NCBI RefSeq assembly: GCF_038025025.1
Contig: NW_027117342.1
Coordinates: 1,922,001 to 1,986,000, forward strand
Direction of reading: 5' to 3'
DNA from: Phyllosticta citribraziliensis
Taxonomy: Eukaryota
Length of the DNA stretch: 64,000 bases
Both the position numbers and the translations under genes were made by a program. The number at the start of each line of letters is the position of its first letter. Within the stretch, counting starts at the first letter, position 1. The notes below the pieces were generated by a model, which was not told the origin of the DNA, ran no database searches, and saw only the letters and a program-made list of their open reading frames with translations. Below are positions 1 through 64,000 of this stretch, piece by piece.

Positions 1-41
1 TTTTCCCCCCTCGCTCCATGTGCTTGGCTGACTCTCTCAAG

Positions 42-568
42 TTTGGGACAATGTCTGGGGATTTGACTACACCCCGCTGAAGCACACCGCCCTTACCGAG
101 CCCCTCGTTGACACGGTCGAGATGAAGGCCGTTGTCACCGACCCGGCTCCCGTCTTCAACATTGACCTTTACACGGTTAAGAAGGAGGATCTCGCGTTTT
201 CGTCGCAATTTTCGCTCAACGTCCGTCGCAACGACTTTGTCCACGCCATCATCGCGTGGTTTGACATTGAGTTCACCGCGTGCCACAAGCCTATCAAGTT
301 CTCGACTGGTCCCCACACCAAGTACACCCACTGGAAGCAGACAGTTTTCTACATTCACGATGTTCTGACCGTCGAGACTGGCGAGAAGATTGTTGGCCAG
401 CTGACCAACAAGCCCAACGAGAAGAACCCTCGCGACCTGGACATTGCCATCAGCTACAAGCTGGAAACCGAGGACCCGCACAGAGTTGCCTCTGGCGCTG
501 GCCACTACAAGATGTAAGGTTGACGAGACTTGAGATCGGCACCAATACTAACAATCCGCAGGTGTTGA
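42..568 (+). CDS. HMT1: Type I protein arginine methyltransferase (PRMT1/Hmt1), 3' part; exon 42-513, intron 514-561, last exon 562-568
   Basis: Translation contains WDNVWGFDY, EPLVDTV, AWFDIEF and FSTGPHTKYTHWKQTVFY (PRMT THW loop). Splicing the GTAAGG...CTAAC...CAG intron gives the end YKMC*. The 5' part lies outside the window. Confidence 0.95.
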
Positions 569-2245
569 GAGGTTCCTTCCGAACTCTTTTTCCGAGGCGC
601 AAGATACCCCTCCGATCTTCGTAGGGCATGCAAGGTCGTCGAGACACGCCCCAAATGAGAATCGCGGATATGTTTTCCCAGCATAGATATAGATGCACGA
701 CACGCCGGAGATTTCATCAGCAGCATTCAGCGGACGGTGTTTCGCGGCATCCAGTGGTTCGTCTTCAAGAGACGGAATCCCATTGCAAAAAAGTGGCCGA
801 GGCTTGCTCATAAGCTGCTGCCCCTTCCCACAGGCCGCAACGAAAGTAGTCAGATTTCATAAGCATCCTACGGTGTTGGATTGGTCGGTGAAAAGGAAAC
901 TTCCATCGTCAGCATCATCAGCATCAACATCTCTATTGTATTGACGAATCTGTGACCACTTGTTCCTTCCGAGTGTTGGCTTGCCCTGGTTTTCTCTGAG
1001 ACGAGCGGCAAGTTGCGAGAACAGGCGGCTTTAATTTTGCTGATTTCGATAGTTTTAGACTCCTCCCCATCATCACGACTAACCCTGCCAAGCCAGATTC
1101 TCAGGTCTTGTACGGTTACGATTCGGCTAGTGAGGCGAGAAATCCGGCTGGAGACGATGAAAATATCCAGCCCGTATTGTCGAGATTCATGGCGCATCGA
1201 GAAGGTCACGCTCATCAATATTCGTCTCAAGACCATCGCGAAGACCGATTGATGGCCTAGCAGTACAAACTGGAGAAATGTGCAGCAAGCCGATGTGGAG
1301 AGCACGATTGCACTCGATGGGTTCGCATAACAGACGCAAAGTTCATGCCAAACAAGCGCGCCTCGACTGTCTAGCCTTACGGAGAGATACTACGTCAGGA
1401 GCACGCGAGTTCGTTGCCAGCCCCCGCGCGTATCTGGATTTTGTTTCCTGCCACGCGGGAAGAGCCGCTAAGTTGTGTGCGAAGGCTATCTCTTCACGGT
1501 TTAGAAAAGCGAGAAATGAGGCCAGACTTGTGTTTCACGGTTGGAGGGACGGTTGGTGGGGCGAACCGCGGCAAAGGGGTGGCAATAGTCGCGGAAAGAT
1601 ATGGCTACGCGCTTTTGTGGCTAGCAGCAGCCGGTTCGCACCTAAAGGAGTTTGACAGGCGATTCCTCCCCTTTTCCGCGTTCCCGGTCTGGCTGTCAGG
1701 TTTTGGAGCCGTTCGTGGTGAAAGCGAAAGAATGGGTGACCTGACTCTTCTTCATCTCCAGCACTTAGAGATCCTTACCTCGGAGGTGGCGGAACTGGGC
1801 GCCAGTCTACAAAGTCTCGTGTGCTCTTTCGCGTCTTTGGCCCAAAAGGACCGAAAGGGCTCTTGGATGCGGCCTGAAGAGACACGGGAAGATTTCCGCT
1901 CAGATCGAGTCCGAAGGCTTGTTTTGGACCCATTCGTGCGGTCCGGAATGGCGTAGCGTATGGCGTAGCGTAGCCAGATCAAGACGACGCTAGCTCAACA
2001 CGAAGAAGCAGACGAGCCGGACTCAGACGCAAAGCCTGGCGGCCAATCCGCCTTTCCTAGCAAAAGGGAGCCCAGAAGTCCGTGGCCCTGAATCGGACGA
2101 TTTTCAACCCGTTGGCATGGCGCATGGTGCGGACTTGTTGGCCGCCGAAGCACAACATTCCTTCTCTTCCAACATCGCCCCTCCACCTACTTGCTGCTGC
2201 ATCGCGGATCAGTAGCGGGCAAAGCAACTGCTCGCATCCCCGACC

Positions 2246-4705
2246 ATGGCGCAGTTTCTGACATTGAACGACTCGGTGTTCATGAACGACTTGATAAGCA
2301 ACATGCCGGATCTGGTGATGCATCGTCCCGACCCGGTTGTTGAGTACATGTACGTGCAGATCCACATGTCGATCCAACGTCAGTGCCTACTGCTTGCTCT
2401 TTTACTAACAACACACGAGTCAAGGCCCAGGTTCAGCTTCGAGGGCAAACACAGACCAGAATTGATACCCGAGGAGGACGAGGGAGATGAAGCTGCACCA
2501 CCCGTTGACGTGCCCCGCTGGCGCTCCTATTCGCAAAGACACTCGCATTCGCGCACGGCATCGCTCAGTAGACCGTTTTCGAGAGGACCGCATTTCAGGC
2601 AAAGAGACTCTTCACTGTCTCGTCAAGGGTCTGTGAGCTCAACTGCGCGGAGCGTCTTGAGCCGCCAGCACGTGGAGCGGTCGTTGAGCCTGAGGACGCA
2701 GAAGACGTCGTCAGAGGCAACTCAGTCTAGCCGACCCCAATCAGCCAGATCCGACTTGTCCATTGCATCATCCAAGGCTGCAAGTGTCCGCCAGCCTCCC
2801 ATTTTCCGCCGGCTTTCGAAGGAGATCTATGCCTGCATCATGCGGCAGCTGGAAGTTTTGCATTTTGGCAAGGGTGCAAACAGCTGTACGGCATGCTACC
2901 TGCGAGACTTGTACAGTCTATCATTGACCAGTCGGGTGTGGGAGAAGGCCGCCAGAGCGCACATGTACGCTCACTCTCAAATTGACTTGCGTTGAGAAAC
3001 TAACAGTGTCAGGTACGGAACCTTGTGGGTTCCAGCTCCGGACAGAGAAGAAGTGGGAAGGGTTGCGCCAACGAAGCCAACCCGTCTAAAGGCGCTTCGA
3101 AAGATACTGCGAGAAAAGTCTGCCTATGGCAACATGGTGCGCGAGATCAAGGCCTACGAGCTCCAGCAAGCCTTTGCCGAAGCAAACTACAACGAGGCCC
3201 AAGAAATCGTCAACGACCTTGCTTCCATCGTCATGGCCTGCCCCAACCTCGAGCGATTGACTGGATTCCACTGGATCTACAGACACGAGTTCGATCGCCT
3301 GAACCATGCTCTTTCTACCAGACTACATCTCAAGGAGCGCGCATGGCTGATTTCGCAGCCAGTAGACCACCAACCCGTTTCACTGGACAAGAGCGCACGT
3401 GTGGCTGCGCTGCAGTTGTATCCAGGCCCGACTGAGCTTTTCTTGCACCATCACGACTATTGTTCTAACCTCAAAACACTTTTCCTGCATGGCGAAGGAA
3501 CGGGGATAATGGATTTTCGCTCGTTCGTGGCCACCTTCCGCAAACTTCAGCATCTGGAGGACCTCCACCTCTCTAATTTTTCCACTGCCGACTTTAATGA
3601 CCGCACTCTGGCAGCAATTCCGCCGCTTAAGCGTCTCCGTCTGGATGCCCTGGATGGCGTCACGGATAAAGGCCTCACGCGTTTCTCCCAATCTCCTGCC
3701 GCCAAAGGCCTCACCTCCTTATCTCTCGTCGACCTCGAGATAATCGATCTTTTAATAGTTACGTCCTTTTTCAAACACTGCACCTCTCTCACCCGCTTCA
3801 CAATCGTACAGGAAGGCTCCCCCGGCATCGCCCCCTTTACCCCCGTTTACCGGCCAGTCTTTAGTTCCCTTTCACTCCGCTACCTGCATTGGGACATTCT
3901 CATGCCCGGGGCTGCCACGGAGGAGCTTGCCATCTCCATCGCCGAGGGCACATTCCCGCTGTTACGCAGGCTTCGAGCGCCGGCCGACCACGGCGGGCAC
4001 CTGCAGGACGTGTGCAGGCCCGTCTCTGATGTCATGCACGCGAGCGACGCGCAGCTGCTCAAGGAACAAGACGTCGCCGCAGAGCACGACTCGAAGCTGG
4101 ACGAGGACTTCTTTCCCCCTTCCACGTCCATATACCCAGCGTCTTCGATGCTTGAGACGGTCGAGGAAGTGCCGCCTATCAAGCCTTCGTCGCGCACCCT
4201 CCCTGCCGCGCGCCAGGCCGCACAGTCCCGCATCGACGCCGCCGCTTCGCTGTCGTTCTCGTCGCTATCTGATTCCGGGGCTGGCTCCGGCACACGGAGT
4301 CGAGGGTCCAGCCTCTCCAGCGTCGGCAGCAGCGTCGGCGGCGGCGCCATCACTTCACCCCACAATCATGGCTACAAACATGCTCACGGCGCCAACAAGC
4401 CGCAGATCCAAGTCGTCATCGAAGAAGAAGGCGTCGTTCATTCGCGCTACACCTTCAGCGGGTCCATGGGCTCGCCCGGGTCGCGCGTCGAGTACTGGCT
4501 GGAGCCCGACGTTGCGGGCAGCGACGAGGCCGTCGTGCGCGCGACGGACCTGCTCGGCGTGCGCATGCGCCGCACCGTCAGGACGTGGGCGGGCTCTGAC
4601 GCCGATGGCGTCGAGTGTGCGGGCATGGGCGCCGAGGACGCGGGCGGGAGGTGGCATAGGCCGCGGAGGAGAATCGTCCCGCTCGAGCTGGGGGATTTCT
4701 TTTGA
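2246..4705 (+). CDS. F-box-like / leucine-rich-repeat (RNI-like) protein
   Basis: ORFs 2246-2995 and 3023-4705 join through intron 2965-3012 (GTACGC...CTAAC...CAG); a further in-frame intron at ~2350-2424 is likely. F-box-like FRRLSKEIYACIMRQL...LYSLSLTSRVW is followed by LxxLxL repeats (CPNLERL, NLKTLFL, HLEDLHL, PLKRLRL). Confidence 0.75.
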
Positions 4706-6332
4706 TGTAGATAGGCGGCTGGTAGGTTAGTAGTATAAGGTGGCGCGCTCACATGTTGTTTTTGGGAGGAGATGGATGACGGACGGCGGGCTCTCAGAGT
4801 GCAGTGCTGCCGCAGGGAGGTGTTTTCGCCGAGTGGCTTGTTTTGGTGATGCGTTTCTTTGCGAGATACCCCTACGCATGAGTAGGTTTAAGCAATGTCC
4901 TAGTCGTAGCAAACTTTGGAGAGTCGACAGTTGTCGACCCGGCTTGGTGCCAATGCCATGGCAGTCGCCGAATACGATTGCCCAAAACCTACATGTAGGG
5001 AGCTGGAGTGCTCCGCGATGGTACCCTGCGAAATCGCCATCTGCTCTCGTATTTTTCATTACGTGTCCCGCGACTTGTGGCGATCAAACCAGCTTGAGGC
5101 GATAGTGGTGTTTGCTTGCTTGTTGCAGCAATAGCAGTATTTCAGGAGAAACATGGCCCGTCGATGCAACCCACGGCGGGTGCTAGCGTCCGCAGGTCAA
5201 CGCGCAGGGACAGCATGTCGGCCAGAGGAAAGTGCAAAACAATAGACGGGCAATCGTCACGCATGTCGAAACATTGACGGCACCATGATAGCGTCAGGAG
5301 CAAGCAGGAAGCTATCAACCACGTGCATGGCGCGAGCAGTGAGGGCGAATTGCGTGCACAAGTCACGCCTGACCGCTTCACTCTTGTTGATCCGAGGAGC
5401 TAGGAGGCGGGCCGCATCGAGCGCGTTTACCTCGTGTGCGTTGGTAGCTGGCTGGGAGCGGTAGAGCAGTAGACAGGGCAGATGGTTGAGTATGTAACGC
5501 GGGCGCATGAGGACAGATGCGTTTGCCGGCCAGTCTCCTTCCTTGCCTTGCAGTGCCGGTAGTCTAGCGCGAATTGGGCCGTGGCAGACCTGAGGGGGGA
5601 GAGAGATACATGCACGGGCCAGCAAGGCATGTCAGGCTCAAGGCCGGCGACGACGACATCGGGCGTGCTGCCGAGGGGATTGGGGATGATCGGTCTCTCT
5701 TACGGTCTGTCTGTCTTGGTCTTGGTCACGGCGGATGGTGGAGTGGATCGGGCTGGTTCCTTGGAATGGGGTCGTGAGGCGGCTGTTTGCGGAGGGCGCA
5801 GTGGAAGCGGAACGAGAATGCCCAGAGCGGAGACGGCGGGAGGAGCAGTAGAGGGACAGCATGGCGTGGATAATGTGCTGGTGGTGTGGGTGAAGTGGAG
5901 GTCCACGGCAGCCCAGCGCTGGTGGAGACAGCAGCAGCTTCCGCTCGCCGCCGCTAAGCCCGTTTGGTGCGGGTCGACACAAAGTTAGTTGAGCGTTCTC
6001 TCTCCGCGCGACCTTGACCAGCTTCAGCAAACTCGATTCTCTGCATCGCCAGCTTCCCACACACCTCTTGTTTGGCCTGCTGGGTGCTTTCCACAGGTTC
6101 TTCTGCTCTGACCTCGCCACCCGCCCGCCGTGTACGCGTGCGACCTGCGACCCGCAGCGCCCGTTACCCTCTAAGGTCTGCTCTTGGCCGGCCAGCAGCC
6201 CGGCGGCACACACCTTGCTCGTCGTCTTCCGTCGCCTTCGCGTCAACCTAACACCGCTCCGACTCTGCACCATCGACCAAGCCCTCTCCTCTGCCTCTCC
6301 AGCATCCTCACACCTTCCCCCCCCCTACAAAC

Positions 6333-9300
6333 ATGTCCGACGTACAGTCACGGTCGGTCGCTACGCGCGGCCGAAGCTCAGCTCGCGGTGGCCGGGGCGG
6401 CTACAGCTCCCGTGGTCCCAGGACGCACAAACAAGTCAATGGTTCTCACAAAAGCGCTTCCTCACTCGACGCGTCGACCGAAGAGGGCGAGCTCGGCGAA
6501 ATGAAGCAACAGTACGCCACGCAATTGGCGACAATCAAGGAGACGTTCCCTGACTGGACCGACCTCGACCTGCTTCTTGCTCTGCAGGAGAGCGACGGTG
6601 ATCTCAACCTCGCAAGCGAAAAGATCCTCGAGGGTGCGTGTCGTCTTGCCCCTGCCGTGTCTGTCGACTGCCCATCTGCTGACCTTGACGTCCACCAGGC
6701 CAAGTGTCCCAGTTTGCTGAAGTTCCTAAGAAGAACGACAGATCCCGCTCCAAGATCAAGGAGACCGCTCCATCCAACACTGATTCGGCCGCGGCGACAT
6801 CTGGTGCCACCCGTGGAAGGGGCCGCTTCGAGGGCACACGCGGTGGACGTGGTCGTGGTACTGAGCGAGGCCGAGGTGGATTCCGCGGTGGCCGTGGTGG
6901 AGCGCATGCCGCGAACGGCGCCCGCGCTGGAGGAGCCGTTTCTGTTCCTACCGTCGAGTCGGACGCCTGGGACAACAAGCAGCTGGACACCAGCGCTGCC
7001 GGAGCTTGGGACACTCCTGCGCAAGCCGACTCGGGAAATGCAGAGAACCATTGGGACAAGACGGCTACAACGGAGGCGACGCCGGCGCCCGCATCTGACG
7101 CAGTGAAGAGCAGCATCATTTCCGAGGCTCCCAAGAAGACCTGGGCCAGCATGTTTGCGAAGCCCAAGCCTGCTCCTGCACCCCCCAAGCCGGCTGCTGC
7201 TGCACCTCCACCGGAGCCCGCCCCGCCCGCTCCGCCTGCGGATGCCGAGACAAACAAGAACATCGAAGCCGCTGTGCAGTCTGAAGAGCTGCCCATCCCG
7301 CCGACTGCTGATGAAGCCCCCGTTTCGGAGCCTCAAGCTGCGGCTCCTGAACCACCCAAGGCGGTGCCTGAAGTGCAGGAAGCCACGCCTGCCCACCTTG
7401 CTCCCTCCACGGACGAGCTCACCGAAGAGAATCTCGAGAACTTGCCCAACGCTGCAGAGCCTGCCCCGACTGGCACGGCTGCCAGCACGATTGCGAGCGG
7501 CGCGAGCACGATTGGCGTCGCAACGCCTCTTCCCGTCTCGCAGCGCACCACCCCGGCGTCGCGTCCAGTTTTGGGAGGATTCGCTACTACCGCGCAAAAG
7601 GCCACTGCTGCCACACCCCGCACTGGCAGCTACCAGAGGAAGGTCATGGAACAACAAGAGGCTGTCGTCATGCCGGGCAACCATGCTGTTGACCGTGCTG
7701 CCGTGCAGTTTGGAAGCATGGGATTGAACGGAGATGCTTCGTTGGATGTTGACGAGGACCGCGAAGAGGCGGAGACGCGCGCTCAGCCGCCCCAGCACTC
7801 TCCTACTCAGCAGCCCAAGGCTTCTCTTCCTCCGGCTCCCCGTCCGCCTGTCCACAACGAACCTCAGGTTCAGCCCCAGGTTCAGGAGTCGATTCCAACC
7901 CCTAAGCCCGCTCCTGGTCTCCCTCCTGTTGCTCAGCACCAGCAAATGCCTCAGCAACAGTCGCCTGCCATCACCAACCAGTCGGCGCAACAACTCAACC
8001 AATTCGGCAGATTCGGCCAGAACATCCCGACGGAGCCCGCTGCCCAGAAGGCTTACGATCCCTTTGGGGCTCCTGTCTCCCAGCCCACCCAATTCGACAG
8101 CTTTCCAAGCCACTCCCAGAGCCTTCAACACTCGCAGGCGCCTTCCACCCTCGGTGGCTTCTCCACCGCCCCGAATGACTACTCGTCTTACTACGGCACT
8201 TCCGAAAACCAGCGCAACGCGTACCAGAACTACTACGGCTCCGCATACGGACAGCAGACCGGTGGGGCCCAGCAGGACGCGGACGCTCAGCCAAAGCCTG
8301 CCGCGTTTGGACAGACTGCTGAGTCCGCATTTCCCACCACACAACCCCAGCAGGTAGGCACTTTCCCACCAAGGTCTTTCAAGGCTCGGGTCTCTGAAAC
8401 AACTCGGGTCGCCCCTCGCCGTCATCTTTCCTCGGAAGAGGATAAAGATGGTCCATGGTTCCGAGGAGGCCATGACTCTGGCAGACGGCATCCGAGGCCT
8501 TCACTGAGACCTTTGTCATCTATCACAAATCTAGTACCTTCTAACATAACGAAACAGACACAGACCCGCTATGGAGACGCTCAAAACAGCGGTCAGAACA
8601 CCCCTGCTCCTTCGATTGCTGCTCAGCATCATCCTGCGGCTCAGTCTCAACACATGCACCAGCAGCCCCACGGCCAGACGGGCCATGGAGCATTCCCTTA
8701 TGGAAGCCACCCCTATTACAGCAGCCCTTACTACAGCGCCTACATGAACCAGTACGGAGGTGCCTACGGTCAGCAGGGATACGGCGCTCCCTTTGGCAAA
8801 GGTATGTACGGCCAGCCTCACCACGGCTACGGAATGTCTCCCCAGACCACCTACGACGCGCACGCATCCTCGCCCGCAAACGTAGGCGGATTCGGCGGCT
8901 CATCGATGCACGGCCGCGAAAGTGCCCTCGGTGGCGGTCTCGGCGACTACCGCGCCAGCTCCACCCAGCCTACGCAGACTCAGCAGCACACTGCGAGCAG
9001 CGGCGCGTTTGGTGGCATGCCGGACGTCTTTGGACGGAGCCAGGGAATGTTCCCCGGACAGGCTCAGCCCTATGGGCAGCAGGCTACTGCTTCCCAGGCT
9101 GCGAACGAGGACTCTTTGAAGCCTTTTGGCGACAAGACCGCCTCTGGCCCTAGCCCTTCGGCGCTGGGACAGCCCGGTCGTCCTGGTTCCGCTACCAACT
9201 CGGTTGGTCAGACCGCTCAGTCTGGCCTTCCTCCTCCCCAATCCCACCAGGGCTTTGGATACCCTGGATCAGGCTACGGGCTGGGTGGACTTGGCGGCCA

Positions 9301-9421
9301 CCAGGCTGGCCAGAGCCACGGCGGCGGATATGGAGCCTACGGAGCGGGCTTCGGCAGCTATGGTGGTGGCAACTACGGCGGCCGCGGAGGCGGTTGGGGC
9401 AACAGTTACGGTGGTCATTAA
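6333..9421 (+). CDS. DEF1: RNA polymerase II degradation factor Def1 (CUE domain, RGG and Q/G/Y-rich regions); introns 6634-6698 and 8354-8557
   Basis: N-terminal RGRSSARGGRGG, CUE-like IKETFPDWTDLDLLLALQESDGDL, KKTWASMF, EAVVMPGNHAVDRAAVQFGSMGL and a YGGRGGGWGNSYGGH end. Both introns keep the frame. Confidence 0.9.
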
Positions 9422-10178
9422 TCGTTGGCGTTCATGGATCGACCGGTTCATCAAAAAGCTCTCACTCATGGCAAGTGTGAATAACTGGACTGGCTTGCGA
9501 TACTGCGGGAAATGGGTCATCGGTTTGCAAAGGACTAAAGTTGCGCACCAACAATGGGATTAGGTTGCGAGGTTTGAAATGGCAACACGCATGGTCACGG
9601 CGGGAGGTTTTGTATTACCACAACTCGGCTCTCAAAAGGTTATTATCTCTGCTGTTCATTCTCTTTTCAGTCGACCTCTTCGTTGGTGCGGGAACTTTTT
9701 CCTCTCATTCGAGCGGGGGTCAGAGAGGACATGGGAAGTTCATTGTACGGGTTTCTCCTTTTTTTCCTTTCACTTTTCACTTTCTCACTTTTTCTGGTTA
9801 GGAGGTGTTTGTAAAGCAAGCACGATTCGAGCAAACTGCTCGGGGTATCAGTTCGCCTTGTCGGGCCATATCTGGAGTCATGCAGGCGGCGAGTGATGGG
9901 ATAGGGGGGTTGCAATTACCACACAATAACAACAACAACGAAGAGACCACGATGCCTGTTGCCACAACTTTTGTTTGTTTATGCATGGTGAGCTGGCGCG
10001 TCGCGCTGTGACAATCGGGATCCCCTGAAGGCGGTGCGGAATAACCTGAGCTTAAGTCCGACCTTGAACGAATTTCCCCTTAGCTCCCCCAAGCTTCCCA
10101 ACGACCCTCCCCCCACACAACGCTCCCAAGCTACCCATTATTCCACCACAACGGCCATCTGCCATCAATCGCCCGCAG

Positions 10179-11282
10179 ATGGCTCGCAAAGCCGCCAAAT
10201 CGAGCTCCAAAGGAGCAGTGGTGAAAAGCGCACCACCACCACCACCACCACCAGCGACCGCACCGCCGCCGTTCTCCCAGATCACACCCTCTCTCGAAGC
10301 CTTCGTCGACACGCTCGATCCCACCAAAATCTACATAACGCACATCGACACGTTCCCAACGGACTTTAAAAAACAAGTCTTCGCCATCCCGGCCATTCTC
10401 AACATCTTGCTTGTGGCCGTCATCGTGTGGCGTGCCTACGCCGCGGGGCCGACATACTGGGAAATGGTGCTGGCGGCGCTGGGCAATGAGACGGCGGCCA
10501 GCGTGACGCGCGAGACCAAGACGTGGGGGGAGCTGGCCACGATCGCGAGCAAGCGGGCAGTCATGTTCCTGTTCGACTACGCGCTGCTGGTGGGGGTGGG
10601 CAACTGGCCACTGACCTTCTTCGTGGCGCCGGGGCAGCAGGAGAGCGCGGCGTCGTGGCGGTTGCGGACGGGGTTCCGCGAGCGCGAGGTCTATGTGCGC
10701 GCGAGCCGCGGCTGGGGCCGCGACGAGCTGCTGGGCGACGAGGCCGAGGCGTTTGAGAGCGACGACAGCCCGCTGTTCCGCACGCTCATCTTGCCCGCCA
10801 TCGAGCGGCGCTTCGTCCAGGACAAGACGGGCTACGTCATGATGAACGACAGCTGGGACCTGGACTACAGCGCCATGGTGCACGCGACGCAGCTGCTGGA
10901 CAAGAAGGAGATTGACGAGGAGCCGTTCCGCAAGAGCGTGTGGGTGTACGCGGGCGACGGGGTGGGCTGGTGCGTGTGGGAGGTCCACAAGCTCGACGAG
11001 GCCAGCAACAAGAGCAATGGCGCAGAAGACGCGGGCCGCAAGAAGATTGTCGCTTTCAAGGAGCGCTTGGATGCCCTGGGCAAGGAGTCCCTCTTCTTTC
11101 GCTGGATCGAAATCGTCCAGTTCGAGAGCAGCCAGCCGGGCGGCTTTACGCCCCAACGCCAGCAGGCGGCCGCCAGAAAGGCAAAGGAGCTGTTTGACTC
11201 GCAAGGCATCGACTTTGAAAAATTTGTCCGCGAAGTTGGCGGGTTGGAGGGTTTGCCGGGTTTTGATGAGTCGAGTGGGTGA
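10179..11282 (+). CDS. Hypothetical membrane protein (about 2 TM segments), intronless
   Basis: 367-aa ORF with strong GC3 bias; hydrophobic segments VFAIPAILNILLVAVIVW and AVMFLFDYALLVGVGNWPLTFF; poly-Pro from a CCA run. Confidence 0.8.
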   Translation: MARKAAKSSSKGAVVKSAPPPPPPPATAPPPFSQITPSLEAFVDTLDPTKIYITHIDTFPTDFKKQVFAIPAILNILLVAVIVWRAYAAGPTYWEMVLAALGNETAASVTRETKTWGELATIASKRAVMFLFDYALLVGVGNWPLTFFVAPGQQESAASWRLRTGFREREVYVRASRGWGRDELLGDEAEAFESDDSPLFRTLILPAIERRFVQDKTGYVMMNDSWDLDYSAMVHATQLLDKKEIDEEPFRKSVWVYAGDGVGWCVWEVHKLDEASNKSNGAEDAGRKKIVAFKERLDALGKESLFFRWIEIVQFESSQPGGFTPQRQQAAARKAKELFDSQGIDFEKFVREVGGLEGLPGFDESSG

Positions 11283-12643
11283 GCATTTGTCGGTACTGCA
11301 GCCAGGAATCTTCTGATGGACGTCTCTTGAACGTCTGTCATGACTTTTACAGTCGCAGATTCATCTCAAACCACACCCCAGAACCTCGTGGCAATAGCGA
11401 GAAAATGGGCCTTTACTCCAATGCTTGCCAAGGCCCAAGCAACCACGGTGGACAATACACCACTACCAGAGCGGCCGCCGTATCCATGCGGTGCCTACTT
11501 GGAGCATCTCTGGCCAGCCTGCCGGATAATTGATTACCAACTCATCATCTCACACCGTTCATACACCACCTCGGCATCTACCATCTGGAAGAATCTGAGG
11601 CGACTGCCTGACATCCTGCCAAAGGGCCATTGCATATCATGTACGGCGTTTCAGAGGATCAGGTCCAAGCCAGCCTTGCGCTGTTGTTGCTTCAATGGAC
11701 ATGCTCGTGTCGACGAATAGTCAACAAGCGCACCTTCAGCTGCGAAGCTTTTGGTCTAAATGAGGAGGAGTGAGAGGATGATTGTCGATGTTGATGTTGT
11801 TTATGTCGTTGAACAAAGACTGTAGATAAGAACAATGTGTTATTGAGGAAAGCAAAAGTAACTCAAGCACGACAAGTCGTCGCCTGTGCGCATCACACAC
11901 CGTCCGCCACTAAACCATGAAGACAACGGTCATCGTGAGCCGTGAAATACATAGATATTTAGTCATCTTGACTAATCCCCAAGCAACAAGCTGAGCCAAA
12001 TAAAGTCCAGAACGCTCCTATCGAATAATCAGACCGGCGTTTGCTCGCGACTCAGCTCCCCACAGCTCTGCTTCCCGCCCTTGCAAATTCTCCGGTCATC
12101 AACGGGGCGCAGTCGTTGATGAGTTGTAATGTGATACTTTCTTTTTTCTCCTCCCCTTCGAATCGCCCGTTTCTTGGAATTGGTCGTGGCGCTAGGCTCG
12201 GACGGGATGTGGGGCCGCTTGGAGGGTTTCTTGATGAGATGCGAGCTCCGATGCCCAGGAGGTTCTTTCTGCTGGCTGCCGTTGCACTACCTACGTACCT
12301 TTGTTGTTTTGTCTTCCCAGGAATGAATTGTGACGAATGATCAAGTCGCCTGCACATGGTTTACCGTCTGGTGCAGATCAAAAGGCCTCGAAGCTTCGCG
12401 GCTGCATGGAGAAATCGTGGAAGCGCAGAGTGACGCAACGTTTCTGCGGCCATCAAACGCGCGCTGGCACGTATTAAAGCGCCGAAAAAAGAACGCGACA
12501 GCAACATGTCGCACAGAGCTCCAGCCTGAATTCCGCTGTGCTCTTTGCCCGTGAGAACAATCAATTGGGAACCCGCTGTTATACCGATCATCGTGATGTC
12601 GCCCCACCCCGTTCGTCACAGCGTCTCGACCGTTGTTCGATTG

Positions 12644-14068
12644 TCAGCTCGAGGTCAGGTCAGGCGAGGCACCAAACGCGCCATCCCAGAGGCGCCAAAG
12701 CGCAAAGTAGACGTACAGGCCGCCCAACACGAAGGGGTAGAGCCGCGGGCTCAGCGATCGTTTGGCCATCCATCCCAAGTACGTGTGGATCGAGGACCGC
12801 GGCGCCCCGGGGGTAAAAAGCATGGCTGCCATCATGCCGTTCGAGGCGGCTTGCGCTGCGTGCGAGCGGTTGAACATGTCCGCCTCGAAGGCAGCAATCT
12901 TGCGGGAAAGGGTCTCGCACAGCAGCATGTTGGTGGTTGCGGCGCCTTGACCCTCATCAGCAGCGAGGGCACTGAGAATGGCCTGCGACAACTCCAGTGC
13001 GTCCCGGAGACCAATGTTGACGCCTTGCCCTGCATAAGGCACCATGAGGTGTGCGGCGTCGCCTATGGCTGTAATGCCTGGCTTGCTGCTCCAGGAGAAG
13101 CCTTCAGGAAGGCTGTAGAGTGGCAAGAAGCTGGCCGACTCGTCCCCTTGCTCGATGAACGCTCGCAGCTCTGGATGCCAGTCACGATAGTCTGAGAGGA
13201 GGGCCTCCTTGTACCATGCCCCCACGTGGTGCCGATCCTGAGTGTGTTGATTGCCGTTGAGTTGCTGCTGCTTGGTCTCTTGCTCCTTGATCCAGTCTTC
13301 GCCTCTGATCCCCAGCGCCGAGACCCAGATGCTTCCGTCGCTCATTTGCTGGCCAGTGATTCCTCTTCCGTCCGAGAATGAAAAGACGGAGCCCCGATTG
13401 ACTAGCTTGTAAGCGGCTGGAGCAGTTTTTTCGGCGTCTGAAATGGAGAATCGAAAACCTGCAAGGCCAACATACTGCGGCTTGCTGACCTCGGTGCCAT
13501 TATTCTCTTTTGACGAGAATGGTGCCAGTGCTTCTCGGACGCGACTCCAGGCTCCGTCAGCGCCGACGACGAGATGATATCCGGACAGGACCCGATCACG
13601 GTCAAAATGGAGTCTGTGCGCGGGGAAGCAGTCGTGCGTCCCGGTCCCGGTCTCTTGCTCGACCCTGAGCAGTCGCCATCCCCAACGAATGACGTCGGCG
13701 GGGAGAGACTCTGTCAGGATGCGGCGAAGATGAAAGCGATCGATCTCTGGAGCTCCGCGAGAATCGCCCTCGTTTGTGCTTGGAGGGCGGCTGACGAATG
13801 TCTTGAGATGCTTGTCGGTGATGCGAATGGCCTCGCCATCATATCTGGCAAACTTGACAAATTGATCAAAGAGACGACCGGCCTTGAGGGCTGCGATTCC
13901 CTCGTTTGGGTGGAGATCAAGGGTCCCGCCCTGTGCGCGGTAGTCGGGAGAGGTCTCGGCTTCGAAGACAGTGACGCGGATTTGAGATTGCTCTTGCAAA
14001 AGAAGCAGCCTGGCCAGCATGCAGCCAACAGGACCACAGCCGACAATGGCGATCTCCAGCGGTGACAT
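12644..14068 (-). CDS. FAD-dependent monooxygenase, TetX-like (group A flavoprotein)
   Basis: GxGxxG (IVGCGPVG), QGGTLDLH, PEIDR, VVGADGAWSRVR and IGDAAHLMVPYAGQGVNIGLRDALEL motifs in a 474-aa intronless ORF. Confidence 0.92.
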   Translation of the reverse strand: MSPLEIAIVGCGPVGCMLARLLLLQEQSQIRVTVFEAETSPDYRAQGGTLDLHPNEGIAALKAGRLFDQFVKFARYDGEAIRITDKHLKTFVSRPPSTNEGDSRGAPEIDRFHLRRILTESLPADVIRWGWRLLRVEQETGTGTHDCFPAHRLHFDRDRVLSGYHLVVGADGAWSRVREALAPFSSKENNGTEVSKPQYVGLAGFRFSISDAEKTAPAAYKLVNRGSVFSFSDGRGITGQQMSDGSIWVSALGIRGEDWIKEQETKQQQLNGNQHTQDRHHVGAWYKEALLSDYRDWHPELRAFIEQGDESASFLPLYSLPEGFSWSSKPGITAIGDAAHLMVPYAGQGVNIGLRDALELSQAILSALAADEGQGAATTNMLLCETLSRKIAAFEADMFNRSHAAQAASNGMMAAMLFTPGAPRSSIHTYLGWMAKRSLSPRLYPFVLGGLYVYFALWRLWDGAFGASPDLTSS

Positions 14069-14504
14069 TTTCCAGTTGGTGATTGCAGGACAGAGGTTGT
14101 GCAGGAGAGAGCGCAGAGGGCCAGACCTGGGCCGGCCAGTCGTGCCCTCGCCCCCAGGGCAGGCAGCGAGTGTTTAGTGGGCCAGACATGATGCAGGGCA
14201 AAAGAAGGGTCCAGGTGGATGACGACCGAAAGCAGACAGCAGCAGCACGATGTGAGAATGGGAATGGGAGGAGACATGGAGTAGTGCCAAAGCACCGATC
14301 GCCGGGGTCAGGGCTCCACGATCTCCGCCGCCCGTTCTGCGGGCCGCACGCTCCAAGCCGCGGCCACCATCATCATCTCCAGCCCAGGTCTCCAGCTCCA
14401 GCTCAGTCCACTTCTGACGCACGCCCTGCTCCCCGTCAACTCCATTTACATTCCACCGCGCCCTCATCTTGCGAAGCATGTTCCGCACTTCATCCTGACC
14501 CGCC

Positions 14505-16459
14505 ATGTACGCCTTCACTGCAAGCCGTTCCCAGATCGCTACCTACCTCTTTGGCATCGCCCTCTTCAGCATTTCCTTCCTCGTCTTCCTCAACAGCACC
14601 GTCTCCTTCGTCATCACCGAGCGCATCGGTCAAGAGGACAATGTCGGCGATGCTGTCGGCACGCTGGGTTTCGTCGACGAGCTCGTCGCTCTCGTCGCAT
14701 GCCCGCTCTGGGGCATTGCCAGCGACCGAATCGGCGTAGCCAAGGTCGCCGTCATGGGTTATGCTATCGTGGCACTGAGCCTCTTCGTCTTCGTGCAGGC
14801 GACCAATGTCTATCCGCAGCTGCTTCTCGGTCGCCTGCTCTTCAGCCTGGGTGCCGCTGCAACGTACGTCTTCCCGCTTGCTTTCATCGCACTCCGCTAA
14901 CAGCTTTGCGCCACAGCACCACAATGGTCACAGCTGTGCTACCCACCATGACGTATTCTCCACCTCCATCGATTATCGAGTCTGAAGCACCGAGAAGAGA
15001 AACTTCTGCGGCTTCGCACACCATGTCCCCTTCAATCTCATCCGACATTACCATTACTCCCGACCGACTGACGACTCCATCTGGCGCTCGTCAGTACTCC
15101 TCCCACCATGTCCGCCCGGTTACGTCAGACGCTTCTGCCAAATCCACGTCAAATTTGGCCGGCCTTGTTGGCATGTTTACCGGTTTGGGCGCATTGCTCG
15201 CGCTCGGCATCTTCCTGCCGCTCCCTGCACGCTTCCAGCAGAGTGGCGTGGCTCCTAGCGAGGCCATTGCCGATTCGTATTACATTGTTGGAAGCATTGC
15301 GATTGTCGTTGCCCTTGCATGTTCCTTCGGGCTGCAGAGGCTACCGGGTGAAGAGAACAAGGGATGGAAGAACCTCTTCTCCATCTCCGGGGAAAAGTTT
15401 GGAGATGGTTCCGATGACAGCAGGCCTCGTCTGTCTTACATCCATCTTCTCTTCGAGGCACTTGCCCTGGGGTTCCGGGACGTGAACGTCGGTCTAGGCT
15501 ACCTTGGAGGGTTTGTCGCACGCGCTTCATCGGTGGCCGTGTCACTGTTCATCCCCCTGTTTGCGAACGCCTACTTCATCTCGCATGGTTACTGCGAACC
15601 TGGGGACAACAAGAGCACCGAAGAGATCAAACAGGCTTGCCGTCGCGCCTATGTCCTGGCTGCCATGATCACGGGTACCTCACAACTCGTCGCTCTGATA
15701 TCCGCCCCCATCTTCGGATACTTGTGTGGACAGTACAAAAAGTACAACCAACCCATCATCCTTGCCTCTGTAGCAGGCATCGCCGGATACATTGCCTTCG
15801 GTCTTCAGAAGAGCCCGGACCCCAAGTCGGCAGACGGCAGCTATGGCGTCTTCTTCATAGCAGCGCTTCTTGGCATCAGCCAAATCGGCGCAATCGTGTG
15901 CAGCCTTGGATTGCTTGGACGCGGTATTCAAGGAGACGAGGCAGACATCGATGCCGCCGAGGAAGATCAGCGACTGCAGGGCCATGCGACACACCCCGGA
16001 ATGCATCACAGCACAAGACCCCACGCCATTCCACGTCACGTCCTCGATCCAGAGGCAACGCCTGTCATGTCGCCTCAGGTACAGCCTCACAGTGGCAATC
16101 ACTCCCTTTCTCACAGGAGCTCCCGCTCTGACATGAGTGATGGGAATGGGAGCCCCTACCAATCGAATGCCAACGCAGAATCTGACCCTCTTTTGCCCTC
16201 CCACTTCCGACGGCTCCCTGCGTCATCCCTGCCTTCATCGCGAGCCCATCTCAAGGGCAGCATCGCTGGGGTTTACAGCTTAGCTGGTGGCGCAGGCATC
16301 CTCCTCCTCACGAAGCTGGGTGGTGTCATGTTTGACGAGCTTGACAAGGGCGCTGCGTTCTTTTTGATGGCTGGCTTTAACGCTGTACTGTTGATTGGTG
16401 CCGTATCAGTCTCGGTCAGGAGAGCGTACAGAGACTACAAGACCAGAGTAACGCTCTGA
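14505..16459 (+). CDS. MFS transporter; intron 14864-14916
   Basis: MFS motif A (WGIASDRIG), many TM helices and C-terminal GSIAGVYSLAGGAGILLLTKLGG. The GTACGT...CTAAC...CAG intron joins the two ORFs in frame. Confidence 0.9.
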
Positions 16460-17703
16460 GAAGACCATGATTGACGGACCACCGATTCTTCCCGCACGAA
16501 TAACGGAGTACCGGTAACCCCCAAAGTGTTCAAAAAGATCTTTTCTCCGGCCCACCTCGTGCTACGAGTGTAATCAGCGCTGGCGATCCAGCTCGACGAC
16601 GGCTGTCTTTGATGGCTATTGCATGATCCCCCAAAAACAGGCTTGTGTATGTTGCCAAAGCGTGGCGCTTCATTCGAATGATACCATTTGGGGATATCTT
16701 TTGGCGTCCTTTCTCCGACTCCTCTCCTTTTTTGAGTATTTCGCTCCGTCCGTCGCCTTATCCCGTTTTTGCCTTCTGCAGTGCCAGTGTGTTTTTCTGT
16801 GTTGTATTAATTATTGTCGTTGTAGCGGCTGAAGTTTACCTGTATTAGTAGTCATTTTCAAATCTGGTACAAGCTCTATCTGCTAATGCTCTGGAGATGA
16901 TTCCTTGTATGAGGCTCTTGAGCAAAGTTGAACTCGAGAAATGACAACGCCAGAAAAGGTATTTCTACACAGATGACCCAGCCGAGTATATTGCTCTCCA
17001 TCCATGAGCAGGGGACTTCCGAAACCCGCGGGTAAGCAGCCCGCGCCTCGAGTCAAAGAGTGTCGCTACTGACGGCTTACGAGGCTATAGGAGCGGTTGC
17101 GATGCCCTTGCAAAATTGCTGGACCATCCACCTAGATATGCGCTTGGCATGCGCGTCTTCTTTGCGGACGCACTTTCTGAGAAGATCTCTTGTGGAGACG
17201 AAAGAACATTTACGATCTGGGTGCAAGTTCCCAGCTGCTGCTACCACTCGATCTACCATGCTTGTTTTGAGAAGACGCCCGGTATTCCACCAGATTCTGT
17301 TTCCAGAGACCTTCCAAAAAGCCCAGAGCGGCGCTTGACTGGGACCACTTTGTTGTCTGGCTTGTACTTGAATCGACATTTTCTACGGCTTTTCCAGACC
17401 TCAAGCTGGCTTGTTTCAGCAATGGCTTGTCGACCTTCCAGCTGGCTCGGCACTCACCTAAAGATACAAGTACCTCCGAGCCTCTCCTTTGCTCTGGAAA
17501 TGGAAACAACTGCCTGTATCTGCCAATTTCTATCCTCATCTTCAGGCGTTGATATCCGCTCCCTGTTGATTGCTGTCTCAAAGCGCCTTTTTCTTTCGTA
17601 CCAACGCTCGCATCAGGGGGCCAGTTGCTGATTGCCCATCAAACTCCGGCCCCCATCTTCCCTGAGCTCATGCGCCTTTTCCATTCCAAAGTACCCAACC
17701 AGC

Positions 17704-19874
17704 ATGCAGTATTCTTCTTACCCTTCACTCGGCCAATCTCACCATTCCACACCAAATGCGCGGATAACAGGCTTCGCTATCCAGGAGCTAAGAAGATGCG
17801 AAGCCTCTTGGGAACATGCCAACCTATTGTTTTACTCCGACGATCAGAAATGGGGCCTGCTTGTCGATGGGTCGCGCCCCGGATCCTGCGATGCGTCCTG
17901 CCACGGGCCTTGCCTGTACGTGGAGACGCCTGGGCATGCTGACCTTTTCTTCCACTCCGGCGAGACGTACAAGTACAAGGTTGTCATTCTGCGCTGTCTT
18001 GCATGCGAAGCAACAAACTCGGTCTGCGATGGGCAGATTCCCTGCAACGTCTGCTTCCGCAACGGAGTCGAATGCTTCCCATACTCTGAGTTGGCCGATG
18101 ACAATTTGGTGTGGTCCCGCTGGACAGCCATTCCAAATGAAAGCATCGATACGTCGAATTTCGGCCAAATCGCTGAAGAGAACGGCTATGAAGACGTCCA
18201 ACCCAATAGCTCCGAGTTCCAATTTGCGGCGGAGGCGTTTTCCGCGGGTTCTTATCCATCTTCCGCGTCCATGGAGGACCATTCGTCTTATTCGGATCAG
18301 CAACAGCCCAACATGTGCGATATCATCGACCCTTACTTCCAGCCTACTCCTATCACGCCGTCTCCAGCTGCCTGCTTGAATAGCGGGTCGTACTGCTCGC
18401 CCAGCTTTCCCCAAGCAGGAAATGTAGGCTCAGACATTACGAACATTCAGTCAAATGACGCGAGAGACGTCCAGGTGGGAGCGCATCCAAGTTCTACTTC
18501 GAATTGCACAAATACTGACCAGCATAGATAACTCCTCCTGCTACGCGGAAAAGGAAATGGGCTACACAATCAGATGAAGACAAAGAATCTCAACGAAACA
18601 AACGAGCCAGGACCGATTCACCCGTTACGCCCCAGTCCAGGTGTTTGACAAAACCTCGTACGCCAGCGCCTCGCGATAGGACAAGACCGGATCACCAGAT
18701 GACGGGAGAGTCTTCGAGTCAAGCCCAGAATCCGGCTTACTTGCCCACGCCACGGCTTGACCTAATCGCAGACTCTCCTAGTATGTTGGTGGATAATGAC
18801 CCGGAGAGTTATTTCGAAAACTATTTTCAGCAAACCACAATTTCGCCGCTTGAGAACGAGTCAATCACGAGCGATGTTGTGGCACAATCCGAACAAGTCA
18901 ATCCGTCTCCACCTACAGAGAGCAGCTTCTCTTCGAGGACCCTCAGCCCCGTCCAAGAACAACCCGCAATCAATCGCAAATCTCCGAAAAAGCCGTCCAG
19001 GAGACGCAGCAAGCCACCATCTGCCGCCACCGCAACCAACTCTACAACTACAAACCCAGCAAGTCTCGCTGCCCCTGGCCCAGGCACACGCACAGGCGGA
19101 GGCCGCTACGACGGCGCAACGTACGACGCGCCACCGCCGTCAACGTCGCTCCCGCTGCGCAACTGCAACCTCACCGCGGCCGAGATGCTGACCTATCTGC
19201 CCAAGCACGTGTGGTCGCACGCGGACATTTGCATGCGGCTCGTCGACGAGGGCTGGGGCGACGCGACCATGGCCGACTTCATCACGGTGGCGCGAGGGAA
19301 GCAAGCGCTCAAAAACAGCATCGGCAAGGCCATCACGGGCATCGGCAAGACCAAGTACCCGTATTTTCGCAGCGTGCCCGCAGAGGTGTTGGCGAGGCTG
19401 CCGCACGATTATGGCACTGTTCCAATCCCTGGATTGGACTACAGTGCTGCTGCTGCCGGAGGAAATGCGCTACCAAACTCCAAAGCGACGAGCCAGTGGT
19501 GCGTCAAGCTGCACCGCAAAGTCAACCACTTGCCGCAAGTCTCGCTCGCGACCGACGGCTTCGGTCCAGGCCGGACCAGCCTGCCCATGTGGCGGCTGGC
19601 TGAGGGCGTGAGGAACGACAAGCACCCCACGGGGCCCGACGCCCTCGACCTGACGCGCTGCGTGGACTTCGCCGTGCGGATGCGCGACGTCCACGAGTGG
19701 ATGTTCCCTGACGACTGGGAACAGGTTCTCATGTTGATTGGGGGGCCAGCGCTGGTGACGAGAGATCATTTTGATAGACCGGCGTTAGAGAGGTGGAAGG
19801 CCGTCAGGGAGGGCTTGTCGGATGAGGAGCTTTTCAGACAGAAGGGGGATAATGGGAGGGGGAAGGAGGAGTAA
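17704..19874 (+). CDS. Zn(II)2Cys6 transcription-factor-like protein with an uncharacterised C-terminal domain; intron 18475-18527
   Basis: CLACEATNSVCDGQIPCNVCFRNGVEC has C-x2-C-x6-C-x5-C-x2-C-x6-C spacing. A phase-0 intron GTGGGA...CTGAC...TAG links it in frame to RKRKW...KRAR (NLS-like) and ORF 18645-19874. The donor site is weak. Confidence 0.7.
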
Positions 19875-20635
19875 GTGGTCAGTATTCGAATGTTTTGTTG
19901 TATGTTCGTCGTGTCAAGGGGCGAAGGATGGAAGTTGAGTACCGTCACTTCACATATTCAATTCATTTCGGGGCCATATGAAAGGGGAAGGGGGTCATCA
20001 GAAGTAAGTAGTCTCTTCGAATCAAGGCGAAGTCTCCAACTCTGTGCCGTTGACTCGTTTGCAGGACCTTTGGACATCGTGTAAACCATCCCCTGGATTG
20101 GAAGACCCAACAAGCCTCTTGTTCGTAGACAAAGCGCAAATGATGTCTTCAGTTGGGTTTCACAAACCATCAGTCTTTGCTGGCAAGTCTCCCGGTCTAC
20201 TATAAAGCTCTCCCTCCTCCACGCCACCGGCTGAAGACCCCCTGAATATTCTTTCATCAAGGCTCTAAATCTCTCAGTTTCTGGGGACATGGCTGAATAT
20301 CAAGATTCTCAGTGTGTATATGCTGGATCCAATCATGCGGTTCACGGGTTTCGAACTCACGCTTTAACACTGCCCACAACATGCCAGTGTCAATTTCAAT
20401 ATGTAAAATGAGGAGCTGCCTCACGCACTTGCGGGCGTTCTTGGTGGGAAGCCCGGAAAAACAATGGATGCACGGTTCACACTTCGCTTTGGGAATATCT
20501 GAGGTTCTTGGTGGTTCTTCTTGACATCACCACCTTACAACCTACCTTTCTGAATCGTCTTCCAACCTGCACTCACCCTCACTGCCTTTCAACCCATCTC
20601 TGAGAACCTTCTTCTACACAGCACTCATCTTCACC

Positions 20636-22090
20636 ATGTCTTCCTCCCAGTCTCCCTACACCCAGTCGGAAGAAGCCTCCATGGAGCAGCAGATCACGGC
20701 GGAAAATAGCAACAATGAGACGCCCAGGGAGGCTCCCTCTACTTCGACCCAGCTGTATACGACGACGGCTCTATATGCCCCAACAAACTTTCTATATGCT
20801 CCAGCGACGGCGCTCTACGCTCCAGCTACCGCTCTCTACGCCCCTGTGACGGCTCTCTACGCTCCAGCGACTGTTCCCGGCGCTCCAAGCTCGAATGCTC
20901 CCGACGCGTCTGAAGACTTCGACTTCAGCCGTCTCAGTGAGATGCTTAGGGCTGAGATTGGGTACTCTCCCACCACCGCGAGTCCCACCGCCGTTGAGGA
21001 CGCCGCTACTGAGCAAGCTGGAGCTCAGGAAACCACAATTCTGCCCTCTGAAGTGCCGCCTCCGTCAACCGAGCCTGTTGTCATCTATCCTCAGCCAGCC
21101 TTCTCCCTGCACCAGCCCGAGCTCGGGACCACGAACACAGGCATCCAGAAGCCCTTTAGCTGTGACTTCTGCGGCAGGCGTTTCACGAGAAACACCACCA
21201 GGCGGCATCATGAGCGTGTCGCTCACGCGGACCTCCCGGATTCCCAGAACCAACCAGAGCCTGAGAACACCTCCAACCCGGCTGCAATTTCAACTCAACC
21301 AACCCTCTCCCAGCACCAGCCCGAGCTCGAGACCAACCCGACCGCCAACCCGACCGCGACACTGGACACTGAGAAGCCCTTTGGCTGCGACTTCTGTGGC
21401 AGTCGGTTCACGAGGAACACCAGCAAGCGGCGCCATGAGCGTTGTTCTCACGCGGATCTCCTGAATCTCCGGAATCGACCTCGGCCTGGGAACCCGTCCG
21501 CCGCCAATCCAGCCGCCGAAAAGCCCTACAGCTGCGATCACTGTAGTGTGCGATTCCGGGAACGACGTTCAAAGCAGCACCACGAGCGTGTTGCCCACCC
21601 AGAGGTTGAGTCTGGCGCCCAACAACCTGCCAAGGAGGAGCGCTTCAGCTGCGACTACTGCAGCAAAGATTTCAAAGCTCTTTACAACAAGAAACGACAT
21701 GAGCGAGAAAACCACCTCGCCGTGCGCTCTTTTGTGTGCTCTGTCTGCCGCAAGATCTATAACCGCTCCGATGCCTTGAAGACGCATATGAGCATGGCTC
21801 ATGGGATATCGCTTCCAAAAGGCCCGTTGCCTCGGCCATCAACTTCGACGATGAGCCCCTATCAGCCACTGCCACTGCCACTGCCGCTGCCGCAGGTGGA
21901 GCAGGACCAGCAGACTCAGCAGCAAGAGGAGCAAGACCAGCAAGAGGACCAGGAAGACGCGTCTCTGGAGCAGCGTGGCGAGGAGGATCTGGAGAATCCC
22001 CGCAAGAGGAGCCGCGACGGACAAGAGGGCTCCGGCGACGAGCTGTCGAAACGGCTCCGTCTCCAGTCACGCCGTTCGAGTTCGCCGTAG
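20636..22090 (+). CDS. C2H2 zinc-finger protein ZF-A (5 fingers)
   Basis: Five C-x2-C-x12-H-x4-H fingers (CDFC, CDFC, CDHC, CDYC, CSVC) and a C-terminal bipartite NLS (RKRSR...SKRLRL); intronless, 484 aa. Confidence 0.92.
   Translation: MSSSQSPYTQSEEASMEQQITAENSNNETPREAPSTSTQLYTTTALYAPTNFLYAPATALYAPATALYAPVTALYAPATVPGAPSSNAPDASEDFDFSRLSEMLRAEIGYSPTTASPTAVEDAATEQAGAQETTILPSEVPPPSTEPVVIYPQPAFSLHQPELGTTNTGIQKPFSCDFCGRRFTRNTTRRHHERVAHADLPDSQNQPEPENTSNPAAISTQPTLSQHQPELETNPTANPTATLDTEKPFGCDFCGSRFTRNTSKRRHERCSHADLLNLRNRPRPGNPSAANPAAEKPYSCDHCSVRFRERRSKQHHERVAHPEVESGAQQPAKEERFSCDYCSKDFKALYNKKRHERENHLAVRSFVCSVCRKIYNRSDALKTHMSMAHGISLPKGPLPRPSTSTMSPYQPLPLPLPLPQVEQDQQTQQQEEQDQQEDQEDASLEQRGEEDLENPRKRSRDGQEGSGDELSKRLRLQSRRSSSP
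20765..20872 (+). repeat. 21-bp coding minisatellite, (TALYAP[A/T/V]) x ~5
   Basis: Repeated acggctctctacgctccagcg-like units inside ZF-A. Confidence 0.85.
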
Positions 22091-22844
22091 CTGAATGGAC
22101 TGGTGTTCCCTGGATTGGATGGAAGGCGGGAGGTGTTTCAATTGCTTTGCTTCTTTCCACTCAATGACACCCCCCTAGTTTCGTGGTTGCTCTGGACGAA
22201 GGTGGAGGAATGAACTTCTTACGTGGAGCTTGTTGGTCCTAGATATACCACTTATGAAACCAATTTCTCTTCATCTTGCGCATGCCGTTGAAATTGCGCT
22301 GTCTAACAGTGGTTTCTACTGTCGTTGACGTCCCAGGGGCCACTTGCAGGCTCACTTCTTAATTGACAGCTTACCCGTTGTCTAGGCAAATCTCCAACCA
22401 AATCTTCTTGAATTGAAATTGGCAAAGACTCTATCTTCGCTCTTGTTCAGGGGAGGGCGGACAGCTCAGACTTGGTGGGAGAAGTTGTGGTACACACGGT
22501 TGCGAGGTTTCGCGACCTCGGGGTTTGAATGCTCCCAGAAACTTGCTTCTGAGTATGTTGAATGTTTCCTGGGTCGAGCGATGAAAAGTATGCGGTCAAC
22601 GGGTTTCGAACCCATACACCAAAACAACACCGTTCAGCCGAACAGTGTTAATCCGTAAGTCAAAATCACTCTTTCCAGCTCCGTTCGCTTAACCCCAATT
22701 CACTTCGGACCTGGACTAACTGCATGCTCATGGTCCGTCTGTTTACCTTTCGCGCCACGCCATTGTCGCCCTTAACGCCAACCTCACCACGCAAGACATC
22801 GAAACGCTGCAATCGCGCGAATATCTCACACAAATCAACACGTT

Positions 22845-24311
22845 ATGGCTCCAAAGCGATGCTTGGATGATCAGGAGCTTTCTTGCGCTGAGCCCAAGCG
22901 CTCCAAGCTCACAGAGGACTTCACGACCTCGCATGATCCGCCATCTTCGTCGCCTCCTGTTAGTTGCTCAGATATCCTAATTGAACCTCAGAATATTGAC
23001 ATTGTTCAGGAATCCGTCGACGTCAACAACCCGTCAGAGAATCGCTCTGAATCGCTTGATGGCGATACCATCACCACCACTCTTTCCACAAGCGGCGGCG
23101 AAATCAACCATGAGTTTCTCGACTGGCTCAATGGCCCCGAAAGTCAAGCGATGATCGACAACTTCATGATCCAGGAGGGTCTCAGCGCAACGCCCTTCCA
23201 GTTACCTGACTTTGAGCCCACCGATGTTAACGCTCCTTTGGAGCATTCGACGGAGGAGCATGCTGTTCACGTTCACGACAGCTTCACTCCCACAAGCGGC
23301 ACAATCGACCAAGATTCTTCTGAGGAGACCAACAACGCCGACCATGAAGCATTCCTTCGCGTGCTCCAAAGTGTGGAGAGTCCCCATGTGGATTTCACTT
23401 TGATTGAGGCCGACATGTTTAAGTACGTGACGGAAGGGGGCGATTTCAACAACAGCCTGACGGCGGCGGGTGAGCTCATGGAAGCGGTGGCACCAATTGC
23501 AGACACATCCCCTCTGCCAATCAACGACATTGACACTGAAGTTGCCAGCGGATTCACTTTCAACTCTGAGCCTGTTGAAGAGCAGGGCCCCTCGATCGAC
23601 GATGTGATGGGAATCATAGTTCAATCTATGGAGCCACTTCGATATGTCGAGCCGTCAACAGTCGCAGAGGCGCGCAACTTCTCCATGGCTCCTCAAAGCC
23701 CTCAAGGTCTTTTTGAGCCTGACTATGAGGCCATGGCCGCCTTCGAGGCCGATATGCAGCTCGGCGACGAACAGACTCAGCCAGCCGACGGACTTGACGT
23801 CCTACTCGATGGCCAACACGATGGCCCGCCTCAGCCTCTCCAGACTTCCGCGCTCCAGAACTACGATTCCCGCGACATGGCTCCTCCGATCCGCAAATGG
23901 CGCACTCAAACTCCCGCGACGATCGAAAAACGAACCGATTCTTTGTACATGCCTGAGCACGAAGATGCCGACGAAGCCCCCAAGAAAGTCGTCGTCGTCG
24001 AAGAAGATGAGAAGCCGTTCCGCTGCGAGACCTGCAACAAGCGCTTCAAGCTCAAGAGGTCGCTGCAGCGTCATGACAGGGTGGAGCACACAGATCGCAC
24101 GCTGGAATGCCCCCACTGCGACAAGACCTTCAAGCGCAACGATGCGCGCATTGCTCACGCACGCAAGCTGCATGGTGTCGAGTTGCCTCACCATCCGATC
24201 CATCGTGGTGGCAAGAACGCTCAGATGAGCGGTTCTACGACACCTCCAGGAATGCCCGATGAGCATAACGGCGGCGACCATGGTCAGCAGGGCGGAGAGG
24301 CTCAGAAATAA
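22845..24311 (+). CDS. C2H2 zinc-finger protein ZF-B (2 fingers)
   Basis: MAPKR...EPKRSKL NLS, long acidic region, fingers CETC..HDRVEH and CPHC..HARKLH, then GVELPH. Confidence 0.92.
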   Translation: MAPKRCLDDQELSCAEPKRSKLTEDFTTSHDPPSSSPPVSCSDILIEPQNIDIVQESVDVNNPSENRSESLDGDTITTTLSTSGGEINHEFLDWLNGPESQAMIDNFMIQEGLSATPFQLPDFEPTDVNAPLEHSTEEHAVHVHDSFTPTSGTIDQDSSEETNNADHEAFLRVLQSVESPHVDFTLIEADMFKYVTEGGDFNNSLTAAGELMEAVAPIADTSPLPINDIDTEVASGFTFNSEPVEEQGPSIDDVMGIIVQSMEPLRYVEPSTVAEARNFSMAPQSPQGLFEPDYEAMAAFEADMQLGDEQTQPADGLDVLLDGQHDGPPQPLQTSALQNYDSRDMAPPIRKWRTQTPATIEKRTDSLYMPEHEDADEAPKKVVVVEEDEKPFRCETCNKRFKLKRSLQRHDRVEHTDRTLECPHCDKTFKRNDARIAHARKLHGVELPHHPIHRGGKNAQMSGSTTPPGMPDEHNGGDHGQQGGEAQK

Positions 24312-24904
24312 ACCAGGGAGGTCATCCATCGACGGTACAAGGGAATGATGGGCATATCCGCGCACAGCACTTGGTTGGGAAGAATATGTCGGCATGGTTT
24401 GAAGCCGACTCAGGACAGAACGCCCCCTCAAAACTGGGAGTCATAGGTAGTCCGCCAATTGTTGGCGGTCGTCTTTGCTCTTCTTGGATGAGGTACTTGT
24501 TACGTTTGATTCCTTTTCGGAGGGCTGGAAGCGGAGAAGTCGGAGCAGTGGGAGTTCGCGAAGTTTAGACAGACATTCGGAGCTGGCGTTCTTTCTGCCA
24601 GCGTCTCGGAAACAGTATACAGCACTTCGGTGTTAATTCTGACAATGCAAAGTCCCCTAAAAAATAATTTTACCTCAGTGGGCGGCCCGGATTAATCGTG
24701 GGTGCCGCAAATGTCTCTGTTGACGTTGGCGGTGCCGACATTTGTTTACTCACTCCATCACCGCACCCTCAACCTCAAGTTTCCACCTCGCATCCTCCAA
24801 CACACATCGTCCAACCCACGTCTTCCAGCCTTTTCGTTCAATCATCCAATCCGACTATACACCCCCTACAAGTACATCTCCAAGTACATCTCAACTCCAG
24901 AATC

Positions 24905-26470
24905 ATGGCTCTCAAGAGATCCGCCGAAATGGAACTTCCCCATGGCCGCCCCAGCAAGCAGCCCCGGTGCGAAGAGAACGGCACGCCGTCTCGACGATTC
25001 AGGTTTTCCCCGCCCGTCATCGCTTCTTCCAACTCGCAGAGTCCCGTCGCAGATGTTGGAAGTCTTCGAGAAGTCTCCTTAGCGGACGGAATCGCCATGT
25101 TCGAAGAAGCAGACCCCTCAAAGCTTGCTGCACGTCCTGGTTTTGTGCTCTCCAAATGTCTCGGAGGAAACCTGTTGCCCGGACCCTCAACTCTGGAAGC
25201 CGGTGAGATGGACTTCTTCAATGCTTTCGTCCAATCGAGCAAGGAAAGGATGGAAAACTTCAGGAAAGAAGGCAGTACCACGCGAGTCCACGAGGACAGG
25301 TCTCCCGTGGCAGACGTCGACGACCAAGAGCACCGGTCGGCCGCTGAGTCTGTTGTCGTGACACGGATGAACCAGGGCGAAAAGGTGTTTCTCAATTTTG
25401 TCGCTTGTGGGGAAGAACTTGGACTGACGAATGTCGAACAGGAAACCTTGAATCGTCCTGAAAATCAACGCCGTGAACTGGAGCCAGAGCCGGAGCCAGA
25501 GGTGGAGCTTGCAAGTTCCAATTGGCGGCTGGAATACCTTGCTGAGCTTGTGTCTGGAGCTCCCATCGCCCAGCCTATCGAAGACAACCTTCCGGAGCAG
25601 CAAGATGAGCCGACCACCACCGTATTCGACGGTCCTGCTCAGGAACTGGAAGCTTCAACCGCCTCCGACGCACCTCTCCTCCCGATGAGCGCCCAGACCT
25701 CCCAGCAGCGAATTCAGCTCCCGGAGTCACAGACCCAACCCATCCCCGCACCTCTCATCGTTCCTGCTAAACAAGCGGGAGTTTATCCTATCCAGGACGC
25801 CTGCGCCTCCCAGACAAATGCCGAGATCGCTCAGCAAGAGGCTCAGCCTTCTCTGACGACAGCCAACGACACGGCACTTCATGCGGAGACATCCCGAGGC
25901 CCGGCAAGTCGAGAATACAGTGTGGACACGGAAAAATCGTTCATGTGCGACATATGCGGGGATGGCTTCACTCGCAAATGCGCTCTGAAACGACACAAAG
26001 ACAACATTCATAGCGACAAACGTCCTTTCTCGTGTTCAAACTGCGCCCAGAGCTTCATCCGCAACGACCAGCTGTTGGAACACAGCCGTTGGTATCATGG
26101 AGTCGAGCTTCCGCACTTGCCGAGAGTCTCTCGAACTGCCACTGCGGAGCCCGCCGCATCTTACGCTATTGAGGACGGGGAGAATGAGCGGGACCTACAG
26201 TACCTGCAGCACCTGCAATATCGGCAGCATCCACGGCACCAGGAGAACCAGCAGCAGCAGTACCAGGAGAACCAGCAGCAGCAGTACCTGCCGCATGCCC
26301 AGCCACATGTCCCGCACCTCAATCCGCTGTATAGCCAGAGCCACACGGCGCCATACAGGCATTACTACTCGCCTTACCAGCAGTATGTTTCGCCTTACCA
26401 ACAGCCTCCAGCAGCAGAACAGAGGGCGCCGCTGGAAGAGAATGAGGAGCAAAGGCTTCGTAGGGCATGA
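24905..26470 (+). CDS. C2H2 zinc-finger protein ZF-C (2 fingers)
   Basis: ATG 24905 gives MALKRSAE...PSKQPR, matching paralogue N-termini; fingers CDIC..HKDNIH and CSNC..HSRWYH, then GVELPH; Q/Y-rich tail. Confidence 0.9.
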   Translation: MALKRSAEMELPHGRPSKQPRCEENGTPSRRFRFSPPVIASSNSQSPVADVGSLREVSLADGIAMFEEADPSKLAARPGFVLSKCLGGNLLPGPSTLEAGEMDFFNAFVQSSKERMENFRKEGSTTRVHEDRSPVADVDDQEHRSAAESVVVTRMNQGEKVFLNFVACGEELGLTNVEQETLNRPENQRRELEPEPEPEVELASSNWRLEYLAELVSGAPIAQPIEDNLPEQQDEPTTTVFDGPAQELEASTASDAPLLPMSAQTSQQRIQLPESQTQPIPAPLIVPAKQAGVYPIQDACASQTNAEIAQQEAQPSLTTANDTALHAETSRGPASREYSVDTEKSFMCDICGDGFTRKCALKRHKDNIHSDKRPFSCSNCAQSFIRNDQLLEHSRWYHGVELPHLPRVSRTATAEPAASYAIEDGENERDLQYLQHLQYRQHPRHQENQQQQYQENQQQQYLPHAQPHVPHLNPLYSQSHTAPYRHYYSPYQQYVSPYQQPPAAEQRAPLEENEEQRLRRA

Positions 26471-27047
26471 TCGCTAGATGGATAAGCACCGCCTTCGCTA
26501 TGGGAGGGGACATGTGCAATGGACAGTTAAAGATTCACAGTTTTGCTTCAACAATGTTTCTCCATTAAAAAAGCCTCTTTTTCCCTCTTGAGCGCAGGCT
26601 GAAGCGCGTGCAATTAGTTCTTGAATACAATGTTAACGTCAGTATAAATGAGAAGTCCTCTTTTATTTTTCACACTTCACTGAGGGGGAAGGCCAAAGAT
26701 GGTGGTGGTTTTAGACAGGAATTTTGAGCGTTCTTTTCAGACGAAGCACAGCCTAGAAGAGCACGATGGCCACCTTTGACGCGATGAGCGCAAATATTGA
26801 ATATACGATCGAGCATCATTGAAGCTGAGATATTCGTGGCCAACGGGCGACCGGATTAATTGGGCGCACAGTCCGTGTCAATTTTGAAGTGTTAACGACT
26901 GTGGTTGTTTACCTCGTCCTATCACAACATCCCCGATCTCAACCTCAACTCTCCAACCCGACACCTCTGCCTTCTCATCGACCGCTTTTCAAACCTTTCC
27001 AATTCACTCGCATATTACGTTCACCGTATATTCAATCCTCTGCAGCA

Positions 27048-28177
27048 ATGGCTCCCAAGAGATCCGCCGAGTCGAAGCTCGCCGCTGGTCCCTCGACCAA
27101 GCGCCCCAAAGTCGCCAACCAGGTTCCGTCCTCGCCAGATTGTAAGTCACCTCAGCCCAACTTCAGACGAGCTTCTCGAGAACAAAAAACTTACCAAAAA
27201 TAGCGGACAATCTCGAGGACTACGACTGGTTGAAGATCAACGCTTACCTCAATGGCGACAGCGAGGTCAGGCGTGAGGTTGATGATGCGGAGCAGTTGGA
27301 GCAACGCCTCCACAGTAAAAAACCTGAGACCTTTGACTTCCCTGTGCCCCGTTGACTCCAGGAGCAGGAGGACCAGAGGTACATGATGGAGACCAATCCG
27401 TTCTGCCAAGAGGGAGACGACGAGGAGCTCGCTGCGCCCAGCGGTTCTGCAGCTTGGGGTCTTCCGGACGGCACTCCGGATCTCGATGCGCTGAATGCTG
27501 AATTCGCCGCTCATCCAATCGAGCATTTCTTCGAAGAGAATGCGCAGACGATTGCGCTCAGGGAAGTCTGTGGACATCCTCAGAATATTCTCCCAGTTGA
27601 AGCAAACTCCGCTCGCTGGATGGATGTTCTACCTCCCAGGCCACTGGAAATCTCTCAGGAGCACTCTGGGACACCGAGCAGCGCCTCTCACTCCCAAAGC
27701 ATCCAAATGCACCTCCAGCAGCCCCAGCCGATTACTCCAACATTGACCCGCTCGCCTTGCGCTTCGGGAATGCCAACAAGCCAGACCGGCCAGAGCAACA
27801 ACCAGAATCTGAGCCAAAGCGTCTTCGAGCATGCCATCCAGACCTCCAATGCTCTCGCGGAAGTGGCAGCCAGCCAAAGCACCGACGAAACCGCCAGTCA
27901 ATCTGCCGACCAACAAGACAACACGGCCGACAACCAGAGCGCTGATCTGCCCTTCGCTTGCCGCCACTGCGACAAGAGGTTCAAGCTGGAAAGGTCCAGA
28001 AGACGCCACATAAGGGACATACACGAGAGACAGCCACACGAGCGACGGTCCTTCGCATGCCCACTTTGCACCAGAACGTACACTCGTAACGACGCCCTGC
28101 TGGCCCACGGGCGCAAAGAGCACCGTATTGAGCTGCCGCATCAGCCTCGACTTCCCCGCAATACACAAGGCCAGTAG
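27048..28177 (+). CDS. C2H2 zinc-finger protein ZF-D (2 fingers); intron 27142-27203; in-frame TGA at 27353-27355 (possible pseudogene)
   Basis: MAPKRSAE...TKRPKV start. The GTAAGT...CTTAC...TAG intron puts exon 2 in frame with ORF 27383-28177 (CRHC..HIRDIH, CPLC..HGRKEH, RIELPH), but one TGA intervenes. Confidence 0.78.
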
Positions 28178-28555
28178 TGAAAGAGGGAATGGTCTGTGAT
28201 CTTCTCTTTCGACGGCGTTTCTCTCAGTTCCGTGGGATTCCAGCAACCCAATTGCACGGGAAGGGATAGTTTTGGGAAAGGTTTCTGTTACGGGAAGACA
28301 AAAGAGTCGGTTGGCTTGCTTGTATATTTTGAGTGGAAGATTCGGGCACCTTTCAGGCATAACAAGTTTCTTGGGTCATGAGGTCTTAATGTCAAGCGTA
28401 GCATGGCGTGCGTTGGTCGGAAGTGAATGATCAGAGCCTACCTCCGCATAATGTCCAAGGTGATTGCAAGATTCTGCAGTGAAAAAGCCTGCCAGTGAAT
28501 CTGACCATTCTCTCCCTCCGCAACAACTGCCAATCCTCACACTGACACTCCATCC

Positions 28556-29086
28556 ATGGCTTCCAAAAAGCCTCGCAAATCAGAGTCGCTGTACGTCCCC
28601 GGTCTACAAGCCCCGGCTGAGGGTGAGGGAGACACTACTTCCACAGCGGCTACTTTTGGCGGCTTCGTGACTCAGTACAACGAAGATGGCAAGGGCACGC
28701 TGAAAGCTCCCAGCGGATCGAAGAATCAACAGCGTCAAGAGCAGTATCCCAACGAGCAGAAGTTCGAGTACCCGGAGCCGACCACGTGGGAAGAATCATA
28801 CGACTACAAGTATCCTGGCTACAAGCCCCCTCCGGCGCCCCCTCGCCCTGAGTTTGAAGAGCAGCCAGAGTCCGACGAGTCGATTTACAGCCCAGACACG
28901 ATGCTGGCAAAGTTCAAGCACGGTGGCCCTCAGAAACCCAAGAAATCCATCGACCCGAGTCTTATAGACCCGCGCCTTCTCGAAATGTCGGACCAGCCCA
29001 CCGGAGCGAGCTCTCAGAGCTTCCAGAGCGGCAAATCGGGCGACAAGCAAAATGCAGACAGAGCCGGCAGCAACAACGCTGGTTAA
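28556..29086 (+). CDS. Small low-complexity protein within the ZF array, no fingers (gene E)
   Basis: 176-aa ORF with coding-like codon use, start context TCCATGG, basic N-terminus MASKKPRK and IDPSLIDPRLL. Confidence 0.65.
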   Translation: MASKKPRKSESLYVPGLQAPAEGEGDTTSTAATFGGFVTQYNEDGKGTLKAPSGSKNQQRQEQYPNEQKFEYPEPTTWEESYDYKYPGYKPPPAPPRPEFEEQPESDESIYSPDTMLAKFKHGGPQKPKKSIDPSLIDPRLLEMSDQPTGASSQSFQSGKSGDKQNADRAGSNNAG

Positions 29087-30211
29087 AGCGCGGACAATGC
29101 GAGGACCTGCGATTAGGGCTGTGGGCTCCAGGAGACCCGACAGGCCAGGCAACAAAGAAAAAGCACGACAAGAGTGCCTGACGAAAACGACTTTGGTCGG
29201 CAGATTGGAACAATGACAAAAGGCGATCCTCGGCAGTCTCCTTTGTCGCAACAGCAGATGTTCGGGTCTTCTGAGCGAAGTGTTTTGTTGGATCGCTCAG
29301 AGGGCCATGCACGATCGAATCTGTAAGCCTCTGGGCGAGCAGCGAAGTTGGATTCAAATTTTTGGTGTTCATCGAGCAGTAGCTGGCAATCCCACCGATG
29401 TGAGAAGGTGAAACTACTTTCCAGCTTGCTTGGTATGGTGAATACTCTCGAACTGTGTGTTGTTTTCCTCGTGTCAAAATCTGCTTTCGAGCCCTTGGAA
29501 TCCGCTCCATCAATTGCTTGCAAATTTCAAAGTTCTTGGAGGGCTTGCCATTTTTGCGAGACTGGAGAGCTCCATGCTTGCCTAGTATGAGAGTCGGGAT
29601 AGCCCAAATGTTCAACGCACTTCCATTTCACGAGAATAAGCTGGCTTTCCGTGCCCGGGCACGGATGCCTGAAAAGCCAAGCGCAACACCATACATGATG
29701 CTGAGAATGTTGGGGTTTGTGGTGTCCAGATTGACTCGGAAGCCCATTCATCAGGGCTTGACACAAAGAAAGTCGCCTACACGGCAACGATTTACGCGCA
29801 AAAGCTTCACCATACCACCTTCATAAAACCAAGAACCCGCCGAGGTCCGATCAACTGAAGTGCTATTTCCGCATTGGGAGATCTTGTAACCTTTCCTCTC
29901 TGGTGCTCTCCCAAGTTCTTTCAAGTGTATACATGACCAATGCTCCCCCTTGTCTTCTTCCCTAGCTATCTATTCACAAAAAGTTTTGCCTTGTCGCGTC
30001 CCAGCCTGGGCCGTCCTGATGTCTTTGTTCGTCACCCGGATTCGAACATTGGCGACATGAATTCCGTCAGCTTTTGCATGTTTGTTTCGCACATAAAGTG
30101 TCCAGGGTGATCATCCTCCCACGCCAAGAACCAACAATCACTTCTCTTCACCAACACCTTGCTCTGCCTCTACACTCAGACTCCACTCATCACTCGGACA
30201 CAATTTTCAAA

Positions 30212-31600
30212 ATGGCCCCGAAGAGAACGCGTGACGAAGAGACGGAAAGTTCCAATAAGCGCTCAAGGGCACCGCACGATGGGTTCAGTGAGCAGCAGCT
30301 GAATAGGCTCCACAACACGTGGGTGCAAATGGCCGATCAATATGCTCCAGTTGCGCCTGTTCACTTGAATCCTGCGACGGCACCTGCTTTCACCATTCCC
30401 GCACGACCCAACCAAGGACCTGTCGAGCAAGAACACGACGACGGCATTATTTACTCTAATGGAATTGCGTATCGAGCCGCGGGCGCTGCCAACCGCCCCA
30501 ATCAGGTTTCAACTCGTCGCTACAGAAGCGCAGACCAAGCTCCACGAGCCCGTCGTGAACCGCAGGTAGACCTCTCTGGACTCAGACGCGACTATCCTCC
30601 CGGTCCAATGCAAACCCCAGATCCTCCTGATTTTGCGTTGCGACATGCGGTTCAGCAGGGTCTTCGTCTTCATTCCAACCCGGTGGTAAGTCCCATTGAA
30701 AGCGCACATCAAGGTGAATGAGCTGCTGACCGTCTGGAACAGAACAGTTACCCCGGCTTTGGAGAGGAACACGACGCGCCGCCAATGGCCCATCATCCCG
30801 ACCAGATGGCGCATCATAACAACGGCAGTCACCCAACTTGGGCTGCGAATATCCCCGTGCGGACCGGACGTGTTGGCCTTGGAGGCGGGACCACACATCC
30901 ACCTGTCGCCAACCCTCCCCTTGAGAGCACATATCCCGATCATGGAAGCGTATTTGGAGCGCCTCTACCCTATCGTGGTCGGCAGAACACAAATCCTGGC
31001 CAAGGAGCTGCGCGCGCACCGGATACCTTCTTTCCCCAGCTTTACACAAATTCTGAGCAATGGGGAGCAGCCGCGCCAGCCGCCTACGGAGCCCAGCAGC
31101 AGTATACGTATCCTGGGCTCAGAGGTGAACAAGCTCGCCAATTCGCCGATGGTTTCAGGCCAGCTCAACAGCCAGAAGTGGAAGAAGACCTGTTCGATTT
31201 CGGACTTGGTGGTATGCAGCTGCCCCACGATGAAGAGCGAGACAACGGCAGAAACCAGAACCCTTACCGGAGTCCTTACCCTCCCATTGGGCGTCAGGGG
31301 GCGCAAGGTGCCAGGAACAACGCGATCGCCCAGCCCGTCGCCGCCCCTGGTCCTGACGACCCCGAGTACTACCCTTACAAGTGTGATCACTGCGATCTTA
31401 GGTTCCACCTCCCACGCAGCAAGATTCGCCACCAGAATTCGGAGCACACGCGACGAGTCACTCACCCTTGTCCGCATTGTGGAAAACTCTTCTATCGAAC
31501 CGATACTCTGGCGGATCATGTCAACTCTCAGCATCTGGGTCTCGGCCGTCGCCTTTCAAAGGGCACTGGCATTGCAAGAGGTGGACGGCGGAAGAAGTAA
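30212..31600 (+). CDS. C2H2 zinc-finger protein ZF-F (2 fingers); intron 30686-30742
   Basis: MAPKRTRD...NKRSR start; phase-0 GTAAGT...CTGAC...CAG intron in frame with ORF 30785-31600; fingers CDHC..HQNSEH and CPHC..HVNSQH. Confidence 0.9.
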
Positions 31601-31783
31601 GCCATTTGGCTTCCTCGGCGTGGTAAGCATCGCCATTTCTCTCCTTAGACAAGCAACCATGGCTGATTAGTGTTTTTCAGAGTCTAGACGAATACCCAAA
31701 AGATTGCGTTCATTTCGGTCTTTCAGCAAATTTTCTGTCAGCTGCCCGCCGCGAAAAGATCGAAATATGAAGGAATAAGAGAT

Positions 31784-32032
31784 CGATAACCATACCAATA
31801 TCAGACTTCTATCGAAATGTGATTGACTGCTCGGGTCTGTGACTTAGTACTCACCCGTCTCTTCCGATTTAGCATAACCACGTTCTCCTTCCTACAAGCA
31901 CGCACAGACCGATAACCATACCAATATCAGACTTTTATCAAAATATGATTGACTGCTCGGGTCTGTGACTTAGTACTCACCTGTCTCTTCCGATTTGGCA
32001 TAACCACGTTCACCTTCCTACAAGCACGCACA
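31784..32032. repeat. Tandem direct duplication, period 126 bp, 2 copies
   Basis: 31784-31906 versus 31910-32032 (cgataaccataccaatatcagac...caagcacgcaca), with 6 substitutions in 123 bp by eye. Confidence 0.95.
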
Positions 32033-32234
32033 CTCAACCACCGTGATGATGTCGTGATACTGGTCAAAAGGAAGCTGGCGGCGCACGATCTGACCAACTC
32101 GTGGACTTCACGCCGGCCATGGACTACGACGCCGTCCAGTGTCTCTCATTTAAAACCATGCTGCGATCTCTGACAGGACTCTGACCTCAACCTCACCGTC
32201 CTCCTCCGCTCCCAACTCCATCTCAGCCACCGGC

Positions 32235-33296
32235 ATGCCTCGCAAGAGGTCTTCAGACCAGCGGCCCAGAGACCGTCGCCCCTCAGGGGGATTGCTGGAA
32301 AACCCCGAGTTTTCCATGCAAAATCTGACGAACCATGGTCAAGATAACTTCTTGACCGCCACCGCCGCCACCACCGCAGCCGAGGCCCCCTCAGGTCTCC
32401 AGGACAATCCGTTGCCTGTGGTTCCAAACTGGGAGGAGGAGGCTCAGGCCTACGGCAACTTCCAGCAAAGTTGGCAGCCCGCACCGGCAGGGTACACGCC
32501 GGCCACTCATTACGGCGAGCCGGCTCCGCAAGTTCAGGCCACTCCATACAACCACCCGGCTCAGTACGCCGAGTACACTTCGTTTGGCCAGCTCACTCAA
32601 GACCCTCCCATTTCGTTTGGCCAGCCCACTCAGTACAACGTGCCCTACAACGCGCCCTACAACGCGCCCTCCAACGCGCCCTCTGCGTACCTTCACGCCC
32701 AGCTCGTTCCCCTCTACGACCCACCTCCATACAACACGCCCACTCCGTACAACATGGCCACTTCACATGCCCAGCCCGATCCGAACCTTCAGGCAACTGC
32801 TAACCTCCAGCTCACTCCGTCTGGTCAGCCTAATCCATACATCCAGCAGGAGGGTGCAAACAGTCATGGTCATGAGCACGGTCAGGTCGAGCATGATCCA
32901 AGCCAGGATGCGAGTGCGAATCTGCAGCACGGTCAGAACGACGTTCAACAGGGAGTGAACGAAGAAGGCGGAGGAAACCGTCAGAGACGTCGCAGACGTG
33001 CCAGAGCTGCCAGAGCTGCCACCAGAGGTGCCACCAGAGGTGCCAGAGGTTCCAGAGCTGCCGGAGGTGCCAGAGGCGCCGGAGCTGCCAGCGGTGCCAG
33101 CGGTGCCAGAGATGTCATTCCATGTCCTCATTGCGACAAGACGTTTGAGCATAAGACGTCCCAGGTCCGCCACGCCAAGAGCGCGCACAACAACAATCCG
33201 AACCGATCTGTGTGCCGCATTTGCGGTAAAACGTTCGGCCGGAACGATACGATGATCAGGCACTTGAGAGACAAGCACGATGGTGCGCTTCCTTAG
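32235..33296 (+). CDS. C2H2 zinc-finger protein ZF-G (2 fingers)
   Basis: MPRKRSS start, Q/P/Y-rich region, RQRRRRRAR, fingers CPHC..HAKSAH and CRIC..HLRDKH at the extreme C-terminus. Confidence 0.9.
   Translation: MPRKRSSDQRPRDRRPSGGLLENPEFSMQNLTNHGQDNFLTATAATTAAEAPSGLQDNPLPVVPNWEEEAQAYGNFQQSWQPAPAGYTPATHYGEPAPQVQATPYNHPAQYAEYTSFGQLTQDPPISFGQPTQYNVPYNAPYNAPSNAPSAYLHAQLVPLYDPPPYNTPTPYNMATSHAQPDPNLQATANLQLTPSGQPNPYIQQEGANSHGHEHGQVEHDPSQDASANLQHGQNDVQQGVNEEGGGNRQRRRRRARAARAATRGATRGARGSRAAGGARGAGAASGASGARDVIPCPHCDKTFEHKTSQVRHAKSAHNNNPNRSVCRICGKTFGRNDTMIRHLRDKHDGALP
33000..33110 (+). repeat. 9/12-bp coding minisatellite (gccagag[c/g]t) in ZF-G
   Basis: About 11-12 units encoding ARAARAATRGATRGARGSRAAGGARGAGAASGASGAR. 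Confidence 0.85.
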
Positions 33297-33882
33297 GCAG
33301 CATGTTTGCGCCGCCGGTCCTCGAGCGTCACGCGAGCGGACGGGGAATCTGGGTGCGCATGGCGCTCGCGCACCACCCCGACACAACAACGACAATACCG
33401 GGCCCACACTCTACACTTACACACTCTTGCAATTTCTCCACCTCTTTTTCCATTGAACGGCCCGCTCTACACCTGAGCACCACACCCTCGCTTCCTTCTA
33501 CCCCACGACCGAACCTTGCTCTTTCGCCCTAGCAGGCACCTTTTGCTTTGAGACACCCGAACTCTTTTGACCTTGAGGCGTTATTGGCGCAGGTGAGCAT
33601 CAACCTCGAGGAGCAGCCCCAGCTTCAAAGAGACTCTTCCACCGAGACGGCATCGAACTTCAGACTGATCAGCTTTCAGACACGGCACACAATTTGGCAG
33701 AGTAGCTCTGCGGCACATCGGATAAAACAAAAAACAACAACAAAAATCAGGAACAGTCACCTCGACAGGTCTAGTAGCCTTGCGACATCCAAAAACATAC
33801 AAAACAGCAAAAAAATCCAAAAACATACAAAACACCAAAAAAAAAGTCAGTCAAAGTCACCTTCGGAGGCTCACCTGAAGTC

Positions 33883-35025
33883 ATGGCTGCGAAGAGAAAG
33901 GGCCCGACCGGCCGCCCTCGTGGTCGCCCGCGCAAACATCCCAAGGTTGAGTCCACGGCCGAGCCTAAGGTTGAGCCTCAGAAGTTGATCATCAAGCTCA
34001 ACATGAAAGCCAAGATGAAAGAGGACGGAGCAAGCTCGTCGGCACCGGCTCCGCCCGTCACCTCTCCTCCGAGAGATATTCCCAGCGATTTTGCGATTCA
34101 TGGAGGCGTGGAGGAGCCCGCTCCTGTTCAGATCGAGGGAAATTCTTTCGCCGGTCCTTTCCTGGGTTTCGACAACGCACACAACAAGCATGGCGACGGT
34201 TCCTTGAAAGCTCTGAGCCATACCGTCAATGCGAACCAGGAGGGCTTCCTCAACGACTGTACCAACACTTTCCCCGAATCGATCACGACCGAAACACTGC
34301 CCACTTACCACTACTTTCACTCTTTTGGTCACGCCGACGTCCCTGCTTCGACGGCTTACGACAGCGAGGCGACGATTTCGGCTCAGCCCACCCCGGAATA
34401 TGACAGCCGGAAGAACAACGCTGGTAAGTTCACCGCCAAGACGGAATGCAAAAGCCAGGCCACAATCTCGACCCATACAATGTCCGAAAGCATCTACGGC
34501 AACGACAACTCCAGCATTGGCTGCGACAAGGCGGAATGCGACAGCAAGGCGAGATTCCCGGTCAAGGAAAAAGCAGAAGACGGTGAAGGCAAGGACAATG
34601 GCGACAAAGTCGTCTTGACAGCCGGCTTCCACGATATCCAGCATGCCGCCCAGACTGGCTTCTACGACTGGCTTGACCCTGCTTTTCGCGATCCGTATCC
34701 CTGCAACTTCTGCGTGGCGACTTTCGACTTCGAGGACTCCAAAAAGCGCCACGAGCTCGTCTATCACACTGGCGGCTACTACCAGTGCCCAGCATGTGCG
34801 ATGCCTTTCCTTCATTTCTGGAGCCTGCACGTTCACGGCGTCCAAGAGCATCGAGTAGAGCTGCCCCTGCAGGCTCCGGTTCAGCGGGTGCAGCACAGCC
34901 CTGAGATGCAGCAGTACCAGGCTACCCAGTACGTGGAGGCGGAACACATTGAGGAAGGCTTGCGCAGGAATTATGAGGCCAACATCATCGCCCTCCATCG
35001 ACAGAGAGCTGAATGGCATCGCTAG
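33883..35025 (+). CDS. AT-hook plus degenerate C2H2 zinc-finger protein ZF-H
   Basis: KRKGPTGRPRGRPRKH (AT-hook core RGRP), fingers CNFC..HELVYH and CPAC..HGVQEH, then RVELP. Confidence 0.85.
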   Translation: MAAKRKGPTGRPRGRPRKHPKVESTAEPKVEPQKLIIKLNMKAKMKEDGASSSAPAPPVTSPPRDIPSDFAIHGGVEEPAPVQIEGNSFAGPFLGFDNAHNKHGDGSLKALSHTVNANQEGFLNDCTNTFPESITTETLPTYHYFHSFGHADVPASTAYDSEATISAQPTPEYDSRKNNAGKFTAKTECKSQATISTHTMSESIYGNDNSSIGCDKAECDSKARFPVKEKAEDGEGKDNGDKVVLTAGFHDIQHAAQTGFYDWLDPAFRDPYPCNFCVATFDFEDSKKRHELVYHTGGYYQCPACAMPFLHFWSLHVHGVQEHRVELPLQAPVQRVQHSPEMQQYQATQYVEAEHIEEGLRRNYEANIIALHRQRAEWHR

Positions 35026-37972
35026 AGAGCCTGAGGTCGTATCCAACCGACGTACATGGTCGCTGCTCGTTGCATGCTTGGTCGTTGGAGTAGCTCAGGT
35101 CGTTGGGCACACATGGCGATGGAACGGGCCGGGCCGAAGGCGTGCGCGGCTAGCTTCTTGGAGTAACTCGCCTTGGTTCTGGAAAAAGATTGCGCCACCC
35201 CTTGGAAACTCCACGATGCGACTGCGGCGGTGTCCAACCCTTCTCGCCTTTACACTTGGTTTTTTGCGATTAGATTCGGTTTTCCCTTGCTCTTTCTGGA
35301 CGGTTCGATTGATTTCTTGCGACTGGGACATGCTTTGCTTCGGACTCTACACTCATCGGGTCCATCAGGTTTTCGGGTAATGGCTGGCTTGCGGTAGAAA
35401 ATGGGTTGACAAAAATGGATAGAAAACTTGAAAAACTTTCTCTGGCCGGGCGCGTTTGGTGGTGCAATTAATGCTGGCCAAGGCTCCGCAATATGACGAT
35501 CATCAAGTCGTCAATTTGCCCCATGCCTCGCAGCGGTTTTGCGGCACCTTGTTTGTTTTTGACTGACATTTAGCGATACAATTGGCGATCGATGTTGACG
35601 ATTACGCCCTGGGATGCTTCGACGGTGGCTCGCTGGCGCTGCAAGGCTGTGGCACGTATACCGCAAATGCTCGGCTCCGACTCCAGACCCACTTAAGAGT
35701 CGTATACGTTTACTCATCTTGCTCCGCTGTCGCGGCTCCAGGTACAAAGACACGCAATCCGTTGAAAGGAAGCCGTTGAAACAGGTTGCGCCCTTTGCCT
35801 ATGCAGCCACGTCGAAGCGTGACGACTTCCGGGGGGACCATCAACGATGCTGACAAGAACCATGTGAGTTGAAACACGGCACAGTGGACCGGTTGAGGAG
35901 CTCGGAGCAGCTGGCACCGGTGAGAATAACGATGGCTCCAAGCAGGTCCGACAACATCGAAACGAGCATGACCGGCCGGCCCCATTCCGACTTTCTGGAA
36001 ACAAAGTGACACCGCTCGAACTTTGCGGGGTTTTGCCTTTGCCTCCCCGTGTCTCCCGGACATACCATAGTTCGCATATCCGCCTCCGAGTCTGCTTGAT
36101 GCAGGGCTGGTGAGAGCTCCTCGGACGTAGGAAGCTTACTGTGCGACAACCGTCTTGCTGCCCGGAGATGAGCGAAGCCTTGGGGTTATGGGAAAGATAT
36201 TGTGGGGATGGCTGTGTGTATCGTGTGTATCGCGCATGAGGAAAATTCGGTGTCCCCAACATCTCTGCTTGCTCAATACTCATCGGACGCGCCTGAGCAC
36301 AAATTCTTCGATACGTCATCTCTGTACTCCGGTGGTAGAGATCCAAGGCTCCGTGCCTGTTTGGGCCTGGCCAAGCCTTTGGCCCATCCTCGGCGCCCTG
36401 GTATCGTTAATCGCTGAGGCTGTCGACTCGCCCAGGCTGGCTTGTGAAGAAAGATCGGCGGGCGCACGACTTGGAAAGACGGCTTTCAGCTGCCCTTGAA
36501 GATCGTTGTGTGACCTTATAGAACTAGATGCCCTTGCCATGTGTGAGCATCTGCAACTCCCCATGCAAAGGTCTGGTTTACAAACCAGGAGGTACCGGGC
36601 ACAGTTGCCCTCTAGCGTGCTGGATACCAAAGTTGCCGCACGCTGCATGGTGACTTGAGCTTGGACTCTCAGCCGACGGCAAACCCTGCATGCTCCGGGG
36701 AAAAGCATCGTTTGTGACGAGGATGGCCAATTATGTGCGTATGTCTGAGGCGAAGCTGCGTTCAAGATTACAGACCCACTGGTACAGGGGGGTCGTCAGA
36801 TTGTATGTGGGCTGGTATTTTGGCCCGGTTTGTATCCCTCCGAAGTTACAGTTAGGGGATCACGAAGCATTTCTGCGTTCATTCATTGTCATTTTTGCCC
36901 CCACGGAGCGTTTTCCGATATTGGGACTCACCGCTAGATTGAACAAGCATTCGAGTTTGGAACTCATCAGCCTTTTTGACCAAAAGGACCTAGGGCCCCG
37001 GTCATGCGTTGTGAGACCAAAGACGGAATCGGTACAAGCGCGCGGGAAGGCGTCTAGATGGACCGTCAAAGCTGGGCACAACAATCTTTCGGGGTTGGCA
37101 GTAGCATACTTGACGCCTTTCAGGTTGAGCCACGCTATCTGTGAGGCACTGCAAGCAGGTCTCCCGAGGCTCGCCCACAGTGCCACATGGATGATTGACG
37201 GCCCGTTGCTCATGAGGAACCGATGTCGTAACACCAAGAAGGCTGCACTGCTCTCACAGTCTCCTGAGGAAACGCCACAATTCGGCTGATCTTCTCACTG
37301 CTGGCTCCTCGTTCCGCCTGTCGTTGCCCGGCATAAGTGACATGTCGAAGGTTTTCGGTCCGCTCCTTGCAGGAGATTGTGAAGCTGGTGCCTCTGGGGC
37401 AAAGACAGGCGCCTGTCGCGTCTGGTAAGGGGTGTTGAATTCGAGGACTGCGAAGCGCTTGCCGCCACGACGACCAAAGATCCCTGCCGTGGGCCAGAGC
37501 GATCATCATCGGACGGAGGTCAAGCGAGAGCTCAGACAACCCTGAGGATGTGATTACTCTCAATTTCAAAAATCCATGATACATGTGCCAAAGCAAGAAT
37601 GTGGTGCTTCCGAGGAGACAGATGATAGACCGGGAAGCCAGTGTTTCCGTTCAATTGGGACTCGGAGGTAAGCGCCCCGCACGAAATTTGTGTCGAATCA
37701 AGATGCGGACTGCTGAGTAATATTGTGTTCAGATTGCTCATGATAGGCCACCGACCAATACGCGGCAAAGAATGACCTCTTTTCTGCCAGGATTACAGGG
37801 CTGCAGCCTCATCCTGTTTTCTTCACGGGTGATTCTCCGCATTCGAATCAATCCTGCCGTTCAGCAAGCGACTCTCAAGGTAATCAGACTTTCCCAAGGA
37901 TGCTTCTCACATGACTTGGACGCGGGTCGGTGCAGTGTCCCCCAAAGACTTGCTTTGTTTCTCGGGTCCAAC

Positions 37973-39765
37973 TCAGGTTGTGGCTGCTTCAGGTCTCTCT
38001 TCGTACTGCCGTTGATCTTGCCCTCGCTCGGGACTCGACTCCGATTTTTTCTGCAAGTCTGGTTTCAGTGCATGGTGTTCTGACTTCTCAGACTCGGAAG
38101 AAGCTAGAGCAGGCGAATTTGCATCCTCTTCAAAAATTTCCGGGACGGAACCAGGCTGGACCGTTTGACTTCCGGTCAATGGCTTTCGTGCATACGTGAA
38201 AAATCTTGCGCCTGCGTCAATATGCAATGCAAAAAATGATCCAAGAGTTCACAGGGCTTACACAGGGAGATAGAGGTGACTTTTCTGGCCTTTCATTTCC
38301 TTCCGCGCTTCTGCAAGGCGCGCTTCAACCTCCTCTGGTTTCATCTTCAACACACGAGTGAAGAATGCCATGGTTCCACCTTGCATCCCGTCAAAGCAGT
38401 CTTGAAGCGCCCATCGACCCAGTAGCTTCTCTTTTGAACCTTTGGCCCAAGGGCCAATCGGCCACTTGTACCGTCTTGTGTGAACATCCTCGAAGCCGAG
38501 GGCGTGGAGCATCTGTGGAAATCTGGAGGGGGCTTGCATGTCGAGTCCGACCATAGCCGCAGCTCTGGAAAAAAGGGAAGATATCTCAAGCATGGACGAG
38601 TCAGATGGAGCGCTGCCATCGTCACATTTTGGTGGCACGCATAGATCTTGAAGCTCAATGTAACCACCTGGATTGAGGAACCTGGGGCCACAATGTCAAC
38701 ATATTGCATGGCCCAATAGCCGTTAGACTCACTCGTAGCTTTGTCCGAGTAATTTCGGCCAATCTTTGACAGCAGCAACCATTGCACGGATGTGGATGAA
38801 GTCGAACTTCGTGTCCCACGCCCATTGGTCTTCCGCATCATCCACGAGAAAGCTGCAATTAGGGGGTATCCTAAAGATATCTCAGCATGTCGTCTTAGAG
38901 ATCTGAGCTGCACCAGTCATACTCGGTCGGCTGGATGGGACTGCGAGTCTTAGCAATGCCGGGCCTGAAAGCCGAAACGGTGATGGATACCTTAGGTCTA
39001 TTCCAAGCACGTTGGCACTTGGGTGCTCGTCGGCAAACTCCTTTGAAAATCAGATTTGCGGCACGGAAGGGGCGACGTCTAGACGAACGATAGACCAAAT
39101 CCCTACTAGAGATCAGTGGGAGGAAACGCAATATGTTCAAACGCACACATACCAGTACCACACCCTACATCTAATACATTATGAATTTTGGTCGGAAGCG
39201 GCGACAAATACAGCGCATCGTCGGTGGTTAACCGAAACAGATGATGTTGGAGGTCTGAATCAAGCTCGATACGATTAGAGAGGCCTGTCACAACATGGCA
39301 TCCTCACAAACCTAAGCGATCAGCTTCGACCTGGGGCCGGTTAGTCGCTTTTGTCTAAATTTCCGGGAGGCATTCTTACCTCGTCGTTTGGCAAATGATA
39401 GGCTTTTGTATTTCAAAGTCAACACTCTTGCTCCAGGGCTTGGTAATAAAATCAGCTTGTAATACTTACAGCCGTCCTTGTAAGCATGGTATCTTCTCCC
39501 ATGCTCATAGCGGTAGTCGAGAATCGAAGGTGTCAAAGATGTGGTAGGTCTGACATGATTAGAATCAGTGGTCTTCAACGCGCTGCAGCTCGGACTGACG
39601 ATGCCGAGGAATCCCCCAAGGCGGAATCCTGATCGGTGCGCGCAGACTGAAAAGGACGTCAGCGTACATCTCTCTTCAGGCCGCTGCTGCGGGTCATCGG
39701 CGAGAATTAACAAGGCAGCCTACATCTGCTTCCAAAGATCCACTGCTAGATGAATGGGTAGTCAT
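37973..39765 (-). CDS. SAM-dependent methyltransferase, LaeA-like/TAM family, multi-exon
   Basis: Exon peptides SLTPSILDYRYEHGRRYHAYKDG, DLQHHLF, VLDVGCGTG (motif I), SPIQP, FLVDDAEDQW...FDFIHIR, LNPGGYIELQD, YKWPIGPWAK and FFTYARKP. Start and end exons were inferred from splice signals. Confidence 0.88.
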
Positions 39766-40242
39766 AGCTGATAGCTGGTCGTGAAGAATTCAGGCGAAAG
39801 AGGTCAAGGGAAGAGCCAAGAGCGAAAGCGCAGTCGTCGCGTGAGAAGGCTAGATTGGTCGGGTCTAATGCACGACGGCGGCACAACCAAAGTCTGACTG
39901 CGCGCTTGTGAACGTGAGGAGAAAGCTACCACAAGTCCCGAAATGCTGCTGTCCTGATGCTAAAACACAATGCAAGAATGAAACGTGATAAGAACCATCC
40001 TCAATAATGAGGAAGACATGGTTTCTCTCGCAGCGACAGACGCGTTTGACGTTGTCAACTCACAGACCAGGCCTCTGACTAAGCAGTGACGCTGACTCGC
40101 AACTCATGACCTCATTGATCGCGCGCGGCACGGCTGTCTTCAACACAACCACCAACTGGAAATCCACCCTACCGCTTGTCGTTCAACACATCGTCGGCCT
40201 TTCGTTACCTTTTCGCGAAAGCAGCCAAAATCAAACAGGATC

Positions 40243-41810
40243 ATGGCTCTACCATCGCCCGCTGTTCTGGTGGCCAGATTCCTTCGCGCCAACAATTTCG
40301 AAAAGGTGGCTTCCACGCGGTTTGATGCCGCAAGTCAAGACTAATTGACGAAAGCTTTCGATAGACGCTCGAAGCATTCCTTGAAGAAGCAAGACTGCCT
40401 CAAGATGCCGGATCGACGGCCAAAGGCGACATCTCTTTGGAGCAAATCCTTCGAGAGAAGGAAATGTTCGATCTGAGCCTGAATTTCGAGAAGCTCGGAG
40501 TCGAAGATGAATCCAAGGCCTGGCGCGAACCAAGTGAGTACATCTAGAGCTTTTCCAAGCTACTCACTGACAGAATAGCCCCTTCGGTCCCCACCGAGCT
40601 GTCGAAGATGCCCACCTCGTCCAACATCCTCAATACCTCTGTCGAAAATACTGCCTTTGGCGACGAAAGCCCTGCGCCTTTCGTAATGGCATCGACCGCC
40701 GATCGTCGCTTACACGTCTTGTCGTCGGAAAACGACCACTTCAATGTCCACCGATCCTTGACCCATGTTCAAGACTCGCCTATTCTTGCGTACGACTTGA
40801 TTGCTGGACGATACCTCTTGACCTCGAGCATGTCGGGAAAGCTCGTGCTGTATGACAGCAAGGAGGAACTGGTGCTTGATGAGAGAAAGGACCACACGAA
40901 ATACGCTGTCAGGATTGTTTCACGAGGACAAGCGAATGGTACGTGGGTTGCCACGGCTGGCTGGGATGCCAAAGTCTTCCTCTATCACCTTCGGCAGAGC
41001 AACGAATCTACGCTCAGACTCGAGGCTCCAATCGCAACCCTGGTCTTGCCAACGAATCCAGAAGACATGATTTTTGTCGAGCACCCAGAGACCGCCAAGC
41101 CCCTGCTCCTACTGACTCGCAGGGACTCCACATTTCTCCACTACTATTCGCTCCCTGATGCCGCAGGCGGTTCCGCCGATTTGGAACGCCCCGTCACTTT
41201 ACAGTTTCTTGGGAAACAAAACCTTGCACCTACCTCCAACGCCTGGATAGCTTTTACCCCATCCAGCATAGCTCTTTCACCAACAGATCCATCTCTCCTG
41301 GCGGTTGCAACATCTGCCGTCCCGCACATGAAGTTGATCATTTGTCGACTTCTCGTCCCACCTGCTGCTGCCAGTCGTCCGGGATCTTCCTCAGAGGTCT
41401 CTGGTGAAACGTCAGATGCCGTCTCCTCTCGAGGTGAATTTGCAACATTGACTCAAGCTTCTCAGGCTCGGGAAGCTCTTGCTGTGCAAGAACGCGAGTC
41501 GGCCGCAATCCTTGTCCAGTGCTCCACCCTTGCCCCGCAGACGCCGTACTCCACACCGTCTCTTGCCTGGAGACCGGACGGAAGTGGGGTCTGGGTAAAT
41601 GGCGACGACGGGGTTGTCAGGGGATTGGAGGCCCACACCGGCAAGATTATCAAGACATTGAAAGGCCACGAGCCTGGGTCAAAGATTCGATGCTTGTGGG
41701 CTGGCAAAGTCGCTTCCACCGATGGTGGAGAACAAGAATGGCTGCTTAGTGGTGGATTTGATCAGAGGCTCATTCTTTGGCGCGTTCCCTCAAGCAGTCA
41801 AATCCCATGA
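40243..41810 (+). CDS. LisH + WD40-repeat protein (2 introns near the 5' end)
   Basis: MALPSPAVLVARFLRANNFEK/TLEAFLEEA (LisH-like), then WD repeats VATAGWDAKVFLY and LKGH...LLSGGFDQRLILW. Confidence 0.85.
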
Positions 41811-42989
41811 GGGTCCTGGCCGCCTAGTAGTGCAGGTTCACTCCTCGGTTGTGGTCAGCAAATGAATTTCAACCCACTCAAACTTGTTATTCTTCTTCAT
41901 GGAGACGACTTGGCACAGACCTACGCCATCGAGTTTGTCTACGTGGGCGCAATCACTTGGTGCTGTCCTAAAATGATCGTCGTCTCCCAAAGAGAAATGG
42001 AGTGGGTGCAAGCCTCCAAGCCTTGTCGGTATCCAATATAAACGATTGTGCGCATCAACCTACTTGCTCACACGAGGGCAATGTAGACCATTGCGCCAGC
42101 CTACTCCAACTCGAGGTTTCGCAGATGCGTTGTGCACAGTGCAAGTGGTCTTGGGTTTCACACACGGTGCGTCATGTTGGACCAAAGCGGGATGACGGCA
42201 ACGCTGAACAGCCGGATGTCGATGCAGAAGCTCGTCTCCGAATGGCGCAAGCTGTCGTTGTCTACCGACGTTGCAAATTCGAACCGCGTTCGGTGGCATG
42301 CCACACAACGAAAGACGAGCTACCGGCCCACCTGCAAGCTCGCTGCATGTATCGAAACGGTAAACTGCCCGGACGAGGCTGACAGGCGCCACAACACAGG
42401 GCACTCGCGGCTCGCGCGCGGTTTTGCGCATGCCCCCAGATTGCTCGTCGCACTATCTCCAATCCCTCGTTGCTTGTTCGACATGGCCTCGTATCGCTGG
42501 TTGGATCCGCAGGCGAATCCTTGACCCTTGCCAACGTGCTAAGGTCCTCTGCGCGTGCGGCAAGGGCTGATGCCTCCCAGGAATAAGGACGATGTGGGCA
42601 GGGGTCTTCTGCATGTTCTGTCTCTGCCCTCGTTCTACCGGGGTCTGCTGCTCTGCTGATGCCGCTTCTCGGTTCTTTGTATGCCACGCATTTGGAAGGG
42701 GCGCGTAGACATACCTCGCGTGCCAAGTCACTGTGCCTGAGGACGGTCGAGTATATAAGACGGAACAATTCGCCCTGGTCCATACACAAGACATTCTATC
42801 CCGCATTGCTCGCTATCATCTCCCGTTCCCACCTTTCTCGTCTAAAGGCTTGCCATTGAACTCTCGGCAAGCCATTGTCACCCGGCATCTGTCAAACCGC
42901 GGGCACCTACATATGCCCCACTGTGGGAATCCGTCAGCACAGAACCAATCGTCCTGATTTCAGCGGTGCAGGCCTTGGTCAAATTTCAA

Positions 42990-44062
42990 ATGCCCGCTGC
43001 TTTGTCCAAGTATAGCCCTATGCGGCCCAAGGAAAAGAACTTTTTTTTAATCTCAGGGGTATGACTTCGACGGCGAAATCCACTTTGTGTGTCTGCTAAA
43101 AGGAAAGCCATTAGCTACCCCCCGACTGTGACTGGCGGACGTTGAAAGACATAGCGAGGCAATTCACGACGAACCAGCCTGGATGGACAGAGGTAGATCC
43201 ACGGCCGTGGAAATTGCCAGAGGGCAGAAAGGGCTATTTCAGCGTTCGAACGGATGAGGAGGCGGAAAGAGTATATGGTAATTGCTACTGATCTACTCAA
43301 AAGAATCGAGCTGCCGCTGACAAACTGCAGAGCTCATGAGACGAAGCAAATTCGACCGGACACAGCAGCCTCTCCTGTTGCACCACTTTGACGTCTCTCA
43401 GGATCGTCCAAGGCTTATCAGGTGTAATTGCCAAGATGTGTATCCAGAGCTTCGAGGACATTCCTTTGAGAGATCAAACATCTGCCCTCAATCTGTCTTC
43501 AGTGCCCTGGAAGACAAGGACTCCTTCTTTCCCTTGTTTTCATCACCTCCTGTCAGAATGACAGCGCCCATGTACGCTTCCCCCATTCAGATGCCCGTGG
43601 CCCCGTACCAGCAAGCATATCCCGCCATGGCGATGCCGCCTGTCATGTCACCGAGCTACCGTTTGAATGAGAACGGCATTCCGGTCAACGTAGCCAAAGG
43701 ATCAGTTTCGACTGAGCCCCGGAGCGTCTTGATCCGAGGCCTCGATTACTCCGTCACAGAAACCGAGCTCCGTACTCTGCTTAGCCAGTACGGCAATCCC
43801 ATCAAGATTCATCTGAGGAATGGCTATGCGGTTGCTGTCTTCTCGACTGCTTGGGAGGTGAATACAGCTACTGCGCGGCTTCACGGGAAAGAATACAAAG
43901 GGCGCATACTCAAGGCACGCGAGGGCCGCGACACTACACCTATATCAGAGCCCGTCATCGTTCATGGCGGCCCACGTGGCGTAAGTTGACCTTGAGTTTC
44001 CTGTCTGGTAACCGCGCGGTTGCTGATATGCATCGGACACGCAGCAAAGCCAGCGATCGTAG
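42990..44062 (+). CDS. Two-RRM RNA-binding protein; introns 43059-43114, 43278-43330, 43981-44044
   Basis: Spliced model reads NFFLISG/LPPDCDWRTLKD...KGYFSV (RRM1) and SVLIRGLDYSVTETELRTLLSQYG...NGYAVAVF (RRM2). All three introns are GT-AG with branch-point-like motifs and keep the frame. Confidence 0.8.
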
Positions 44063-47000
44063 TTTCAGGGACACAAGCTTGGGCAACGCAGCTTGGTCTG
44101 GCCCTTATTTTGGTTTCCGTCACCTGATTCCGTCAATCGGGTTCTGTTCACCTGCTCAGAGGTGTTGGCGTTTTGGTCGGAAATTGCATCAACATTTCCA
44201 TACAACCTGCTTGTTCCCCTCGGATGGCAGAACAAGGGTGTAAATAAAATGCATGAACGTTCGACTGTCACTGAAGCTCTGGGTGGCCAGCAGCGCGAGA
44301 AAAGCACCATTTCCTGTGAGCAAGGGGTATTCAGTTCCCCAGTCTCGTGCCCCGTTGTCCAGGGTCAAAGCCGCCACTCGCAAGCGTTGCAGGCCGCCCC
44401 CGCACCAACGAGTTGCCCGTGCCACGCCGGAGACAACGGGCCAGAAAACGCCAACATACTGTGCCTACAGGCTCATCGCTTACTCACTTTCGCTGGCGTT
44501 TGCGATTGCTCACCTCTCACCAACTCAACACGGCGCAATGAGGCGGCAATGACCGGTCATTGTTCACTTTGTTGTTCTCGGTCATTTGTGCTACGTACGC
44601 CGGCTGGCTCACCTCGTGGCGCCCCAGCAACCAATCTCCCGATCTGTCGCCGTTCGCCTACGATCTACCAACCGCAATAGCTGGCCTGGGCTCGGATCAC
44701 GCCCGTTTACGAACAGACCCGGGCGTGATGGGGACAGTCCAGGTCCCGCCTTTTACTCCGACGCTAATTTGCTGCTCCTCCCGCAGTGATAGACTGCGTC
44801 TGTCATGCCTATGTTGTCTTACCGTTGAGGAGACATTCCCGGAACCAGTGATCGACGCACACTGAACTGGGTATCAAGAGCCCGAGGTTGTGAATCCTGT
44901 TGCAGTGGAACTGAGCTCAAAGTTGATCTCGTTCGCTTACCGACCCTGCCAACACGGTCAATTGTGCAACCAAGAAGATGCCCTGGATTTGTTTTCGACC
45001 TCAGAGATACAGATGGATTTATCAAAATTTGCATGCGACCACACTGCTCTTGGTGTTGGGAGAACTTTCGACCTCGCCTGAGGTTGTGACGAGCTTCGAA
45101 ATTCCCTCAGGAGCCAGCAAGCACGACATGGGCCTACGGCACCATTGAAGACAACTTCAGGAATCAAGGAGAATGTCATATGTGCGATGCCTTCATGCAA
45201 GAGTGGACTTGTCATGGAATCTTGCACGTGTCCAGTCAAATTCGGCCATCCACCGTTCTCTGTCCTCTGCAGTCGTTCTTTTTTCTTTTTTCTGTCTTTC
45301 TTTTCGGCCTAGAGGTTTCTTTTGCTCGTGCCTTTACCCACGAAGCATCGAGAATAAGGCTTCCGGCAGCTGCGGAATTGGCGTTCCACTTCATGCTGTG
45401 CATGCAGTCTTTCAGTCTCGATAAACACGAGTCACGCGCAGATGCTGTATCTTCCAGGCTGATTTAAACTTTCAAAGCCGCGTCTAGATGCTACCACACG
45501 CGCCTTGTCGTGAGCTGGTTTCGGAAGGGCCCCAAGGAAATACGTGTTCATTTGGACTTGCATCTTGCGGCAAGTTCCGAACAATGCACCGATCGCCGTT
45601 ATGAATCTTTTGGGGGTATTTGCAAGTTCCAGTTGAGCCAGAACCAGAGACTCCAGTGGAATTCGGGTGTTGATGGCGCGGACCAATATTTCGAGTGTGA
45701 CGGGTAGGAACGACCTCAGCTTCCTTTGGCATAATGCAAGATTTTTCGACTTCCACTTGACTGTTCTCATCGGTCGTTGCACGAGCTGGTCGACTCTTTT
45801 TGAGGTTCCATCTTGACTCTCCGTTGATCTGTCGCCCCATTATCAGCGAATTTCGAACTAGCACGAGTTTGGAGACAAGAAAATTGTGTGCCTTTAGAGA
45901 CCCTTGGATTTGAGAGCTGCTCTTGTTCGGCTTTCGCATTGGCTGGCGACGAAGGCGTAAGCGCGCCCACTCTTATCTGCGGGCCCTGCGGCACCTTCAG
46001 CGCTGTATACAGCAAGGATACAATTGCGATGTCTCCCCGATGGAGAGATCCTTTGCATGATGGCTAGAGCGCATCCTTCTACCCCACAACGAAACTCCCC
46101 CTTGATTTGTACAGGTTCAAAAGCCGACACCATGAATTCGTGTATTCTGAGCCGAAGTCGCCTATAGGCCCGGCATTGAGTCCCAGGGCCTAAACTTTTG
46201 TCCAGTGGCACAGACGGTTTGCTTGTACTAAATCCTTAATAACGGCGTCATTCCGTTTGCGCGCGGCAATGATCTCCGCAGTCGACGCTCCAACGTAAGC
46301 ACTACTCGCCTAACGTTTCCCTTTAGGAACACGAAATCTAATGAGCAGATGGCTACGTGGGTCGCGTCTGAAGGCGCCGAGACCAAGAAAGCTCCACATC
46401 TCCTCATCCTTGCGATATCCCTTCAACTGCTAAGATTGTTGAACGAGTCAATCACGATCCTTGATGCAGCAAGTTTCTCATTGGATTTTCAATTGAGAGT
46501 GAATCAACTCCTGTTGTAGAATCGACAATTTTGTCTGATTCTGCAAGCAAGTCCGTCGTTGTCACTCTGTCGCCTCTGCTGGAAATTCCACTACAAAACT
46601 TTCGGTGACTGGACACAAAGTTCGCCTTTTAGCTGCATCGACTAGTCATTGGCAGCTTGTGCAAAGACCAGCTCATGGCATGAGCTTGTACTGTCCCAGT
46701 GTGCACATGCCGCTCGGCCCGGCCCGGGCCCTGGCATTTGGAAGAGGCCATTGAGCCAATAGCACGTTGACAGAGCTCAGAGAAATCAGGACACCAAACT
46801 CGATGGAGTCGACCGCTGCACATGGCGGTGGGCATTTTGCGCTTTCAGGCAAGGCACCTTTCCCGACCAACTAACTCACTCTATGCCATGACTATGGGGG
46901 CGCTGAGTCGCACTGCAAAAACAGTGTCCCAGAAGAGATAATTCAGGGAGCTAGGTCACATACACCGTGCTTTAATCAGCAGGAGCTTCAACGAGCACAG

Positions 47001-50000
47001 AGTCAGTGTCAACCTTAGAAATCTCACGTACTCAGCCTGGAAACGCCGTTCATGTTCCACAACGCACTGTCAACAGCAGCTCGGTCCCTCCGGTTCCCCC
47101 AACGGATTGCACGTGTGGCAAAATGCCAAGGGACTCGGAGCATGCTCCGCTGGACGGGATGCTGAGATGATGCGAAGTTGTTTCACTACCAAACAATGGT
47201 ACTAACAGAAGCAATAGGTTCCAAGACACCGCATGGCCACAACCTGAGAGACTCGAGCTGATTGACACGCAAGGCAGTGTAGATCCTTTTCACATGCCCC
47301 AGCAAGGCTTCTACAGCGAAGATGCACGTCGATATGATACATTCCATTACGTTCAGGCTACGTCAGTATGCTTCGAATACGGAAGGCCTATCCACTATCT
47401 GTTTGGGCCAGTCCAGGCGGCTACCATTTCGACTACCGGAGAACGTTAACCAAATGAGCCCTGCTTAAACGCCCTCGGGCACTCATGTCCAATGGTAAAG
47501 GAGGTAGATGCCTGCCGGACGTGGCTCCGAAACTTCCAATCCAGTTCAGGAGTACTCAAAATGTCACACCCGAGCGCAGGAAACCATGCACATGGAGTCT
47601 CGAATCCAGGAAACTGGCAACAGCCGCCCGATAAAGGTAAACTCTTGCACTCAAAGGCTTCCAAAAGTAAGTCGGGCAAAGAAGCGGAATTCAAGCAAGT
47701 TTCGAACGATCGGTCATTGGTGGCCGAGTTCCGAGTTCTGCAAAGGTGTCTACCACTGCGAGCGAGTCATCACGTCATACAACGCAAAGGCGGCCGGTAA
47801 GCAGGGTAGTGTGGCGGAGGAAGTCCCGGGAGCAAGGTGCGGGCCCGACAGAAGTGACCACAAAGGAGCCCATGCATTACACAAGAAGCCAAGGAGGGAT
47901 TGCTTGATCTACAGAACGACAGGTGCAAGCATCCAGACCCACCGAATGGGCGGAGGCGTCTACAGCGGCGGCAGCAAAGTCAGCCTCTCCGAGCCTCTCA
48001 CTGTTACCTTTCTCCTGGAACGTGCAACGCTTGATGCAACGGCGCGGTCCAGACATCCCAATACCTGCAAGTATGCCTCATGTACGTGTATGACCACGTG
48101 TGTCTGACAGGGATGGGTTGTAGAAAAAGGAACCCGCCCACATACACGACGCGCGCAACGAACGCTCCGCGGCCAAAAACCACAGGTCCAATTTACATGC
48201 ACAACGAGCCTCGATCGGCCGGTTCTCTCCGCAATGCGTTCCCGCCGCTCATCACCCGAGGACGGGGGGCTGAGCGAGCTAGCCCCTCACTCTCTTCGCG
48301 CTCTCACCTCACCCTGCAAGATCAGAGCTGGTCACGGATGTATGTACTCTTTGTCTAGCCAAATTACCCGGCTTTCCTGATCTCATGGCCAGTCCTAGCA
48401 CACCCTCCGGACGACTGTGGACCTTACCAGCGTTTTACGACGGCGGCGCCGTGTTCATCCCTTAGCGAGCTCGCAGGCAGACGGGAGAGCGAGCCGGCCA
48501 CTGACAACGGGGTAATCTTCAAAGCAACAATGGCCTGATTACTTGCCAGCGAATGGACTGGTGGAAGCTGAGTGTCATTGTGATGCGGCCTGGAGCGTGG
48601 CTCAGAGTGTCTTATCCCGCGACAGACAGTCTCGAATCACGGCGCTACCTCCGCCTCTCAGGAGAGATGTTCGCCAACCGGTGGTTCCTTTTTTCCTGAA
48701 TAAGCCAGTCCCTCGCAGTGGTGATGCAAGATTCATCATCTGGATTCTGCGACTTTGCTTGCAAAAAATGACGTCTTCTGGAGAGTGGGATGAGGCAGCA
48801 TGGGCCGTCTTCGTTGCCCGACGGGCTTCCAGAACCGCAGTGTTGAGCCGTCTCAAACAACCATCCCACACCACGTGTGCGCATCAAAAAGGAAAACAAA
48901 CCCACCGGCCAAAGGAATAGTGGGACTGACTCCGCTACTGTCAGGGGACCAGTCGAATGTCTTGAACCGCAAACTCTCTGTATCCATGCCGCCGAATGAT
49001 GAGACAAGGTCATTCTCGTAAGGCCACCTCAACAGCACATGCACATCGATATCGGAATACCAGAAGACATCACTGCAACCGCATGGTACCAAAAGGACAC
49101 TCACTGCGAATCGATCTCGCGCTGGCGGAAGAAATAAACGAGCAATCAAGGCCCGATTGATCTGGATGAAGGAAGAGACATCTGCTTGGTGCTTGTGGCA
49201 GTGGCCTGTCACCTTTCACTTGGATGCTTTCACCGCTATCAGCTACCCTCATCCAGTCGTTTCAGTCAGCTTCTGTCTCTTTATTTTTCATGCTCGGGGA
49301 GGACGTGGTGCTCGTGTCTTCAGGCACCTTCCCGCTTTTTTCTCCTTTTACCGACAGATGCCAGTGAGTGACCAATACTGGTATTTACAGCCAGTGCCCG
49401 GGAATCACCTCAGACCATTCGTTCAAGGAAGGTGGTCAGTCGGCGCGGCACCAAGCCATGGCTTCGCATTCAGCAGCGACTCCCTTTTTCAGTCCATCAC
49501 TGAAAAACTTGATCCCCCATTTTACTCTACTTTTCTTCTCCTGTGTGCGCACACTTCACGGCACTTGCGCCGACCACAACAAGCAACATGGAAACATCAC
49601 GGTGTGCTTAGAAAAGCACGCCAGAGCTTCGCACCTTCTTTCCCTCGCTCTCCTTTTTCTTCGCGCCTACACATCGTTTAATTGCTCATCTTCCGCCGTC
49701 AAGACAAGATTATTGCAGATTTGCGGCTTTCACAAGACGCCCAAAGCCCAGCAGACGGAGCTCTTCCACCACGTTCGTCCAGGCCCACGGCGACCGCTTG
49801 GGGAGAATTTCGCGTTAAATTAAGAAATCTCAACGACGGACTGACGTCGAAATAATAAGTGGGTATACAGGGATCTAATGGGGGAAGGCGGTTGCCCGTT
49901 GCAGTTGAGCTAGGTGATGCGCCTCCGTGAGCGCGACGTCATGTGGAATCTAGTGCGACCTGGTGATCTCAAAATGGGGCGTTTTTCACTTCAGAAGCTT

Positions 50001-50542
50001 TTCCTTCTTGCACTTGTTTTGTTGCGCGCAGACGTGGGCATGTTCTCAAGTTGAATTTCCCGGCCGTCCGCACCCGTGCAAGAGTAAGACGCAAATTGGA
50101 AGTGCGGCCCAGAGACCCTTTCCACATGCGTCGGTGCGCATGTGCAAGACTCTTTCATAAAGTATTAGAATGACTGAGCAAGCAGGCCGAAAGTCTGCTC
50201 ATCTATTACAGCATCCCCGCCCCCCCTAAAATACAAAAAGCAATGTACTCTTGTTCGTGCATGCAAAACACACGTCCAACGTATGCACAGCGTGGTAGAA
50301 AGGAACTGGAAGCATCCAACGCGGGAAGGAAAAACGATGGACCAAGCCGCGAGAAAACACATTCAACTTTTGACACACAAGTTCTGACCTGCATTCCAAC
50401 CAACGTTCCCTCTACCACGCCGGGGACCGGAGAGTGCTACCACGATACGCTGGGCTGTCCGGCAGGGCCACCAGAGCCAACCAGACACTTTACTGAGCTG
50501 AAAGTTGTCAGTGGGAGACAATCAGATAGAGGCAGCATCAGG

Positions 50543-50920
50543 TTAGATCACCTTGGTCAAGTTGTCGATCTTGGAGTTAGCCTTGGCAAGTGCATACTCA
50601 AGCTCCTCGACGGCTGACCGCAATCTCTCCACCTCTCGGGTCTGGTCCTTTGTGTACTTCCTTGCTCGGCGGAAGCCAATGGCCTGGTCCAAAGCGGATT
50701 TTTCCCGGTTACAGTCAAAGGTAATGCGCCTGGCTTCGCGCAGCATTTCTACCCCGTCTTCTATTGCGGCTTGCTTGACCATTTCCCGGCTGGCATTCGC
50801 GAATTTTGGCCATCTGTAGTCTTCGGGCACTTTCGAGGACAACCAGGATTCAGCGGCAGCGCGCGACGCCATGTGAGATGGACGGGCATCTCTCTCCACA
50901 GCGATGTTGAGGAGCCTCAC
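50543..50920 (-). CDS. Hypothetical small protein with C-terminal coiled coil; 5' end unresolved
   Basis: Heptad pattern VERLRSAVEELEYALAKANSKIDNL. The ORF-track start is GTG, so the true start or an upstream exon is uncertain. Confidence 0.4.
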   Translation of the reverse strand: MRLLNIAVERDARPSHMASRAAAESWLSSKVPEDYRWPKFANASREMVKQAAIEDGVEMLREARRITFDCNREKSALDQAIGFRRARKYTKDQTREVERLRSAVEELEYALAKANSKIDNLTKVI

Positions 50921-51569
50921 GACCGAGATGAACCGGGCGCCTGCGGCTTGTGTCAGTGATGAACCAGTACAATGCGGCAGCTAAACACCCGCCATCAGTG
51001 AAGAACCGAAGTCTCCCACGCCGGAAACGCCGGGTCTGCGGATACGGCTCTGTTACCAAGGTCGGTGTCGGTGACAGCGACATGTTTTCGAAGGGCGAAT
51101 GAGAAAGGGGGATAAATAGACCAAACGATGAGTGAGAGATCGCTGGCGCGAGGTAACGATGGCCTCAACGAAGACGGGACTATGAGAATGGATAGTGGAA
51201 GGTCATCGCTCGAAAGTGGACATTTTATTCATGAAAGCGCAAGCTGGACACGCAGGCATTCGTGTTGTTGCATGTTGCCGAATTCAGCAGCCTTGTGTCT
51301 GCCTTCTCCTTCTCCTTCAACCTTTCCTCGCGGAAGGCACCTCAACACCACGGCTCGAAATGACGACAGGAGAGGAGAGATGCTCCGGCACCTCGACACC
51401 ACAGCTCAAGATGATGATGAACGCCGAGAAACGCTTGTGGACTGAAAGGAAAATTTTGAGCACAAGACAAGTCTCGAAGCAATTCAACGGCCTTCTCACC
51501 CCTGACTCCTTGCCAAGGTTGCTTCCGCTTTTCGGCCTCCGGAAACAAAAGTTCGTCCCATCTCTTATT

Positions 51570-51597
51570 GCAAAACGCAAAACGCAAAACGCAAAAC
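51570..51597. repeat. (GCAAAAC)4 microsatellite
   Basis: Four perfect copies, directly visible. Confidence 0.95.
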
Positions 51598-52252
51598 TCA
51601 CGCGACAAGGAACTTGAATGGATTCGTAACGTCGCAGGTGGTGCAGCGCACGACACCTCGTTGTCTCGACCGTTGCGCAAAAATACCGGTAGCTCTCCCG
51701 GCCGACCGCCCTTTTTACCAATCTTTGCAAGAGCCGCGAGCCATCTCACCAAGACTCGGTTGGCGCGAAAGTAAAATGTATCGCAGTCGCCAAGCGCCAA
51801 GCAAGAGGGGCAGGCTTCCAGTCAAATGTCAGCTCGCTCGCACGCGTCTGGCCAAAGGCTTCCAATTTGCTTGAGCAACCTTAATCCAACGGCTCACGCT
51901 CTCAATCTGGAATCTCCAACTCCTCAACCGAAAGACAATCTGCGCCACAGCCACCTTGGCAGCGCGCCACAACCATGGCGACAACGCTCCAAACAGAGCT
52001 CTCGAGGCCGCAACGGGGTCGCCTTTGCTGCGACGAGCGAGCTGGAGCGTCTGTGCCGTAGTCGACTCGGAGCTGTGGCACAGCGTCGACGGCCGGCGCC
52101 ATGGTTTCTCCCCGCGCTCAGATGCAGGACGTGTACCGTGTGTTTATAGCGCCCACTCCCCTGCTGGGCCCTCGACGTGTTTCGAAACGTTCCTGACGCT
52201 ATCCTCTTCCCCGTTAACCAATCGTGCCACCCATCGGCCAGCTTCGTCCATC

Positions 52253-54613
52253 ATGGTGCATCAAAACCGTCTGCTGGCGGGCGCCACACTCACCCTGCTA
52301 GTTGCTTCGGGCTATGCGCAAACCTTCACGCGTCTCGGCACTTGCGGTGACCGCCTTGGTATGTCGTCTTGCTCCTTGCCGCGGCCACCACGTGAAGTCG
52401 AACTGAGCTGATTGTCGTGCCAGGCTGCTGCTTTCCTCCCGATCAGTGAGCCCTCCAAGTGTCTTAGGACTAGTGCCGCATGGTTCAAGGGAACTTGCAT
52501 AAGCTAATATGGACAGGGCGGATTTCTTGGCTGGCCAATTCTTCGACATTCGTCTCGAAGTCCATGCTCCGCAGAATGGTTCGCAAGCAAGACCAGGCGA
52601 GCCGGATGAAAACTTCACCTTTACGATTGAAAAGGTCGGCGGCGAGCCAGCTCGCGCTGCTACCGACTATTTTGGCGTAGAAGAACCAAAACTCGAACGG
52701 TGGAATTTCACGTGGTATGAAGGTGCGTTGGACGGGGATCACCGGTTGAGGAATTCTGAAGCACAGGTGCGCTAAACTAGCACAGATCTGTTTGCTCAAG
52801 ATGCAAAGACACCATCGCTCGTCGAAGTCGCTGCCAAGGCTTACCGCAAAGTTGCTCTGTACGAGCCTGGAGAGTATGTCGCCACGCTGAAGTATTATAA
52901 CGGCGAGGAGACCAAATCCACCTGGACGGTGCGAGACATCGATGAAGCGCGGAAGACGAAGAACATCATCCTCTTCATTGGCGACGGAATGACCACAAAC
53001 ATGATCACTGCTGCGCGCCTGATTGCTCACAAGAGCGTCAATGGTAAATATCAGTCGAAGATGGTGAGTACTTACGATTCTCGCGGTTGAAATGACCAGC
53101 TCACAACCCCAGGCGATGGACAAGTTCCCCATGCTTGGCCACCAAATGACGCATTCAATTGATTCCTTCATTACCGACTCCGCCAACTCGGCGACTGCGC
53201 TCTACACCGGACACAAGAGCACTGTCAATGCGCTCTCCGTCTACGCTGATAGCAGCAAAGACCCTTTTGATGACCCCAAGGTCGAAACAATTGTCGAGCT
53301 CTTCAATCGTCTCTACGGCGGCCACATTGGCATTGTGTCGACTGCATTCATCGCCGAGTAAGACTACTCCTCCAATCCCCGTTTGCGGAGTTGCTGACCC
53401 TGGGTAGCGCCACGCCGGCTGCTCTGACTGCACACACACGTGACCGAGATCTTTACCCCCAGATTGTTGACACCTTCTTGAACGGCATCACCAATTACAC
53501 GTGGGTCAACTGGACCGGCCCAGATGTGTTGTTTGGCGGTGGCGGAGAGCAGTTTTACAACTCGTCCAAAGGAGGCAAGACTTACGAAGACAAGGACTAT
53601 TACGAGGAATTTAGAAAGCACGACTACCAAGTCGTGCTGAATAACGAAGAGTTGGCCTCGGCCAAAAATGAGAAGCGAACCCTGGGAATCTTTACGACAT
53701 CCAACATGGCCAAGTGGCTGGATCGAAATGTAGGCTCTTCTTCGCACCCAATCCGGAAACACCGTTTTCTGACGACTTCTCCCAGGTATACCAAGATAAT
53801 CTTAATTTGACCAAGGACCCAAGCGGTGACGGGAAAGCAGCGACAGACCAGCCTGGCCTCAAAGAGATGACTCTCAAGGCCCTCGACATTCTGACGGCCC
53901 GCAGCGCCGAGGATGGCGCAGGCTGGTTCATGATGTCTGAGGCCGCGTCTATCGACAAGATGATGCATGTCTTGGACTACGACCGAGCGCTTGGCGAGCT
54001 GCTCGAACTTGACGACACGATCAAAGCTGTCGTAGATCGCCTCAATGCGACGGATCAATTAAAGGAAACCCTGGTGCTTGTGACTGCGGACCATGGACAC
54101 GGATTTGACGTCATGGGCAGTGTCGACACAAAGTACCTCCAGGAGCAAAAAGATGATCGTCGCAAGCGCGCTGCCGTTGGCACGTACCAAAAGAGCGGTC
54201 TCAGCCAGTACACCCTGACTGGAAATCTCACATACACCGAAGGCGTGCATTTTCCGTCGAATTGGGACCCGCGATACACGTTGTTCCAGGGCGTCAGCGC
54301 GGACCCTGACCGGCATGAAAACTACCAGGTGCGAAAGGACGGGCCTCGGTCGCCGGCAGTGAACCTCACCAAAAATACCAAGACACCGGAAGGGTACTAC
54401 GCCAATCCCAAGGATGAGAGAGGTGGATTCTTGGTCAACGGGACTTTGCCTGTGGAAGATTCCCAAGGAGTGCATTCGTTGACCGATGTGCCAGTGTTTG
54501 CCATGGGGCCTTGTCAGGAGTTGTTTGGTGGTGTGTACTCGTCCATCGACGTCTTTTTCGGAATGGCCGAGTGCCTGGGATTGAGCCGGAAGACGAAGCC
54601 TCCGAAGGGCTGA
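52253..54613 (+). CDS. Secreted alkaline phosphatase (PhoA/ALP family), multi-exon
   Basis: Signal peptide MVHQNRLLAGATLTLLVASGYAQ; KNIILFIGDGM, ITDSANSATA (catalytic Ser), EAASIDKMMH, VTADHGH and HSLTDVPVFAMGP. Confidence 0.95.
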
Positions 54614-55376
54614 TGAGGTGTGGAACGCATCGATTCGGTAATGGCCTGTTGTGGGTCCTGGACTATAATGAAGTGATTTACAGTAGCCGAAGAGGCGAGC
54701 TAGAGTAATTTGTCAATTGTCTCAAGTGCCGTCCAGAGCCTAATGTCGATCGGAAACCGGCGGTAGGTTAATGGCTCGGTCGACGGAGCCGGACGTGCGG
54801 AGGATGTAGGAGTGAAGCGGGGCTTAGAGCTCCCGCAAAAAGCAAGCATGCAGCGGTTAAGAAGATGGCGACAAGCGCCAAGGGGAATCGGGGCGCGTTG
54901 GCGACGCGGGAGATGCGGAGGACGGGGGGACGATAGGGCTGTTGTGGTGTTGACTTGCGAGATGACATCGGTCAGTGCCGACGAGCCTGATGCCAAGACC
55001 CCACCGAGAATCACAGCGAGGGCAGCGGAGCCTTTCTCTACCCTCTCCAAGTCCTTTGTGTGCGCACACGACCAAGACTCTCGACTTCCGTTTTTGCTTC
55101 CTTTGCACTATCGCCAATCTTGGTCTGAACTGCTCGCCTCTCTGTTCCGGAGCGCCTTCCGTCCAACGACTGCTTTTCGACTCGAGCGTTGCATCCGTTT
55201 CCATCTTCACATGGCTGCCCGATGACCACCTAGATACATCAACTAGTTTTTCGACAACCACCCCGCGAGCAATCGAAAACCAATCGCCACCTCACCTTGT
55301 CCACTCTGAGCTCGCGCCACGTCATCATAGCCTCGAGCCTGTGCTAGCAAGCTCATAGCATCCTTGGTGGCGGAGG

Positions 55377-58300
55377 ATGGAGACGCAGGTTCGACTTGCC
55401 ATGTACAAAATTCTCAACACCTCGGCGCCGCTGACATGATGCCGCAAACAGGTTGAAAATGCTATCCAGATAGCCTGGAATCCTGCGGCCGACAACGAAA
55501 TCAAGACCCAAGCAATCAACTTCCTCAACCAACTCCGAGCCGAGCCCACCGCAGCCTGGCAGATTTGCCTCGCCCTCTTCACCCGGACTCCGCGGGCTGA
55601 CGAAGTAGTGCGCCATGTTGCCCTCGAAATCGTCAACCTGGCTGTTCAGCAGCTGGACGCACAAAACCTGGCGCTGATCAAAGACAACCTCTGGAACCAC
55701 ATCCGTCAAACCTACGGGTCCGGAAATGGCGAAGCGGTCGACACGGCGCACATACAGAACAAGCTCACGCAAACCATTACCTACCTCTTCACCGTCCTGT
55801 ACCCATCTGCGTGGGAATCCTTCTTCGACGACTTCAGAGCGCTCGCCGGAGATGCTGCAGCAATCGGCACAACCAACCCTATCACCACCCTGCTATATCT
55901 GCGCCTGCTTGGATCGATCCACGACGAGGTTGCAGATGTCCTCATGTCGCGGTCGCCTGAAGAATCGAAGCGCAACCAAGAGTTGAAGGATCACATCAGA
56001 GGCAGGGATGCTCAAAAAATCTCGATATCCTGGCAGGAGGTCCTGGCGAAGTGGAGGCAGACTGATTTGGGCATTGTAGAGATGTGTTTGAAGACGATTG
56101 CGAAATGGGTTAGCTGGATCGACATATCCTTAGTCGTCAATGAGGCTTTGCTCAACAATCTCTTCGAAATTGCCGGTCAGCAGGGGGTCCTATCCTCGGA
56201 CGTACCCGAGGCCAGGGTCCGGGACGCTGCCATCGATACCTTCACCGAGACTGTAGCAAAGAAGATGAAGGCGTCTGACAAGGTCCAACTAATCAGTTTC
56301 CTCAACCTGGGCAACGTGGTCGGCCAGCTCATTGGCAGCCCCGGCCTCGCAGACCAATCCGTGTCTACCTACGACAATGATTTGGCTGAGACCGTTGCTA
56401 AGCTCGTCAACACGACTTTGACAGATATTGTGAAGATTCTCGACACCGACTCTACCGACGACAGCACCAAAGCCCAGGCTAACGAGTTGCTCCGGGTCTT
56501 TGTTCCGTACCTCCTGCGCTTCTTCTCGGACGAGTACGACGAGATTTGCTCGACCGTGATTCCTTCACTCACAGATCTCCTGACCTACTTTCGCAAGATC
56601 GTCAAGACCAACGGCGCGCTGCCTCAAGAGTACTCCTCCATGCTTCATCCCATTCTCGAGGCAATCATTATGAAGATGAAGTACGACTCAACCGCGAATA
56701 TCGTCGACGAAGACGAGCAGACGGATGAGGCCGAGTTTGAAGAATTGCGCAAGCGGCTGCACGTCCTCCAGCAGCAGGTTGCCACCATTGACGAGAACTT
56801 ATACATCGAAACCCTATCAAACAAGATTGCTGGAATTTTGGGCAGCTTCGATCAGCCCGATTCTGGCATGAGCTGGAGGGACGTTGAGTTGGCTCTCCAC
56901 GAGATGTTTTTGTTCGGAGAGCTGGCGGTCAGGAACGGCGGCATGTATGCGAAGAGGGAACCATCTTCGCTAGCAGCGGCAAGATTGATCGAAATGATGA
57001 CCAAAATGGTCGAGTCCAGTAAGTCGAAGTCACCTCTCCATTCTGACACAAAGCTGACTTGCTTCAGATGTCGCCGCCTTTGATAATTACCCCGTGATTC
57101 CCTCGACGTATTTGGAAATCTGCAACCGTTACTCGTCCTTCTTCGAGCAAAACACCTCGCTAATTCCGAGAGTCCTTGAGAATTTTGTGCGCCTGGTTCA
57201 CAGCAGCCACAGGAGACTCAAGCTCCGTTCCTGGTATCTCTTCTCGCGCTTTGTCAAACCTCTTCGCAACCACATTGGACCCCTCTGTCAGACAATTATC
57301 CACGCAATTGGTGATCTTTTGATCATCAAAGCAGAGCTTCCAAATGAAGACGATGACGACATGTCATCTGATGACAATGGCCAATCCTACGATGCCACCT
57401 TTAACAACCAGCTCTACCTCTTTGAAGCGATTGGCCACATGTTGTCTTCTCCGTCTGTCCCAATCGACAGCAAGGTCGTCTACATCAGAGAGGTACTGAA
57501 TCCACTGTTCAGCGATCTGGAGCAGAACCTGGCACCGGCAAAGGGAGGTGACGAGCGTGCCACTACCCAGGTCCACCACCTGATTGAAGCAATCGGCACT
57601 TTGGGACGCGGTCTGGTCGACACTATGCCCGGCGCACATGGTCCAGCACCACCGCCCGAGATATCAGAAGAATTTGTCCGTGCGTCAGAAGCCATCCTCA
57701 TGGCGTTGGAGTCGCTCAACCAATCCATCACCATCCGCACTGCGGCCCGCTTTGCTTTTTCCAGGCTGATTGGTGTTCTCGGCCCGCGAGTCCTACAACA
57801 GCTTCCGCGATGGATTGAAGGACTTCTTTCAGCAAGTTCCACCAAGGACGAAATGGCCACGTTTTTGCGGCTCATCGAGCAAGTCGTGTTTGGGTTCAAG
57901 TCCGAAGTCTTCAACATGCTCGACACTCTCCTGAGCCCGCTTCTTCAGCGCGTCTTCTCTGGTCTTGCGGAACCTACTAATGGAACGGATGATGAGATTC
58001 AGTTGGCCGAGCTCAGACGAGAATACCTTAATTTCCTGCTCGTCATCCTCAACAACGATCTGGCTTCCGTTTTCATCAGCAACGCAAACCAGGCCACTTT
58101 CGACACGATCATCACCACCATCGAGCATTTTGCGCGCGACTCGACCGATTACCCTACGGCTCGTCTTGGCGTCTCTGTCCTCGTCCGCATGACGGCTGTT
58201 TGGGGTGGTCCTGACATTTCACCTAATGATCCATCTGCTCAGCCGAGTCCAACCCTTCCCGGCTTCGAGGCGTTTGTCATGACGAGATTCTCGCCCCTTG

Positions 58301-58560
58301 CTTGGTCTATCCCAACAAGTGCCGGCTTCAACACCAAAGATGCCCAAGCACGCGGAGTCCTCGGGGAGCTGGCTGCCCTGCAGCTAGAGATTTTGAAAAA
58401 GTGCGGTCACTTCTACCTGGAGCGTCTGCGGGGAGAGCTTTTGAGTATGGGCGTCGATGAACAGGGCACGAACGAGTACCTCCACGCCCTCAGTACCAAG
58501 GGTGAGAAGGGATTCAAGCAGTTCTTCCAGCAATTTGTCTCCCGTGCTGCGGGAAACTGA
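55377..58560 (+). CDS. LOS1: Exportin-T (tRNA exportin); introns 55389-55451 and 57019-57068
   Basis: METQ/VENAIQIAWNP...QAINFLNQLR, IQNKLTQT, IHDEVAD, ELKDHIR, WVSWIDISLVVN, RSWYLFSRFVK, NQLYLFEAIG and GTDDEIQLAELRREYLNF; HEAT-like, about 1000 aa. Confidence 0.92.
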
Positions 58561-59037
58561 TGGTGCTCACTCTGCGCGCGCGCCACATCATTTTGGGGAT
58601 GGGCATAATCGCAGTGATGCGCTGCCTGTCAGCTGCACAGCGTTTCATTGACTTTATTTAGTTGAAAATCCTGGCATGACATACCCCTACAGATTACATC
58701 TGGGTCCGACAGTCAAAAGAGCACTCAGCATCACAAAAAACATGAAAAATTCTTTTTTCAAGAGGGGGGCACCATGGCATCACCATTAAGCGGGCTGGAG
58801 GAGGCTTTTGTTTTCAACTTTGCCTTTTGGTGGAGGCAGGCTGGCTAGCAGCTGTCATAGACACTACACAGCTGGCGGCAGCGTGGTCGGTTTTGAGGTT
58901 TTGGCCCCATGGAGAAGCCAGATGGAAATTCAAACCCCATTAGTTCAACTTGGATCCCACACACAAGCGCATGGAGAATGAGAAGCTGCTAACAATGTTC
59001 CAGCCACACACTCAACTCATTTTAGCTACGAGTAGAC

Positions 59038-62000
59038 CTACAGCTCCACGTGCCCTGGGCTGGGCGGCAAGTCGCCTGTATCCCATTCAGCCGGCGTGTC
59101 TCCCAGGACAAACTCGATTGTGGCGCCCTTTGCAATATCCTCGTGGCTCACCCAATTCTTGGTCCACGGCGTGCCATTCAGCTTCACACTCTGCACGTAG
59201 TACCCCTTGTCCAACCCTGTGGCCGTGATCCTCAGCGTCTCCTCGCCCTGGCCCTCGCCCTCGAAGCTCGGCACGCGCACCTCAAAACTGTCAAACCAGG
59301 GGCTCAGCAAGAGGTACACGGGCTGCGTAACAACGGGATACAGGCCGAGCAAGTTCCAAACGAGCCAGCTATCCAGGGAGCCGCCGTCGCTGTTGCCGGG
59401 CAAGCCGGACGGCGAGTCGCCGTAGTACTGGTCGACGAGCTGGCGCGAGCGCAGCACGCTCTTCCACTGGCGGCGTCCCAGGTAGTGGTACAGGAAGGGC
59501 GTGGCGAAGCTGGGCTCGTTGCCCGGGTTGAAGAGCGTGTCGCCGAGCGAGTTGGTGCCGATGGCGCCGGGCCGCCCGCCCGGCTTGAACATGAGGTCCA
59601 GCCGCCGCTCGGTGGTTGCGGGCCCGCCCATGAGCGTGATGAGCGTGCGCATGTCTTGCGGGATGTTCCAGCTGTACTCCCAGGGGACTGCTTCGTAGGC
59701 GATGGCGCTCCATTCGCACTCGCCGCACGAGGTCGGGTCGTAGGCTGGGTCGGCCAGCGTGCCGTTGGCTTGCTTGGGCGCGAGGAATCCGGTGAAGTCG
59801 AGAGAGCTGATTGATGGTACCCAAAGGTTGCGCCAGCCGCTGGGAAGAAGGTCAGTCAGAAGGTGGTGCCGCGTGGGGGGAGAGGAAGAAAGACAGCACT
59901 CACGCCGAGCGATTCAAATACTTCTGATAATCATCTGGTGCCAGGTCCTTGGCCACAACACTCAGCGCAAAGTCATTGAGGCAGTACTCAACCGTCAGGC
60001 TCAAACTACGCGAGTACGACGTGCTCACGAAGCCAAGCTTGAGCCAGTCGTCCAGCGCGCCGCGGCCCTCCTTGGTGCTGCCCGTGCCCTTGTTTTCAAT
60101 GTCAAAGTTGTTGTAGGGCGTCACTTCGGCGTCTGTCTTCATGGCCTTGTAGCCATCGTCCCAGTTGATGCCGTACTTGAGCCCCTTGACGTAGGCGTCG
60201 GCGAGCACGTTGTCGGCGTTGCTACCGCCTTGGACCTGTGAAAGATTAGCGTTGCTGGCCTCTCTTGAACTGAATTGGATTGGCAGACTCGGCCGTTGTA
60301 ATTGCCACTCCGCCCGTCGGGCATGAAGCGTTCATTGCGCCAGACGTCAATCAAGCTGCGAATCATGCCGGCGGCCCGATCCGGCTCTATGAGGAGCCAG
60401 AGGCTGTTTGTGCAGCGGAAAGTGTCCCACAGCGTGTAAAAGTCGTCGTAGTACGGCTCAGTCGTTTCAAAGTTTGGACTCTCGCCCGTTCGATCACTGC
60501 AAGACCATCAGCTCCTTAACTCTCTCGCACTCATTTGAGCAAGCAAGCAGCATACCTGGGGATAAGGTGCATCTTGTACAGCGCCGAGTAAAACATGGTC
60601 AGACGCGTAACATTCGCCAAATCAGTCGTCGTGATCCTAGAAAAGACCTCATCATTCCAAGTCTTCTTGGCCGCCTCGACTGTGTCATCAAAGTTCCACC
60701 CGTCAATCTCGTCGTCGACAAAGTTGCACGCCTTTTCTGTCGAGATCCATGACACGCCGACTTTAGACATGACTTCTGATGCCGACGCGTCGAATTCGAA
60801 GAGTGCTCCGATGCGGTTCGCGTACTGATAGCCGTTTGTGCCGCCCGTGGCGGTGGTGGAGTCGTTCAACCACGTCGGCTGGCTGTTGGTAGTGTTGGGC
60901 CAATAGGGGTCGGTGTAAGGACCGGAGAAGAGCTTGGCTGACTTGGGCGGTTGGTCGAAATGACCGCAGAAGAAGACGGTGTAGTCGGGACCTTTTGGAC
61001 TTAGATTTACGAGGCTGTGTCAACCACTTCTCGTGATTTTGGGCTTACCGGCGTTGAAACCGCCCCTGAGATGCGGGTTAGAATACTGTGATTCTGCAAG
61101 TGGGACTGACGTACCTCCAAATTCCGTATCCCTTGTACTTTCTCCCGCCGTCCGAGACTTCGATTTGTCCATTGCTGTAGAACTGTGCGAGATTGACTTC
61201 GTCATTTGTTGGCAAGAAGTGTGATACATCAACCAGCACATATCGTTCTCCCGGATCTTTGTAGTCGTACTTGATAAACCCAGCATGTCTTGTTGCAGAA
61301 ATTTCAGCCACGACCCCCTGTCAAATGTTAGAGACGTTTCCGCATGTTGCAAGAGTCCCCGGCAAAGACAATCGTGGAAAAAACAACAGTTCGATAAACT
61401 TACGTTGCCCAACTCAGTAGTGTACAATCCGACTTCGGCTTTGTCGTGCACTTTGCGCGGTTGCATATACGTGAGATTGTCCAGCACATTGACGCCGTCC
61501 AAAGTCGTCAGCGGCATCTGTCCAACGACGCCGTACTTGACGCCGCCTCCTGTGCCGCTCTCGTGCAACAGCGAAATGGCAGTGACGAAGCCATCGGGCG
61601 TGTAGCCGCCGTTGGCGTTGCAGCAAGAGGCGTTGAAACTAGAAGCTCCTTGTCTCAATTCGGAGACCGACAAAATCGCCATACAGAAGCTTTTTGAGTG
61701 ACTTACACGGTGGTACTGGAAATTGTCAATTTTGTCTATCAATGTTGACGTTTTTTCGTCTTTCAGATGCGTTTGTACTGTGATGTTCTCACGCGAGGAC
61801 GAAAACACGTGGGTTTACTTACTCAATACCAGCCTTGACAACCCCGAACGGCATCGCCGCCCCAGGAAAGACATTCCCAGCATTGAAGGCCGTCCCCGGC
61901 TCCGGTCCCTCGGTGCCAATAAACAAGTCGACAAACTTGGTCCAATCCACGTCTTCAGCCACGACCGGGTTTAGGGGTCCCAACACGCAGAGCAGCAGCA

Positions 62001-62052
62001 GCAGCAGCAGCAACCGCGGCGCAAAACAGCCAGTGATTGAAGTCCCACCCAT
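59038..62052 (-). CDS. Glycoside hydrolase family 92 (alpha-1,2-mannosidase), secreted, multi-exon
   Basis: Poly-Leu signal, FVDLFIGT, GNVFPGAAMPFGVVKAG, SLLHESGTGGGVKYG, MPDGRSGNYNGR, LADAYVKG, SRSLSLTVEY, GNEPSF and GLPGNSDGGSLDSW. Confidence 0.95.
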
Positions 62053-63285
62053 CGCGACGAAAAAGGAAAAAAAAGCTGCTGCAGGATGCGCAGGCGTTGT
62101 CGTTTGCTGGCCAACCGACTGGCCGGCTCGTCCGTTTTCAATGGCTCAAAGAATGCCACTGTTGGCTGCAAGGTTTTTTGGTTTTATTAGCCGTCCGTCC
62201 CGCGTCCACGCCTGCCCGTTCGTACTGTACCTTAACACACCTCCAGTAACTCTTTTTGCCAGAAATCTATCGTGCCCCGCGCGCCCCCCCAAAGGCGGGG
62301 CTCCCTCGTACAACTTGCGTCATGCCACATAGGGCAGAGCGCTATCCTCCACCCCAGCGCTCAGGAACTTGCCGCTTTGGGCTAATCGCGCTCGTCTCCT
62401 CTCGCTTGCGGCTATCTCGTTGCACCACTCAGCGGCGCGAGATAGCAGAGTGCCGTCAAAGCTACCTTGGTCGGCAAGAGCCAATTGGGCGATGCTACAC
62501 TGCCTTGACTCGGCGCCGATTAGATGGTTTGTTCCTGCGTTGGTGGTCGATAGACACGGTGCTGATCTTCAGGGGGATGAGTGCCATGAGTGAGTGGAGT
62601 TCTGTTGGTTGGAACAAGCAAGAAAGCAAACCCGTGACTGGAAAATGGTGGATCATTGTGGAAGGATGGATGCTGGTACCGCAAGTTGGGCGCGGAAGTG
62701 GAGGGTGCGGGGAAGGTACATATTGACAGATGCCACAGCACGATGCTACCTTGATGGCAAAATAAGGAATTCAGGTTGCTCTTCTACTTTGATGCTGACA
62801 AAGCTTCCCCATCTTGATTGATCATGAGAGATAAGGATCAAACCGCCCAAGTAGAAATTGCGAAGAGTTGACCATTTGTGGGGAGATACCGGGCATCAAA
62901 AAGCTGAACTCGTGAGCACTTGCTGCACACTCCACGTCAGTAGGAATAAGGGAAAAGGTCTTTTCTACGTACAAAGCCACCATATACCGCTGACTACTTC
63001 CACCACCACCTTCATCCGCCCATCCGCTGAATCATTCGAGCTAACCAACGAAGCTTTCCTCCGCCGAATCCACGAGCAGAAGAAAGCAACTAATAAAACA
63101 TGAATGAACCTGACCTGCATCCCATCATCAGGTGCCGTAAACCACCAGCGCTTTTTTGATGCCATTACGTCAAACCATCAATGAGTGCATGAAGTCGTCC
63201 ACACCCCACGTGAGCTCGAAAAGGAAATAAGAGGCACCACGTCGACAAAGGGGCTGTCGATGTGCCTGATTGTGCTTCGAATTTT

Positions 63286-64000
63286 CTAGGTCCTGCGGGA
63301 AGAGAATGCACCGGGCCTGTACTTTCCGTCGCTGGCGCCAGCAGCAGGACGAGGGGGAGGAGCAGCGTCGGCAGAAGAGTCGCGTTCGCCTTCGCCGCGC
63401 TTGTGAGGCGGCCTCCAAGCGCTACCACCACCGGACGGGCTTTGGCTCTGGCCCGGAGTCGAGTTGCGAGCCGCAGGGGGCTGCCATCTGCCAGCGCCCG
63501 AAGCAGGAGAATCGGTGCGAGCAGGAGCATCCCGAACAGGAAGGTCCCGAGCAGGAGCCTCCCGAGCAGGAGCCTCCCGAGCAGGGCCACGGTCCTCGCG
63601 TTGGGCCCAGGAAGAAGCACCCTCACGACGTCCCGGCGGGACGTAGCCACCACGCTTGGGAGGCTCAGCCTCAGCAGGGGGAGCGTCCGACGCGGCCGGA
63701 GCCTGACCACCGGCAGCGAGCCTTGCGGCCTCGCGCTCGCGCCACGAGGGCTTGCCGCCGGCGAGGTTGAGTCGAGGGGGGCCGCGCTCTTCGGTAGCAG
63801 GTTCGGCACGAGGCTCTGCACGGGGTTCCGCACGAGAGGGGACAAAGGCACCAGACTTCTTCGCCGCCAACTTGGCCTCGATTTCGGCCTCGCGTTGGCG
63901 CTGTTTGGCGGCAGCTTCGTCGAGTTTCCTGCTTCAGTGTTAGTCAAGTTCAGCCGCCAGCGACTTTCAAATACGTACTTGCGCTCTTCCTCTCTCTTGG
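63286..64000 (-). CDS. TIF32: eIF3 subunit A, C-terminal part; intron 63929-63978
   Basis: Charged coiled coil KLDEAAAKQRQREAEIEAKL, then PRLNLAGGKPSWREREAAR, GGYVPPGRR and DGKYRPGAF, recalled as typical of fungal eIF3a tails. The gene continues beyond the window. Confidence 0.8.

Follow-up and report, generated by a model that had tools for sequence, protein, structure and literature searches.

Regulators of the C2H2 zinc-finger type in fungi are usually regarded as conserved single genes scattered over the genome. Adr1, Mig1/CreA and Msn2/4 are two-finger regulators of this kind, encoded by single, widely conserved and dispersed genes and carrying fingers with H-x3-H spacing; by their general description the finger pair is the sole recognisable domain, it is accompanied by long disordered regulatory regions, and short G-rich sites are expected as targets. 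In the KRAB-ZNF and ZAD-ZNF clusters of animals, tandemly duplicated C2H2 genes, hundreds in number, lie side by side in one orientation, show lineage restriction, gene loss and changes in finger number, and encode long TGEKP-linked arrays of diversifying fingers. Fungal C2H2 genes are also known to multiply by tandem duplication: tandem and proximal copies have been reported in Basidiomycota, with 10 tandem genes in Schizophyllum commune; in the part of that source available to us (PMC12295980) this is a survey count from another phylum, in which no array is described. Our literature search found no report of a comparable C2H2 array in an ascomycete.

Here we analyse a 64-kb stretch of the genome of the citrus-associated fungus Phyllosticta citribraziliensis (the window), in which nine ORF sets on the + strand occupy 17704-35025, their starts lying 1.5-2.9 kb apart and the gaps between genes measuring 378-1125 bp (Table 1). 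The original prediction described nine consecutive + strand genes, seven of them encoding C-x2-C-x12-H-x4-H fingers, and this layout is borne out. A search of all six frames of the window for strict C-x2-C-x12-H-x3-5-H matches returned 17 fingers, all on the + strand and within seven adjacent genes (span 21161-34851): five in ZF-A and two each in B, C, D, F, G and H. Spacing is H-x4-H and the Cys and His ligands are intact in all 17. Together with the fingerless gene E, the seven finger genes are packed into 14.4 kb, on the + strand throughout, and a profile built from the seven finger pairs recovered the same seven loci from the six-frame translation of the window and nothing else above noise. 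Five of the seven genes reach the Pfam zf-C2H2 (PF00096) gathering cutoff of 25.2 bits (A 39.4, B 32.8, C 25.6, D 31.7 and G 33.9 bits); ZF-F falls just under it at 24.1 bits, and ZF-H has no Pfam match. The finger-pair profile resembles the fingers of ZFP568, CTCF, PRDM9, WT1 and Zif268 in their complexes with DNA (best single stretches, 27-43 bits), and on this resemblance the fingers of the array are of the classical DNA-binding C2H2 type. Neither KRAB (PF01352), ZAD (PF07776) nor any other conserved effector domain was detected in the nine genes by Pfam at E<=0.1. Base composition is even along the window, without an AT-rich stretch, and a tRNA scan returned 0 genes.

Table 1. Features of the array and its surroundings in the 64-kb window.
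Feature	Position	Strand	Description
FAD-binding monooxygenase	12644-14068	-	Pfam match; near G1
MFS transporter gene	14699-16459		Pfam match; upstream of the array, near G1
G1	17704..19874	+	One gene of 705 aa; Zn2Cys6-like six-Cys motif at N-terminus; C-terminal region without family match
ZF-A	20636..22090	+	Five C2H2 fingers with long linkers; C-terminal basic stretch
ZF-A internal direct repeat	21147..21499	+	Two units 225 nt apart, encoding fingers 1 and 2
ZF-B	22845..24311	+	MAPKR start, acidic non-finger region, two fingers, HGVELP tail
ZF-C	24905..26470	+	MALKR start, two fingers, HGVELP tail, Q-rich C-terminus
ZF-D	27048..28177	+	MAPKR exon, predicted intron 27142-27203, two fingers, HRIELP tail
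E	28556..29086	+	176 aa, fingerless family member, MASKK start
ZF-F	30212..31600	+	443 aa; MAPKR exon, predicted 57-nt intron 30686-30742, two fingers, no ELP tail
ZF-G	32235..33296	+	MPRKR start, P/Q/Y-rich region with short tandem repeats, two fingers, HDGALP end
ZF-H	33883..35025	+	MAAKR start, R/G/P-rich basic stretch, two degenerate fingers, HRVELP tail
Spliced antisense transcript	32209..36400	-	Overlies ZF-G and ZF-H; X1 contig continues past 36400
WD40 gene	starts 40608		Next recognisable gene downstream of the array

The genes share traits beyond the finger motif itself. Basic N-termini of the MAPKR kind, which had been proposed for B, C, D, F, G and H, are found in all six (those of D and F in upstream exons absent from the plain ORF list) and also in E; ZF-A is the exception, and the basic stretch expected at its C-terminus is present. 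The tail H-[GR]-[VI]-[ES]-L-P follows the last finger in five of the seven finger genes, in line with the claim that most would have it. Invariant columns of the finger pair are C, C, F, R-H, H, C, C, H, H and L; the majority residues of the second-finger helix are R-N-D, with R-[NST]-D in six of seven. At the DNA level, the first 60 coding nucleotides of C, D and H are mutually 62-72% identical (72% between C and D, 62% between C and H), and short upstream matches tie C to D and A to B, the A-B match being 25 nt long and not a tRNA. Outside these motifs the proteins scarcely align, again as predicted: paralogue identity of 30-49% is confined to the fingers, and only six of 43 non-finger protein pairs reach a z of at least 4 against shuffles. 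The best 8-mer among the eight upstream regions occurs in four of them and was matched by 25 of 200 shuffles; there is therefore no evidence of a common promoter site. As judged from these sequence comparisons, it is supported that the seven finger genes and E form a local family of paralogues and not a chance neighbourhood.

The first gene of the row, G1, had been predicted to be a Zn2Cys6 member of the array. We found that the ORFs 17704-18531 and 18699-19874 are a single gene, because a contig of run X1 (a sequencing run of guessed kind, in which 7% of the sampled words occur) skips 18475-18527, a 53-nt GT..AG intron, and so joins their frames. In the translation of 17704-18531 the cysteines are spaced C-x2-C-x6-C-x5-C-x2-C-x6-C, which fits the Zn2Cys6 (PF00172) pattern C-x2-C-x6-C-x5-12-C-x2-C-x6-8-C, and to that extent the assignment holds; the Zn_clus score of 18.4 bits (E 0.0023) lies under the Pfam gathering cutoff of 21 bits, and the basic residues that usually lie between the first cysteines are absent. 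Membership in the array is not upheld: G1 has no BLAST similarity to the finger genes and, by this measure, is unrelated to their family. Its C-terminal part gave no usable match in the ESM Atlas, and AlphaFold2 run on the single sequence of the residues encoded by 19125-19871 gave a mean pLDDT of 40.7 and no usable model. Since G1 lies beside the MFS transporter and FAD monooxygenase genes, it may belong with them. That MFS gene had been named as one flank of the array and was found upstream; the methyltransferase named as the other was not found, and nothing between 35 and 40.6 kb matches Pfam.

By codon score, 10 of 11 ORF pieces do best in the proposed frame. Fingerless E reaches 0.246 bits per codon and the + frame of ZF-H 0.222, as against 0.068 for an equally long antisense ORF; the weakest coding signal among the genes is that of ZF-F, in whose exon 2 frame +1 outscores the reading frame. 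Open frames of the members run to 176-521 codons. ZF-A and ZF-B match deposited protein models, that of ZF-A (P0098) starting at 20942 and that of ZF-B (P. citribraziliensis J3D65DRAFT_695236) differing by 17 residues which the model splices out as an intron. ZF-D has a single in-frame TGA at 27353-27355, its frame being otherwise open once predicted intron 1 is removed, and the stop is not removed by any intron that combines a good donor site with a length divisible by three. E resembles ZF-H outside the fingers of the latter (local score 88, where shuffled sequences average 36.9, giving z 7.6, and 0 of 100 of them score as high; BLAST E = 1.3e-6), and the finger-pair profile found no finger remnant downstream of E in the six-frame translation. 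The in-frame stop of D, the weak codon signal of F and the failure of H to match Pfam mean that some members of the array may be dead.

ZF-A has linkers of 17-53 residues between its first four fingers and one of 7 between the last two. Its internal repeat units are 78% identical over 128 nt, and the orthologue in P. citrichinensis (P0124) has four fingers and one chimeric unit, the front of which is copy-1-like and the back copy-2-like; unequal recombination would have altered the finger number. X1 contigs cover 21143-21559 and 21631-22111 over ZF-A, are scraps on B, C and F, and are absent over 26460-30443, where ZF-D, E and the beginning of ZF-F lie; this gap in coverage says nothing of expression. 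Over ZF-G and ZF-H the strand-informative joints of X1 are antisense only: those at 32922-32978 and 33658-33874 are bounded by CT..AC, which reads GT..AG on the minus strand, the former being a weak joint with 29 letters on its shorter side.

For the three members searched (ZF-A, ZF-B and ZF-C), no homologues were detected beyond one sister-species pair. Named homologues of ZF-A and ZF-B come from P. citrichinensis only, which together with P. citribraziliensis forms a pair of closest relatives according to the part of PMC9073689 available to us; the supplement files of that paper, as far as these were accessible, do not contain the protein numbers of the two genes or of their orthologues. The ZF-A search gave seven matches among 3695 candidates (itself, the P. 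citrichinensis protein and five finger-only matches, comprising three named fish ZNFs and two unnamed proteins) and the ZF-B search three among 4991 (two from Phyllosticta and one fish ZNF), these word-index searches detecting only proteins of similar length that share 5-mers with the query. Exhaustive HMMER with residues 1-340 of ZF-C, its non-finger region, returned two proteins among 1.84 billion; one of them (P0131, 304 aa) has the same design, could be a dispersed paralogue, and had no relative in a metagenome scan. ZF-B met generic fungal C2H2 clusters only in the ESM Atlas, and its only metagenome match, locus L001, was rejected as a contig of 33% GC whose poly-finger genes are unrelated. 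Among the 120 matches listed for the finger-pair profile in the longer proteins of a 5.8-billion protein index, all are animal or unnamed poly-finger proteins or ZF-A, and they are therefore uninformative on fungal relatives. The narrow range may partly be a matter of detection failure, as disordered regions change quickly and a pair of short fingers gives a search little to match. Between orthologues, finger identity is 92% (66/72 in B, 104/113 in A), well above the 69-77% of the non-finger N-terminal parts (297/385 in B, 118/170 in A), which indicates purifying selection on the ZF-A and ZF-B fingers at the level of these protein alignments.

We consider it probable that the array arose in the Phyllosticta lineage through successive local duplications and that its tandem paralogues encode nuclear transcription factors. 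A typical member would have three parts: a short basic N-terminus, probably for nuclear import; a disordered region, acidic or rich in Q/P, which evolves fast and is probably regulatory; and a C-terminal C2H2 pair that would bind DNA. The duplications appear to be old, preceding the split of P. citribraziliensis and P. citrichinensis, and to have been followed by slow birth-and-death, as suggested by the loss of fingers in E, the degenerate fingers of H, the internal stop of D and the five fingers of ZF-A against four in its orthologue. Thus the prediction of a lineage-specific birth-and-death array stands as regards local paralogy and signs of turnover and, for the three members searched, homologues in the sister species only. 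The array is like Adr1, Mig1/CreA and Msn2/4 in its design and differs from them in comprising seven linked paralogues with H-x4-H fingers, an ELP tail and a MAPKR start.

The least probable reading is that unrelated C2H2 genes have come together by chance or function, each with an old ascomycete orthologue that limited searches missed. Word-index searches do miss distant relatives, three members were searched individually and animal poly-finger proteins dominated the profile search; however, idiosyncratic traits are held in common (the H-x4-H spacing, ELP tail, MAPKR start and R-x-D helix), DNA similarity is seen at start codons and upstream, six non-finger pairs exceed their shuffles, and the ZF-C N-terminal region finds two proteins only. 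Another reading is a metabolic gene cluster of which the finger genes would be pathway regulators, as the FAD monooxygenase, the MFS gene and Zn2Cys6-like G1 adjoin the array; this is highly improbable, since a Pfam scan of 22 large flanking ORFs matched no backbone enzyme (PKS, NRPS or terpene synthase), one small cluster with seven regulators would be unprecedented, and such a cluster explains G1 better than the finger genes.

It is unlikely that the array is mostly a graveyard, left by an old burst of duplication, in which most copies drift neutrally and no more than one or two genes still work. The state of D, E, F and H points that way, as does the divergence of non-finger parts between species called closest relatives; yet every member keeps an open frame, the coding signal lies in the right frame in all pieces but one, E and H included, the finger ligands are intact, and the ZF-A and ZF-B fingers are constrained. 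The original prediction had asked whether the array is a fungal analogue of the KRAB-ZNF and ZAD-ZNF clusters; on this reading its members would be diversifying repressors locked in an arms race with transposons or other selfish DNA, which they track. Tandem, co-oriented and lineage-restricted paralogues, the changed finger number of ZF-A and the variation of contact residues among A, C, F, G and H recall those clusters, but no KRAB, ZAD or shared effector domain is present, six of the genes have two fingers in place of long arrays, and there are seven genes where the animal clusters have hundreds. Two fingers read about 6 bp, too short a site to distinguish one transposon family. Between species it is the fingers that are conserved best, where those of the animal systems diversify, and the faster change at contact residues that marks the latter was not seen in two orthologue pairs, a comparison of proteins only. 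With identical predicted contacts in B and D and an even base composition as well, we find the analogy very unlikely, and the idea of genome defence that came with it is not supported.

Under the favoured reading of a local transcription-factor family, the predicted contact positions, read by the canonical model of finger-DNA recognition, bear on what the members would bind. Arg occupies helix position 6 of the pair's first finger in all seven genes, and the second finger has Arg at -1 and Asp at 2 in six of seven; B and D are identical at all eight predicted contact residues, and contact residues vary among A, C, F, G and H. Given the kept Arg and Asp contacts, the members should share a central GG in a site of about 6 bp with differing flanking bases, and B and D should bind the same site. 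A bolder proposal, which we regard as quite unlikely, is that the array is a young regulatory module restricted to the citribraziliensis/citrichinensis lineage, whose members recognise variant sites around one GG core, competing or cooperating at shared targets, and which is controlled by the spliced antisense RNA over its distal members. If so, it could account for differences in lifestyle or development among citrus Phyllosticta species that are closely related, and would be a rare instance of a transcription-factor family evolving rapidly in an ascomycete; these two species are discussed as a pair for the study of lifestyle differences on citrus in the part of PMC9073689 available to us.

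The array is a real but modest family expansion, detectable only in the closest relative, and is not a fungal version of the KRAB system; it opens no new class of system. As a compact family of seven genes with a narrow detectable range, it offers a small and tractable case of the birth, divergence and decay of a transcription-factor family in a filamentous fungus.

The nine genes of the array, a Zn2Cys6-like gene (G1) followed by ZF-A, ZF-B, ZF-C, ZF-D, the fingerless gene E, ZF-F, ZF-G and ZF-H, all lie on the + strand at 17704-35025, with intergenic gaps of 378-1125 bp, on a 2.47 Mb contig of the endophyte P. citribraziliensis (Dothideomycetes). Across the six frames of the 64 kb, a strict C2H2 pattern yielded 17 matches, all on the + strand at 21161-34851 and all with H-x4-H spacing, and when the six-frame translation was scanned with a profile built from the seven finger pairs, seven loci and no more came up; the clustering of co-oriented C2H2 genes put forward in the original prediction is thus borne out. 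Five of the seven finger genes reach the Pfam zf-C2H2 cutoff; ZF-F scores just under it, and ZF-H has its ligand spacing intact and no Pfam zf-C2H2 match. The finger-pair profile matches the solved DNA-binding fingers of ZFP568, CTCF, PRDM9, WT1 and Zif268. Outside the array, positions 4001-8000 are GC-rich (61-63% versus about 54% elsewhere), with long overlapping ORFs at 6446-8491 (- strand) and 7151-9421 (+ strand), neither of which matches Pfam.

By BLAST, similarity among the members is limited to the fingers (30-49% identity); in the seven finger pairs the first helix ends in an invariant R-H, and R-[NST]-D opens the second recognition helix in six of the seven genes. Five of the seven carry an ELP-type tail, and every family member except ZF-A, fingerless E included, has a MAPKR-like basic start. 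Over their first 60 coding nt, ZF-C, ZF-D and ZF-H are 62-72% identical, short upstream DNA matches pair ZF-C with ZF-D and ZF-A with ZF-B, and a DNA match is also found among the finger-coding starts of ZF-B, ZF-D and ZF-G. When non-finger protein pairs were compared with shuffles, 6 of 43 reached a z of at least 4, the top pair being fingerless E and ZF-H (z = 7.6). G1 was left out of the family because it shows no BLAST similarity to any of the finger-family genes and adjoins genes for an MFS transporter and FAD monooxygenase.

Features of the gene models, repeats and antisense splice joints in and around the array
Feature	Position	Strand	Description
G1 intron	18475-18527	+	GT..AG segment skipped by an X1 contig; joins two ORFs into a 705-aa protein
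ZF-A coding repeat	20791-20871		21-nt repeat
ZF-D start	27048	+	MAPKR
ZF-D intron (predicted)	27142-27203	+	canonical
ZF-F intron (predicted)	30686-30742	+	57 nt; links MAPKR exon with finger exon
Tandem repeat between ZF-F and ZF-G	31780-32032		126-nt unit, two copies, 94% identical; ~200 nt upstream of ZF-G start
Splice joint over ZF-G/ZF-H	32922-32978	-	CT..AC ends in high-depth X1 contigs
ZF-G coding repeat	32993-33111		9-nt repeat, about 12.6 copies; Arg/Ala/Gly-rich run directly preceding the fingers
Splice joint over ZF-G/ZF-H	33658-33874	-	CT..AC ends in high-depth X1 contigs

Codon usage favours the proposed frame in 10 of 11 ORF pieces, the exception being exon 2 of ZF-F, and ZF-H scores 0.222 bits per codon versus 0.068 for an equally long antisense ORF. 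The ZF-B ORF (22845-24311) is identical to J3D65DRAFT_695236 of P. citribraziliensis, bar 17 residues that are spliced out as an intron in the deposited model. After removal of its predicted intron, the ZF-D frame contains a single in-frame TGA (27353-27355), and we found no convincing intron that would remove it. The Zn2Cys6-like motif of G1 has the correct six-Cys spacing and scores under the Pfam cutoff. The C-terminal 250 residues of G1 (encoded within 18699-19874) look globular; they gave no Pfam family and no Atlas match, and a single-sequence AlphaFold model of this part was unusable (pLDDT 40.7).

Evidence of transcription comes from X1, one public sequencing run containing this DNA, the type of which we guess to be RNA; short segments with GT..AG ends are absent from its contigs, which indicates that these derive from spliced RNA. 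X1 contigs span all of G1 with introns removed, cover ZF-A partially (21143-21559 and 21631-22111) and are also present on the ZF-G/ZF-H region, where the CT..AC ends of both splice joints indicate that the signal is at least partly antisense transcript. The minus-strand transcript, antisense to ZF-G and ZF-H, runs over 32209-36400 and probably reaches about 39.5 kb; it could represent either a long non-coding RNA or an antisense RNA, and none of the 15 ORFs in the 5.5 kb stretch that it enters (35-40.6 kb) matches Pfam. Downstream of the G1 stop and ahead of the ZF-A start, the G1-covering contig also skips 20004-20064 (61 nt, GT..AG) and 20183-20312 (130 nt, GC..AG), which would belong to either the G1 3' UTR or the ZF-A 5' UTR.

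Searches with three members, ZF-A, ZF-B and ZF-C, pointed to a narrow species range. Among 4991 candidates from a 5.8-billion index, ZF-B had three matches, in P. citribraziliensis, P. citrichinensis (80% identical to the ZF-B ORF) and one fish ZNF; ZF-A had seven among 3695 candidates, namely itself, a P. citrichinensis protein (76% identity) and five others, three named fish ZNFs and two unnamed, which align on the C2H2 fingers only. When the non-finger residues 1-340 of ZF-C were searched exhaustively with HMMER against 1.84 billion representatives, two database proteins came up, P0130 (74% identical) and P0131 (38%). P0131, to which ZF-C is the nearest array member, has 304 aa and a family-like design (MAPKR start, finger pair, KLPHMPRR tail), with Tyr replacing the first His of its second finger. 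The narrow range may in part reflect a failure to detect fast-diverging disordered proteins. A metagenome contig (149 kb, 33% GC), unrelated to the Phyllosticta family, has seven or more + strand blocks in a row that encode poly-finger C2H2 sequence (positions 8630-15938 of that contig), with H-x4-H spacing in most of the fingers.

P. citribraziliensis and P. citrichinensis are described as mutual closest relatives in excerpts of a published study (PMC9073689). Comparison of the two species gives 92% identity for the fingers (66/72 residues in ZF-B, 104/113 in ZF-A) and 77% (ZF-B) and 69% (ZF-A) for the non-finger N-terminal parts, which indicates that the DNA-binding part is under stronger constraint. 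ZF-A has five fingers in P. citribraziliensis and four in P. citrichinensis, in which a single unit is a chimera of two 225-nt repeat units of the P. citribraziliensis gene, as would be expected of unequal recombination. The birth-and-death reading of the array is supported in part: local duplication is upheld, and E, ZF-H, ZF-D and the finger number of ZF-A carry signs of turnover, which appears to be slow.

The proposed analogy with KRAB/ZAD clusters, and with it a role in genome defence, was not supported. The likeness extends to tandem arrangement and nothing further, whereas the Phyllosticta genes lack an effector domain, their members have two fingers rather than long arrays, their fingers are conserved between species rather than diversifying, and ZF-B and ZF-D have identical predicted contact residues. 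Under the canonical C2H2 recognition model, the predicted sites would share a central GG with variable flanks, and those of ZF-B and ZF-D would be identical; the shared GG is predicted because the first finger has an invariant Arg at position 6 and Arg -1/Asp 2 are present in the second finger in six of the seven genes. Full-text literature searches brought up no report of an array of this kind in an ascomycete; tandem C2H2 duplicates are counted in a Basidiomycota survey, according to excerpts of that paper (PMC12295980). On this evidence the array is real and represents an old family of two-finger regulators that multiplied by local duplication, a finding of moderate interest.
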